A stretch of 64,000 bases of DNA. Source: Eukaryota sp. TZLM1-RC. Its lineage: Eukaryota > Protista > Metamonada: BaSk clade. A program made the translations under genes and the position numbers. This document shows, one piece after another, positions 1-64,000 of the stretch. Position 1 is the first letter of the stretch, and the number at the start of each line of letters is the position of its first letter. A model generated the notes under the pieces. The model ran no database searches. It worked only from the letters and a program-made list of their open reading frames with translations, and had not been told where the DNA came from. The DNA is taken from positions 124,001 to 188,000 of the forward strand of contig JAUPSS010000006.1 in assembly GCA_040285825.1 (NCBI GenBank). Direction: 5' to 3'.

Positions 1-543
1 ATATTTTGGAGGTAACATTCCAAAAAACGTAAACCAGACTGATCGTAATTGATAAAAGGGACGTTGACGTTATTGATAAAAAATCAATTGGTTCATGGCC
101 AATAACCAAACATTTGGAGACATTGAATGAAAGCCAAATACTTCAGAACGCTGTTGATGAAAATTTGCCATTTTTTAAGAACTGAAATAGGAGCAATGAC
201 AAAGATGTCATCGAAATGTGCTCCAATATTAATTTCTGGAAATTTTTCTTTTAATTCTTACATTCAAACATGAAACACCAACCAAAAGAAAAAGGGACCA
301 AGACGATCGCCCTGTTTAACATCTGAAGAAGAAAGCAAGTCAAAATATTCAATGACCAATGTTGATGATTTTCCATAAAATGAATACAAAGGACACTCAG
401 TTTCGGGAAAATGATTGTGCAGGAAAGGGAAAATAATTTACCAAAACGAACATTTTCAACTATAATCAAACACAATTTTAAATGGAACAAAAACTATTCA
501 AAATTTATAACAAATTAAATAATGTAAAACTATAAACAACAAA

Positions 544-2262
544 TTAAAAAGGAGGTGCAATTCTTTTGGTAACCGGCAGAGGAGCACTTGACAATTTATT
601 AAACTTTGAGCCATTTCTTTCTGTTTTCACACAATTCAGAGTGGTTTGCCTCAATTTTGGTGGTTTAACATTTACTTTGGGAGAACCAATTCCAACTTTG
701 GGTGATTTTTGCAATTTTTTCAGAATTTCTGTTCCTTTTCGTGGCGTCTTGGTTGGTTTTTGTACTAAACTATACGATGGTGGCAATTGTCGAGGTGTTG
801 ATGGCATAGACGTTTGAGAACTATTGAGTATTTGCGGGGGTGAAATTTTGGGTTCAATTATTGGTTGCACATTTTGATCCCCTACTGACCCATATGAAAA
901 ATTCATTTTTGTTCCAACACTAACTACATCACCACCATCAATAATTCCAAACATATTTACTTCTTTTTGAGTTACATTTTTAATAGAGATGCACTCCACC
1001 GAAAGATTGCCACTCAGACCACGTTTTGATTTCAATAATATCAAGTAGGGCTTCCAGATAAAAAACTGTTCTAATTCATTACGTTGTTCATCAGAAAGTT
1101 GTGCAAATTGGCCAGAAGCAAGTCCTAGAATAGCCTCAGCATTCTCCCCAAAAACCACACCATTTACACTGCCTGTATGATCGGCAATGCTGATATGGAC
1201 AAGATAGTGGGGACGACCAGGGTTAATATTGCCACCTAAAATTAGATTTCGCAGAAGAATTTCACATACATCGTCTGCATTGTCCATCTCTAATACGACC
1301 ATTACATTCATGACATGCCATGTAATAACCCTTGGAACCAGTTAGCCCAATTTCCGTCACAAAACCTATGATCTTTGCAAAGACTTTGAGTTCTTGTTGT
1401 TGATCGTTTTGGTGATTTAAGAATTGAACCACCGTTTCTAAAGCAATATCATCATCTTCCAACGAGGGCTGTTTGATCTTTGCCAAATTCTTCACATCAA
1501 TGGTTCCATTCTGTACCATTGTTTCTAGTGATCGCGCATCAGCACTCCTTGCGTGAGTGACTAATTCAGTTTCCTGAGTTTAATGGTTAATAATGAGGAC
1601 ATACTCCTGTTACTGAAATACTTACATTGTCCTTATAAGCAACAACCTTGGCAGCTACGAGTTCAATCACTGAATGCATGGGTAGTTGCTCTCCCATGGC
1701 AATATTATGTTCTCCCCATAGGGTGAGGTTACAAGCATTAGACTCGTCAGCTACACGTATCGTCATTTTCAACGTGTCAGTGCCTCGTTTAGTTTGTATT
1801 TGTTCTGTCTGTTGTAAGCGAAGTGCTGGAATATCATACTGGGAATTTGGCAACAACAACACAACATACATGGACCATTTGGTCAATGAATTGGGACATT
1901 GCATTAATTTTGCACCTTGGCGGAGCATTTATTGGGAATCTATTCGGTTGGGCTGGTATGATGACTGACGACTCTGTGAATGTTGCTTCGTATTCTGAGG
2001 TGTTGTTATCAGGAAAACCAGTTGATTGTCTCGGCTTAATTCGGACGTTTTGGATCATGATAATCTGACGCTGGGATAAAGATTGACTTTCAGCGTCTTC
2101 ACCCCATAATGTTACACGGATAGAACCTGTACCATCGGATAGATTGAAGTTACAGACACTGTTGCCATTTTTTGTTTGCTTAATTCCTCGATAGTTAGTC
2201 ACCATACCACCGATTGTACATGATTCAGAGGGTGTTAAGTTCGCGATGTAAGTTAGAGACAT
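544..2262 (-). CDS. RPA1/MEIOB-like ssDNA-binding protein (three OB folds, C4 zinc ribbon, basic S/P/K-rich tail); 4 exons
   Basis: Four track ORFs join into one frame after removing GT-AG introns 1809-1839 (31 nt), 1574-1604 (31 nt) and 1236-1269 (34 nt). OB-fold motifs: LSDGTGSIRVTLWGE, VADESNACNLTLWGE, IADHTGSVNGVVFGENAEAILG. Zinc ribbon: YMACHEC..CRRC. No RPA70N domain. Confidence 0.85.
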
Positions 2263-2571
2263 TTATAAGGATAATGATGTGAGGTGCCGGGAAAATCGAT
2301 CATTGTTCGTTTTTTAATAGCAAAACATATAGCAAAACAACTGATGTCATATGCAGTTCTTTCTGTTTGATCATGACTTTCAGACGTTTGTCATACTTCT
2401 CAAAATGCTTATCTTACAACTCTGAGACCCTCACATTTTGGTCTTGATGTTGAATTGAATCAATACAACAATTGATCAGTAGGTACATCCACTTAGTACA
2501 ACATCAATGTTGCAGATATCAGTTAATACTAACCCAACTTTTCCGGTCCCTTCCACCACCTCTTCTACACA

Positions 2572-3296
2572 ATGAACCTTGGCGATTCAGAGATCCAAGG
2601 ACATCTCCTGACCATATCACTGATACAACTGGTTCTATCTCTCACTTTCCTGGCCCCTTCCGTGTCTTCCTTTGTTATTGCCCTCCCTATGCTCGCTCTC
2701 TCCCTTGTTGGTTTCATTGGTGCCATCAAGGAGAAGAGAACCTTTATTGGGATTTTCAGTTTGGTATCTATTTGCAACGCCTTTTTGTTTGGCCTTGTAA
2801 TCATTTACGCAGCTCATTTGGTTCGACACCGACAACCACTAGATAACCCAATTCATGAACGCCATACTACTCAAATGGTTTGTAACCCTAACCCTAACCC
2901 TAGATCGGAATGAAATTGTCACTGACACTGTTTTTCTTTCTCTTTTCCATTCTCTCAACCATCATTAGCACGATATACTACCGCCAACTCTGCCATGGAA
3001 GTCACGTACGCCCTCAACCAGAATCGTTTCTTTCTGAAACATTTATGAGATTGCGTAATGCTTGGAATAGAAGTTCTGTCCAACATCACTTCTCTCCAGC
3101 TCCTCCCACCCCACACTCCTCTCCACCTGAGTGTCCTGAGGAGGAGACGTGTAGGTATTGTAACCATAGACAGGCCGTCGTGGTGTCGTTGGGGTGTGGT
3201 CATTTGAGCTTGTGTGAGAAGTGCAGTAGGAGAACCAGAGTTTGTCCAACATGTAGACAAGGTTTAAGGAATACAGTGCATGTTTATCAGACATAG
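2572..3296 (+). CDS. Multi-pass membrane protein with C-terminal C3HC4 RING finger (E3 ligase-like); 2 exons
   Basis: ORFs 2572 and 2910 join in frame via intron 2878-2903 (TTQM|IGMKL). About 4 hydrophobic segments. RING motif CRYC..GCGHLSLCEKC..CPTCR. Confidence 0.85.
2878..2903 (+). other. 26-nt spliceosomal intron composed of telomeric repeat
   Basis: Sequence GTTTGTAACCCTAACCCTAACCCTAG; removing it restores the frame between the TM region and the RING. Confidence 0.8.
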
Positions 3297-3489
3297 GGTT
3301 TGGGTTTGGACTTGAGGTTTTTGTGGTTTTCTTGACAATGACCAGGACTTGATTTTTTTATTTTGATAAATAAAAAAAATAAAAAAAATAAAGTTAATTA
3401 TTTTAATTATTATTTTAATTCTAATTTTAAACTTTTTTCAAGAATTTTTCGTTTAATAAATAAAAAAATAAAGTTTATTACTATAAGTA

Positions 3490-3600
3490 TTTATTGAATT
3501 TGCACACTTAATTAAATTAACTCATAACTAATGGGACGACTATCATTGAACCAAGATTTCTTCTACAAAATCTTGATCTGCTTGCTGTCTAGCTAAGTTA
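3490..3600 (-). mobile_element. 3' end fragment of CRE-like non-LTR retrotransposon
   Basis: Near-identical to 59925-60035 and similar to 62305-62385 (aactc..ctaatgggacgactatcatt..atctgcttgct.tctagctaa). Confidence 0.7.
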
Positions 3601-4499
3601 ATTACTTCAATTATTATTTAAATTGTTAGATTTTGTAAAAAAATTATCCCAACTATTTCAGAGTAATTGAATAGATTCAGAGTTTCTGGAAGTTCTTAGT
3701 GATTTCTGTACAAGCTATATTGATTCATCGAATAAAGACTAAAAAAGTAAAACATCAATAAAAAACAAAAAATCATCAAACACTACAATTCCACATCCTG
3801 AAGACCTGCCTTATTACATCAAAACAATTAATTACTCAACATTCGTAGTGGATTCTTAGATTTTGTGAAAATTTTGTAGAAATCTTAGTAATTAGGAATA
3901 TCTAGTGGTATTTTTGGTATTTTTGATGTCATTATTCAGCCTGAGGATTTGAGTTAAAGATTGGAAAAAATGAGGAAGAATATGCTCGATTGCATATAGT
4001 AGTTTATTACGAAATTTGAAGTGGAAATTACTAAATTCTTTGACTATAATTGTTTAGTGAATGAGATTTTTTTCATCATATTAATCAACCTATAAGTTTT
4101 TTATATAAGTGTTCATTCAATTTAGGCACCACACAGTTCACGGATTAAAACATACTTGCACTTTGATCATAAAACACCCTACAGTTTTTCATGATTTGAT
4201 GTCCTTTGCAAATTAGAAGTCTTTTATAAACTGAATTTTGTATCCAAAACGACAGTTAATTTGTTTACTGTTATTGAATATCCCATTTATTCTAAACATT
4301 AAATTGATTTCAGCACGATCAACCCCCAAAATTTTCATTTTGAAGGTTGATATTTCTCTGTTTAATTGTTGAAATATTTAAACCCCTGAAACTGGAAATG
4401 AGCTACTTTTTATGAATTAAAAGAACCAATAAAGGACTGGAATCGCAATGGCATGATTGTGTAACAATCAAAAATTAAATCAAAAATCAAAAATAATGA

Positions 4500-6070
4500 A
4501 AATTGTTTGTATTTGTTTTATTTAATTTTAATTTTATTCAAAACCTATAAATCAACATCTAAAAAATCCATCTCTCCCAGAACAAAAACACTAGATGCAA
4601 CTCTCTCATAGTGAGATCCAAGAGAAAGCAAAGCAACCAGAAACCATCTTCAACATCCCCTTAAAAATAGAAAACACAATTCTATTTTGCCAAAACAATC
4701 TGTTGCAATTTCTGCCAGTTCTTCTCTTTACAATAGTTTCAAAATCATCCAAAAAACGTAAAGCAGTTGGTGCAAGTGAACCAAAAAGGGAAAATACAAA
4801 TGGATACAAATTGTATTTTGCATGATGTAGACTGGCCAATTTGGACAAAGGTTCATTGTATTTTTTGAATTTAAAATTTTCAGCATTTGAAAGAGGATTA
4901 TGAATTTCAGAATTAACAAGCCTTTCATTTGAGGCATTACAAGGATCAACAGACATTACATCCAATAAAATGAAACTTCCATCTAATCCAGGTAATATAA
5001 CATCACCTCTATTATTCTTATGAAAATCATCTTCAGCATCAAACAGATTTGACAACAGAGGTTCCAAGAAGGATTCAATTCTATGAGATTTACACATACA
5101 ATATAACTGGTCTCTTACAGCATCATGAACCTTGCTTCTAAAAGTAACAAAATGTTTACAATTTAACAAATGAGTAGTTGTAATTTCTCGAGAACATTTA
5201 CAAATTAAATTATGAGGTAAATTATCAGGCCAGATAAAGGAACGAAATCTCATATTCAGAGTCCAAGCAGAATCGGTTAAGAGAGTACCATAAACTTGTG
5301 GAATTGTTGTTACTAAGGCAGAAGTACTGTCACACATATCTTGTAAAAGATTTGCAAAAGCGGGATTCTTTTTCTTGGCCAAGCCAAGTCTAACATCAAA
5401 ATTCAAACTTTCAAAAATCTTTGACAAATTTTGTTGAAACTTTTTACAGCAAAACTGCAAATTAAAAACGATTGGTTTGGAATTTCTAGGATTGATTGGG
5501 GAAAACATTTGGTCCAAATTTGTGGTAGTAAACCATCAAGTTCACAAAACAACTCATTCAATTATGGACCACAACTGGGAACTATCAGATGATAATCATC
5601 AGGAAATCTACGAGAATATTCATAAATTAAATTCTGGTACCCAGAATGCTGATTGACCACAAAAAAGAAGATTTAGTCTATCCAATACCACCCAAATTTG
5701 CCGGAAAAATAGGTGATTTTTCAACATTCATGGTTCTACTCCCAATAAATCAGCAAAACTTTTGTTCTCAATGAATTAAAATATCAACAAAATCAAAAAA
5801 ATCTACTGCTATGGAAGGAGCACAAGATCTCAAAATGTGGGTTTTTTCCCAGTGTAGCAAATTTTAAGCATCAAAAATTTAATATGTTTTTCTAGATCTA
5901 AAGAAGAAATTGAATTAAGTTCAACTTTCATTTTCTCCATAAACTTCAGAACTTAACTTTTGAAGAGAAGTAAAAGGGACAACAAAATCGTTTAGCACGA
6001 GATCTTGAGCAGAAGAGCCAATCAGAAGGCATTTGCTCGCATTAAGATGAAGCCAAATATTTTCATTTGA
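4500..6070 (-). mobile_element. 5'-truncated CRE-like RLE non-LTR retrotransposon (degenerate)
   Basis: ORF 4606-5517 has zinc knuckle CKC-x7-HLLNC, RSKVHDAVRD, EPLL, RGD..D and AE..K..KY..PFVFSLFG (restriction-like endonuclease). Frameshifted RT C-terminus (KCLLIG) lies upstream. Confidence 0.85.
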
Positions 6071-7223
6071 ATCGGAATTTTCTGAATTTTTGTAACCAAG
6101 TTTGGGAAATCAGATGAACAAAGCAAGGATATATCATTTATTTTTACATTGCTATTGATTCAACAATTTAAGAAAAAGCCAATTAAGAAAAACAGCCAGC
6201 CTGTAGTTTTCAAGAGACAACAAGTGACATTGTGTGGGTTTTTCGGTAATCTGTATAGAAAAAAGTTCTAATCATAACTGAAAAATGATAGCAAAATTAT
6301 CATGTTGTGTCCTTGATGCCAATTAACAAAAAATTTGAATATATGTCTCATTCAATTTTTTCACTTTCTTGATGATTCGTTTGATTAAGGATAAAGATGT
6401 CTTGTTTTTTGCACATATAAGTGAATTTCATTTGTATAAAATCCTTTTGAAAAATCCTTTTATTTAATTTTTTATTTAGTTTATATAGTTTTTTATCTTG
6501 AAAAAGTTATATGCATCAGTGGAGAAAATTCATCAACAATTCTTTTAAACAAAAACAGTTTCATAATCCTGATGAACTCACAATTAGAATTATATTGACC
6601 ACCACAAACCACACTATTTCAGTTCAAATTACTGTGGAGAAAGTGATTTATGTCGCGTTATTACACTCAAAAAAGTGGTGTATTTATTAAGTTGAAGTTT
6701 TAATGTTTGAAAAATACATTTACTTTTGGTACTAAAAAACGAAAAAAGTTTTGAACTGAAACTGAAAGCCTTCTTGGAACTCGTGATCAAGATTTGTAAC
6801 TTTTTCCTTGGAATATTTCGATTTTTTTGTAGAAATTCATTGAAAAACAGTTTCAACACATATATCTGAAATATACAAATATATACAACTTGTTATTTGT
6901 ACAACAACCACAACACATCAGTATGAAAATCTCCATCTAATCTAGGTAGTTCATCATCTACATCAATGAAAAATTAACTAATCAAAGGTCATTGGTATAA
7001 GATGATGATGTCTTCATTCAGTATGCGTTGCTAAAATGTTGAGTTGACGGGGCACCACTATGAACTCCTCATTGTAACCATTGATGGTGATCTAAAGCCA
7101 CAATGTTTGTTAACTGGAAAAACCATTCCTTTATATCAAAATCAATCATTCTTTCTTCATTTCAATACCAACTTCCATTAAACACACTTCAACATACCTA
7201 TTTTAGAATCACTCCCAACTACA

Positions 7224-7640
7224 ATGTATACCTACGACTTTACGATGCATTTCGATCTTGATAGCTCTGTTCTCGACAATGTGGATCTGGATTCCTTCAT
7301 TGAAGATGTCAATTCTCACCTTGCCAACGAAGCCAGGGTTTTGATTGTAGACAAGAGCTCTATTTCTGTCAAAGGTGTAGGTGGACCACAGCACTTACCT
7401 TCCATTCACGCAATGTTTGTTGAGCGGTTTAGCTCTCTGGGTCACCTTCGCACCCCTGGCACCCCTCGAATCACTTTTTCCAATGAAACAAAATCATCAG
7501 TAGCTATCTCCGACTCTAATCCTGAAAGAATGAAGGGACCATGGCCGTCAGTATATGAGATGCAGTTTGGAGACGACGTGGAAGAAAATTCATGTTTTGG
7601 TGATGCAGTAGTAGTGGATGATATCAATAGTTTGTTTTAA
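7224..7640 (+). CDS. Hypothetical protein (138 aa)
   Basis: ATG-initiated ORF with gene-like base composition against AT-rich flanks; no recognisable motif. Confidence 0.6.
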   Translation: MYTYDFTMHFDLDSSVLDNVDLDSFIEDVNSHLANEARVLIVDKSSISVKGVGGPQHLPSIHAMFVERFSSLGHLRTPGTPRITFSNETKSSVAISDSNPERMKGPWPSVYEMQFGDDVEENSCFGDAVVVDDINSLF

Positions 7641-7754
7641 TAGTTTTTTATTTCTTTTATTTCGTTTTTTTACACGTAAAACTTGATGGTTTCTAAATCA
7701 ACCGCTTCTATCAATCAGTTGTTGGTAGACAAGGTATTGATATTCGTAACCAAA

Positions 7755-7824
7755 AATTATCAGAATTCAAATTAATCAGAATTAAAATTAATCAGAATTC
7801 AGATTAATCAGAATTCAAATTAAT
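7755..7824. repeat. Minisatellite, ~16-bp unit (AATTAATCAGAATTCA) x4
   Basis: Directly visible tandem copies with 1-2 mismatches. Confidence 0.8.
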
Positions 7825-8246
7825 TTGACACTTTTAGCACTGTTTACAAGCTGCTCGCTCTTGACTTGGTTTCGGTTTAGTCCAAAATGAAATGAACGAT
7901 TTTGGTTTTGATCACTATCATTCCTCTCCAAGAAATCAATTATATGTATTTTGTACATTATGAGATTCCAAAACTTATTTTTCATTTATTGCAGAAATCT
8001 GATAACTCCAGTCCACAATACGATTATTTATTAACTATTTCTTATTTATTTTTCTATTATATTAAATGAATTTTGTGCTTTTCCATCAAACTAGAAAAAA
8101 TACTATATGTGATAAATAATGATGATAATGATTAATTCTAAAAAAATGCAAAAAAATGAATCAGAAATTTATCAAAAACAAATTAATTTCTTAACAAAAC
8201 ACCCAAGTTTCTAATCAAAAATACTGAAAAAAAACCAAAAGTATTC

Positions 8247-8888
8247 TCAATCAAACCTGCAGTCTTGCTCCGACCCAACCCGATCTAATCTACAATCCTC
8301 CAAAGCCTTTATCCTAGATTCAAGTTCTGTCATTTTATCGATTACTTCTTGGTCAAAGCTTCGTTCAAACCGCCGACTCCCAGTTTCTAACCCCCCACGT
8401 GACGTTGCCGTCATCAGTTTCTGTTTAAGTGCATTTGTACGCGTAGTGAGTGCCCGTAGTCTATTTTCAGTCTCTTTGAATGGAGAAGACGTAGACATGT
8501 GAGTAGAAGAGCTCGTGTTACTTGGAGAAAGAGAACCACGGCAATGAGGACATTGAAGCTTGGAGGGAGACATATTGGTAACTAATAGGTGCTCAAGACG
8601 ATTCAATCGAGAAAGTATTTCTTCATGGGGATAATCTTCTGTAGTAGCAGTACTCACCTTAGATAAAGGTGTGTATGATGGCGGTGATATGGATGGATGG
8701 GGCATAGATGGCGATCTACGTTCACGTAAGATGGTACTAGGGATGCCTTTGTTCATATCAGCAAGAAGTGTTTCCACAGATCCAGAGCGTTGTGGAGAGT
8801 TGTAGTCTGAGAGATCTCCAAGTCGAAGAAAGACATCACTCTTGTTTTCTTGGGGTGAAAGAAGGGGTGAATCATGAATAGAAGCCAT
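8247..8888 (-). CDS. Hypothetical S/P-rich coiled-coil protein with CPHC motif
   Basis: First ATG at 8888 (MASIHDSPLL); long open frame with GC-enriched coding composition and heptad-like segments. Confidence 0.7.
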   Translation of the reverse strand: MASIHDSPLLSPQENKSDVFLRLGDLSDYNSPQRSGSVETLLADMNKGIPSTILRERRSPSMPHPSISPPSYTPLSKVSTATTEDYPHEEILSRLNRLEHLLVTNMSPSKLQCPHCRGSLSPSNTSSSTHMSTSSPFKETENRLRALTTRTNALKQKLMTATSRGGLETGSRRFERSFDQEVIDKMTELESRIKALEDCRLDRVGSEQDCRFD

Positions 8889-9992
8889 GATATGGTAGAA
8901 TTCGAACAACAGTGAGTGTTGAAGTTGATATTGAAATTGAACTGGGGCAATTTCGATTCAATTAATGGAAACGTGGAATAATTGCAAACAGTATCTACTA
9001 CACAGGTATCGAGGTCTTTCATTACCACTCATTCTGGCTTCAGCGATTGCGAATGTATTAAAAAATAGCAACTCATGCCTATTGAATGCTTTGCTGAACC
9101 ATTGTTGATGAATTTGCAATTCTCATTATTACAAGCTGATGAAACTCAAGCAATGGTAACGGGAGTGCTTTCTCTTCTACAAAATTTGAGATAGAAAGTT
9201 CTCAAAACTATTTCAACCGTAGCTAAGCAGGATATTTAGTTGAAGAGAATGCTACATTGCTCAGTGATACTTCAAATCTACATTTTTTTGAGAAATTGAA
9301 TCCATCCACTTCTCGAATTTACTTATGATGTTTCAAACTATTTAAACTGAAGCAGGAGTTTTGGCACTATCACCCGGTATTATCAAAAAAAATGTTATCT
9401 GTGACTTCCAAAAATGCTCAAAATGGTTTTTAGCAACCAATTTGTCGCTTTTTGCTATTTTTTCAGAAATGTTCCACAAGTCAAGACATACCAGGTAGGT
9501 ATGTAAGTCAATTGTCCAAACAAAACTTGCACAAATTTGACAAGCACAAAGTTGGAAATATCTATAAGGGGTTGTTAGATTTGCAGTAGATGGTGATAAC
9601 TGAATGTTTGCACTTCTAATTGCCGTTATTTCAAACTCTACGATTTATCTCCAACATAATCTAGTATTATAGTATTATAATTAGTAGCTTGTGGCACATT
9701 GTGTTTGTTCATTGACTCTAGTCGAAGAATTGCTTATAATATAAATGACATCCAAACAAACTACTTTTAATGAGAATCAATCCAACAAAGGTAATGGGTT
9801 TGTTCATTTAATATACTAAAAGAGTGCAAATAATTATCAATCATTCTTAATTAATTATTATAAATGAAGCAAAATAATTATCAATTAAGATTTAAATTAT
9901 AAAATAAGCTGACAAAAACAATATTTATAACTGATATGCTAAAAAATTGGTGCTTAAAATGTTATTTATTTTCAACAATATATCCAAAAAAT

Positions 9993-12350
9993 TCAAAGAA
10001 ACATATATTTTTCAAACTGCATCCACCATGGAAAACAAAATAATTCAACTAAAGATTTATTCTTGATGTGATTAATAGATTTAATTAAACCTTGATTGTT
10101 GAGTTTTGCTGGATGTAGAGGAGAATCTGAGAGAGAGAAATCATCAGCTCCAATCAAGTCAATAAATACCAAAGAAGGAAAGTTTTGTTCAGTGATGTTG
10201 CTAGGAACTCCGTAATGAATTACCATTTTCTTCAAGTTTGGTAGTTGTATATTGACAGATTTGCGACCTGATAATTCTAATTTCAATCTAACAATGGATT
10301 GAGGTAAAGGTATTTCTCCTTCTAGAAGTCGTTGAGAAAGCCTAAAACAATGAAAACTATTCATCACCAATTCATTTAATGACGTAAGATAGCTTAAATC
10401 ACTAACCTCAATGTGATCTTTAAGCACTAACTTCACTAGTGAAGTGGGTAATTGCTCTATAACAAATGGAGCATTGAGCTCTAGGCATTTGAGAGTGGAT
10501 AATTGTGGCAAGTTTATTTTAGGCCATTCAGCAAAAATACTCCTTCCACGAAACTTAACAACCTCAACATTTGGGAAAAATGACAATAATTGTGGATCAT
10601 AATCATCATCATCATAGTAAACATCAAGTTTTTTAATTCTAGTATTAATTAATTCAGATCCTCTAAAAGGAGTGGAAAATTGTAATCGCAAATCAGAAAT
10701 ATTCTCATTTAAATTTAAATTTTCAGGATCTTTTAAAAACATCTTGTTTTGAATAGGATGAATCTTGAACACTTCGTGAGCAAATTGAGCTACCCTTTTA
10801 CTAATGCCACATTTGGAGTAAAATCTTGCCTTCACATATAGGTGATTACCAAATTGCACCAAATAATTCAAATATTCCCAGTAAACAAGCTTAATTAAAC
10901 CGCTATACATTCTTTTCAAAGCATGTTTTCTGACTTGGAAACTGCCAATTATTTCCGACCCAGTGTTTGGAAATGGTTCTAGTATTGATGAAGCGACGTT
11001 TAAATTCCCTTTCCACACACTGTTCTTGTTGTAAGCATAGACTGAACAGGAACTTACTGAAATAGCTTCTATGTTTGTGGAGACTTCAATGATGCGGGCA
11101 TAAGGTGTTATTAAGGTGTTATAAGGTGTTATTAAGGTGTTATAAGGTGTTTGCCAACTAAAAACTCTGTCAAAAACATCAACAGCATAAAAACGATTCA
11201 CTTTAGAAAATCTATCATCATAACCACTAATAAAAACAATATTATTTAAACCTCGAATTCTAGTTAGCTTTTTGAAGGAATCTTCGGTAGAATAATCACT
11301 AAACTCCCAAACCTCACCATAAACATCAATAACCAAAAGTTTATCATTGGTGACCAAAAACGAGCCCTTGGAAGGTTTGTTAGGCGTTATATACTGAGTT
11401 ATGGGTAGCTTGGTGAGGGAAATTTGATCTGAATATGGTCCAACCCTTTCATAGTAGTAAAAGAATTCACCATTGTTATCAATTGCGACTAAAGAATCAT
11501 GATAAACAGAAATCAAAACAATATCATTTAATCCATCAATTAATTCAAATGATTTACGATGTCCCCATTTAACAACTTTGCCTTCTTGGGTCAAAGCAAA
11601 TGAACAACAACTACCAACATAAACTTCCTTAATATTATAAGGAATGGTGATTAGAGTGATTGGTAGTAACTGACTGCGTGACATGTTGATTTCCCAACTG
11701 AAATTGCGTCCCCAACCATACAAGCTTCCTTCGGAGGAGAGGGCAAGGGAGTGATTCCAACCAGCTGAAATGGTTACTATATTACTCAGTGGCAGCTTTA
11801 CTGGTATTGCGATAGCGTCAGGTCCATGACTTAGTACTTGGCCAATATCATTATCCCCCCAACCATAAACATCACCAGAATAGGTGAGTAGAAGGGTGTG
11901 AAAACTACCGCATGAGATATACTTAATTCCAACCAACCTTTCCGATCGATCGAAGTTGGTGTCGGCCGATCTACCAGCAGAACTATTTGTTGACGAAGAC
12001 TCTTGAGTAATGTGGTGGTTGGTGGTCATGTTCATTGAGAAGTTTGACGTATTAGGGGGCACCTCTGACAACGAATGGTGATTGGCAGAGCGATGGATGG
12101 GAAATAAAAGAGATTCTTGATGAGAGGAGAGGTCCATGGTCTCTGGAACGGGGGCATTGCAAGTGAAAAGAGAGGATTGAACAGAGGGCTCACGAAAAGA
12201 AATCGGATCTACCTCACTGTCAACTGGCAAATCAGGGAAGGAATAACATGAAGTAGACGATGAAACTGAACGACAGCGTTTCAAGGGAGGCGAATCTATA
12301 TCATGGTAGGGAGAAGAGTGGTCAAGAGGTTTGTCATGATGGTTGTGCAT
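9993..12350 (-). CDS. RCC1/BLIP-II repeat beta-propeller plus C-terminal leucine-rich repeat (FNIP-like) protein, copy 1
   Basis: RCC1 repeats (ISCGSFHTLLLTYSGDVYGWGDN, ISAGWNHSLALSSEGSLYGWG) and LRR motifs (LPTSLVKLVL, LTSLNELVM, LPQSIVRLKL, LPNLKKM). Paralog at 57421-59771. A probable 1-nt insertion clips the last ~10 codons (..VENK* in the paralog). Confidence 0.85.
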   Translation of the reverse strand: MHNHHDKPLDHSSPYHDIDSPPLKRCRSVSSSTSCYSFPDLPVDSEVDPISFREPSVQSSLFTCNAPVPETMDLSSHQESLLFPIHRSANHHSLSEVPPNTSNFSMNMTTNHHITQESSSTNSSAGRSADTNFDRSERLVGIKYISCGSFHTLLLTYSGDVYGWGDNDIGQVLSHGPDAIAIPVKLPLSNIVTISAGWNHSLALSSEGSLYGWGRNFSWEINMSRSQLLPITLITIPYNIKEVYVGSCCSFALTQEGKVVKWGHRKSFELIDGLNDIVLISVYHDSLVAIDNNGEFFYYYERVGPYSDQISLTKLPITQYITPNKPSKGSFLVTNDKLLVIDVYGEVWEFSDYSTEDSFKKLTRIRGLNNIVFISGYDDRFSKVNRFYAVDVFDRVFSWQTPYNTLITPYNTLITPYARIIEVSTNIEAISVSSCSVYAYNKNSVWKGNLNVASSILEPFPNTGSEIIGSFQVRKHALKRMYSGLIKLVYWEYLNYLVQFGNHLYVKARFYSKCGISKRVAQFAHEVFKIHPIQNKMFLKDPENLNLNENISDLRLQFSTPFRGSELINTRIKKLDVYYDDDDYDPQLLSFFPNVEVVKFRGRSIFAEWPKINLPQLSTLKCLELNAPFVIEQLPTSLVKLVLKDHIEVSDLSYLTSLNELVMNSFHCFRLSQRLLEGEIPLPQSIVRLKLELSGRKSVNIQLPNLKKMVIHYGVPSNITEQNFPSLVFIDLIGADDFSLSDSPLHPAKLNNQGLIKSINHIKNKSLVELFCFPWWMQFEKYMFL

Positions 12351-13027
12351 TGATTTGGAGTGAAGGAAACGATTTCAAATTTCTCATTATTGAATTTGAA
12401 AAATGATTAGGGATTTCCAAAACTCGCTCCTCATTCTAGGTCACCTCTGAACTTTTCATTTCATAGATTTATATTGTTTTTTTAGAAAATTAAGCTGCAT
12501 CAAGGTTACCACGATTTGATAAATTGTATTTGAAGGAATAATTGTTGATACGGCTCACAAAATTGGCAGAACCTGTGAAACTTCCAAGAAGAAGTATTGA
12601 TGATTCATGTTAATTTTCAGTTATGAGTGAATTTTGGTTTTGCTCTTAGAGAAAAATTGGATAAAATAGAAAATAATTACTTTTCATTATTATTTTTCTG
12701 AACATACTGTCTTATCAAATCAAAACCAATTTCAACTATTAAAAGAATACTTTAACAATTCCGTGTATACTATTTACTATAGATTTTTAAACACTGATAT
12801 TTCCCACTTCAGCTATGTCAATTCAACTATATCATAATACCCTCATCTGGTGTCACATTAGGCGATTCATTAGGTTCTTTTGTCTGCCTTGCTATTCATT
12901 CTTTAATGAAAAAATCAAAACAAAAATTTCCAGATATACCTATTATTGTTTGTATGGATGGCATTTCAATAATTTTTTTGATTGTAAACATTTTATTACT
13001 TTCAAACCAAACTTTCAAACCAAAACC

Positions 13028-13140
13028 TTTGAAAATTGAAAATAAAATTCTGTTTTGCCAAAAACTCTTCCAGTACGTTGTTTCACAATTTCAACAAAAT
13101 CATCCAGAAAAGACAAAGCAAGAGGTACAAGCGTGTCATT
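13028..13140 (-). mobile_element. CRE-like retrotransposon RLE 3' fragment
   Basis: Aligns with 14945-15070 (LALSFLDDFVEIVKQR..FWQNRILFSIFK). Confidence 0.7.
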
Positions 13141-13379
13141 TCAATAATTGGTCCATTTGATTCATTGAGAACAATTGCTGGAATTGTTCAACATCGTTGT
13201 TATCAGATTGGTTTTTTTAAACAGTTATAAATGCTTATTCATTGAAAGAGAACACACTGAACGTGTCATTGATGATAAAATTGTATATCAACTATATTGA
13301 ATCAGGATTTCGTTTTTTATGTTGTTATTTGGACAATTTGGATGAAATTCGATATCAAATCAAATTCAATGCCTTTCTC

Positions 13380-14720
13380 CTCACATCTGGTACAAAAGCT
13401 TTTCTGCCGGTATTCAAAAATATTCCACCCAGAAATTTGTTTTCCATGTGATTTGCATACTCCAAATTGCAGAAAACGATATTGAAAGTTGTTGAAAACT
13501 GGGATTTTTCTGTTCGTCTCAGCTAAGGAAAACAATACCGTTTTTGCGTACTTTTTAAATGATCTTAAGTAGGGATGTCGGACTTCAGTACAGTACAGTT
13601 CAGAAACAAATTTGGAACCTGAACGGGACCAGTGTCTGAACAGGTATAATGAAAGAGTAGTCCTTTTTTTCAAAAAAATCTTATTTTGAAAACAATACTA
13701 ACTAATTTCCTAAATATATTTTCCATTTTTTAGAGAAACTACTGCCTCAACACTGTTATCACACAACGAAAGAAATCAAATGCAAAATATAAACTTTGAT
13801 TTGAAAGTTTGAAAAACCAAATTAAGCAAAATTAAGCATATTTATTAATTACTGGTTGAATTCATGTATTTTATGCCATTGCAGTAAATTAATACAAGTT
13901 ATAAACAGTGTTTAAAAAAAACAATCTGAGACATTGGGTGAACTGGTTCGGAAACCTGATCCTATCATTTTTGAACTGAACTGAACCTGGACAGTCCTAA
14001 TCTTAAGGAAAGTAGCTCAAATTTTTCTCGTTTCCCTGACTCTAAATGTTTATTGTTTATTGTTCAAATCAATAGACAACTGCCTTTAGCATGAAAAGTT
14101 TTCTGTGGCCATATAGTGTGCTCAATGTTTTGATTTGCAAATTAAGTATTACATATCGCTCAGTTGTTCACGATGCTGTTGAAGATATCAACTATATGCC
14201 ATGTGAAAACGTCATTACATTGAAGCATGTGTTAAACCACTTGTGCGTAACTTGTCACCTGAAAACGAAGTTGATTATATTTTGGGGAAAGGCCGCGCTG
14301 ATTTAATTACTCCTGGGTCTGATGTTGTAAGCAAAGTTGTTGATCTTGTCACTGTTGATGCTTGTCAAGAATTAGCAATTGATTTTGCTAAAATGATGAA
14401 ACTCTACCTTCTTTTGCTGAAAAGAGCAGAATCAAAGATCAAACACAAGGAGCCCTTATTTGAACATGGACGTATTGACCACACATTCTATGAGCTGGTT
14501 CGATTTGTTCTTGTTGCTTTTGGTGAAATTGAAAAGTGAGGATTAAATTTCTCTAAGTTTTCTGGGTTTAAACGAAAAAACATGAAAAGTGATGAACTAT
14601 TTCTGGTACAATAGAAACTTTTTGAGTATACTTAAATTGTATTTATTGAATATACCTAATTCAATTCCTGAAATGATAACCAAAGCTCTGTTGTATGCGA
14701 TTCCAACTCAAACATTATTA
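13380..14720 (+). mobile_element. Degenerate CRE-like retrotransposon interrupted by a hAT MITE
   Basis: Broken frames encode DFSVRL..AKENN..FL.DLK, ITYRSVVHDAV, GRADLITPG..VDLVTVD and FWYNR. Confidence 0.75.
13570..13999. mobile_element. Non-autonomous hAT-type DNA transposon (MITE), 430 bp
   Basis: Imperfect TIRs TAGGGATGTC../..GACAGTCCTA; subterminal TTCAG/CTGAA repeats at both ends; perfect 8-bp TSD ATCTTAAG at 13562-13569 and 14000-14007. Confidence 0.85.
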
Positions 14721-14799
14721 GTTAATGATCAAGCACAAAATCAATCGACAAATACCAAGAATATGTTTCTGTTTCATAATATTTTTTATATTTTTATTT

Positions 14800-15860
14800 A
14801 TTCCAACAAAAAACAAACTATACGACAAGGTTGAAATTCCATGTCTTCATAACCCAAATCAGCCAAGAAAAATTGACTGGAAATTTGTTTTTGATAAATG
14901 CGTCCAAAGGTTAACATAGCTGAAGGTAGTGAGGGAAAAACACCTTTGAAAATTTAAAATACAATTCTGTTTTGCCAAAAACTCTTGTCAAAAACTCTTC
15001 CAGACGTTGTTTCACAATTTCAACAAAATCATCCAGAAAAGACAAAGCAAGAGGTCTAAGCGTGCCATGAAGGGAAACTGCAAATGGACATAGGACATAA
15101 TGAGTATGATATTCTGAATTCGAGGATAACAATTTTGCTTCAAATTTGTCAATTTTGGCTTATTCGGAAACAGTTAAGGGGTCTCTATATTTTGATTGAG
15201 CCATTGGAATAAAAGAATCATTACAGACATCAGTGGATCTCAAATCTGTAATAATAATAGTACTTTCAAGACCTTTAAGCATTAAATCAAATCTATTTCG
15301 ACCAAACGAATTCAAAGTATCTTCATCAACCAAACGGAAAAGTAATGGTTCTAAATAGGAAGCAATTATATGTGAATTTGACATACAATAGAAATGATCT
15401 CTTACCGCATCATGAACTTTTGATCGGAAAGTATTAAAATTTTACAATTGAATAAATGATTTGGAGAAATTTTTGATCCATATTTATAAATCAAATTATG
15501 GGGCACGTTATCAGGCAACAACGAAGGCGTCTTATACAAGAAAATTCGGTATCATTGAAAAGAAGACCATAAATTTGAGGAATCTGAGCAATTAAACACG
15601 AAGAGGAACTGTTTTGGGCATCTAACAAAAAATTTGCGAAAGCGGGATTATCTTTTTCGGCCGAGCCAAGACGAACATTAAAATCCAAGCCTTCAAAAAT
15701 TATGTTTAACTTTTGCTATAATTTTATAACACAATACCTCAAATTAAGTAGTGCTCCAGATGGTATCTCCAAATTTCAGAGGGCAAACAATCAAGAGCAT
15801 TTTGTAGTTCTCTTAGATAATTACTGTTGTTTCATGATGGGAAGATTCAATTCCAGCAGA
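14800..15860 (-). mobile_element. Degenerate CRE-like retrotransposon (thumb to RLE)
   Basis: Track ORFs 15491-15688, 15160-15384 and 14911-15132 are consecutive frameshifted pieces (DFNVRLG, YLEPLL, LCPFAVSLHG). Confidence 0.85.
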
Positions 15861-16704
15861 GCCATTCTTTAAGCTCTCGACAAAGCAAAAAACCACTTAA
15901 CTCATCACCTATTTATTGGATAACATCAGATGTCATGTATATTCATGATATCCTATTTACGAATATCGTCTCAGCTGTAGGTTTCAGCTTTACATAAACC
16001 CCTGAACTTTGTACATATTCACTAAATGGCCGTTGTTTTGCCAGTATTGTCGTTCTCCATTTTCCTTCTTCTACTGTATGCTCTGTACAGAAGTAGGATA
16101 GCCCTCAACACAAAGAAGCATCACCATATACCCTACCTTTTCAGGAAGAGCCCACCAGATGTGTGTTAAGTTCTCATCTACTCACCATAGGTTCTTCCAC
16201 TCCATGCGGCCTTGTCTCCACCATCATTGAATCTAAGATTTGATCATGATGATTCTGACGTGATATTTCATTAGACACTTTGTTCATTATTTTCTGTTGC
16301 GATTTAACATAAAATTTATTATTAATTTTTGTTTATTTTTCAATTAATTCAATGTTCTACAGCTTTTTTTGGCTTCAATGTTATTAGCCCAATTACACAT
16401 AATGTTTTGGTATTCTTTTATTCAAAAGCGTTTTTCCTGGTGTTTGTATATTTGTTTTCTCCACTACTTATTGTTACTCTAAGGCACAAGAATCCTGCCA
16501 TTTGTCACCAACCTTTTTTTTGCATGAAACTCATTCAAAAACTGATGTTCCAACGAACCTGAAGCAATATTTCAGACAGTTTGAAAGAGGTTTCACAATA
16601 CTATTTCTTTGTTTAATGCTTTTGATTCAGTGGAGATTTTCCGTTTTATTTTCATGGTAAAAGGTAACACTAATAGTTAACCTATGACATCTCCCCTTTC
16701 AACT

Positions 16705-16922
16705 ATAAAACTAGGTCGGACTAGGTCGGACATTGTCAAAAATTGTATGAAGATTTACAATTTTGATTTTATTATTTTTTTTTAATTTTTTTTTAATTTT
16801 AAGCTAGTCATTTAGTTTTTTTGAGAATGAACAAAATTGCTAAAAAAGTGTCAACTAATTCTTAAGCACAAAATGGTCAATAAGAAAACTATAAATGATA
16901 AAACTAGGTCGGACTAGGTCGG
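16705..16922. repeat. Two copies of ATAAAACTAGGTCGGACTAGGTCGG, 193 bp apart
   Basis: Exact 25-bp direct repeat at 16705-16729 and 16898-16922, each containing a tandem ACTAGGTCGG dimer. Confidence 0.8.
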
Positions 16923-17061
16923 TGCGAACTCAATTCTGATTGTGGCATGAAATATTCTGCAAATTTAATTTAAATTAACTAAACAAAAATTTTATTTTGT
17001 GAATTATATTTTATTTGTATTTGTATAAATACATTTAAACTTCTCAATAATATGCTCAATC

Positions 17062-17705
17062 TCAGTACCTCATGCCACTTGTCGTCAACTTCTTAATAGC
17101 TGGCCTACTATTGAAGTACGAGTGAAACTTCTCAAGGGGAGGAAATGTAATCAATGCTAATGGTACTTCTCTCGCCAAGGAGTCCAAAAAGGCATACAAA
17201 CAAATATCTGAGGCCAGCATTCATTTAAGTAAGACATACCAGCATAGGAAAGGGATTTTCCACACACAAAAACCGTGGTTAATTGGGATATTTTGGAGGC
17301 TAATGCTACAAATCTTTGTGTGTTGTCAGTTATCCAGCGTGCTTTGAGCTCGGTCACTTTCAAATCTGAAAGGCTGCATTGCATAAAGCGAGCACGCCAG
17401 AGATCATGTTGAAAGGTGTTCGCTACTTCTGCCCACATGTCGATTGTGGATTGTTCTGTGATGTTGTTCCCATAAAGGTTGAATTTTCGAGCTATGTATC
17501 TCATTATCGTCATGTCTCCAGAGAGGTACATTTCGCAGTCAGAGTCTTTCAGTGTGGGGAGCTGTTCAAAGGGAAATTGCGCTGATAGAGATTCAAAGTT
17601 CTTCTGGTTCACAATTACTTCATCAAAGGTTGCACCAGCTTCTGCTAAGAACAGGCGAATCTTGTCAGCTGTACCTCTAGCTGCATAGTAGTACAAAGTC
17701 AACAT
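17062..17705 (-). CDS. Cytosolic glutathione S-transferase (Tyr-type; sigma/mu/pi-like); 2 exons
   Basis: Motifs LYYYAARG..IRLFLA and FPFEQLPTLKD. A 32-nt intron at 17208-17239 restores LSYADICLY..FPPLEKF..RPAIKK. Confidence 0.9.
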
Positions 17706-18055
17706 GAAATGGGATAGCAGGTAAAGTCTTCAATTCACACAAGTTTTCACTTCATTAAACTAGATCGGCCGATCCAAGTTTGTTCATATAGGTTGACTTT
17801 CCACCAAATTATAATAATTCACTTCTCATACCAACTGATTGCCCTTTCATCACCATTAATCTTGCTATTTTTAAGCCAACGAATACCGCTTGAAAGACAC
17901 ACAATACATCAGGTCATTGTACCTCTCCTCAAGCTGCGGAACTCTGCTTCATACAGTAACCATAAATCTGCATTTCAGCTCTGAATTATTTTAGATCGTC
18001 ACTTCATCTCCTTTTGTAAAGCCTAAATACTGAAAAAAATATGAAGTTAACAACA

Positions 18056-18703
18056 TCATTTATTTAAATGTGAAGTATCATTGATTGTAACAGGAAACCA
18101 ACCATCATCATTGTATTTGAATTCACAAATACCGGTGTTATCTAGACAGAATCGGTAGATAAAGCGGTCAGAGAACCCCAAAATGTAATGCAACAACGAC
18201 TTGATTACTATAGCATGAGAGAATATCAAAATATAACGAGGCTCGTCGCCTTCATTGTGATGGACCTGATTCCATAGGATCTCATCCTCCAACCAATTGG
18301 AGGCCCTTCTTTGTACCATTCTTTGAGATTCACCGTTTGGTGGTTTGAATAAATATCCGGCCGTATTAATTTTTAGAAGCTGTTCAGATGTATAAACATC
18401 ATGTCTAGACTTACCATCCCAGTCCCCGTTAGTAAATTCCTGCAATTCTGGAACAACTGTGGCTTGTGAGAAAACATCATTTGGTAAGGCTATACGGGCA
18501 GTTTCTTTGGCCCGTACTAGAGGAGATGTATAGACAAGGGGGTTGATGATATGTTTTAATCGTTCTCCTAACAAAATAGATTGTTGTTTCCCAAGCTCAG
18601 ATAGGGGCGACTCTGGTTGCCTTCCGGCAATTAGATGTTGTTGGATGTTCGCTTCACACTCTGCATGTCTGATGAAGAGGATTCTAAGATTGGTTAATGA
18701 CAT
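18056..18703 (-). CDS. Histidine phosphatase / phosphoglycerate mutase family protein
   Basis: Motifs FIRHAE, TSPLVRAKETA, LQEF..GDWDG, PPNGES, FSH and LDNTGI; intronless. Confidence 0.9.
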   Translation of the reverse strand: MSLTNLRILFIRHAECEANIQQHLIAGRQPESPLSELGKQQSILLGERLKHIINPLVYTSPLVRAKETARIALPNDVFSQATVVPELQEFTNGDWDGKSRHDVYTSEQLLKINTAGYLFKPPNGESQRMVQRRASNWLEDEILWNQVHHNEGDEPRYILIFSHAIVIKSLLHYILGFSDRFIYRFCLDNTGICEFKYNDDGWFPVTINDTSHLNK

Positions 18704-18974
18704 TCAAAATTACCAAACACTACCATCTAACCCTTGCTTATAGCATTATTCAATAACCTGTTTACTAGTGGATTTCTTTCTTTGAGGAAGATGACCGAGA
18801 AAAGAGGTATTGACGAGGTACTTATAAGGCCAGTACGCCAATTTATGTCAAACCTGTATAGAATGAAATGTTTCAATTGATTATGATTCTCAACAGATGT
18901 GGGAATATTATGCAGAGATTCATTGTTTTGAAATCACCAAGGATGAAAAGATTTTTTTGATTACTATTAGTATT

Positions 18975-19640
18975 CTTAGTTTATTCCAACAAGAAAATAA
19001 ACCAAAAACTTAAAATTCTAAATCTTCATATCCCAAATCAACCTAAAAGAAATTGACTGGAAGGTTTTCCTTTATAAAATAGACCAAGAGATAATAAGGC
19101 AAGGGGATGACATCTTTAAAAATTGAAAAAACAATTATGTTCTGCCAAATCATTTTGTCAACAATTCTTGCTGTACGTTGTTTTACAATTTCATCAAATT
19201 CATCCAAAAAAGATAAAACAAGTGGTCCAAGCGTAATATGTAAGGAAAGAGCAAATGGACAAAGGACATAATGAGTGTGAGATTCAGCATTCAAAATAGC
19301 AACTTTGCTTTACATTTATCAATTTCAGTATTTTTGGCAACAAACAACGGATTCCTGTGTTTAGACTGATCTGGTATGAAAGAATTATTATACACATCAG
19401 TTGATCTCACATCAGTAATGATAGTGGTCCCATCAAGTCCTTCAAGCATTAAATCACCTCTATTGAGACCAAAAGAATTCAAAATATCTTCATTAATTAA
19501 ACGAGAAAGTAAAGTTTCTAAATAGGAAACAATTCTGTGTGATTTTGACATACAACGGAGTTGATCCTTAACTGCATCATGGACCTTTGATCGGAAAGAA
19601 TAGAATGTTTACAGTTAAACAAAAGATTTGGAGAAATTTT
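18975..19640 (-). mobile_element. CRE-like retrotransposon 3' fragment
   Basis: Motifs FRSKVHDAVKDQL, RGDLMLEG..TDVRSTD, LCPFALSL and WQNIIVFSIFK; same family as 14800-15860. Confidence 0.85.
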
Positions 19641-20083
19641 TAGTCCACATTTCCAAATATATACTAATGATCACGTGATGTTACACGTGATACTTTCTAG
19701 ATGTGGAAAGTTGTTTTAGCCTTAGCTAACAATTACAAGAATCGGGTGCGCCAGAAAGCCTTCACGACATCCAACACTAATAAATTAAGGCTATCATAAT
19801 ATGGCAGTAACAACATGTGATTGTATTCAACATTCAAAAGCTTATTGTGCAATTGTATTCTGTAATGTTGAAAATGTTGCAAATGTGGATTAGAGAATTT
19901 TGTAGTACGACTACATTGAATGACACCCATTTCCTCTACGTATTTGAATGAATATTAGCCAATATTCACTCTTTTTTGATCCTCTCTTACGGTCAAATAG
20001 TGGCAAATAAAATTAAGCTTATGAACGCCAAAAATAACAATGTTTTGAAATCATTACGAGATTCTTTGGGTTTAAAAGTTGAT

Positions 20084-20343
20084 CTTGTTCAAAGCTCAAG
20101 GTCTAATCAAATGAACCATTGTTTATCCAGTGCTGACATTGAAAGAGCGGTTGCTCAGGCTAATGCTGCTAATGAGGATAGAATAGCTGGTCTTGAGCAA
20201 CAGTTAGAAGAAGTTGCTGCTGAAAGAGACCAAATTGCAACTGAAAATGACCAGAATAAAGCTCAACTTGATAGGGTTAGAGCTGAAAATCAAACCTTGC
20301 AAAAACGAAACTTGTTCAAAGCTCAAGGTCTAATCAAATGAAC
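20084..20343 (+). repeat. 33-bp exact direct repeat flanking a 194-bp coiled-coil coding-like insert
   Basis: CTTGTTCAAAGCTCAAGGTCTAATCAAATGAAC at 20084-20116 and 20311-20343. Confidence 0.8.
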
Positions 20344-20639
20344 AAAGCAAAGCTTCGACAACTTTTGGAGACAATGCAGTTCGTCTATCTGTTATCGTGT
20401 TACCAGCACTTGAAAAAAAACACTCACATGAAACAGAAGTGCCTTGAATAGCCAACCAATCTCTGGTCATTTTTGCAAGTGTGGAATACTGTTTTCAAAT
20501 AGCTTTATTGATAGACAATGTTGGATAATATATTGATTGCTTTCTAATTACTCCACTATGATAGTACTGAATGGAAGCTTTTTGTAAATTTGTAGTCGTG
20601 AAAGAGTATTCAAGATGCTCAAGAACTTGAGCATTGTTA

Positions 20640-20782
20640 AATTTCGGGTCATCCATGGATCACCCATGGATGATGAGGCTTCATCCGTTATCCATCCAAA
20701 AGACAAAAAGCTCATCCATTTCCAAGTGGATATGGATGGATGTGTGGATGACCTGAAAATTGGATATCCATTACCAACTCTA
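20640..20782 (-). mobile_element. Probable single terminus of a hAT-like element with ATCCAT/ATGGAT subterminal repeats
   Basis: Minus strand begins TAGAGTTGGTAATGGATATCC. Internal inverted repeat AATTTCGGGTCATCCA..TGGATGACCTGAAAATT. Partner end not found. Confidence 0.35.
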
Positions 20783-21330
20783 ATGGAAACCATTGTGGAT
20801 GAAATTGTTCTAATTTGAAAGCGTTTCTTTTTTCCTTGGAGTAGAGATGGCGTTTGACAGTGTGAATACAGGAAATACCGATAGTGGTAGGATCGCTACA
20901 ATCACAATCGTTGTTCCTGTTGCCATGCAAGGATGTAATATCATTCTTTTGACCTTTTGAATTGCAACTTGACTCACCTTGCTGTTGATAATGACAAAAA
21001 GAGGGTTGACTATAGTATCACAATCGACAGAAGCTGATTCATTGCTGAAAGCTATCTTGATATCTTCAAATTGATAAACCAGTAAATCTATCATTTTCAT
21101 TATAGAAATGAGGTAGTTGGATCCCCTCAATGCAAGGTCTCTTTTGAGTTGAAAATGACTGCCTTCTACTCTGGAAGAGGTGTAATTACCAAATGGGTTG
21201 ATGTATCTATCATATACTTAATAAAATGCTTTTCATATTTGAGCCACCTTGAATATAGAGTACCACTTCATTGAATAGTTTGAATTGCCAGAAAAAGTTC
21301 AGATGATGATGAAAAGACTCGAGAAGGTCT
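20783..21330 (-). mobile_element. Mutator-like (MULE) transposase pseudogene fragment
   Basis: Frameshifted pieces WLKYEKHF..D...H/FGNYTSSRVEGSHFQLK, SWIM-like CDC..TIGISCIH, and LEQFHPQW. Confidence 0.65.
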
Positions 21331-21529
21331 GATAAAGCAGTTGTGAAAGCCATTAATCAGGAGGAATGGAAAAGACGAATAAAAAATATGAGAACGAAAA
21401 TCTGCATATTTATAACTCTCATCACGCCCATTTTAACCTCACCAAAGTTTTTTAGCCCAGAATCACCCATAATTTCATCAACTTTTCATTCTTGACTTAT
21501 ATGTTTACTTAAATATATACTACCTTATG

Positions 21530-22030
21530 AACAGATGATTTGGAGAAGTTGTTGATCCACACTTGCAATTCAAATGATGGGGTACATTGTTAAACCAGAT
21601 GAAACATCGATGGTGCATTGTACAAGAAAATGTGGTATCAATTTAAAGAAGTGTTGCCTAAAGTTTATTGTAGTAAAGATAAGTCTGAGATAATATGAAT
21701 GAGGATAAGCTGATTTATTTTCTAATCATATTATATAAGCCTTAGGGCGCCAACAAAAGATCACAAATTTGAGGAATTTGAGGAATTAAACAAAAAGAAC
21801 TATTTTAAGCATCCAAAAAATGAATTATCATTTTTGGCCGAGCCAGGACGAACATTAATTCCAAGCCTTCAAATTTTTTGATAATTTTTGTTGTAATTTT
21901 TTGACACAATACCTCAAATTGTCCCAGTGTAGGTGGTATTTCCTGTATATTTTCGGGGAAACATTTATTCCAAATGTCAGGAAAGTAAACAATCAAGAGC
22001 TTTTTCAAGGTCTCTCAAATAATTATTACT
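21530..22030 (-). mobile_element. Degenerate CRE-like fragment interrupted by a solo-LTR-like insert
   Basis: Aligns with 15460-15820 (FPDIWNKCFPENIQEIPP, VRxGSAK, IPQI). Confidence 0.75.
21652..21755. mobile_element. 104-bp TG..CA solo-LTR-like element, copy 1
   Basis: TGTTGCC...AGGGCGCCAACA; flanks GAAG/AAAG (4-bp TSD, 1 mismatch); absent from the homologous CRE copy at ~15565. Confidence 0.7.
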
Positions 22031-22298
22031 TGTAAAATTCAGTAAATCAACATCATTAGGAAAGCTGTTGCAAAATTCAAATCAAAGTTTTTCCATCCTT
22101 CATGGAAAGCAGTTTGGCAGTGAACAGACAATTTGAATTACCTGGATTGAAAAATTGTGTTTTGAAAAAACAAACAGTTGAAGAGTTGTATTACAAAGGT
22201 TACGTTTGATGAAAAGTGGCCAGAGCGCTTTCAAAAACTTAATTTGTGTTAATCTTAAGTGCCCATAAGATTCTACCAGATACCACTGCTTGGCATTC

Positions 22299-23204
22299 AT
22301 GTCTTCTTTGGAGAATCTCTTCACTCATTTGTACTCTCAATATGGTGCGGAGAAACCCCATAAGCTTGCCAAACAAACTTTGACAATTCTTCAGGGCTCT
22401 CCTAATGCAAATCTTTCAATAGAGCTTCGTCCTACACTTGGTGAATCCACAGATGTTCATGTAAATTGGCTCAATCTCATCGTGTCTCGGATAAAATCTG
22501 GTGAATCACCGGATGCTCTGTGTCAGGAATTAGGTGTAGACCCCAACATTGTCCAAAAGTCTAAGAAGCGTCGAAAGAAGCCTGTTGGTTGTTCTCTATC
22601 TGAGCGCAAGATACCACCATGGTCTGCAATACCTGTCCCACCAACCATCATCATTGATTCATCTAAGGTCTATGTCAATGGAGAGGAAATATCAGCTCCA
22701 GCTCCCGTTATTCCAGCACATACTGAAACCACTGTCCCCACGCCCTCGGGTATTGATAGAGCCGCCCTCGAAGCGTCTTTCAGAGCTTCTGGTCTTCGTT
22801 TATGCCGGTGGTGGCCACAATGTCGGAGGGAAGATTGTTCTTTTTCTCACCCCTCGGAGGATGAAGCTCGTCTACATGTCTCGAAACCTGTCCCGGAAAT
22901 CCCAATTTGTAAATTTTATCCTAACTGTGCCAAAGGGGTTCATTGCCAATTCAGACATGTTGAACATGCAAACAGTTCAAGACCAGCTCAACCATGCCAA
23001 TGGGGCGTTTCTTGCCAAAATCCATCAAAGTGCATGTTTTCACATCCCGTTCGCCCTTGTCATTATTTTCACAATTCTGAATGCACCAAGGGAGAACTTT
23101 GCACTTATAATCACAACCCACCTTGTCCTCGCGGAATGAGGTGCACTGTCCCAATGTGTGAGAAATCGCACTTTGAGAATCCCCCTAATAAAATTAGTGT
23201 TTAG
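22299..23204 (+). CDS. Tandem CCCH zinc-finger protein, Nab2/ZC3H14-like
   Basis: Five CCCH fingers, mostly C-x5-C-x4/5-C-x3-H; helical PWI-like N-terminus; basic NLS-like KSKKRRKK. Confidence 0.7.
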   Translation: MSSLENLFTHLYSQYGAEKPHKLAKQTLTILQGSPNANLSIELRPTLGESTDVHVNWLNLIVSRIKSGESPDALCQELGVDPNIVQKSKKRRKKPVGCSLSERKIPPWSAIPVPPTIIIDSSKVYVNGEEISAPAPVIPAHTETTVPTPSGIDRAALEASFRASGLRLCRWWPQCRREDCSFSHPSEDEARLHVSKPVPEIPICKFYPNCAKGVHCQFRHVEHANSSRPAQPCQWGVSCQNPSKCMFSHPVRPCHYFHNSECTKGELCTYNHNPPCPRGMRCTVPMCEKSHFENPPNKISV

Positions 23205-23488
23205 TTAAATTAATCCGTGTATTTTGTGTATTATTGAATCTATTGGGTGATGTAGTAATCGAAGCCTTAATGGTGGAATACAGATCCCTTAATCTTTTGT
23301 GTCTTTCAGTCAACATAACAGAAATATTCTGTCTTTCATAAATCAACAGCACTGTATACACATTTCATAATCTTCCACCTTATGTCACCTTAAGTGACAG
23401 TGGGGTAGGTCATAATTAAATAACTAAAAAATATCAGGAATACAGATCTTTTGGAAAACAAAGTTCCCTTTTCTCCTACTTCATCACA

Positions 23489-23898
23489 ATGGTATAGTTC
23501 TCCCCTGTCCAGCTTATGTTAGGCCAAGAAGATCAAGAAGACTCAGGAATCTATCAACGCCCGTCTCATGATGGTTATGAGAACCGGAAAGGCTCTCCTC
23601 GGTCACAGAGAAACTCTCAAGTCTCTCCGTGGCGGAAAGTGTACGTCAATTCGTCTTTGTTGATCTCAGCCAAATTGGTACTCATTAGTGCTAATACTCC
23701 TGCTCTCAAGAAGGCCGAAGTAGAATACTACGCTATGCTCTCTAAGACTAGTGTCTTCCATTACAGTGGCTGTTTGTTCATATTTATTTACTAATCGAAG
23801 CCAACGTTGAGCTCGGTACTGCTGTCGGTAAAGCTTTCCCTGTCGGAATCCTCACCGTCACTGATGTCGGTGACTCTGATATCACTTCCACTCTTTAA
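23489..23898 (+). CDS. RPL30: 60S ribosomal protein eL30; 4 exons
   Basis: Introns 23492-23522, 23641-23669 and 23772-23800 give [106 protein letters not shown]. Confidence 0.97.
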
Positions 23899-24117
23899 AT
23901 GTTTCGTTGTCTAGTTTTCAGTCCTTTTCTTGTCTTCCCCTTGTCAAACAATCCGATTTTACTACCAATGCGCTTTCAGTGCTGTGACGTAATAAACATT
24001 GTGATCATGCATTATTGAAATCTCTTTAATTCCTGCATCGTCAATTTAATTATTTTATTGTTCAACCAAGACATAATGTATACATAATTTTGGCTACACC
24101 GGATTAGCCATACGATA

Positions 24118-25050
24118 TTAGGATTGACCGACTTCGTTCATTATTTCCATTTTTGTTACTCTACAACCAAAAACACAGAGAGATCCAAGGAACAGGAGAA
24201 CTCCAGAAAAAAATATGGCAGCGGTTACATTCATCCAGAAAACAATCTTTGGATATGAACGTTTCACCCACAAAAATTCATCTCCATGCCAATGCAAAAC
24301 AGCCAAATCTGTTGAGCTGACACTCTCAACAGCACAGCTATAAGAAGATGGTGATACGCTACAAGATTTGGTACATTGGCTAAAATCATGGATTTTGAGA
24401 TGATATTCAATGGTAGCTTGAATTTCCAAGTTTAAGTCTCCATTTCTTTTGAATATTAGATAATACACACCAGTCGTTGGAGGAGCAAATGTCCATTTTG
24501 ATGGACATTCTGTTCCTTGACAGTGAGCTACATAGTTATCATTAGAATGACGCCACTTTTCCACATTTTCTACGACATAGAGAGATAACTGCCATGATAC
24601 GTGCCCCGCATCAACGATAATATGAGAACCTTCCACAAGATTCATGAAGAAAAAATCATGAGTGGTTTGGTACCTAAGATATATATCGAAATTGTCATGT
24701 GACTTTACCAAAGGGGGTTGAAAGACCTCAGTAGGACAATTGTAAACATCAAGCATATCAGCAACATCTTCAGCAAATCGAAGGGAAGTGTAACCATTAT
24801 CATATGGGAAACTCCAAGATGATTTTGCGATCATTTGTTCATCAAAGGGTGTACTATAAGGCAGAAAAAGGATGAACAAAACACCAATGGTAATAAATAG
24901 AAGGGAGACTGCCATGGTTATAGGACATGCTTTAAGATGTTGTATTCGGAAAGTCATTCCACCTGAATGAGAGGTCCCTGTGGAAGATGGCCCTGAGCCT
25001 CCGAACTGTATCCTTCCGCTGGATGATCGACTTCCTCGCGAACGTGGCAT
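24118..25050 (-). CDS. Two-TM membrane protein with Cys-containing lumenal domain (resembles APD1-4 middle domain)
   Basis: N- and C-terminal hydrophobic helices; pattern LVEGSHI..YYLIF..CTKSCS...SC. Domain assignment from recall only. Confidence 0.6.
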   Translation of the reverse strand: MPRSRGSRSSSGRIQFGGSGPSSTGTSHSGGMTFRIQHLKACPITMAVSLLFITIGVLFILFLPYSTPFDEQMIAKSSWSFPYDNGYTSLRFAEDVADMLDVYNCPTEVFQPPLVKSHDNFDIYLRYQTTHDFFFMNLVEGSHIIVDAGHVSWQLSLYVVENVEKWRHSNDNYVAHCQGTECPSKWTFAPPTTGVYYLIFKRNGDLNLEIQATIEYHLKIHDFSQCTKSCSVSPSSYSCAVESVSSTDLAVLHWHGDEFLWVKRSYPKIVFWMNVTAAIFFSGVLLFLGSLCVFGCRVTKMEIMNEVGQS

Positions 25051-25885
25051 TTAAATCAACTCACACGTGAACAATCAATTTTGATTTACATTCTTTCATT
25101 CTCAAAGCAGAATGAATTTCAAATACAATCAACCTGCCAGTTGGGCCATTGAAGTTTCAACAACACTGGATCTCAAACCATACTGCATACTGGGGTGAAA
25201 GGTGTCAACTCTTATCTTATGATGTACAAGACACCTGGAGCGAGGGTTTCTTTATCGACTCAAGTACATCTCACCATTTCATTCACAATTTAGACTTGTC
25301 AGTCAATTTTTCACAAACTGATGGTATTTGGGAGAAAATCAACACCATTTTAAAGGAAAACTGATTCTAACCGCAGATCTGAATTGAAGCCTTTATTTTA
25401 GTGATTCCTACCTCATAACTAAATTTGTGAATTTAGTCCAAAGATTAATTTTTTTTTCTCATTTTTTGAAATGTAAGCATATCATTATCTCCAGAAGCAA
25501 TGCTCACGATTTCCAGTGATAAAAGGAACCAATTATAACAAATGTGCAGGTCTCTTAGATTTGAATCATTTTTGGGAACTTCTTTTGTGTTCAATAAATG
25601 TCTATTTTGTTTTTAAAAAAATTGCCTATTGAAAAATAGATTTTCCGAAAAGAAATTTTCAAAGAAAAATAAACCAAAGTTGACTTACTTATCCCAAAGT
25701 TTGATCTCAATTCTGAGATAATTGAATATATTTAGAAGTTAATCACTATTTATTAAAGCCAAAAACTACTTTTCCCATGTATAGAGTTCTCCTATGTTTC
25801 AAAACTTTCGATTTTGGAAATTTGAAAAGTTTAAACAAAATGACCAAATCATCAACCAATTAACCATTAAATACTAGAAAATTAC

Positions 25886-26530
25886 CTAAATCCAATCCTG
25901 GTCAAAACCATCGTCATCAATACTGGAGTCTGACAACACGTCATCTTCCTCTGAGGTGAGGCACTCTGAGTCTTCACACTCGAATACATGGTCGTAGTCT
26001 GGCATCCCCATCGACTCCTCGTCTGGGTAATCATTACCGTAGTGGTCCTCTGCATTAGAGTCAGAGTCATCATCCTGGTACTCGTCTTCATTGTCAAACC
26101 CAAACGGTTCTAGTGAAAGGAACCCCATATTAGTTTCCTCGATATCATTGTAGTTTTGTGAATACACATAGTAATCGTACTCATATGCCTCGGGTACAGG
26201 TGTGTCTGATGTACTTTTAAACTCAACGTCAACGACGTAACCTGTGCCAGGTATGAAAAGTGGTTCTCTCTTACTAGCAGTACGTATAAGTTCTGCTGGA
26301 GAGCATTCGGATTTGCTGGTTGGAAGTGGCACATTGGATGCGGTGGTTGTCGCTGAATGATGTGCAGGAAGCGTTGATAACGGTTCATCCACTGTTCCTG
26401 AACGTATGTATTTGAAAACCGTCCGGGAAGAGTCCTCAGTATTGGTACGTTTGGAAGGTGGTTCGACAACAACTGCTGATAGAGCAGCTGCACTTCGTTT
26501 CCGCCTGACTCTAAGGATATATTGTTCCAT
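25886..26530 (-). CDS. IWR1: RNA polymerase II nuclear import factor Iwr1/SLC7A6OS
   Basis: N-terminal ILRVRRKRS, EYDYYVY, and the signature DDDSDSNAEDHYGNDYPDEE followed by an acidic tail. Confidence 0.8.
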   Translation of the reverse strand: MEQYILRVRRKRSAAALSAVVVEPPSKRTNTEDSSRTVFKYIRSGTVDEPLSTLPAHHSATTTASNVPLPTSKSECSPAELIRTASKREPLFIPGTGYVVDVEFKSTSDTPVPEAYEYDYYVYSQNYNDIEETNMGFLSLEPFGFDNEDEYQDDDSDSNAEDHYGNDYPDEESMGMPDYDHVFECEDSECLTSEEDDVLSDSSIDDDGFDQDWI

Positions 26531-27543
26531 GTGTAGAGAGAAAAGTGTATCCAAGTTTTTGGTTCATTTTCGAATGCAAATATACCTCTTTCATATCATC
26601 AGGATCATCTGAACCACTTGTCTGATATGAACGTACTTGCTCATAATTGGAAGCGAGTTATATTAATCTGAGTAAATTCTTATTGATCCATGGATGAAAT
26701 GAAGTCAGAAGTCGTTTGCCGCAGTAAATATAATGATTGTTTTAGCCTACATTTTTCAAGGTCTTGAAATCGTGATGAGAACTTGATGATTTTGTATACT
26801 GTATCTTAGACAATCGTGTTCAAAAGCTACTATTAAATTTATGCAAACCTCTGATATTAACCATTTATTATTCCCTTCCACAAAATAAGATTTGGAAATC
26901 GATTTTCAATAGCAAAATTTGAGTCTATTCACTGTGCAACTGAAACACAAATTTGGTTGAAGATGATAAGTCCCATAAAAAAATAAACATCTATAATTCT
27001 ATAAATAAAGCTCTCAAAACATAGATTGATTATTAATTGATCATTATTATTTGGTGGTTGTCAATAATCTTGTTGACAAACCGTGTTGAATTTTGTACAT
27101 AGCTCCCAATAAGAAAAATTAAATTTAATTATTCTAATTAGTTTATGTGTTTGACAATATCTTTTGTTTCAAGAACCATGTCTTTTATCAAAAGGTGACA
27201 TCATCAGCTCGCATGAATATGAAGGCCCATAGATAAAACTCACAAATTGATTGTTGTTTGGTGGCTGCTGATGTAAGAGTGCAATGGGGGTGGACACGCC
27301 CAGTTAAAATGATTGGGACAAGAACAAAACAAATTACTCAATAGTAGTAAAACAATAATCAATAAATGTCGAGACAATTATTGTTCTAGTACAATGGTCT
27401 ACAGAGAAGAAAATGTCCTCTAATAAACCTACAATCATCATGAATCAGCAAGAACTAGATTTCTTCTAGCCGATCGATCGGATCTAATGTTCATTTGCAA
27501 AATTTTCAGACAAACGTCATTTCCCAATATACCAGCACCCCCA

Positions 27544-30088
27544 ATGCTTACAATTCGGTTCAGAAAGGATGAGTTTTTACCAAAGTTAATCAAAACAAGG
27601 GACTATTTCTTTGACGTTACTCTTTTCTACAAGGATCACCAGTTTCGGCTTCATCGCAACGTTTTGTCAGCTTACTCTGGCTACTTTTTCCATTTATTCA
27701 CCGATCCACAAGAACCTCTCGATCTCACATGCGTAGAGTTGGAAGACCAGCCCGCAAGCCCAACTATCTTTAACGAATTCATCAACTCTTTCTATTTGCA
27801 ACGTCTTCAAATCACAAAGGATAAGGTATCTCTAACCCTAACACCAAGCCTAACCCCAGGTTTTTGACATTCACAATTTGGCCATCAAATTTGATGTTCC
27901 CGAAATTTCTCACGAATGCATCAATTTTCTCCACGGACTCTCTTTCCCTCACCTCCTCGACGTGATCCAACGTGCTGATCATCTTCATTACTTTAGCTTT
28001 ATTCAGACTTACTGTCCTCTCATAGATGTATTCTTCACGGAATCTGATGTTCCACGCTGTCATCACCTTCTAACACGTATCAGCAGGAGGCATATGCAAC
28101 AATCTCCGGTCAACTCTCCTGTTCCTTCTAACCCTAACTCTAACCCTAACTCTAACCCTAACCCCAAGTCTGTGTCTAATGATGAGGAAGAAGCTTTTGA
28201 AAGAGTTCTTTTTCCAGAAACTTTCTTAGTTCTCTCAATGAATCTCACCACTCCCGGTTCTATTAAATGGATGCTTCTTTCTATGGTAGAATCCTATGTC
28301 AAGGATAACATTTCTGTTGAAGATGTTGACCAAGTTTTGAAAAATAGTTTTGAATTGATCAAACAAATTGAAATTGAGTTTATCTGGAATGAAGTTTTTC
28401 AAGAATTGGGAAATTATGAAGTCTTGGTTGACGTTTTGTTAGAGTTTTCAGTTCAATTGTTACCTCACTTTGAACCTTCAAAAACTAAAAATGATTGGTT
28501 ATATTGGTCTTTACTAACTGCCAATCAGTTTGATTCAAACGTGATTTACTCTGTGGTCAATCAAATTCCTGGTGTTTTTGACCTTGGTGACCGAGATTTT
28601 GTCCAACTCAACCCAATCACTTTATTACAGCTAGCCAATCAACTCCAATCAATCAATCACGTCATGTGGTTGATCAAAAGCTTTGTCCTTTCATTTGATC
28701 AGTTCTCACTCAAGCACATCAAAAGTCTGCTTGATTCAATCAAAATTGATCAAATTCCATTATCTTTTCTTTATTCTGAATTATTTACCCCAATGAAATT
28801 AAAATCAAATAATGAAACGTTGGCTCTTTATCTTATTGGGTTTTCCATCAAATGCTTCCAAAATGTTTTTGCTTATAATGGAAATCCTTATTGGCTAGTT
28901 GATGTCATTGAACTAGCAGATCGTGAAAATTTCAATAGTGAAAATTTGGTTGTATTTCTACCAAATTTTCAACTTATCGAAGCTGATCCCATCTCAATCA
29001 AAGCTGATACCTTTAAAAAATTAAAGTCAAATAATTTTGATGATATACAACTCAATTATTGGTTACTAAATACCTTGGTCACATCTTATTCAAACCAAGT
29101 CAATCAAAGTCAAGATCATTCTGATTGGAACCCCGAAGTTTTCAGAAATTGTCTGTATTCATTTAATTTTGACTTATTTACCTTTTCTGATTTGAATGAA
29201 ATTGTTTGTTGCAAACTTGAAAATTTTAGTGAATTACACACAATTTTATTCAAATTCTACCGTGACATTACAAGTAAAAAACAGCTTGTAACTGATTCTA
29301 GTGTCAGTGAACTTACATTTTCAAAGGTAAGCTTTGTTCTAAAATCCACTTTGGTTACAAAGTATCTCACTAACGACACTCTATCAATTTTCCAATCAAT
29401 TTTGAGAGATGGTGTGATAGATTTGAGTGATTCTATGGTTGATCATGACACTTTAAACCAGTTTTTGAAGGGTCTAAGGGCATTTAATCACGTAAATTAC
29501 CTTTTTTTATTAATTGAACGAATTAATTCCAGGGAAGTTCAACATAAATTGCTAAAAAATTACCTCGATGGATGGAATCCAACAATTGAAGAAGCGGAAC
29601 AGATATTTCGTTTTGCTGATTCAATCAACTTTGATTGGAGTTCAATCAATTGTCAAATCATTCCATCTGAACCAATCAATCATTCTGATTTCGACCATTT
29701 AGTCAAAGTCTGTGCAAAAACCCAGTGTAGCCATCTCCTCAATTGGGTCATTTCTACTTTCAACTTTTGTTCAAAACCCACAGTTTTTAAATTTCCTGAA
29801 CGTTTATTACATGGTTTTGATCAACAAGATGATTTAAATGAAGTCAAAAGACTTTGGTTTGAATCAGTATTGAAAGTTTCATTCGACTCGGATTCCAATG
29901 TTTTTGCTGATTTGACTAGCAAAATATTTGGTGGAGAGCGATTATATTCAGAAATTCCTGACTTTTATGGAATTTATTTTGACTTGGAATTGGATAAAGC
30001 AGAACACGTTGAAGAGGGTAGCATCGAGGATAATGTTACCGACGATACGGATGGTTATGATATGTTTTCTAGGGACAATGATTTGTAG
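27544..30088 (+). CDS. BTB/POZ domain protein with long helical C-terminal region; at least 2 exons
   Basis: BTB motif FDVTLFYKDHQFRLHRNVLSAYSGYF. A 34-nt intron at 27826-27859 joins ITKDK|VFDIHNLAIKFDVPEI. Alternative ATG at 27487. Confidence 0.85.
28128..28165 (+). repeat. Telomere-like hexamer tract (TAACCC/TAACTC) inside CDS, encoding SNPNSNPNSNPNP
   Basis: Directly visible. Confidence 0.85.
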
Positions 30089-30690
30089 GGTTTTTTATTT
30101 TGTTTATAAGTTGTAATTAATTTATAAATTTTCAAATGTATTTTATTTTTATTGTTTTAATTATATTGCAAATCACTGAATTTAATTTTCGTAATTGTCG
30201 ATTAACTCAATGATAATGTCAAAAAGAATAGCCTATTTATGCGTATTTTATCAAATAAGTTATGAACACATTTCAACTTCAACAAACTTCTCCTGAACCG
30301 AGAATCGAAGTGACTCCATGTATTATGTTATTATGTCAAATTATTGTAGGGTATCTCTGTGGTCATGGAAAAATTGACTGAGATTTTAAAAAAATGTCAA
30401 ATATTTCCATCAAATTAATAAATAATTCATAAATAATGAATTTGCAGATCCTGAATGCTTCATCATTGTAGAATTTTGAACCACATTAACCGAAGAGTGA
30501 GAGGTTTGAAAAGCAAGTTGATATAAGAAATGACCACCTGCACACTGTTAATCAAAGGTCAAAGTAACAAATAATAATGTGAATAATCATCAAAATTTCT
30601 GTGAAAAACGACCTGTTTGATGGTTGATTAATTTCAGTAATTTGAACCCATTCTGTTGTGTACATTTGTTGTGTCATTTTTTTTACCTTA

Positions 30691-30773
30691 TGTTGCCGAA
30701 GCTTGGAAAGAAGGATTAGATGAAAGGTGATTTATTTTCATATTCATACTATAAAAGCCTAAGGGCGCCAACA
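30691..30773. mobile_element. 83-bp TG..CA solo-LTR-like element, copy 2
   Basis: TGTTGCC...AAGCCTAAGGGCGCCAACA with perfect 4-bp TSD CTTA (30687-30690 and 30774-30777); 3' half homologous to 21652-21755. Confidence 0.75.
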
Positions 30774-31005
30774 CTTAAAAACAATATTTAATAAACTTCT
30801 TGATGAACTTACGAAATGGTGTAACGAAAAAGTTTAAATGAAGTATATCTAAGTTGTTATTTTGAAATCTATTAGAATTCAATCCTTGTCTATTTGAGAA
30901 ATGGCAGAAAATGACCAAATTTTGCTCAATATGATATTATTAAAAATGAGAAAATAAAAACCAATGATTCCGTCAAAATGATTTATAAAACAATTCAACC
31001 AATGA

Positions 31006-32355
31006 TTACTCTACAATAAACAATCTGTGATTTGCCCAGTACATGTTGAAAACAGGATAATAAGAATCATCATCTAATCTAGGTAGTTCACCATTTATAT
31101 CAATATAACCTGAACCAAGCTCCTTCAAATTAATGGTGTAATTAACTAAATCAACAGTGATTTCAATTACATCACCTTGTTTCCATTGGGTACGGGTTCC
31201 AGAGGTATTGAGGGGTTGACCATTACAATGACAACCATAGACATCAGAGCGATTGAACCTAGAAGAGTCAAACTTCTTCCCAGCAATGACACCAATAACA
31301 AGATTACTATCACGACCTTTATATCTAACCCTCCATTTATGAACACTACCATGCTTCAAGGGTTTATCTCCTCTAATTGGTTGGTCACAAACAAAAAAAG
31401 GATAAACACGACTTTCAGCCACCAAACCATTATCAGAAACAACAACCAAATCATGCTTATATTCCTTGGAAAAAACCACACCACCAAAAGATTGAGCAAC
31501 ATTACTGGTGGTTTTGGGTTCACCAAACTTAGTGGAATCAACAACATTCTTGATTTTTTTAGCAATTTCGAGGAATTTACCCTCAATTCTAGAAATATTA
31601 TCTTTTGCATCAGAAAAACAGCCTTTGATCTCATTCTTTAAACAAGGAGCAGTTTGGTTGAGGGTAACAGGGTTTCCAGAAAAAAAGACGTCAGTGGAGC
31701 TTGGAACCTTGCAAGAGTCAATGCAAGATTTGAGGGATTCTAGGCAATCGCCGATCGATCGGGAGAGTTGAGATGTGGCTTCTTTGGCTACTTCCTTGGC
31801 TTGGCAAAGGCATTGTTCAAGGTCGTTGTTAATGGTGGTAATGGTGGTGGTGTAGGAATCAAGAGCTTCATCGAGAGGCAGCATATCGCCATGGGAGGAG
31901 TGCCCGTCCACAAGACAGCAGTTAACGCAGACAGGGATTGAGCAATGCTGACAAAAGTACTCCAAGGGCTTTGTTTTGTGCTTCGTACACTTCTTGGGGA
32001 GAAGGGGACTTTCATTGAGGGGTACAACAGTGTGGGATCGAAACATGCCGAATTTGTGGACCCCTTCTGAACAACGTCGGCACAATGATGAAGCACATTC
32101 GTGGCATCCGACAGAGGCAGGAGCTTCGTCACACCCCTCACATCGAGGAGGAGAGAGGGACATGTGTTCAATGGCCTTCCTTAGACTAATGTTCACATGC
32201 AAACTCTTCCTCTCTGCAGGATGACGGCATTCGGGGCAGGTTTGGCTCTTCTCAAACCATGGACGGAGACATTTGTTAAGGCAAAAGCTATGTCCACAGG
32301 TCAATGAGCAAGGTTCTTGCATGGTATCGTGACAAATCGAGCATGTGAGGATCAT
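31006..32355 (-). CDS. TRIM-like E3 ligase: RING - B-box1 - B-box2 - helical linker - SPRY/B30.2-like domain, copy 1
   Basis: RING CSIC..CGHSFC..C..CPEC; B-boxes CEGC..CHEC..LC..C...H...H and CTKH..FCQHC..VCVNC...H..H; SPRY-like HKWRV..IGV..GDVIEITVDL..YYP. Confidence 0.85.
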   Translation of the reverse strand: MILTCSICHDTMQEPCSLTCGHSFCLNKCLRPWFEKSQTCPECRHPAERKSLHVNISLRKAIEHMSLSPPRCEGCDEAPASVGCHECASSLCRRCSEGVHKFGMFRSHTVVPLNESPLLPKKCTKHKTKPLEYFCQHCSIPVCVNCCLVDGHSSHGDMLPLDEALDSYTTTITTINNDLEQCLCQAKEVAKEATSQLSRSIGDCLESLKSCIDSCKVPSSTDVFFSGNPVTLNQTAPCLKNEIKGCFSDAKDNISRIEGKFLEIAKKIKNVVDSTKFGEPKTTSNVAQSFGGVVFSKEYKHDLVVVSDNGLVAESRVYPFFVCDQPIRGDKPLKHGSVHKWRVRYKGRDSNLVIGVIAGKKFDSSRFNRSDVYGCHCNGQPLNTSGTRTQWKQGDVIEITVDLVNYTINLKELGSGYIDINGELPRLDDDSYYPVFNMYWANHRLFIVE

Positions 32356-32578
32356 GGGAAGAAGAGAAGTGTTTGGTGCTGGTTTGTTACAATTTTAGAA
32401 AGGTTGTTTGACTTCAAAATGACCAATTGACTGCCATTTTATTTCTGAAACACTATATTGGGAATTGGTAAGACCCTTTTGTCATTCAGCAATGCAGATA
32501 ACTTCTCCTTGACTGTTGTTGTAGTTAAGCATTGTGAATTTCGTCCTATACGATGTTGCTGCGATACTCTTAAATTGT

Positions 32579-32950
32579 CAAGGTTCTTGCATGGTTTCGT
32601 GGCAAATGGAGCATGTGAGGATCATGGGGGGTAGAGAAGTGTTTGGTGCTGTTTTGTTGCAATTTTAGAAAGGTTGATTGACTTCAAAATGTCCAATTGA
32701 CTGCTATATTAATTCTGAAACAATTATTTGGGAATTGGCAAGGCCCTTTTGTCATTCAGCAATGCAGAAAACTTCTCCTTGACTGTTGTTATGGTCAAGC
32801 ATTCGGAATTTCCTGTTATACAATGTTGCTGCGATATTCTTAAATTGTTATTGTGTCAAAATAGTAGCACAACTAGTGGGATCAAGTAACGCTTCCACTA
32901 GGTTCTGTTGATGGTGTTCATGTTGAAGTACATTGTCTGGGTGTATAGTT
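32579..32950 (-). pseudogene. Tandem partial duplication of the TRIM promoter and first ~15 codons
   Basis: 32579-32848 repeats 32309-32578 and resembles the 47730-48000 paralog; homology with 48000-48098 continues to ~32950. Confidence 0.8.
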
Positions 32951-34309
32951 TCCGTCTAACATTAATTCAATTTTGTATCTGATTTGAACTTTTTTTGATG
33001 CTGAATGAAAAGCAGGGCGAGAAATATTCTAGTAATTTTTGTAATTTTATTATATTTGAGTTTGAAACTTTTGATACTAATTTTACTTGGTCTTGTCCAT
33101 TCACATCCGTTTGCTATTAATTGCTTCCTGAAGTTAGTTTTATATCATTGTTTGATTATCTTGTTCAAAAACGTTTATTTGGCGGAGCATTTACCGAATA
33201 AATCACACTTAATTTCGGCAATTCATCTGCCTTATTTTTATTATTATTATTATATATTCCAATGAGATCACTGCCCAGACAAAACAACACAATCATGGAT
33301 GTTTCTCCAACATATATTGATATATTTAGGAGCATAAGGGTTACATAATGGTTGAATTCAGCAAATACATTAATCACGAGTTAATAATAATTTACATCAA
33401 AAATAGACAAAAATAGGGATGAGTTGCATGAGTACATCAAAGTTCTTAGTCACACACAATTTCAGTGTTTTAATTTCAGTTTTTCAACTAAGAGAATTTG
33501 GTTTTGCTCCAAATGCCAATAAATTTTATAACAATTATATTAATTTTAAAATTTTCCTCACGTAACCCAAATGAACACGTGTTCATGAACACGGGGACAT
33601 TGAAAATTTTAAGTCGAGTGTTGTGATTTCTCAATTTTGGGAATGAAAAATCAAATAAAGGTAACAAAAAACAACAGTGGGAAATATTTTTCACAAGACT
33701 GTTTTTGGGAAAATTTGCACTAACAAAAACAAGTGTAACTAGCTTTTAACACTAGTGAATCGTGGCTGATCAGTATAGTCCTCCTCAATGACAGTGAACC
33801 ACGTCCATGAACCCTGCTCCATACGTTGAAACCTCATAACAAGACTGTCATCTGAAATACACCAATTGAGCTTGTTGTCCGGTTTAGGCATATATTGCCA
33901 CATTGTACAACAAACGGCATCAATTATGTCACTTGTAGAGGTTTCCGCAGCACGTTATCTGACAGCAGTCTTTCCTTTCTACGAAAATGATAAACCAACA
34001 GGCGCATGATTCAAGTGAAAATCCACTCCAGCCAAAGGTCAATCAATTAGTAACTATTTGGCCACATGTCCAGAGATAAGGGGATTTATAAATCGACATC
34101 AATGGTTTAACTCTACAATGAGCAGAGTTTCATCTTGATAACTTTATTATTTTTCTGTACATACATTTGCTAATGGGAGCTCGTTCTGAAGTTATCATTC
34201 GAAGAAGAATCCTTACTGTGGTCAGGACACAAGTATGTTTTTTTTAATTTGCATGTTCATTTGTTCTGTTTCTACAATACTTACAGTAATGGAATACAAT
34301 ACAGGAAAA

Positions 34310-34400
34310 CCAAGAAATTGCATTTCTGCATCCACCAATAAAAGCACACGAAGTAAGAATAGAAGCCTCCATCCAACCTAAACCGCCATAATGTGAACAT
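34310..34400 (-). mobile_element. Internal CRE-like fragment
   Basis: Matches 61060-61140 (HYGGLGW..ASILTSCAFIGGCRNA). Confidence 0.7.
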
Positions 34401-35040
34401 AATTTATACAATTTTTTGAAATCTAAAAGTATTCTTTGGAAAACAATTCTTCAATTGATTGGGTAAATGAAAAAGAACCAAAGGAAGGAGTTTCAGCTAG
34501 ACTGACTCGCCCAAATTTGTTAGAATATAAAAACAGGCGATTTTAAACTGTTTTTACAACGAGTTTCGGGTTGGATAAATCAATCATCAATCAATCTCCA
34601 TCAATTAAAGACGTTTCGAACAAATATGTGGCGAAATGTGTCGGAATATGTCGGCTTATGCAATAAATCAAGATTGAAAACGATAAACAAACCATTTTAT
34701 AGTAATTCACCATTAGTTGGAGGTACAATCATTGTGAGAAATTTTCAAAGTACTTTTGCCCACACAAGGGTAACAGTTGTGAAATCCATAATATTTTGGT
34801 TGGAATCATCAAATAGTTTATAAAAATCACCACATAAATCACCCTTAATCATTGAAGAAAAGTTGGTGATTCTGATCATTAGGGTTGAATTGACAAGTGA
34901 TAAACTGGAAATATTTGGTAAATAATTGCTGGTTTTATTGTTAAAATATAAAGAAATTGAAAGAACAAATTTATCAATTGAATAAAACAATATTTAAAAA
35001 AACGAAATAATTCAAATTAAACCTAAAAAAGTCAAGTTTA

Positions 35041-36936
35041 TTAGTCATCCCTTCCAGAAACCCAAACTATTGAATTTGCTAGCAATAAATGACCATCTGT
35101 GGAGCTTTTCCATCCACCAAAAGGACCATCAGTACTATAACCATCTGAAACAAAATCTACCACTCTACTTTTGTTATATTCACTCTTCAACACCAAAGGA
35201 TTTCCATTCTTCAAGGTAGCAACTGTTTGAAATTCAGGGTTGATGGAAGTGTATTTTGCACCAAGCCTACAAGAAAAAGAGTTTACTGATTTCATAATTA
35301 AATCATTCTGGTTAGAGTTACCAAAATCAATGAAAGAGCCAAATGATTTCAAATCACTCAAACCCTTGAATGCTCCATATTTAAAGTCACCCTTGATGCG
35401 ACCTCCACTACTACTAAACAATACCAAACCCTTGCCAGCTTCTACTATTTGTTCTAGTAGTGTGGCTTGAATGTTTAAACCATTAGTATTGTACAAAACA
35501 ACATCAAAATTATCAATATTGTTTAAATTTGGTTCATCAGTAGAAGTAATTTGTACCTCAAGATTAGGCCAATTTTGCCTAAATCCTTTGTGAATTTTTT
35601 GGGTGATGTCATTATGAAATCTTGAATAAGCCCACAAACAAACCCTAATTAATGGTAAATTTGATTGAATTATTTGGTTTTTAAATTGCAATTCACTTCT
35701 TAATTCTTGAATTTGAGTGGTTAATTGGCTATTTAATTCATCTTTCTCACCTAATTGTTGATTTAAATTGGAATTATTTCTGGTTAATTCTTCAATTTGT
35801 TGATCTTTTTCACTAATAACATTTTCAATGTGTTCAGTTAATAAAGGAACAACAATTTCATTATTAAACTTACTAATTACCAAAACAAACTTTTCAATTG
35901 AATTAAATGGTTTAATAAATAATTCTTGAATTTCTTGTGGATTAAATAATTTTAAATCAAAACCATTTAAAATTTCACTAAATTGATCAATATTCCAATC
36001 AAAACAATTTAAATTCAAACAATTTAATAACCAAATGCATATTTTTTTGTTTTTTTAATTCTTTAAATACTTTAAAAGAATCAAAACTTAATTCCATAAC
36101 ATTTTCTTCAAGGTTTTGATTAATTAAAAAGATGATAAAAATGCTAAATGAATTTGCTTTTCATTAGCCATTTTCAAAACCCAAAAGAACCATTTAGGTG
36201 GAATTTGTGAATTATTTTTGAAATATTTAATAGAAAATTCAAACAAAAATTCATTAAATTGACTTTGCTGATAAAAAGAAAGAAAAACATCTTCATAAAG
36301 TTCTTCAATCTTCAATTCCTCAGAGTCAATCATACCAAGCAACTTTTCCACTTGACAATCAGACAAATTGTTCTTCTTCCAAGACCAAACCACAGACCTC
36401 ACCAACCACAAAGATTCAGCTTGCTGCTCTACCAAGCAAGAAAGAGACGCAAAAGCAAGAGAGAGTGGTTCCAAAATTGTTGAGTTAATGTAGGAACCAA
36501 TCTTTATTAAGAGTTTTTGGTCTTCATTAGCATCAGCATTGACTACAGCGGGAAGGAGCCATTCAGGGGATTGAAAGTGATCAGTTATGACCTGATCACA
36601 AGCCTCATTAATTGAATCTACCTCGAAAAACGAAGAGAGGTACCTGAAATGATAGAACGTTTCAGGAGTGAATTCGATGCTTCCTCCATAAAAGTAATCG
36701 ATGAAGATCTGGAGGGAGGAAGAAGAGACGGGAAGATGGTCGTAATCGCTTGTAGGGTCGTTAGAGTCTACCCAGTTGAGAGTGAAGAGCTTGTGATAGT
36801 ACTTGGAGTAGAGTACCAAAAGAGCACGATGAACAGCAAACTCTTCACCGTTGAATCGAAGGGTATAGTCACGGAGATGAGGGCTGTTACGGAGGTCTGT
36901 GAGGATCTGTGAAGGTGGGAGAGATACGTTGAGCAT
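35041..36936 (-). CDS. BTB - helical/coiled-coil - class I glutamine amidotransferase-like domain protein; apparent compensating homopolymer frameshifts at ~36030-36130
   Basis: BTB motif DYTLRFNGEEFAVHRALLVLYSKYY; C-domain FDVVLY..IVEAGKGLVLF..NGNPLV..TDGHLLLANSIVWV. The two ORFs share one frame and are separated by 3 TAA codons between T and A runs. Confidence 0.7.
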
Positions 36937-36989
36937 TGTATGAGTGAAGTTGGTTTGGATTTGAATCGAGAAATTTGTAGAAACTAAAT

Positions 36990-37430
36990 ATGTTTGCAAA
37001 AATTCTGCTGCTCGATGTGTGTATTCCGCTGAATCGCTGTTATCTAGCGCCGAAAAACAGAAGATAAAGAAATATGAAGAACCTTTGGCTCAGTGAGGTA
37101 GAGTGGAACATGTGAAATATCAGTTTGTGCCGTTTGCAATTTCTCTTTTTGTCAATATTGGACCTTTAGGCTTGCACTTTTTTGAAAATTTTAAAAAAGT
37201 GTTACTGAATAGGTCTGGTAAAACAATGAACTCCACTTTCTGGATAAATAGAATTGTTTCTTGCATTTTCAAGTCTATTCCAACAATGATTTCAAAGGCA
37301 CTTTTAGCTATTGGTGTAGAATATGAACGTAATGCTGTGAGTAGGTTCGGTAATAGTGACGCTTGTTTGGAGGATATTGAATTCTAGATGGGTTTTTTTA
37401 TCTCAACAAATATTCCAATTTTAAAAAAAA
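36990..37430 (+). mobile_element. Severely 5'-truncated CRE-like copy
   Basis: Closely similar to 44395-44810 (reverse complement); motifs AEKQKIKKYEEPL, FVPFAISLF, FWINRIV. Confidence 0.85.
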
Positions 37431-38142
37431 TAAAGCAACACATTGAACATCGTCTAATCAATTAGTTTGGTTAATTTTTATACAATTTGTCATACTTATA
37501 GGAAGAACACATTCAAAAATCAACAACAACACCATCACAATAATGAAGTTCTTTTTTGATACTGGATATAAGTCGCATGCCTGAAAGGCTGGTTTGGTTG
37601 ATTAGTGAAACCATATTCGCAAGGAATTGAATAATTGGATTCAGGGATGAATTACCACTACTGGAATTGGTCAATGCAAGTAGTAAACCCTAAAGCAATC
37701 ACACAAAGTAACATTCAAGTTTAACAAAATATATGTTTAGAATGACACGCTTTGATAATAAACAACAATAGACAAAAAAGAGAGGGAGATAGTGTATATG
37801 TAAAGTTTGTTGATGGAAATCCACAGTCTGTCCATTATTCTTTTATTTTTTCCTATTCAACAAAAGGTTAACTACACAAATGAGGTCAGCATTACCACCT
37901 TTTTTAAACTTCATGTCAAGCTAAAGTTTTTACCATTTTCCATTCACTTGTTTAGTGATTTTGAATTATATTTATATATTCTATTGATATTTATTGAACA
38001 TGTTGATGAAGCTAAGAGCAACTGAGAGTAGAGAAGCTTAAGCAAGACTGTGAATATACTATGTACTAATTCAATTTAGTTGAAAAGGTTCATTAACAGA
38101 TACTCAAACAAGTCATAATCACACACAAATACATCAAATGCA

Positions 38143-41100
38143 ATGAGCACATCCACCCTCTTCTCTCTCAGTTATGAGGAGCTTCTCTCCCGTCTCAAAT
38201 CCCTTTCTGATCATGCTTCTACTCTCAAGTCCAAGTTTGAAGTTGAGAACATTTCCACCTCAGACATTGAAATCATTGACATGGACAACATCCAGTCTCA
38301 ACTCACTGACTTTCTCTCTTCTTCCCACAACATACCCACCAAAACTCTCACTAATCCTACTCACCCACCACCTTTCGTCACTTCTCTCAAAACCCAGCTA
38401 GATTCACTCGTCCCCTCATCCACTTCTTCTCTCCTTACTGTATCGAAAAGTCTATTGCAAAACTACTTGGCCAACCTTCAACACTATCATCACCTCCTCT
38501 CACATCGTCTCTCCCTCCTCTCCACGTGTTCCATGTCTCCTTCTTTACGCAAACAGTCTGAGTTGATTTTAACGGATTCCCTGCACGAGAATATTTCACT
38601 TCAATCTACCACCACTGATCTAATTTCATCATTGAACACCAACCCTAACCCTAACACTAACCCTAATCCTAACCTTCTGCCCTCTCTACTCCTTGCTTGT
38701 GAAATTTTAAATGAAGACTTTGTTGGTAAAAGGTTTACAAGATTTATTAAACCATCTGTAGAAGTAGTTAAACATCTAGACTGTAACTCTGTAGGGCTGA
38801 GGGGTGAGGTGCTACTAAATCAGGTAACAGTCAAGAACTCATCAATGTTTGAGGATTTTTCGTGGGAGTCGGAATTACACACTTTGTGTCAGGTTTTTGG
38901 TTATAAAGTTGATTTTGACACGTCATCAGATCAAAATGACACGTCATCATTTGATTGTTTGACAGAAGATCAGTTATATTTTGAAATCGAAAAGTTGCTA
39001 CCATTAGTTTTACCGTTTCAGGTATCATTTTTCAATCAAACCGCCAATCAAAGTGAGAATGATGATGAAAATCAGTTTGTGTTGATTGACGGTCATGACG
39101 TTGATTTTGAACCCTTTTTTGACCCTATTGAACCCATTTTGATTGGAAATCCTATCAATTTCAACTTGTATTCTGATGATAACTCCCCAAATTCTTTCAT
39201 AAATTCACCCTCAATTGTTTTTAAAAGTGAATTAAAAACTTTAAAATGTAGTCATTATTCAGTGTTAATGAATAGATTTAGAAAAACAACAACACTGTCA
39301 CGCAATGTTTCACTCAAATCTGTACTGAGCTCTTCTCTAATCTCTTCTAGTCAGCTTCCTAGTGGGGATCAGGAGAGTTGTCAAAACATCACTGACAAGC
39401 AGAATCGCAAATTTTTCTGTTTTTTGACACTTCGACATTTGAGTTTGATCTCTACTCGAGTCAACATGATCTCTATTCTAAATATTATGATATATTACAA
39501 AATATTCTGCTCTTCAATCGTCAATTCGTCTCCGTGTGAATACAAACTGGTCAACATTTCTGATGAATTTCTAATCAACTTGTACAAAAAGTTGAACCCA
39601 AATTCAAAGGAACCACCAGATGTGAATTTGTTACATAATCTTGTCCCGGTCAAATACATGGTTCAAAATTCGACCAATCATTACGTGATTTTCAAGGAAA
39701 GTTTTGAGCTTTTGGAGAAGCTTGAAAAAAGAATTGTTGATGTTGCTTTTAATTCTTATTATTCCAATTTTGATGATATTGTGGATGACGTCACCCAGTC
39801 ACATTCAACGGAAACTGATGCGTTGGCAGTGTTTTCAGGATGTTACAAAGCCGAAGCTCTACATTTAGAATCTTTATTCAAGTTTATTTCACTCTTAATC
39901 ACACTAATTTCCCATTCAGATCACTCCAACAAGGTCAAAATCACACGTCAAGTCGTGCAAAGTCTTGATCATTTCTTCTCTGATTCTTTTAAAATTAATT
40001 CTTTAAATTGCTATTCTCTTTCTATTATCATTAATGAGTTGATTAGCTCTTCTATTGCAACGGTATTTGGTGGTGCTATAGTTGATTATACCTATCAAAA
40101 TTCTTCAAAAGTTCCTAATTTTGACCTCTTGCCGACCGCCATGTTGCCAAAAATAGAAGGGGTCAATATCCCTAATGTTTTTGAGTTTCCGGTCAATCAG
40201 TTTCTACAATCAAGCACAATCAATCAAATTATTGAACTTTTTCCATCAATCAATTCAGTGGTTTCCTTTTTCACTTTAACCCACAGGCCGACCAGTAACT
40301 CAGCTTTTTTAGCATTAAAAGCTGGTTCTTTGCAATGTGTGTATTCCTCGATTAAATCTGGAATTAATGATTTTACCAATTTATTAAAGCAATCTAGCAA
40401 CCCTGACCCCAACCCTAATTCTGATGTTTTACATTTAATTTCGGACTTTTTATCACCATGTTTTGAATCAGTCAATTTCAAAAATGAATTAAATTTATTA
40501 ATAAACGATCCTGCGTTAGAAACTATCGACATTTCCATGTTAAAATCGACAGCTGACACGTCATTGTTCGACAATGATTGTGCAATCAGAGTCTGTTTGA
40601 ATCTTGTTGACTTTTTTCAATGTTATGACCGACTATTAGACCTTTATTTAGGCAACCGATTGTCCATTCTGGCTCATTCCCATCAATTAAAATATGTCGG
40701 CAAAATATTTGAACCAGACACAGTCAAGTTGATTCCAATTGACTCTCCAAAATTTCATGATCAGCCGGAGCCTATTGAGTCTGAGGATTTTTCTTTGTTA
40801 TTGGACCCTCCAGATGAGGAAACTATCCAAGTTGAGTGGTTTTCTCTTGCTTATACAGAAGTTTCGTTTTCACTTGAACCAGAATTATTGTCAAAAGGGA
40901 TCAGAAAGGTAGTCACTGGGAGCGCTATTCGAAATATTCATCGTGTCACCAGGTTAGAATTTGGCAGAAATTGCCTATTGAATTCCATCATATTGCAAAA
41001 CGCCCCTCTGGTGAATTTTCTAACACACAAGCTTCAAAACTTCAAAAAGAGCTCACAAGGAGATCAACAAACACGTAAGGAAAGATTACTTCAAATGGCC

Positions 41101-43836
41101 AATTTAGCTCCTCTATTCTCTTCTTTTTTGACATTTCGAGTGGATTTGCGTCGTTCTCTGAGGACTAGGTTTGTCCGAATGTGCTCAAATACAGAAACTT
41201 CTATCCTACCCCACACACCGGAGGCGGTCGCGTCATCAGGTCAAAATTCACCATTTTCTGTAACTTTCTCGGAAGGTTTGGTGGCTGAAATGGGAGATTC
41301 TTATGCCAAAATTATGGTTAATGAAGCTTTGCCCTTGTTTACTAGGTACGCAATAATACTAACTACTCAAATAGGATTTGATGGGATTGGTAATTTATGG
41401 GAGGAGCTCAAAAATCAGCTCAAAAATGAATATGGTGACGTGTTGGTGACGTCATCTGATTCTGGGTTGGAGATCAAGAATCCAATTATTTTACCTACAG
41501 TGTTTGAAATTTTGAAATTTTCACGTGAAGAAACCACCAGCTCAGCATTAGATCAACTTTCTCTAATTTTCAACACTCTAAATTCCACAATTTCGTGCAT
41601 TCAACATGAAATTCTCTCAATTTACCTCAATTCAAACACAAATTCCCTCGCCAACATGCTCACTGATTCAGATTTTGTTGAAGTATTATTTCGTGATTTA
41701 CTATTTTTTATTAAATCTACTTTAAGTAAGGATGGAGATTTGACTGAAAACATTTGCTTAACTGATGATTTGAAACGTTATAGACTTTTGGCGTTATTGA
41801 GGACGGTGCTGACGTCATCAAAACAACGAAAAGGAAAGAAGGAACCAATCAAAATGATGGAGAGGTTATTAACCCAGTCATTTCATCAATCAAACCACGT
41901 TTTTGATTACGTTACGGGATCCTATTTTGATAGATGGAGAATTTTTAATTTTTTCTATTCCCAAAAAGGACCATTACGAGCGTTGACTTCTGCAGAATTC
42001 ACAGCAATTAGTCTTAAAAGTCAAGAATTTTCAAATGATTTGGATGAATTAAATTCTTATTTTGAAGTTTATGTCAGTTGGTTCATATCCAAAACATTGA
42101 AAAATTTAATAAACGACCATGTTGACTTTGATGATGCAACTCTTTTTTCCAATCAAAAAGAGTTGTTATCACGTGCCTTTTTGAGCTCTTTATTGAGCGA
42201 GTACAAGACGAAATTAGACCGAGTATTGGAGAATAAGGTTTCAACTCAAAATTCCCCAAATTCTGTTGTTCCAGTGGCTAATTTCCAGCAGGAGCTCATA
42301 AATAGTTCAAAATTCTTGACTATTGAAGACTTTCACGTGCTTGAATACGCAACTCAGATTTCTGGACTCAATTCAATCAAAAATTTGATTGATCCTGCTG
42401 ATCCTCAGTCAAGATTAGTCGTTGTTCCTGAAAATCTGGTAACTGAATTGATAAATCACCTATCAGAAAACGTAAGTGAATGGAAGTCTTCAGAAGTCAC
42501 TCAACTTTATGATCTGAACAGGTCATTAGTCACAAATTTTGAACAGCGCGAGTTACAGTTGCAAAATCAACAAAAGTCATTATCAAATTTGATTGATACG
42601 GTCAATAATCAGGTTGATGTTTTGGCAAGTACTAAATTGACTGACACTACTTTTGAATTACTACTTGAAAATGACCTTCTTCGACATCAATATAGGCAAC
42701 TAGAACAATCAGTGACGTCACTTGAGAAGAAAATCAGAGAAAAAGTCTTGAAAAGTCTTGGTGATGAAATCGAAGGTTATAAAGAATCGATTGAAAAGTT
42801 GACTTTTAAATTAAAGGAAGCCAAAGTAGAATCACAAGATAAACTAGAAAAAGCTCTTTTGGATACTCGAAGTGAAGCTTTGAAATCATTAGCCTCTTCT
42901 CAAACAATTACCAATCAATCAATCAAAAATCATGTCATGAAAACTGCTGGGGATGCTGAAAAATTATCAAATTTGACTGAGGAAGTTCAGTCATTGAAGA
43001 AAACTATTGAAAAATTAAAGTTTTTTCACCGGTTACATCAGTCGAGCCACAGTAACCAATTGACTCAGGAAATCAACTCTCTGCGTCAGGAAAACGAAAT
43101 TTTAAAAGAAGAGCTCGCCACTAGCTCAAATAGAGCAACATCAAGAGAAGACATGCTGAGATCAAAAATTTCGGATTTGCAAAAACAACTTTCTTTATCA
43201 AAAACTGAAGTTGAATCAATTTCACGAATGTCAAAACAAGCAGAAGACTTAAAGGAAAAATTCCTACGACAGCGAATCATTGCTACCAGAAAAGTACAAG
43301 ATTTAGAAAAAACACTTGCTCAAACAAGAGGTGGATACGATTCTGCTGATATTGCTGTTTTGAAGAAGGAATTGAGTGAGTTGAGGGAGGAAAAGCATAA
43401 GAGGCAGTTACAAGATACCAGAGCTTCTCCTGCTTCTAGTTCAAAATTAGAAAAAGAAGTTACGAGACTCAGAAGAATTTTGGAGAATGAGCGTTCTGTC
43501 AAACGTGATTTGATGGTTAAAATTGAAGAATTAAAAAGCTCAACCGAGTATTCACACGATAATTGTATTTCAAAGAACAGCTATGATGCTTTGCTTGAAG
43601 AAAACAAGACATTGCGAAAAGCACTTTCCTCCTTAGATCACAGTAGGACTCCTTTTGCTTCTTCTCCGATTTCTGAAACACCTTCAGGTGAAGTCAATTC
43701 TAGAGGTTCAATTGATAGTCCTTACATTGCTGCAACTCCTTATTTGGCAAGGTCTTCTCCAGTAGCGAGTTCGCCTTTTTCTAGGTCAAAGAGTAAGTCG
43801 AGACCAAATACGGCAACCAGGAAGGGGTTTGATTAA
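38143..43836 (+). CDS. Large (1897 aa) helical protein with C-terminal coiled coil; resembles CCDC162/DUF4549 family
   Basis: Uninterrupted 5.7-kb ORF with long heptad region. Segments LTDTTFELLLENDLLR and LENERSVKRDLMVKIEEL recall CCDC162 (from memory, unverified). Confidence 0.75.
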   Translation: MSTSTLFSLSYEELLSRLKSLSDHASTLKSKFEVENISTSDIEIIDMDNIQSQLTDFLSSSHNIPTKTLTNPTHPPPFVTSLKTQLDSLVPSSTSSLLTVSKSLLQNYLANLQHYHHLLSHRLSLLSTCSMSPSLRKQSELILTDSLHENISLQSTTTDLISSLNTNPNPNTNPNPNLLPSLLLACEILNEDFVGKRFTRFIKPSVEVVKHLDCNSVGLRGEVLLNQVTVKNSSMFEDFSWESELHTLCQVFGYKVDFDTSSDQNDTSSFDCLTEDQLYFEIEKLLPLVLPFQVSFFNQTANQSENDDENQFVLIDGHDVDFEPFFDPIEPILIGNPINFNLYSDDNSPNSFINSPSIVFKSELKTLKCSHYSVLMNRFRKTTTLSRNVSLKSVLSSSLISSSQLPSGDQESCQNITDKQNRKFFCFLTLRHLSLISTRVNMISILNIMIYYKIFCSSIVNSSPCEYKLVNISDEFLINLYKKLNPNSKEPPDVNLLHNLVPVKYMVQNSTNHYVIFKESFELLEKLEKRIVDVAFNSYYSNFDDIVDDVTQSHSTETDALAVFSGCYKAEALHLESLFKFISLLITLISHSDHSNKVKITRQVVQSLDHFFSDSFKINSLNCYSLSIIINELISSSIATVFGGAIVDYTYQNSSKVPNFDLLPTAMLPKIEGVNIPNVFEFPVNQFLQSSTINQIIELFPSINSVVSFFTLTHRPTSNSAFLALKAGSLQCVYSSIKSGINDFTNLLKQSSNPDPNPNSDVLHLISDFLSPCFESVNFKNELNLLINDPALETIDISMLKSTADTSLFDNDCAIRVCLNLVDFFQCYDRLLDLYLGNRLSILAHSHQLKYVGKIFEPDTVKLIPIDSPKFHDQPEPIESEDFSLLLDPPDEETIQVEWFSLAYTEVSFSLEPELLSKGIRKVVTGSAIRNIHRVTRLEFGRNCLLNSIILQNAPLVNFLTHKLQNFKKSSQGDQQTRKERLLQMANLAPLFSSFLTFRVDLRRSLRTRFVRMCSNTETSILPHTPEAVASSGQNSPFSVTFSEGLVAEMGDSYAKIMVNEALPLFTRYAIILTTQIGFDGIGNLWEELKNQLKNEYGDVLVTSSDSGLEIKNPIILPTVFEILKFSREETTSSALDQLSLIFNTLNSTISCIQHEILSIYLNSNTNSLANMLTDSDFVEVLFRDLLFFIKSTLSKDGDLTENICLTDDLKRYRLLALLRTVLTSSKQRKGKKEPIKMMERLLTQSFHQSNHVFDYVTGSYFDRWRIFNFFYSQKGPLRALTSAEFTAISLKSQEFSNDLDELNSYFEVYVSWFISKTLKNLINDHVDFDDATLFSNQKELLSRAFLSSLLSEYKTKLDRVLENKVSTQNSPNSVVPVANFQQELINSSKFLTIEDFHVLEYATQISGLNSIKNLIDPADPQSRLVVVPENLVTELINHLSENVSEWKSSEVTQLYDLNRSLVTNFEQRELQLQNQQKSLSNLIDTVNNQVDVLASTKLTDTTFELLLENDLLRHQYRQLEQSVTSLEKKIREKVLKSLGDEIEGYKESIEKLTFKLKEAKVESQDKLEKALLDTRSEALKSLASSQTITNQSIKNHVMKTAGDAEKLSNLTEEVQSLKKTIEKLKFFHRLHQSSHSNQLTQEINSLRQENEILKEELATSSNRATSREDMLRSKISDLQKQLSLSKTEVESISRMSKQAEDLKEKFLRQRIIATRKVQDLEKTLAQTRGGYDSADIAVLKKELSELREEKHKRQLQDTRASPASSSKLEKEVTRLRRILENERSVKRDLMVKIEELKSSTEYSHDNCISKNSYDALLEENKTLRKALSSLDHSRTPFASSPISETPSGEVNSRGSIDSPYIAATPYLARSSPVASSPFSRSKSKSRPNTATRKGFD
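38641..38675 (+). repeat. Telomere-like (AACCCT)n tract inside CDS, encoding NPNPNTNPNPN
   Basis: Sequence aaccctaaccctaacactaaccctaatcctaacct. Confidence 0.85.
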
Positions 43837-44389
43837 CATTTGATTGATTGGGTTTTGTCGGGTTATTAAAGTAAGTCTGGTCTTAAATAAATTGTATTTT
43901 TATATTGTGTTTTGCGAATATTTGAAGATTTTTTGTTTCTTTTATTTCATCAAAATTAAATTCTGGTGAAAAGGGAACGACGATTGCCAAAAAATAAATC
44001 ATTAATAAATAAATTTTGCTGAAACTTCTGAATTCTGTTGTCATTAAAATAGAATAATAATGAGTGAGTTTTGAGTAAATGACAATTCATTTTACAAAGC
44101 TTTTTTGCAAAGAATGATTTCTTTCCTTTGCACAACACAGATCCAATCGTTCAATACTCTTCTTCTTATAAAAGGTTTAGAGATGAAGATATAAGATTGA
44201 CGTATTTCGTTTTTTATGAAAGCTTATACCGAGTGCGAACCCGTAAACCTTTATTAACCTACTCACCACTTCTGCTGATAGGATGAGATTATGAAGGAAA
44301 TGAATGTTTGCGAAACACCCAAAAATAGTTTGGAGCTATTGATTTTTGTATCAGCTGTTATTCTTAATTAGTGATTTTTTTAACTGTAA

Positions 44390-45230
44390 TATTTATTGAG
44401 AAAAAAAACTATCTATAATTCAATATCCTCCTAACAAGCTTCATTATTACTAAACCTACTCACAGCATAACGTTTATATTCTACACCAATAGCTAAAAGC
44501 GACTTTGAAATCATTGTTGGAATAGACTTGAAAATGCAAAACACAATTCTATTTAACCAGAAAGTGGACTTCATTGTTTTTCCAGACCTATTCAGTAACA
44601 CCTTTTTGAAGTTTTCAAAAAGGTGCAACCCTGAAGGTCCAATATTGCCAAAAAGAAAAATTGCAAACAGCACAAACTGATATTTCACATGTTCCACTCT
44701 ACCTAACTATGCCAAAGGTTCTTCATATTTTTTTATCTTCTTTTTTTCGGCGTTAGATAACGGCGAATCAGCGGAATACACTAAACGAGTAGCAGAATTT
44801 TTGCAAACATCAACTGAGACAACATCTACAACATTGAGAACACCATCGATCCCTGAAGCTACTAAATCTGCCCTTCTTTGACCAAAGGAATCATCAGTTT
44901 GATATGAAGACAGCTTACGTACTAGTGGCTCAATAAATGCCTCTAAATTGAAACTTTTGCACATGGCATATAATTGATCACGAACTGAGTCATGAACAAT
45001 TGAGCGATAAGTTATAAAATACTTACAGTTTAAAATATGGGAAAGCGTAACAACACTCTTGCAGCGACAAATTAAATCATTTGGTAAAGAAGAAAACATC
45101 TCATTCTCATTGCAGCGGTCCATTGGTGATCATTGAGTAGAAGGCTATAAATGTTGGCAATTTGGGAGATTAGGCAACTTGAGCAACTGTCTTCAAGATC
45201 AATCAAAAAGTATTATTAAAAAGTTTTATA
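44390..45230 (-). mobile_element. 5'-truncated CRE-like copy
   Basis: Motifs CRC-x7-HILNC, YRSIVHDSVRDQL, EPLV, RRAD..DVVSVD and AEKKKIKKY. Confidence 0.85.
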
Positions 45231-46403
45231 ACATTTGTTATTTTCAAGATTTCTTTAATTTATTTCAAAATACAAAGTATTTGCTGAACATTTTTATCAA
45301 AAAGCATGTTAAATAATTCGGAAAATGGTAATTGACATTGTTGAATAATGTAGCTTATGATTAAGTTGTTCTAAATCAACGGTTTAGTTAAAATAAAACG
45401 AAATAATGAGATTATAGTTGTTTTTTCATTTTTCGGTAACTTGCATGATAAAGGTAATGAGTAATGAATTTATGATAAAGCCTACCAAGACCGTTTCTCG
45501 ATTGACAAAATTATGCAACCTCCAATGCATGGACAGTTGAAAATTGAATGAAGATCACCATCCAATACTTTTAATGTCCCCTGCGCCTTCTCTGAAAGCA
45601 TCAGTTAGGCACATGTAGTGGAACTACACTAATTAGTAAAAGGTAAAAAGTGCATTAATGTAGAGCAATCATTCCCAAGAAATAGAAAACACTTCCCCTC
45701 TACATCATGGTATAATACACTTTTTCAATAACCAAACCTCAGAAGCTACATCTTCAAGGATACATTCATCCCTTACCAATTGATTGTCCACTTCTTCGTA
45801 GATTCTTTGACGAACTTCATCTTCTGAAACCAAAGATGTGCTTCTCGACAATTCACTTGCTTCATGTGCTTTCTCCTCATCAATCGAAGTCAAACTCTAT
45901 CCACAAGAGGGGCAGTTCTTCAACTGAAGACTAACTTTCCATTCCTCTCCACCAACATTTCACATCGTTGTTTTGAATGTACTGTCACCATTTGTGTTGC
46001 TGAAACTACTCTGGACAAAGCTTTGGTCAAGTTTGGCTACTCTGTAACTCATCCATCATTGCAATGGCAAATCGTCTATTCAAGCTTATTACATTTATTA
46101 ATATTGCACTCAGTGAACTGTTGAATCGCTTTTTATGTTTTATAAGGTTGATAAATTTTTGTACAAAGTGGGTAATAAATGTACCTTTATTTCAGTTAAA
46201 ATTGGTGTAAAGTTGATGTTTAAACAAACTAATTCAAAACTTTTATTTATTTTAATATCATTGATCAATTTACAATTCTACTGAAAATTGAACAAGTTTA
46301 AGGTCAAGGCTTTGATTAGTAAGATCATTTTGTTGGAATTGGTGAAAATTGAAAATAAACAATGACTTTACAAAAAATGATTTATAAAACAAATCAAACA
46401 CAA

Positions 46404-47774
46404 TTACTCCACAATATACAATCTGTGATCATGCCGAACAATTACATTTTGTGTACTTGAGTAGCCGAACGCAAAATAAGGATAATAAAAATCTCCATCT
46501 AATCTAGGTAGTTCACCATTTAAATCAATATAACCTGAACCAACCTCCTTCAAATTAATGGTGTAATTAACTAAATCAACAGTGATTTCAATTACATCAC
46601 CTTGTTTCCATTGGGAAGTGGTTCCAGAGGTGTTGAAGGGTTCACCACTACCATTATGACAACCATAGACATCAGAGTGATTGAACCTAGAAGAGTCAAA
46701 CTTTTTCCCAGCAATAACACCAATAGCAAAACCACCATCATCACCTTGATAACGAACCCTCCATTTATGAACACTACCATGCTTCAAGGGTTTATCTCCT
46801 CTAATTTGTTGGTAACCACCACCACCACCACTTTCAGCCACCAAACCATTATCAGAAACAAAAACCTTATCATGCTTAAATTCCTTGGAAAAAACCACAC
46901 CACCAAAAGATTGAGCAACATTACTGGTGGTTTTGGGTTCACCAAACTTAGTGGAATCAACAACATTCATGATTATTTTAGCAATTTCGAGGAATTTACC
47001 CTCAATTCTAGAAATATTATCTTTTGCATCAGAAAAACAGCCTTTGATCTCATTCTTTAAACAAGGAGCAGTTTGGTTGAGGGTAACAGGGTTTCCAGAA
47101 AAAAAGACGTCAGTGGAGCTTGGAACCTTGCAAGAGTCAATGCAAGATTTGAGGGATTCTAGGCAATCGCCGATCGATCGGGAGAGTTGAGATGTGGCTT
47201 CACTGGCTACTTCTTTGGCTTGGCAAAGGCATTGTTCAAGGTCGTTGTTAATGGTGGTAATGGTGGTGGTGTAGGAATCAAGAGCTTCATCGAGAGGGAG
47301 CATATCGCCATGGGAGGAGTGCCCGTCCACAAGACAGCAGTTAACACAAACAGGGATTGAGCACTGCTGACAAAAGTACTCCAAGGGCTTTGTTTTGTGC
47401 TTGGTACACTTCTTGGGGAGAAGGGGACTTTCATGCAGGGGTACAACAGTGTGGGATCGAAACACACCCATTGAGTGGACAATACCTGTACAACTTTGAC
47501 ATAGAGATGATGTACAATCGTGACAGACGACGGCGGCAGGAGCTTCTTCACACCGCTCGCATCGAGGAGGAGAGAGGGACATGTGTTCAATGGCCTCTCT
47601 CAGACTAATGTTCACATGCAAACTCTTTCTCTCGGCAGGACGACGGCATTCAGGACAAGTTTGGCTCTTCTCAAACCATGGACGGAGACATTTGTTAAGA
47701 CAAAAGCTATGTCCACAGGTCAATGAGCAAGGTTCATGCATAGTTTCGTGGCAAATGGAGCATGTGAGGATCAT
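46404..47774 (-). CDS. TRIM-like E3 ligase: RING - B-box1 - B-box2 - helical linker - SPRY/B30.2-like domain, copy 2
   Basis: Same architecture as 31006-32355; central region almost identical, SPRY loops and B-box1 divergent. Confidence 0.85.
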   Translation of the reverse strand: MILTCSICHETMHEPCSLTCGHSFCLNKCLRPWFEKSQTCPECRRPAERKSLHVNISLREAIEHMSLSPPRCERCEEAPAAVVCHDCTSSLCQSCTGIVHSMGVFRSHTVVPLHESPLLPKKCTKHKTKPLEYFCQQCSIPVCVNCCLVDGHSSHGDMLPLDEALDSYTTTITTINNDLEQCLCQAKEVASEATSQLSRSIGDCLESLKSCIDSCKVPSSTDVFFSGNPVTLNQTAPCLKNEIKGCFSDAKDNISRIEGKFLEIAKIIMNVVDSTKFGEPKTTSNVAQSFGGVVFSKEFKHDKVFVSDNGLVAESGGGGGYQQIRGDKPLKHGSVHKWRVRYQGDDGGFAIGVIAGKKFDSSRFNHSDVYGCHNGSGEPFNTSGTTSQWKQGDVIEITVDLVNYTINLKEVGSGYIDLNGELPRLDGDFYYPYFAFGYSSTQNVIVRHDHRLYIVE

Positions 47775-49796
47775 GGGGAGAAGGGAAGTGTTTGGTGCTG
47801 TTTTGTTACAGTTTTAGAAAGGTTGCTTGACTTCAAAAGACCAATTGACTGCTATTTTAATTCTGGAACAATTGAATGGGAATTGGCAAGGCCCTTTTGT
47901 CATTCAGCAATGCAGAAGACTTCTCCTTGACTGTTGTTATAGTCCAGCATTGTGAATTTCGTCCTATACAATGTTGCTGCGATATTCTTAAATTGCTATT
48001 GTGTCAAAATAGTAGCACAACTAGTGGGATCAAGTAACGCTTCCACTAGGTTCTGTTGATGGTGTTCATGTTGATTTCATTGTATGGGTGTATAGTTTAA
48101 AAATTGCAATATTTATTGCAAAATTTAATCTTATTGATGACTCAATAGTTTCACAAGATTGTCTTCAACAACACAACAACAATCAATCAAAGCAACCTCA
48201 TAAGTTTTAAATTGTTTTTATAACAAGTGGTGCTTTAAGTTGATCAAACCATCACTTCTCTTTATTATATCAATTTTGATTATAATATGGCAATTCTGCC
48301 ACAAGAAGTGTTGTGGAGGAACCATGATTTTGCATAAACAGTCCTGCTCAAAACAATTTATTACTGAAAACGACTGAATTCTACAAGAAAAACGGAATCT
48401 TTCAGACAAACATCATCAACAACTCACTATTGAGGTTTCCATTTTTGGACGAAATTTTCCCTGTGGTTATCGGGATTGAAGATGATATCTTGTCCAATTA
48501 GATTTGGCAAAATGAACTGGAAGTCATTACACTGAAACTTGTTATCACGACTAGAACATGTCGACACGTCATAAATTGCCACGTCACCATTACCAAGCAA
48601 AACGTTGACAGAATCAAAAAACCTCATGATAAGTGATATTGCTGCTTCTGGAAAACCAAACTAATATTGAGTCCTGCATAGTATTGCGATTTAAAAGTCC
48701 AAAAAAGGCATAGTCTCCAAATCAAGGAAAATTAAGTGATTGAGGAGGAGGATGAGCTAGAATCGCTAGAGAAAGAGACAGCTTCAGATGGAGAAGAAAT
48801 GTGTATCTGTGAGTGTTCACTTGAGGGTATAAGTGTTTATAAAGCGTTGCAGAAAGATCACAAAGTCGGAAAAGTGAGTCCAATTCAGATGCAGAGGGAA
48901 GGGTTCTTGAACCAAATAGAAAATTGACCACCAGGTGTTGTAGAAAGATGAAGGATTTCTGAAGATGATAAAAGAAACACAACAACAGCAGAATTTCATT
49001 GAAAAGGAGAAGACTCGCAGGTGATTAACACAGCATGATTCATTATTGGAGGGTGTGCTTCTTGTCTTATTGGATTTCTTATTATGCTCAAATTTGAGGA
49101 TCATTACCTTTTTCGATGAGTCTTCCATACTTCTATACCACCAAGACTGTTGTTAGGTCATGCACTAAAGGTGCGTTTGGGTTTTGCATTGTAAAATGAA
49201 TTAAACACATTGAATTAATGACAAGCAATGATGCAGGTCTGGAATTTGCTGATGGCATTTGTTTGAACAATTGATGTGTCCTAATAAACAAAGTTGCTTC
49301 TACAATTACAACAAATTTGAAGCAAGATTTATAAAAAAGTAGATGTAGGATCAGGTTCGGACTGCAGATGAGATGACATAAATGAAAGAATCAGGAAAAG
49401 ATCGAGTACTGAGTGAGAAACCTTGACAAAAAAACCACATCTAAATAGAATCGAAAAGTTTGGTTCTTTTAGAAAAGCTGAATGGAGTTTGTGATGTCTG
49501 CATGGAAAGAGTAACAAAATAAAAACGACACGTCAACCGTGATTTTGGTTGTCAGCATGATACACGTCATGAAACGTCATTGTGAAATTAGAGAGACTCT
49601 TCAGTTATCTACAATTAGTTAAAAAATATTAGTTATTAAAAGTTAAAGTAAAATATGCTGCTTTAAAACAAAGGGACTAAAAGAAACTACAAAAACACCC
49701 ATACACTGCACATATACAAAGAACGATAATAAGGATAAAAGGTGAAATAAAGATAAATATAACGGGGCTAAACCAAACCCAAAGTTTAACCCAAAA

Positions 49797-50147
49797 TCAT
49801 GGAGATTTCTGACTCATCTCTGCCTTCTCAACACGTTGAAATAAAGAATTCACCAATAGAGAGGCCTTCTTCATATCATCCTTGTTTGAGAAGAACACCG
49901 CACCCAGACTGTTATGGAATTGATGTGACACTAGAATAAGAGTGCCTTCTGATGATGTAGGTGACATAACAGAGTCGAAATATGTTATAGAATCCCCATG
50001 GTCAGTGAGGTCCGTTGCAAACTTGTGCAAGACTCGAACAAGTGGACAAAGAGAGGATTCACACGTGTCCCACTTGTTTGTTTCAAAGAATAGAGAGTTC
50101 CCCTCAGAGTCCAGAAGGAGAGAACCCTTGTATGATGGAAAACGCAT
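49797..50147 (-). CDS. Small roadblock/LAMTOR-like protein
   Basis: First in-frame ATG at 50147. Pattern GSLLLDSEG..helix..beta hairpin..GAVFF..helix fits the roadblock fold (LAMTOR5-like); from recall only. Confidence 0.5.
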   Translation of the reverse strand: MRFPSYKGSLLLDSEGNSLFFETNKWDTCESSLCPLVRVLHKFATDLTDHGDSITYFDSVMSPTSSEGTLILVSHQFHNSLGAVFFSNKDDMKKASLLVNSLFQRVEKAEMSQKSP

Positions 50148-52214
50148 TTCAAGGTGAATGAGACTTTGTTGCAAAATCAAAAATGGTGATTTTGTAGTTC
50201 TATTGCAATCCTGGGATATTTACCTCGTAGATGAGTATTTATTACTACAACCTTATTCACGTGATACTACACATAAATTAAAACAAAAAGGAGATAAATG
50301 CCTATTACAGCTGGTTTCAGTACCAATACACAAAGAATGCAATTTACTGTTTTCTCTTTTGCACATATGTTTCAGAAAAGGATTGATAATTTTGCCAAAT
50401 AACAGACATATGCTCATGAATCATAACCAATGCAATTCTCAACACTGAAGGTTGACAATGGCATATCGACACGACTTACCAATAAGAAATATTCAAAAGG
50501 GAATTTTCAAAAAGTCGACGTCTCTTTGATTGAGACACCTTTTCTCAATGCCGGTATTTTCTTTAAAGAATGTTAGAAATACCTTTTTCTCAATGTTGTG
50601 AGGGTTACTCTTCCGGAATAGAATGTTAGAGCTATTTTCTTCAACTCTGAGCACTGACCGCTGTACGGACGTTTCCGGATGTAATACCTTGCTTGAATTT
50701 AACTTCAAAAATAGATTGTTTGTCGAGTCTTTTATTTCTGGTGTGACTAACTATGTCTTGATGGTTCCAAGTACTTCCTTCGCAGATAAGTTGGTATGAT
50801 CAGCAATAAAGACCTTCGTTGTACGAAAAGTTTAAAACTGACTGCTGTGTTGAGATAAAGCATTGACTTTTACAAATTTGGCATCAGCTGAAGGTTGGAT
50901 AAGTTGAAATGTTCGACATAATTTCCGACATAATTTCAATGAAGTTATTACAGTGGACAAGGTGCAAATGTTGTACAAGTTTAATTTGGTTTCGATAAAA
51001 TTTGAGGAGTTGATTTGGATGTTGAATAGTTTCTTGTTGAGATTAATTGGATTGCAAAATTTTATTTAGAAGAAACAATTTCTTTAAATTTTAGCAATGA
51101 ACTTGTATTGATCACCTAATGATTATCTCAACATAGTGCATTACATTGTAAAAGCTGACCAGCAAGGAGAACAAAGTCCAAATAATTGGATTGCCACATA
51201 AAAAAAGTGCTGATTCAAGTAATTACAAATGATTTAATTACAATTATTGTTAGTTGTACCCTTTGATGATACCAAGTAATCGGTAATACAATTTGTCGAT
51301 TTTCAGTATGGGGTAACTATCAATTTTAACAAATAATATAACATTTTAAACACAGATATAATTCCCCAAATATTGTTCTTCACCGAACAAGCTTCTATCC
51401 ACAAATGTGTTGCCTATAAATGCAAGCGTAATATGACTGTTCATCATCAAAAAAGAAAAGAAAGCATGTACTGACTTGTACAACTATCTCGTCACAAATG
51501 CCGCAAATCAGAAAAACTCATCTCCCATTTCAATATCATGGTCCTAAATGGTAAAAACTCTTTCTTGTATAAAATTTATTTTTGCCTTTGATTGAACAAT
51601 TTACAATAGACCAACATAGTCATTCTAATTTTATACTGCAGAAATTGTTATATGAAGAGAATTTTGAACGATGAGTTATTTGGCAATTCAATTTTCACTT
51701 TCCCTACATTTTCCTCAACGTCAGTAGTCACTTTAATCGAATCTTCTTAATCACATTCAAATTCCAAATATCATTGAAAACAAGTATATGAGGTCATGAA
51801 AATGAAAAGAATCCATGTTTTGTAAACAGAAATTATGAAAGTAATCTGGGATTGAGTCCCACCCTAGTTTCATCAAAATAAGTGTACAGTCAAAATAAAA
51901 TATGAACTTTCACATTACTCTGTGGGTAATTTGTTGGATATTTTAGAAAAGATTGTTTGGAATAATGAATTTGAAAAGTCCAAATATTTCGTCATTTTCA
52001 TTTTTGGATGTTCGATCCTCTTGTTGCTTCACACAAAGCCATCATACATATCCTGCCCAATCATCAATTACATCAGTTACTAGCTATTCTCGTCAATCTC
52101 TCAATTATCCTGACTCAATGTCATGAAGAAGTAACTGAATCTCATGCTACGACCACCATCACTTCTTCTTATGCATTTCGTCAACTTTTCCCTAAATGTG
52201 TGACGATCTATTAA

Positions 52215-54255
52215 ACAATTTTTTTATTATTATATTCTACGAAGAATCAAATAAAAACAAAACAAACTAAAACACATAAGAAACTAAATTCTCCACGCCA
52301 ACTCTTGATGAATCCTTATAAAGTTTGGACATCATTAAACTCAAGTACGTGGGAACACTTCTGTACAAAGCGAAAATGATACGATTTTTCCATAAATTCT
52401 CTGCAAATTTCTTACCACTTGAACGACATAAATTACCAAAATCATTGATGAAATCCAAGGCGGATTGTCCAATGTTGCCAAAAATCGAGAAGGCAAAAGG
52501 AACAAACGAAAACTTCGAATAAAGGTTCTTATTTAAATCATTTAATATCTCAGTATATTTATCTCTCTTACGATCTTCAGCCTTGTGTAAATGACCATTA
52601 TTACTAAGTAAAACATCATCGCGATAAACAAAAGCAAAGAGATCTACTGTAGTGAAATCAACAACAACTTGAGAGGAATCCACAAAAGGAGCAATTAAAT
52701 CACCTCGACGTGAATTAAACAGATTATCATCACTATAATGCTTCAACAAAGGTTCTACTTTGCAACTAAAATTGTAACACTTAAACATTTCATATGTCAC
52801 ATCACGAACGGCATTATGAAGAACTGACCTATATTGGAGAAATTTCTTACAGCTCACAACATGACGGAAATTGGTAGTAGGTTTTTTGTTACAAATACAA
52901 TAAGAATTGTCCAAAAGACCATTTGGATACATCCCTAATCTCAATCGCATGTTTTTTTTCCAAGCTTCATTTGTTAAGTGAAGATCAAATGGCCTTGGTT
53001 GCTGAGATATTAAACTAGTACAGTTCTGAATGTCTGATAAAAAGGCAGCAAAGACGGAATTATTAATCTTAGTCACACTAAGTCGTTTAGAAAAATCCAG
53101 GTCTTCAAAACCAATAAGAACAGACTTCTGTAATTTCACAACAGCAAGATGAAGGTTGGTGAAAGATCTCGAAGGCACAGCAGGCAAACTTGAAGGAAAA
53201 CTCCTATTCCAAATATCAACAGGTAGTTCTTGCACCATTTTTTCAAGAGAAATTAATAACGGATGTGATTCATTTAAAGGAATATGATCAAAACGAAGTT
53301 TCCATTCAAAAAGAAAATTTTTCATACCACCAATAAAAGCACTTTTGCATAAATACTCTGCTTTTGAAAAACCAACTCCACCAAATTTAGGACTAAAAAA
53401 TGCATGATAAGGAATTTTAGATGGACAAACTTCTACTAAATTTCCTAAGAAATTTGTTCTCAAAGTAGTGAATTGACGTGCAAAATCATGAGAAATTGTG
53501 GGAGATAAAGAACGAAGAAGATGAATAATTTTTGATCCAAAACACACATTTAGGACCGAAAACGCTAAATGTTTGTCAATTTCTAGATCTTGAATAGCCA
53601 AAAGTTGCTCTTCGATTTTTTCCAAAATACCTGACAAAATCGATTTAACTTTTTCACTATTTCCAAAATAAGATCCAAGAAACCGAATAGCATCTTCCTC
53701 GTAATCAACGTATTTGATAAAAGTTTCATTAAATGCCACCTCCGCATGCTGATTACCAATAATGAAACACTTGGGCAATTTAATGTCTAACCCTATTTGT
53801 TTGGCCAGAAAAACAAAATGTTGTAAACCGTGTTGTAAAAGAGACAAAGGGCCAATAAGTGATAAATCATCTGCATAAGCACAAATATGAATGTCAGGAA
53901 AATCCGACTTAAATTTTACCAAAACTGATTGCAGTGCTAGGCAAAAGAAAAATGGACCCAATGGATCCCCTTGTTTGACCCCTCTTGACGAAACAATATT
54001 CTCAGAATGAAAAATTAAGTTAGAGGGTGATCCATACATCAATTTAAAATACGGCAAAAGTGAAGGATAGTGTAGTTCAAGTTCTTGCAAAATACTGGAG
54101 CGAAAAACGGAGTTGAAAGCATTTTTAAAATCAATGTTCAATAAATAATTTTCGCCTTTTTGATTGAAAAGTAAATCTGTACACAACGCAGCACATGTTG
54201 TGCCATCAGGAATTCCGATAGCAAACTGATAAGGACGAAAATAATTAATTGCGGA
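52215..54255 (-). mobile_element. CRE-like non-LTR retrotransposon, RT + zinc knuckle + RLE; 5'-truncated but open
   Basis: At least 639 codons with no stop. RT: YQFAIG, IDFKNAFNS, GVKQGDPLGP, AYADD, FLG, GGVG. Knuckle and RLE: CIC-x9-HVVSC, LHNAVRD, RRGD..DFT, AEDRKRDKY, FVPFAFSIFG. Short A-rich tail. Confidence 0.95.
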
Positions 54256-54301
54256 TTACTATAAATTAAGATTTTTCTTTATTTATTTTCTTTATTGAAT
54301 T

Positions 54302-55085
54302 CTAAAATTTAGATAGTGTAATGGAAGGAATATAACGACCTGGTCTTTCGAAAAATGGTTTCACAAAGTCTTTCATTTTTATTTTTTTCCACAATTCTCC
54401 ATAAAAAAAAGAAGCATCTTCTCGATACATTTTAGCATAACAGAAAAAGAGAAGATTGACTGAAGCCATTGCCTCATAATTTAAACTTTCAATTGTCTTC
54501 AAATGTGGACAAAGTCTAAATATAACCTCATCTGTAGTATCAATCAATTCCTCTACTAATTCAAATGGAATTGATTTGTATAAATAAAAGTTGGCAATTA
54601 TAGTATTAGTTATTTTTGTAATCAGGCTCATTAAAAAAAGTTCTTTCGATGGCACATAATATTTTTTGTTGAAGAGGAGAGAATTCTAAATTACAAAGGT
54701 TATCATATATTTTTTCACATTCAATCAAATAATCCTCATCTTTACTAATTTCTTCATAAGCCCTATCATCCATTAAATAATGCTCCAAATCATCTTCATC
54801 TTTCAACTCATCAAGAAAAGCTAGAGCATATTGAAATGCGAATGACCTAAAGTTTCTTTCTCCCCATTTTAATCTAAAGTCTCTATATTTTTCATATTTC
54901 ATTCTTAAATATTCAAACCATCCATATAAATTTTTCTCATAATTAGCCTTTTCAATCAAATCATATTCATTGTAAGGAACTTTTTCCCCACTAACCATAT
55001 CCACATATTCATCTCCATCCTTTTTTTCTATTTTCTTAAAAGCTTTTGATAATAATCTCAACGTAGAATAGTAATCAAGTCTCAT
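54302..55085 (-). pseudogene. Orphan intronless ORF (~260 aa) broken by one +1 frameshift; virus-like composition
   Basis: MRLDYYST...EPDYK continues as ITNTIIANFY...LSKF if one A is removed from the A5 run near 54615. Rich in K/E/D/Y/F, very low in C. Confidence 0.55.
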
Positions 55086-57420
55086 TAAGAATAAATAAAT
55101 TAATATTATTACAATAAATAAAATGAAGAAATTTACGATAAAAATCTTAATTAGAATTGTGAAATTGTTAATCTCATTTGGCTTCTTCATCACTATTAAT
55201 CACACATTGAGAATTCCATATGACTTGGATGGACAGTTCTGAATGTATGAATGTTTTGTGAACGTAGCAAACTTTCATTTTCACACTAATTTTCACCATT
55301 CCTAACTTATTCTATTTTGAAGACCTTGAATGTGCCTTAGTCTTGCACAGTGAAAGTAACAATATGTGCTCTTGTCAAAAATTTGCCAAACTTATCTTAA
55401 TGGTTGAACACTGTTGGCCAGTTAATGTTGCTGACGATATTTCTGATCCAGAACAATCTGATAATTGAACTAGATTTTGATTCATCTCAACAATGTTCTA
55501 CTCCTGATCAACAGACTAGAAGCAGTCAGCATGCTCAATTTGCTTGGGATTAACCAAAAATTAGTGTTTTCTGTCATTTGAAAGCACCATAGTGTTAGCA
55601 GTAACCTTAACCTTTGTCCAATTGTCTTCCTGGCTTCTTCATCTCTTTTGGATGAACCATTGAACGTTCCACGCTGGAAGATGTATCCAAAGTACAGATT
55701 GTACAGATTGTTTAGTAATTTTTTTTCAGTGACATTGAACTAAAATGTAAATATAGTTGATTTTGCTCTTTCTATTGATAATTATAGCTTTACATGACCT
55801 TACTTGACTTCATTCTGGTTATTGCGAGAATTGCTTAACGTCTTTGTCTTGACAAAAATTACTGTTTTACAAAATGTTTTAACAAAACAAACAAATCACT
55901 TTCCCCAATACCTTTGTCTAGACTTTGTCATTATCGATGACGTTTACAACTTACCATCACAAATATCAACAAATTAAAAACACTTTCGAGAAGCAATTGA
56001 AGAAGCAGTCGAAATGGTAATTTTCTAATAGTTGAACTAAAAAAGTCAAAAGAAACATGAGTCACAGAAATTATAAAACCATTTCCTTAAAAGACTTTTA
56101 ATAGAGTTTTCAAATTTCCTTTATTAACGAAATCACCTAGATAAAATGATTCATCATATTGACAACTGATCAACATCATGCATGACCTCGTCTGGTGGTA
56201 ACGTTCAAACCAAATCATTTGTACCTAATCTACGAACAAATTGTTTATTGATTTGTAAATATTTGATCTGGAATTGGTGATGAACAACAGACGTACCAAT
56301 AATGCACAATTATTTTCATAATTTGACAATAGTTATTTGTGTAAAGGTTTTCACCCAATCTGGACGAGGGTCAACACTACAAGGACGGTAATCAAATTTT
56401 GTCCATAAAACAATAAAAAATTTCTTTGTTCCATTTGAAATATAAGTGTTGAGATGTTCTTCACAAGTACTATTGAGTGATTTTTTTTAATATTTTTCAA
56501 TATTTTTCCAAAATGTCATGAAAGTAATTGTAATCCAAATACCGTTCCATTGTATTGGTTTGTGCATGGTTTTATTTACAGCTAAGTCATTTTGATCATA
56601 TGTTCAACAAGTTTACCATTTGATTTTTTGCAGATTTGTTCCAAATATCTTCCCAACGATCCAATGCTAATTTTGTCCAAGGCCTTGTTATTCACTTCCT
56701 TCACTTTGATAACTACAATGCGATTTTTTTGTTTAAATTAAAATAATGATCATTTTCTTGCACAGAGAATACACAATGTTTTTTAAAAAATTTGAAAAAT
56801 TTAAAAAATCGGCATCGGTATAAGCTTCCATCTTGCACGCTGTTTTAAATCATCATTATATTTAAATTGTACGATTTTGTTTGTAATTCGAACATACTTT
56901 CACGTCTCAATAAATTTAATTAAATAGAATATTTATACAGCAAGCAAGCTCTAAGCACAATATGCTCCAACAGCCTTCCAATTTTAGTTATAGGCATTTC
57001 TGGGTGTAACTTGTCCTTTTTTTGAATTAATTTGATACTTGTTTGCAATGTATCCAGCGGTCGGAAAAACGTGTTCTGATGCAACTTAAATGGCCTGTAT
57101 TCCCAGATAACTTTTGGCAGAAATGTAGAGACTGGGAAGCGCAGTTTGATTCCTAATTTATTATTTACCACCACTGCAGAGGTTGCTTTTGATGTGCACG
57201 AATTTAATTGATTTATTTGAGTTAAACTATGTACAAAACATGTTTACCAGAATAAACTTACACCTAATCTCAACTATGCAATTTATTAAATCGTGGTAAC
57301 TTTAATGCAGCTTATTTTTCCATAAAAACGTTATAAACCGAGGAGCGAGATTTTGGAAACCCCTAATCATTTTCAAATTCAATAATTAGTAATTTGAAAT
57401 CGTTTCCTTTCACCAAATCA

Positions 57421-59771
57421 ATGTACAACCATCATGACACACCTCTTGACCACTCTTCTCCCTACCATGATATAGATTCGCCTCCCTTGAAGCGCTGTCG
57501 TTCAGTTTCATCGTCTACTTCATCTTATTCCTTCCCTCAATTGCCAGTTGACAGTGAGGTAGATCCCATTTCTTTTCGTGATCCCTCTGTTCAACTCTCT
57601 TCTTTCACTTGCAATGCCCCCGTTTCAGGGACCATGGACCTCTCCTCTCGTCAAGAATCTCTTCGATTTCCCCTCCATCGCTCTGCCAATCACCATTTGT
57701 TGTCATACGTGCCCCCTAATACGTCAAACTCCTCAATGAACGTGACCACCAACCACCACATTACTCAAGAGTCTTCGTCAACAAATAGTTCTGCTGGTAG
57801 ATCGGCCGACCTAAACTCCGATCGATCGGAAAGGTTGGTTGGAATTAAGTATATCTCTTGCAGTCATTCTCACACCCTTCTACTCACCTATTCTGGTGAT
57901 GTTTATGGTTGGGGGGATAATGGTAAAGGTCAAGTACTAAGTCATGGACCTGACGTGATCACAATACCAGTAAAGCTGCCACTGAGTAATATAGTAACCA
58001 TTACAGCTGGTTGCCATCACTCCCTTGCCCTCTCCTCCGAAGGAAGCTTGTATGGTTGGGGTAGTAATAAGGACAGCCGAATCAACATGCCCTGCAGTCA
58101 GTTACTACCAATCACTCTAATCACCATTCCTTATAATATTAGGGAAGTTTATGGTGGTCTTTGGTGTTCATTTGCTTTGACCCAAGAAGGCAAAGTTATT
58201 AAATGGGGATATGATAAATCATTTGAATTAATTGATGGATTAAATGATATTGTTTTGATTTCTGTTTATGGAGATTCTTTAGTCGCAATTGATAACAATG
58301 GTGATTTCTTTTACTACTATCAAAGGACTGGACCATTTTCAGCTCAAATTACCCTCACCAAGCTACCTATAACTCAGTATATAACGCCTAACAAACCTAC
58401 CAAGGGCTCGTTTTTGCTCACCAATGATAATCTTTTGGTTATTGATGTTAATGGGAGTTTCGTTAATGGGAGTTTCGTGATTATTCTACCGAAGATTCCT
58501 TCAAAAAGCTAACTAGAATCCGAGGTTTAAATAATATTGTTTTTATTAGTGGTTATGATGATATATTTTATGCTGTTGATGTTTTTGGTAAAGTTTTTAG
58601 TTGGGGACCACATGTTTATCATCCATACATCATTGAAGTCTCCACAAAAGTAGAAGCTATTTCAGTAAGTTCCAGTTCATTCTATGCTTACAACGACAAC
58701 AGTGTTTGGGAAGAGCTTGTCGGCGGTCCAATACTAAAACCATTTCCAAATATTGGGTCGGAAATAATTGGCAGTTTCCAAGTCAGAAAACATGCTTTGA
58801 AAAGAATGTATAGCGGTTTAATTAAGCTTGTTTATTGGGAATATTTGAATTATTTGGAGGTGCAATTTGGTAATCACCTATATGTGAAGGCAAGATTTTA
58901 CACCAAATGTGGTATTAGTAAAAGGGTAGCTCAATTTGCTCAAGAAGTGTTCAAGATTCATCCTATTCAAAACAAGATGTTTTTAAAAGATCCTGAAAAT
59001 TTAAATTTAAATGAAAATATTTGTGAATTACAATTACAATTTTACACTTCTTTTATAGGATCTGAAGTAATTAATACTAGAATTAAAAAACTTGATGTTT
59101 ACTATGATGAAGTTGGTTATGATCCCCAATTATTGTCATTTTTCCCAAATGTTGAGGTTGTTAAGTTTGGTGGAAGGAGTAATTTTGGTGAATGGTTTGC
59201 ATTAAACTGGCCACAATTATCCACTCTCAAATGCCTAGAGCTCAATGCTCCATTTGTTATAGAGCAATTACCCACTTCACTAGTGAAGTTAGTGCTTTGT
59301 GGTGCCATTGAGGTTACTGATTTAAGCTATCTTACATCATTAAAAGAATTGGTGGTGGATGCGTTTGATATAAGTTTTAGGGTTCGTCCTTCTAATAGAC
59401 TTCTAGAAGGAGAAATACCTTTACCTCAATCCATTGTTAGATTGGAATTGAAATTATCAGGAGGCAGATCTGTCAATATTCAAATACAATTACCAAACTT
59501 GAAGGAAATGGTAATTCATGGAGAAATTCCTAGCAACATCACTGAACAAAACTTTCCTTCTTTGGTGTTTATTCATTTGATTAGATTTAATGACTCTTTA
59601 TCAGATTCTCCTCTATATCCAATAGAACTCAACAATCAAGGTTTAATTAAATCTGTTCATAGCATCAAGAATGCATCTTTAGTTGAATTATCTTGTTTTC
59701 CATGGTGGATTCAGTGTGAAGGTTATTTTTTTCAACCTAGTTTCCGTAATTATTTAGTTGAAAATAAATAA
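57421..59771 (+). pseudogene. RCC1+LRR protein copy 2, frameshifted at ~58450-58480
   Basis: Inverted paralog of 9993-12350. The tandem 15-mer GTTAATGGGAGTTTC x2 replaces ..GGTGAGGTTTGGGAGTTT and shifts the frame; homologous coding sequence continues to 59771. Confidence 0.8.
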
Positions 59772-59914
59772 CATTTTAAGCACCAATTTTTTAGCATTTC
59801 AGTTGAAATTTATTTTAACTTATTTTCTTTCTTGTATTATCTGGTTTTTACAATATAATAAACAAAGCATCGACTCCATTTTTCTACATCAAATTTTGAA
59901 ATTTCTTCATTTAA

Positions 59915-61440
59915 TTGAATATTTATTTATTGAATTTGCACACTTAATTAAATTAACTCAATACTAATGGGACGACTATCATTTAACCATGATTTCCTCT
60001 ACAAAATCTTGGTCTGCTTGCTATCTAGCTAATGCTTCTCTTATTCGATTGAAAAACCGTAGTAATCTATTAATAATGGCAAATTGAATCCGTGAACGCC
60101 ATAAAAATATATCAAATCTTCTCATTGTTTTATCTTGCACCATTTTTTGGAAGTCATTCAAACAAGTTTCTGCTTCAACTGATAATCTTCCATTTATCGA
60201 AAATGGGAAAGCAATAAAAACCAGCTGTGTATTTCTATCGACATCAGCCTCTTCAATGTCTTTATCATATTTTTTATGTTTCTCTTTTGCTTTAAAATCC
60301 AGAGCAGCCACAGGATTAAGTTTTCTTCTGTGAACCAAAGTATCGTTTGCAACATTACATGAGACAAAGTCAACAATAGCTTCAGAATTATCAATCCAAT
60401 CACAGTATACATCACCTCTATCATCAAAACCAAAATTATTCAGAGAAAGTGTTTCTTTCAGCAGGGGCTCTTTGATACACGATATCCTTGCAGTTTGTGC
60501 CATATTGAAAACAGTGTCTCTAACAGCATCATGTAATGAAGAACGATAAGTTATCAATTTTGAGCAATTCAGAGCATGGCGCAAAGTGAGTTGAGGTGAA
60601 TTCGAACAAATACATTTTTCATTTGATAATAATTGATTAATGGGGATGTTCAAATATAATCTCATTTTTGTTGCAAATGCTTCATTAGTGGCACACAATC
60701 CAAATCTTCGTGGTACAATGGTTACAAAAAGTGAAGAATCTGATGACTTATTTTCACAAACACCCTTTTCTAATAACAATGAGTGAAGATCTTGATTTAA
60801 AACAGCCGAGCTGCATATATTATTATAAAAATCATTTTCATACATTCCAATCAATCGTTTCTGTAATGTTCGAAGCGTGTACTTCAAATTTAAAAAATTC
60901 TTTTCTGGAATATTGCCATTGAATGATTGGGGAAAGCATCGACTCCATTTTTCTATTTCAATATTTGAAATTTCTTCATTTCAATGCAAAAAACAGTGGA
61001 ACTTTGCGTTGTCATCAATAAATCTTCCCAATCTGCAAGTCTTTCGGAAAACTCAAAGAATGCATTTCTGCATCCACCAACAAAAGCACACGAGGTAAGA
61101 ATAGAAGCCTTCGTCCACCCTAAACCACCATAATGTGGACTAAGGTAAGCATGATCTGGAATTTGAAACATTTTACATCCCAGTAATTGAGACAGAACTT
61201 TTGCACGTAACTCACTAAACTTTTGAGCCAAAGGTCTAGTGACGAGAGGATTTGTAGATCGAAATATATGATTAAAATTGGAACTAAAACACAGTCTTAT
61301 AATGGTAAATTTGATGTGTTTCTGTATAAATAAAGTCATCATTCGGTCAATTTTATCTAAAATTGAGTTCAACTTTTTAGACAATTTTTTGGTGATTTCA
61401 TCATTATTTCTCAAAAACGAACCCAAATGACGAATACAAC
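59915..61440 (-). mobile_element. 5'-truncated CRE-like copy of a distinct family
   Basis: Motifs HLGSFL, HYGGLG, CIC-x9-HALNC, LHDAVRD, KEPLL, RGD..DF, KEKHKKY and FIAFPFSING. Confidence 0.9.
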
Positions 61441-61829
61441 ATAACTAAATTATTGTTTTTGGTTGTTTTGATTTATTTATTATTATTTTATTTATTATTT
61501 TATTTTATTGATTTATTTTGGATATCTGTGATGTACTATTTGAATCTTCTAATTTGGAAAATGATGTAGAGATTTACACTAAAAGAAAACAATTCACTCT
61601 TCAATCATTATTTGATCAATTGAAAAGCCCTTTGATGTTCGACAAACAATCAATGGTTGGTAATCAATGGCGGCTTTGCAAGCAACTTTTGAACTAATTG
61701 TTCTACAGATCTATAATCAAACATTATTGAACTAGAAATTTACTTCTAATATTCAATAACAATGTTGGAAAAGTTTATAAATGAATCAGTAATGAAAAGC
61801 CAAATAATAAATAATCAATGTCATACATC

Positions 61830-62090
61830 ATTTTCAGAATCAAACAGATTTGACAACAGAGGTTCCAAAAAGGATTCAATTCTATGAGATACTTACACAT
61901 ACAATATAACTGGTCTCTTGCAGCATCATGAACCTTGCTTCTAAAAGTAATAAAATGTTTACAATTTAACAAGCGAGTAATTTTAGTATTTTGCCTGCAT
62001 TGGCAAATTGAATTATGAGGTAAATTATGAAACCAAAGTCTCATATTCAAAGTCCAAATAGAATCAGTTAGGAAAGTTCCATAATCATTC
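61830..62090 (-). mobile_element. CRE-like internal fragment
   Basis: Close match to 5040-5295 (WTLNMR, NCKHFITFRSKVHDAARDQLYCM). Confidence 0.85.
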
Positions 62091-62304
62091 ATGGTCGTAA
62101 TTATACTTATTCGAAATGACGGTGCTCTAATGCTTGTAGTTCTTGAAGGGATGACCATCTTTATTGATGTACGATCCAAGATATTTATAACGGTTAGCTC
62201 AATCAACATACAAAAGCCCCCTAACTGTTTCCGTAAAACCATACAAACGATAACTACCAATCAAAGTTGCTGTTTTATAAATCACTGAACTTCTTCACTT
62301 TAAA

Positions 62305-62470
62305 AAACTCATAACTAATGGGACAAAATCCATTGAACTAAGATATCCTTCACAGAATTTTGATCTGCTTGTTGTCTAGCTAACGTTTTTCTAATTCGAT
62401 TCAAATACCCAGGTAATCCATTAATAATGGCAAATTCAATTCAAGAGCGACAATAAAAAACATCAATAAT
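62305..62470 (-). mobile_element. CRE-like 3' fragment
   Basis: Homologous to 59955-60115. Confidence 0.7.
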
Positions 62471-64000
62471 TATTTATACCTTTTTGAGACGATAATGATA
62501 TCTAATTTTGTGAACCCTGAATTGCAATTGAATATATTCTACTGACTTCATTGTTTGATAAAGTTCCCTTCTGATTAGCCAAAAGTTCAATAGTTTATGT
62601 GTACATAAAGCAAAATTCACTTTGTGGGAAAATTCCCATCTCGAATATATTGAGTAGAACAACAGCAAGTTGTTGTTCAAAGATCGGTAAAAAATCGCAT
62701 ACCACTAAAGTTCAAAAACTTGCTTAAGGATTAACTAAACTTATGAAGGTTCATTTTTGTATTGATTTATGGAATAATACCTGTGGCTTAATTTAATTTG
62801 ATGGAATAATGCAGCTTAAAAACGAAAGTTCTAGTTTAAACATCAAAAAGACTGTTCTCTTCACAGAAACAACTGACTTTTTGGACCATTTTTTCAGTTT
62901 TGGACAATTTTTTTTCATATTTTTTCAAATTTATTTTTCGTCAAATAATTGATCTTCTTAGTTTTAATTATTCAACAAAATAGGTAATTTGAAATAATAA
63001 ATACAATGACTAGAGCTTTCACTAGTGAATCTTTAGAGCAAGGGAACTTCAAAACACAAACGCATTCTCGGTAAGGATTTTATGATTGTACACAAATAAT
63101 ATAATCAATTTAAACCAAAATCCAAATTAAGTGATCATTAACAGAATAAAGGCGGAATTTCACTATTCAAAATTTTATAGGTTCCGAAGCTCAAAAATTT
63201 CAGCATAATAGACTCAATAACCCTAAATATCGCTACTTTCTGTTGATCAAACCATTACTTATCCACACTTTTAGAAATAACAAGACTTCATAATTGTAAA
63301 AACTCATCCATTTTTGAGTGAATATTATTATTGAGCTTTGAATGGAAGTAATCAAATTTTAACATAATAATAATTTGAACTGAAAAGAGGTATGCTCAAT
63401 ATTCAAAATGTACTATTTAGTGAACAAATTTTGGTCTTTCAGAAGTTACTTCTGCACATCACAACCTATCCTTTTGTATGGACCAAACTGTTTAGAGAGT
63501 TGGGCATAGTGTTGAAACCGAAATTTCAAAAGAAGAATTAGAATGAAGGTCTATCACCACGAAAATAAGACCAATTTCTGTTGATTTTAATCAGAAACAA
63601 TACTGTTCCTGTGATCATTTCACTCTATTGGCTTTGTTAATCATCAATTCTGCTTTTAAAAAATATAATTATCTTTCACTGGATTCTTGGTTGTCGACGT
63701 TGCAAATAAGGGGGTAAGTTGAAGTGTTTTATCAAAGAAGCGGAAAATAGAACATCAACGCAATTTTCAACTCCAGGGATAACTAAAGTGTACTTTAATC
63801 ACTTCACTCTACTTTACCTTAAATCTTTTTTCCATAAAGTGATGACTTCTATGCACTTCTGACGATACTCTAGGACAACCTCAAACATCAGTTAGATATT
63901 GTAACTACTTTTTTGAACACAGAAGATGAAAAAAGTACATTTATTCAGAAACTCATCAAAAACTGATTGGAAACTACATGTAAACACTTGGTACACAAGA

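Follow-up and report, generated by a model that had tools for sequence, protein, structure and literature searches.

The tripartite motif has been called metazoan-specific (Sardiello 2008, PMC2533329), and outside animals only a TRIM37-like MATH subfamily has been reported, excavates included (Marin 2012, PMC3503706); a preliminary description of the DNA analysed here, which took RBCC-SPRY TRIMs to be mainly animal, agrees with both papers. Animal intrinsic immunity relies heavily on RBCC-SPRY ligases, which these papers treat as an animal invention. Among them, TRIM5alpha binds capsid through the variable SPRY loops v1-v4, forms a lattice and acts antivirally, and its positive selection is concentrated in the SPRY domain (PMC2657112). 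The teleost finTRIM (ftr) genes, an RBCC-B30.2 family, are clustered and have expanded recently; their N-terminal half is conserved, about 16-17 positively selected sites (M1a/M2a) fall mostly in variable loops of the C-terminal domain, and recombination occurs inside that domain (PMC2657112).

The window studied here, 64,000 nucleotides in its entirety, comes from Skoliomonas litria TZLM1-RC, an anaerobic metamonad flagellate with the lifestyle of a free-living bacterivore (PMC11603281). It contains two genes, W1 and W2, that are probably members of a multigene family of TRIM-like E3 ubiquitin ligases specific to this lineage, with a conserved chassis and a loop-diversified SPRY domain, for which a context of conflict is favoured. 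They share with the animal class IV TRIMs (TRIM5alpha, TRIM21, TRIM25, TRIM72) the domain order, from RING through B-box(es) and helical region to a SPRY-fold domain; their RING and B-boxes resemble TRIM72, TRIM25 and TRIM21 in sequence, and Foldseek matches their SPRY to the PRYSPRY structures of TRIM7, TRIM65, TRIM67 and MID2. They differ in their metamonad host, in a helical region of about 125 residues that is only a putative coiled coil, and in a SPRY that constitutes a separate lineage-restricted subfamily, under the Pfam cut-off and with no PRY match. The concentration of positive selection in the SPRY is as in TRIM5alpha. The features listed above for the finTRIMs recur as well, but in another eukaryotic supergroup and in a much smaller family (on the contig studied, nine copies bear a SPRY), which is not known to be induced by infection. 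The TRIM37-like 'subfamily A' (RING, B-box, coiled coil, MATH) is conserved, low in copy number and ends in MATH rather than SPRY, unlike the hypervariable cluster of Skoliomonas.

Domain architecture of W1 and W2

The two genes and their domains are placed as follows.

31006..32355, minus strand: gene W1, 449 aa (RING, B-box1, B-box2, helical region, SPRY), intact intronless ORF
46404..47774, minus strand: gene W2, 456 aa (architecture as in W1), intact intronless ORF
32227..32343, minus strand: W1 RING finger, aa 5-43 (Pfam zf-C3HC4, 29.9 bits, cut-off 21; zf-RING_2, 29.9 bits, cut-off 27.3)
47646..47762, minus strand: W2 RING finger, aa 5-43 (Pfam)
32032..32142, minus strand: W1 B-box1, aa 72-108 (Pfam zf-B_box; B-box1 consensus spacing)
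47451..47561, minus strand: W2 B-box1, aa 72-108 (nearest copy C652, 480 kb away)
31891..31989, minus strand: W1 B-box2, aa 123-155 (Pfam zf-B_box; zinc-ligand pattern)
47310..47408, minus strand: W2 B-box2, aa 123-155 (Pfam zf-B_box; zinc-ligand pattern)
31501..31875, minus strand: W1 helical (putative coiled-coil) region and linker, aa 161-285 (low-confidence AF2 model; DNA alignment)
46920..47294, minus strand: W2 helical region and linker, aa 161-285 (low-confidence AF2 model; DNA alignment)
31009..31494, minus strand: W1 SPRY domain, aa 288-449 (family profile against PDB; AF2; Foldseek)
46407..46913, minus strand: W2 SPRY domain, aa 288-456 (AF2; Foldseek; codon site models)

Both ORFs lie on the minus strand where the preliminary description had placed them, are free of stops and agree at 85% of 459 aligned positions. 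The RING-B-box-B-box-SPRY architecture proposed there was borne out, with the RING and both B-boxes passing Pfam and the SPRY recovered by profile and structure model. The RINGs of the two genes score 28-30 bits with zf-C3HC4 (cut-off 21) and likewise with zf-RING_2 (cut-off 27.3); read from the W1 sequence, the pattern is C-x2-C-x11-C-x-H-x2-C-x3-C-x10-C-x2-C, with all eight zinc ligands present and an atypical C-x3-C spacing at ligands 5-6. An arginine directly follows the last ligand in all four full-length copies of the family. Two stretches per gene match zf-B_box at 48-51 bits, above the curated cut-off, and the consensus zinc spacings of a B-box1 followed by a B-box2 occur in each of the six copies in which this region is present. 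Comparison of the N-terminal half with PDB recovered TRIM72, TRIM25 and TRIM21 (E 1e-8 to 1e-6), the TRIM72 match (1e-8) spanning RING and B-box. AF2 places helices at residues 161-214 and 232-274, in a full-length model with a pLDDT of 45 (50-67 in the helical part). Since the N-terminus lacks a signal peptide or membrane segment and the RING begins at residue 5, the proteins are likely to act in the cytosol.

The C-terminal domain matches Pfam SPRY (PF00622) below threshold and in one gene only (17.6 bits vs a cut-off of 26.3), and Pfam PRY (PF13765) has no match in either gene. A profile of 40 family domains nevertheless recovered only SPRY/B30.2 structures from PDB, including HERC1 (2.3e-6), RanBP9 (6.9e-6), SPSB3, TRIM67, TRIM9 and RNF135. 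The AF2 model of the domain (pLDDT 91, pTM 0.87) gave 344 Foldseek matches at E<0.001, the top ones all SPRY/B30.2 domains (TM 0.66-0.72) with whole PRYSPRY domains covered. By the agreement of profile, AF2 model and Foldseek, the domain, earlier taken to be SPRY-like, is a genuine though divergent SPRY. Its best structural matches are the IUS-SPRY of RanBP9/RanBP10 and the SPRY of HERC1 (E 3.8e-9, TM 0.72), but at an identity of only 19-22%, and those proteins are single-copy conserved scaffolds of other architectures.

Loop variation, selection and gene conversion

The family extends well beyond the two genes initially seen, there being nine SPRY-bearing copies on one contig. They include four intact full-length genes, two RING-less copies (one intact, one frameshifted), a SPRY-only fragment and a kinase-SPRY chimera interrupted by an in-frame stop; a long intact ORF is kept in five copies. 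Between W1 and W2 the RING, B-box2 and helical region show just 4, 1 and 4 non-synonymous differences, respectively, consistent with the near-identity first reported, and the four pairs of variable SPRY segments singled out there were found letter for letter. Segments 1, 3 and 4 differ in length by 3, 1 and 9 residues between W1 and W2; segment 2 is of equal length in these two but has a 4-residue insert in another family member, so that length changes recur across all four loops of the family. A fifth variable segment, absent from the earlier account, lies at W2 residues 363-366. Loops 1-3 are indeed rich in GGT/GAT/AGT/AAT/TGT codons (28-53%, vs 21% elsewhere in the SPRY and 12% over the 287 N-terminal codons), and the (GGT)5 run is present in W2 as AGT GGT GGT GGT GGT GGT TAC.

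Among the four full-length copies, dN/dS is 0.06 for the RING, 0.27 for B-box1, 0.07 for B-box2 and 1.14 for the SPRY (dS 0.24 for the RING and 0.69 for B-box1); as judged from these codon ratios, the RING and B-boxes are under purifying selection. In the SPRY, codon site models of our own, which reproduced the IQ-TREE M0 likelihood, favour M2a over M1a with 2dlnL=84.8 (P=4e-19) and place 16% of sites at omega 7.6. The statistic is 53.9 with intact genes only, 46.4 with gap regions removed, and 29.7 and 38.8 for the two SPRY halves on their own trees; in every sub-analysis, 12-18% of sites fell into a class with omega 6-9. The B-boxes (P=0.57) and the helical region (P=0.98), which served as controls from within these genes, gave no such signal. 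In W2 the sites with a posterior >0.95 for dN/dS>1 are K303, G319, D345, R363, F364, H366, H373, E378, F380, S387, Q391, Y433 and A435-S439. Thirteen of the 17 fall outside AF2 strands, although the loop-over-strand enrichment is marginal (Fisher P=0.08). Loop dN/dS calculated pairwise and tree-free is 3.5-6.7 among W1, W2 and D120, the youngest copies. For all non-strand residues pooled, ML omega ranges from 1.18 (F3X4, P=0.47) to 1.94 (F1X4, P=0.002), lying near 1 in two of three codon-frequency models, and three independent pairs give omega 1.65 (P=0.038). The site-model P-values are optimistic, since recombination is demonstrably present and is known to inflate likelihood-ratio tests. With this caveat, the codon analyses indicate that SPRY loop residues are under diversifying selection, a result robust across sub-analyses; the variable segments lie mostly in inter-strand loops and show the clear non-synonymous excess for which a check had been proposed. 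None of the three outcomes named there as refuting (a C-terminal domain unlike SPRY, a family of only two copies, loops without such an excess) was obtained.

B-box1 is the most divergent N-terminal part (19 non-synonymous differences in 51 codons between W1 and W2), from which mosaicism had been deduced, and synonymous sites confirm it. Between W1 and W2, pS is 0.30 in the RING, 0.32 in B-box1, 0.14 in B-box2, 0.012 in the helical region and 0.069 in the SPRY, a 25-fold spread along the gene (B-boxes vs helical region, Fisher P=6e-6). The B-box1 of W2 is nearest to that of C652 (pS 0.078) and not to that of W1. Segments of the gene yield differing tree topologies, and within the SPRY the nearest neighbour switches about every 25 codons. 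DNA alignment places the helical region in a tract of gene conversion that hardly differs among W1, W2 and D120, and conversion, on this evidence, homogenizes the region. The preliminary description missed that the pattern owes as much to gene conversion as to selection.

These data bear directly on an alternative that we regard as unlikely, namely that the genes encode ordinary substrate-specific E3 ligases acting on the cell's own proteins, with the loop variability reflecting relaxed constraint after duplication and recombination artefacts rather than an arms race. It would accommodate the pooled-loop omega near 1 and the frequent recombination, which can give false M2a positives; many housekeeping ligases use SPRY domains, and the closest structures are RanBP9/10 and HERC1 rather than immune TRIMs. 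Relaxed constraint, however, caps omega at 1, against the high-omega site class of the SPRY that the control regions lack; the tree-free loop values of the youngest copies and the repeated alteration of length in all four loops also speak against it.

Proposed mode of action

In the favoured scheme of a loop-diversified ligase family, the RING would recruit a ubiquitin-charged E2, a ligase activity suggested by its conservation (dN/dS 0.06) and by the arginine after the last ligand. The chassis of two B-boxes and helical region probably oligomerizes, and the C-terminal SPRY would bind the target via its inter-strand loops. The family would have grown by local duplication, while segmental gene conversion would keep the chassis uniform and shuffle SPRY segments between copies, truncated SPRY-only ones included; diversifying selection on the loops would make the paralogues differ in the targets recognized. 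Several copies are truncated or broken, and part of the family may therefore be decaying. The favoured context is genetic conflict, in which the recognized proteins might come from viruses, from retroelements or from bacteria that are intracellular or ingested, and an immune role may reasonably be proposed. Retroelement genes lie near three family loci, other duplicated families also lie nearby, and no tie to any virus or other parasite was found beyond these retroelement genes. We know of no viruses of S. litria.

Allorecognition and gamete-recognition loci are likewise marked by diversifying selection and gene conversion, and the proteins, instead of defending the cell from viruses or retroelements, might correspondingly serve recognition of another kind, such as mating, self/non-self discrimination between cells or the handling of ingested prey bacteria. 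The bacterivorous, free-living habit of the host (PMC11603281) would suit this reading, which we nonetheless consider improbable; the proteins lack an N-terminal signal peptide or membrane segment, and no test result prefers it to defence.

Distribution and origin of the family

Another contig carries a distant collinear paralogue with 30% identity, and Skoliomonas sp. GEM-RC1 also has a collinear gene. Searching 1.84 billion representative proteins with the SPRY subfamily profile recovered only 57 relatives, nearly all from two Skoliomonas species and none of them an animal TRIM. Within Skoliomonas this SPRY follows several N-terminal modules, namely BTB(-BACK), kinase, RING-kinase, Ras-BTB and MLKL_N-kinase-B-box. 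In the kinase chimera the SPRY copy is 85% identical in DNA, starting exactly at the domain border, and this border-exact copy, read from the DNA, shows domain shuffling to be still ongoing. Combinations of SPRY with kinase or MLKL-like domains are, to our knowledge, not known from animals. SPSB SOCS-box proteins and zebrafish NLR-B30.2 receptors (10.1101/027151) similarly reuse SPRY/B30.2 on several chassis, but with partner modules other than those of Skoliomonas.

Because its SPRY relatives are nearly all from Skoliomonas and sit behind several N-terminal modules, the sequence evidence leans towards a lineage-specific assembly of the family over ancient descent. The RBCC chassis is old in eukaryotes, as the TRIM37-like group outside animals indicates (PMC3503706), and could have been available for fusion. 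True membership of the animal RBCC-SPRY lineage, by early eukaryotic ancestry or horizontal transfer from an animal, has little probability in our estimation. It would account for class IV TRIMs being the best full PDB matches of the N-terminal half (TRIM72 at 1e-8) and animal TRIMs the next-best word-search matches, and for the B-box1-then-B-box2 order, which is that of animal TRIMs. Yet the SPRY falls under the Pfam cut-off, has no PRY match and has no animal TRIM among its relatives; it also occurs on BTB, kinase and other modules, and the codon composition of the genes matches the host genome and bears no signature of foreign DNA. It is very improbable that these are duplicates in decay, lying in a repeat-rich region and without current function: a frameshifted copy, a fragment, a chimera with an in-frame stop, two RING-less copies and the nearby retroelement genes and other duplicated families would fit, but five copies keep long intact ORFs, and sustained purifying selection is required given a RING/B-box2 dN/dS of 0.06-0.07 despite dS of 0.24-0.48.

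If the lineage-specific ligase family is real, the design of a ligase chassis with hypervariable SPRY loops arose more than once, here in a deep-branching free-living metamonad, and offers a concrete entry point into protist immunity, a largely unexplored field. The recent kinase chimera, together with the BTB, kinase and MLKL-like proteins that bear this SPRY, would make a natural experiment in sensor-effector shuffling. More tentatively, and with some doubt on our part, skoliomonads might possess an innate recognition system of their own, in which one lineage-specific SPRY sensor is set on RING-B-box ligase, BTB adaptor, kinase and MLKL-like killer chassis and is diversified by positive selection and by cassette-like conversion of full genes, with truncated SPRY-only copies as donors. 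Such a system would be aimed at viruses or retroelements of a free-living protist and convergent with animal TRIM5/finTRIM and NLR-B30.2.

Traces of the duplication history are also present outside the genes.

32356..32577, minus strand: about 222 nt 5' of W1, with a conserved counterpart 5' of W2; presumably the promoter or 5' part of the unit that was duplicated
47775..47996, minus strand: W2 upstream counterpart, conserved with the W1 upstream region
32579..32848, minus strand: second tandem copy (89%) of a 270-nt unit comprising the upstream region and the first ~15 codons
6923..6967, minus strand: 45-nt SPRY fragment (blastn; 91% identical to W2 CDS nt 1246-1290)

Through the tandem copy of the 270-nt unit, W1 is preceded by a short remnant reading MILTCSICHETMQEP-stop.

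The two window genes and their C-terminal domain

The two TRIM-like genes of the window share 85% identity and are encoded as follows:

31006-32355 (-), W1, intronless ORF of 449 aa
46404-47774 (-), W2, intronless ORF of 456 aa

In both proteins a RING finger and two B-boxes pass the curated Pfam cut-offs, and the zinc-ligand spacings of the latter are those of a B-box1 followed by a B-box2. The RING is complete, with an x3 ligand spacing in place of the usual x2. A full-length AlphaFold model based on a 4-sequence alignment (pLDDT 45) gave a tentative helix prediction only and was kept out of the fold search; the coiled coil of the helical region is accordingly termed putative here. The four pairs of variable SPRY segments reported in the preliminary description, as well as its (GGT)5 run, were all found exactly as quoted.

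The Pfam SPRY model detects W2 only, with a score (17.6 bits) that stays below the cut-off of 26.3. As the C-terminal domain, used as a single query, recovered no significant match among PDB sequences (the best being a ryanodine receptor SPRY domain, E=0.21), a 40-sequence alignment of the C-terminal domains of the family was used as the profile for a PDB search and as input for AlphaFold. The profile recovered SPRY/B30.2 domains only, with HERC1 as the best match (2.3e-6), followed by RanBP9/10, the nematode SPRYSEC proteins, SPSB3, TRIM67, TRIM9 and RNF135, and then by butyrophilins and further TRIMs. The predicted domain is an all-beta structure of 14 strands (pLDDT 91, pTM 0.87), for which a Foldseek search of the PDB recovered RanBP9/10 first (3.8e-9, TM 0.72) among 344 matches at E<0.001. 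The next matches were TRIM67, HERC1, DDX1, TRIM7, MID2, ASH2L, TRIM65 and SPSB2, with all of the matches listed being SPRY/B30.2 domains and the alignments covering whole PRYSPRY domains. The profile matches, the AlphaFold model and the Foldseek results together indicate that the C-terminal domain is a true but divergent SPRY, which bears out its earlier assignment. A viral structure library yielded generic phage SPRY-fold matches only, weaker than those from the PDB, so there is no sign of a viral origin for this SPRY.

Codon usage shifts sharply within both genes, with GC at third codon positions (GC3) of 0.45-0.64 from the RING to the B-box2 and 0.25 in the SPRY (T-ending codons 57%); the other ORFs of the window have values of 0.21-0.40. 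This shift may reflect GC-biased gene conversion or separate histories of the gene halves. The duplicated unit extends beyond the gene by about 222 nt on the upstream side and by some tens of nucleotides on the downstream side. Additionally, the upstream region and the ~15 initial codons of W1 form a 270-nt unit that is present in tandem (window:32309-32848, 89% identity), its distal copy forming a 15-codon remnant ORF with a stop upstream of the true W1 start.

Copies of the family and partners of its SPRY domain

A census of copies by means of blastn, tblastn and a domain HMM was carried out over the window and four loci, its scope being one contig and the database representatives. The contig (1.52 Mb, GCA_040285825.1) holds the window at about 124-188 kb, as placed by its overlap with locus L002. 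Four intact full-length copies were recovered, namely W1 and W2 within the window, D120 next to its left edge and C652 at a distance of about 480 kb, along with the following:

Further copies on the contig
L003:2716-3864 (-) and L003:9986-11115 (+), RING-less inverted pair: E48, whose 382-aa ORF is intact, and F41, frameshifted by 1 nt
L004:8591-10417 (~204.5-206.4 kb of the contig, shortly beyond the right edge of the window), K204 (SPRY part P0007), kinase-SPRY chimera
G123, SPRY-only fragment with an open frame
window 6923-6967, 45-nt scrap, family fragment

A SPRY HMM run against the six frames of the window and the four loci found no further copies. F41 was read with X/NNN at its frameshift and the two pieces of K204 were treated separately. 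The two RING-less copies are in divergent orientation and cut at a common point (W2 CDS nt ~184), with their start codon corresponding to M65, an internal methionine of the full-length copies. In this they resemble RING-less relatives of TRIMs, for which a role as modulators may be assumed. K204 encodes a 390-aa protein kinase followed by one in-frame stop, a coiled-coil stretch and a SPRY domain, which shows 85% DNA identity to that of the TRIM-like family, with the similarity setting in precisely at the domain border. Either K204 is a recent fusion of kinase and SPRY, by now broken, or a sequencing error is involved. Loop 2 of its SPRY carries a tandem QGGN-QGGN insert.

Beyond this contig, another one encodes P0030, a collinear paralogue with 30% identity along its entire length, and a collinear gene (P0013) is present in Skoliomonas sp. 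GEM-RC1, so the RING/B-box/helical/SPRY architecture is older than the separation of these two species. When 1.84 billion representative proteins were searched with a profile built from the C-terminal domains of the four full-length copies, only 57 matches were recovered at E<=0.001, and 25 of the 30 whose source was traced come from the two Skoliomonas species. Outside Skoliomonas, the traced matches were single transcripts from Gocevia and from MMETSP, three other assemblies and one bacterial repeat protein; bacterial multi-repeat proteins (e.g. P0022) match over short stretches only and are taken to be spurious. Word-index searches with W2 and P0030 returned weak RING/B-box matches to animal-type TRIMs and no RBCC-SPRY protein from other non-animal organisms, which is weak evidence of absence.

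In Skoliomonas proteins the SPRY is always C-terminal, and its N-terminal partners are RING-B-box-helical, BTB or BTB-BACK, kinase-coiled-coil, RING-kinase and Ras-BTB modules. P0025, an S. litria protein of 1115 aa from another contig, combines an MLKL N-terminal domain (29 bits, above the cut-off of 27), a protein kinase and a B-box with the same SPRY subfamily, that is, a necroptosis-type module joined to a sensor domain in a metamonad. These varied partners, together with K204, show a sensor-like domain moving among effector chassis within the Skoliomonas lineage. BTB-SPRY is the commonest architecture with this subfamily in the sister species; the BTB gene of the window, 36124-36999 (-), is without a SPRY by the SPRY HMM.

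Gene conversion and selection on the SPRY

Divergence is distributed unevenly along the genes:

dN/dS of each gene part (Nei-Gojobori, all copies) and synonymous divergence (pS) between W1 and W2
RING: dN/dS 0.06; pS 0.30
B-box1: dN/dS 0.27; pS 0.32
B-box2: dN/dS 0.07; pS 0.14
Helical region: dN/dS 0.50; pS 0.012
SPRY: dN/dS 1.14; pS 0.069

The B-box1 of W2 is nearest to that of the distant C652, trees of different gene parts conflict, and the nearest neighbor of the SPRY switches about every 25 codons. The last 24 codons of W1 are 98% identical to those of E48, against a difference of 20-38% elsewhere. The mosaicism proposed in the preliminary description is thus supported, and from the uneven pS, the conflicting trees and the switching neighbors it follows that the conserved and variable pattern of W1 and W2 is the joint product of homogenisation of the chassis (B-boxes and helical region), shuffling of segments and selection.

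Windows at alignment columns 301-355 reach a dN/dS of 2 to 8. With SPRY loops set from the AF2 strands, independently of variability, three independent pairs gave a dN/dS of 1.65 for loops (binomial P=0.038) versus 0.67 for strands, and tree-free estimates for loops in the youngest copies (W1, W2 and D120) were 3.5-6.7. Under the one-ratio codon model of IQ-TREE the pooled loops gave 1.18-1.94 and the strands 0.5-0.7; the departure of the pooled loops from omega=1 was not significant under F3X4 or F and was significant under F1X4 only, and therefore an omega above 1 is claimed for a class of sites and not for whole loops. GY94 site models written for this analysis, whose M0 likelihood agrees with that of IQ-TREE (-1989.36), favored M2a over M1a for the SPRY (2dlnL=84.8, P=4e-19), with omega 7.6 at 16% of sites. 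The signal was kept with the five intact genes only (2dlnL 53.9), with gap regions removed (46.4) and when either half of the SPRY was analysed on a separate tree (29.7 and 38.8), and was absent from control regions of the same genes (B-boxes, P=0.57; helical region, P=0.98). Posterior support above 0.95 was obtained for 17 sites, 13 of them outside strands, which fall in the four segments noted earlier and an additional one at W2 363-366. The expected non-synonymous excess in the variable segments is clear. As recombination inflates site-model tests, their P-values are optimistic, and selection is more firmly supported by the estimates made without a tree and by the control regions that show no signal.

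Reading of the family and its genomic surroundings

The best-supported reading is that of a RING E3 ligase family with a conserved chassis and a fast-diversifying SPRY recognition surface. Its members would be expected to possess ligase activity, to oligomerise and to bind their targets through the loops, and an immune role in Skoliomonas may be proposed. In evolutionary behavior the closest parallels are the fish finTRIMs and the TRIM5 cluster of primates (PMC2657112). TZLM1-RC belongs to Skoliomonas litria, an anaerobic and haloalkaliphilic metamonad that is free-living (PMC11603281), and the paper on its genome (PMC11316075) makes no mention of SPRY, B-box or ubiquitin. The tripartite motif has been described as metazoan-specific (PMC2533329), with only TRIM37-like MATH proteins found outside animals (PMC3503706); no description of the Skoliomonas RBCC-SPRY family was found in the literature searched.

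Three of the family loci have retroelement genes (reverse transcriptase, integrase and Gag-like zf-CCHC) no more than 10 kb away:

window:52267-54186 (-), retroelement gene
L003:1-552, retroelement gene
L003:15595-16059, retroelement gene
L001:7155-7868, retroelement gene

A 413-nt inverted repeat of 91% identity (window:36990-37402 and 44398-44810) flanks an ORF of 1897 aa (38143-43836) with no Pfam match; its left arm adjoins the start of the BTB gene, and its right arm has no matching intact gene alongside. Two RCC1-repeat paralogues lie inverted about 45 kb apart, at window:9993-12350 (-) and 57394-59771 (+), with 92-93% identity over three blocks. The right-hand copy may be broken, since it is split into two ORFs.
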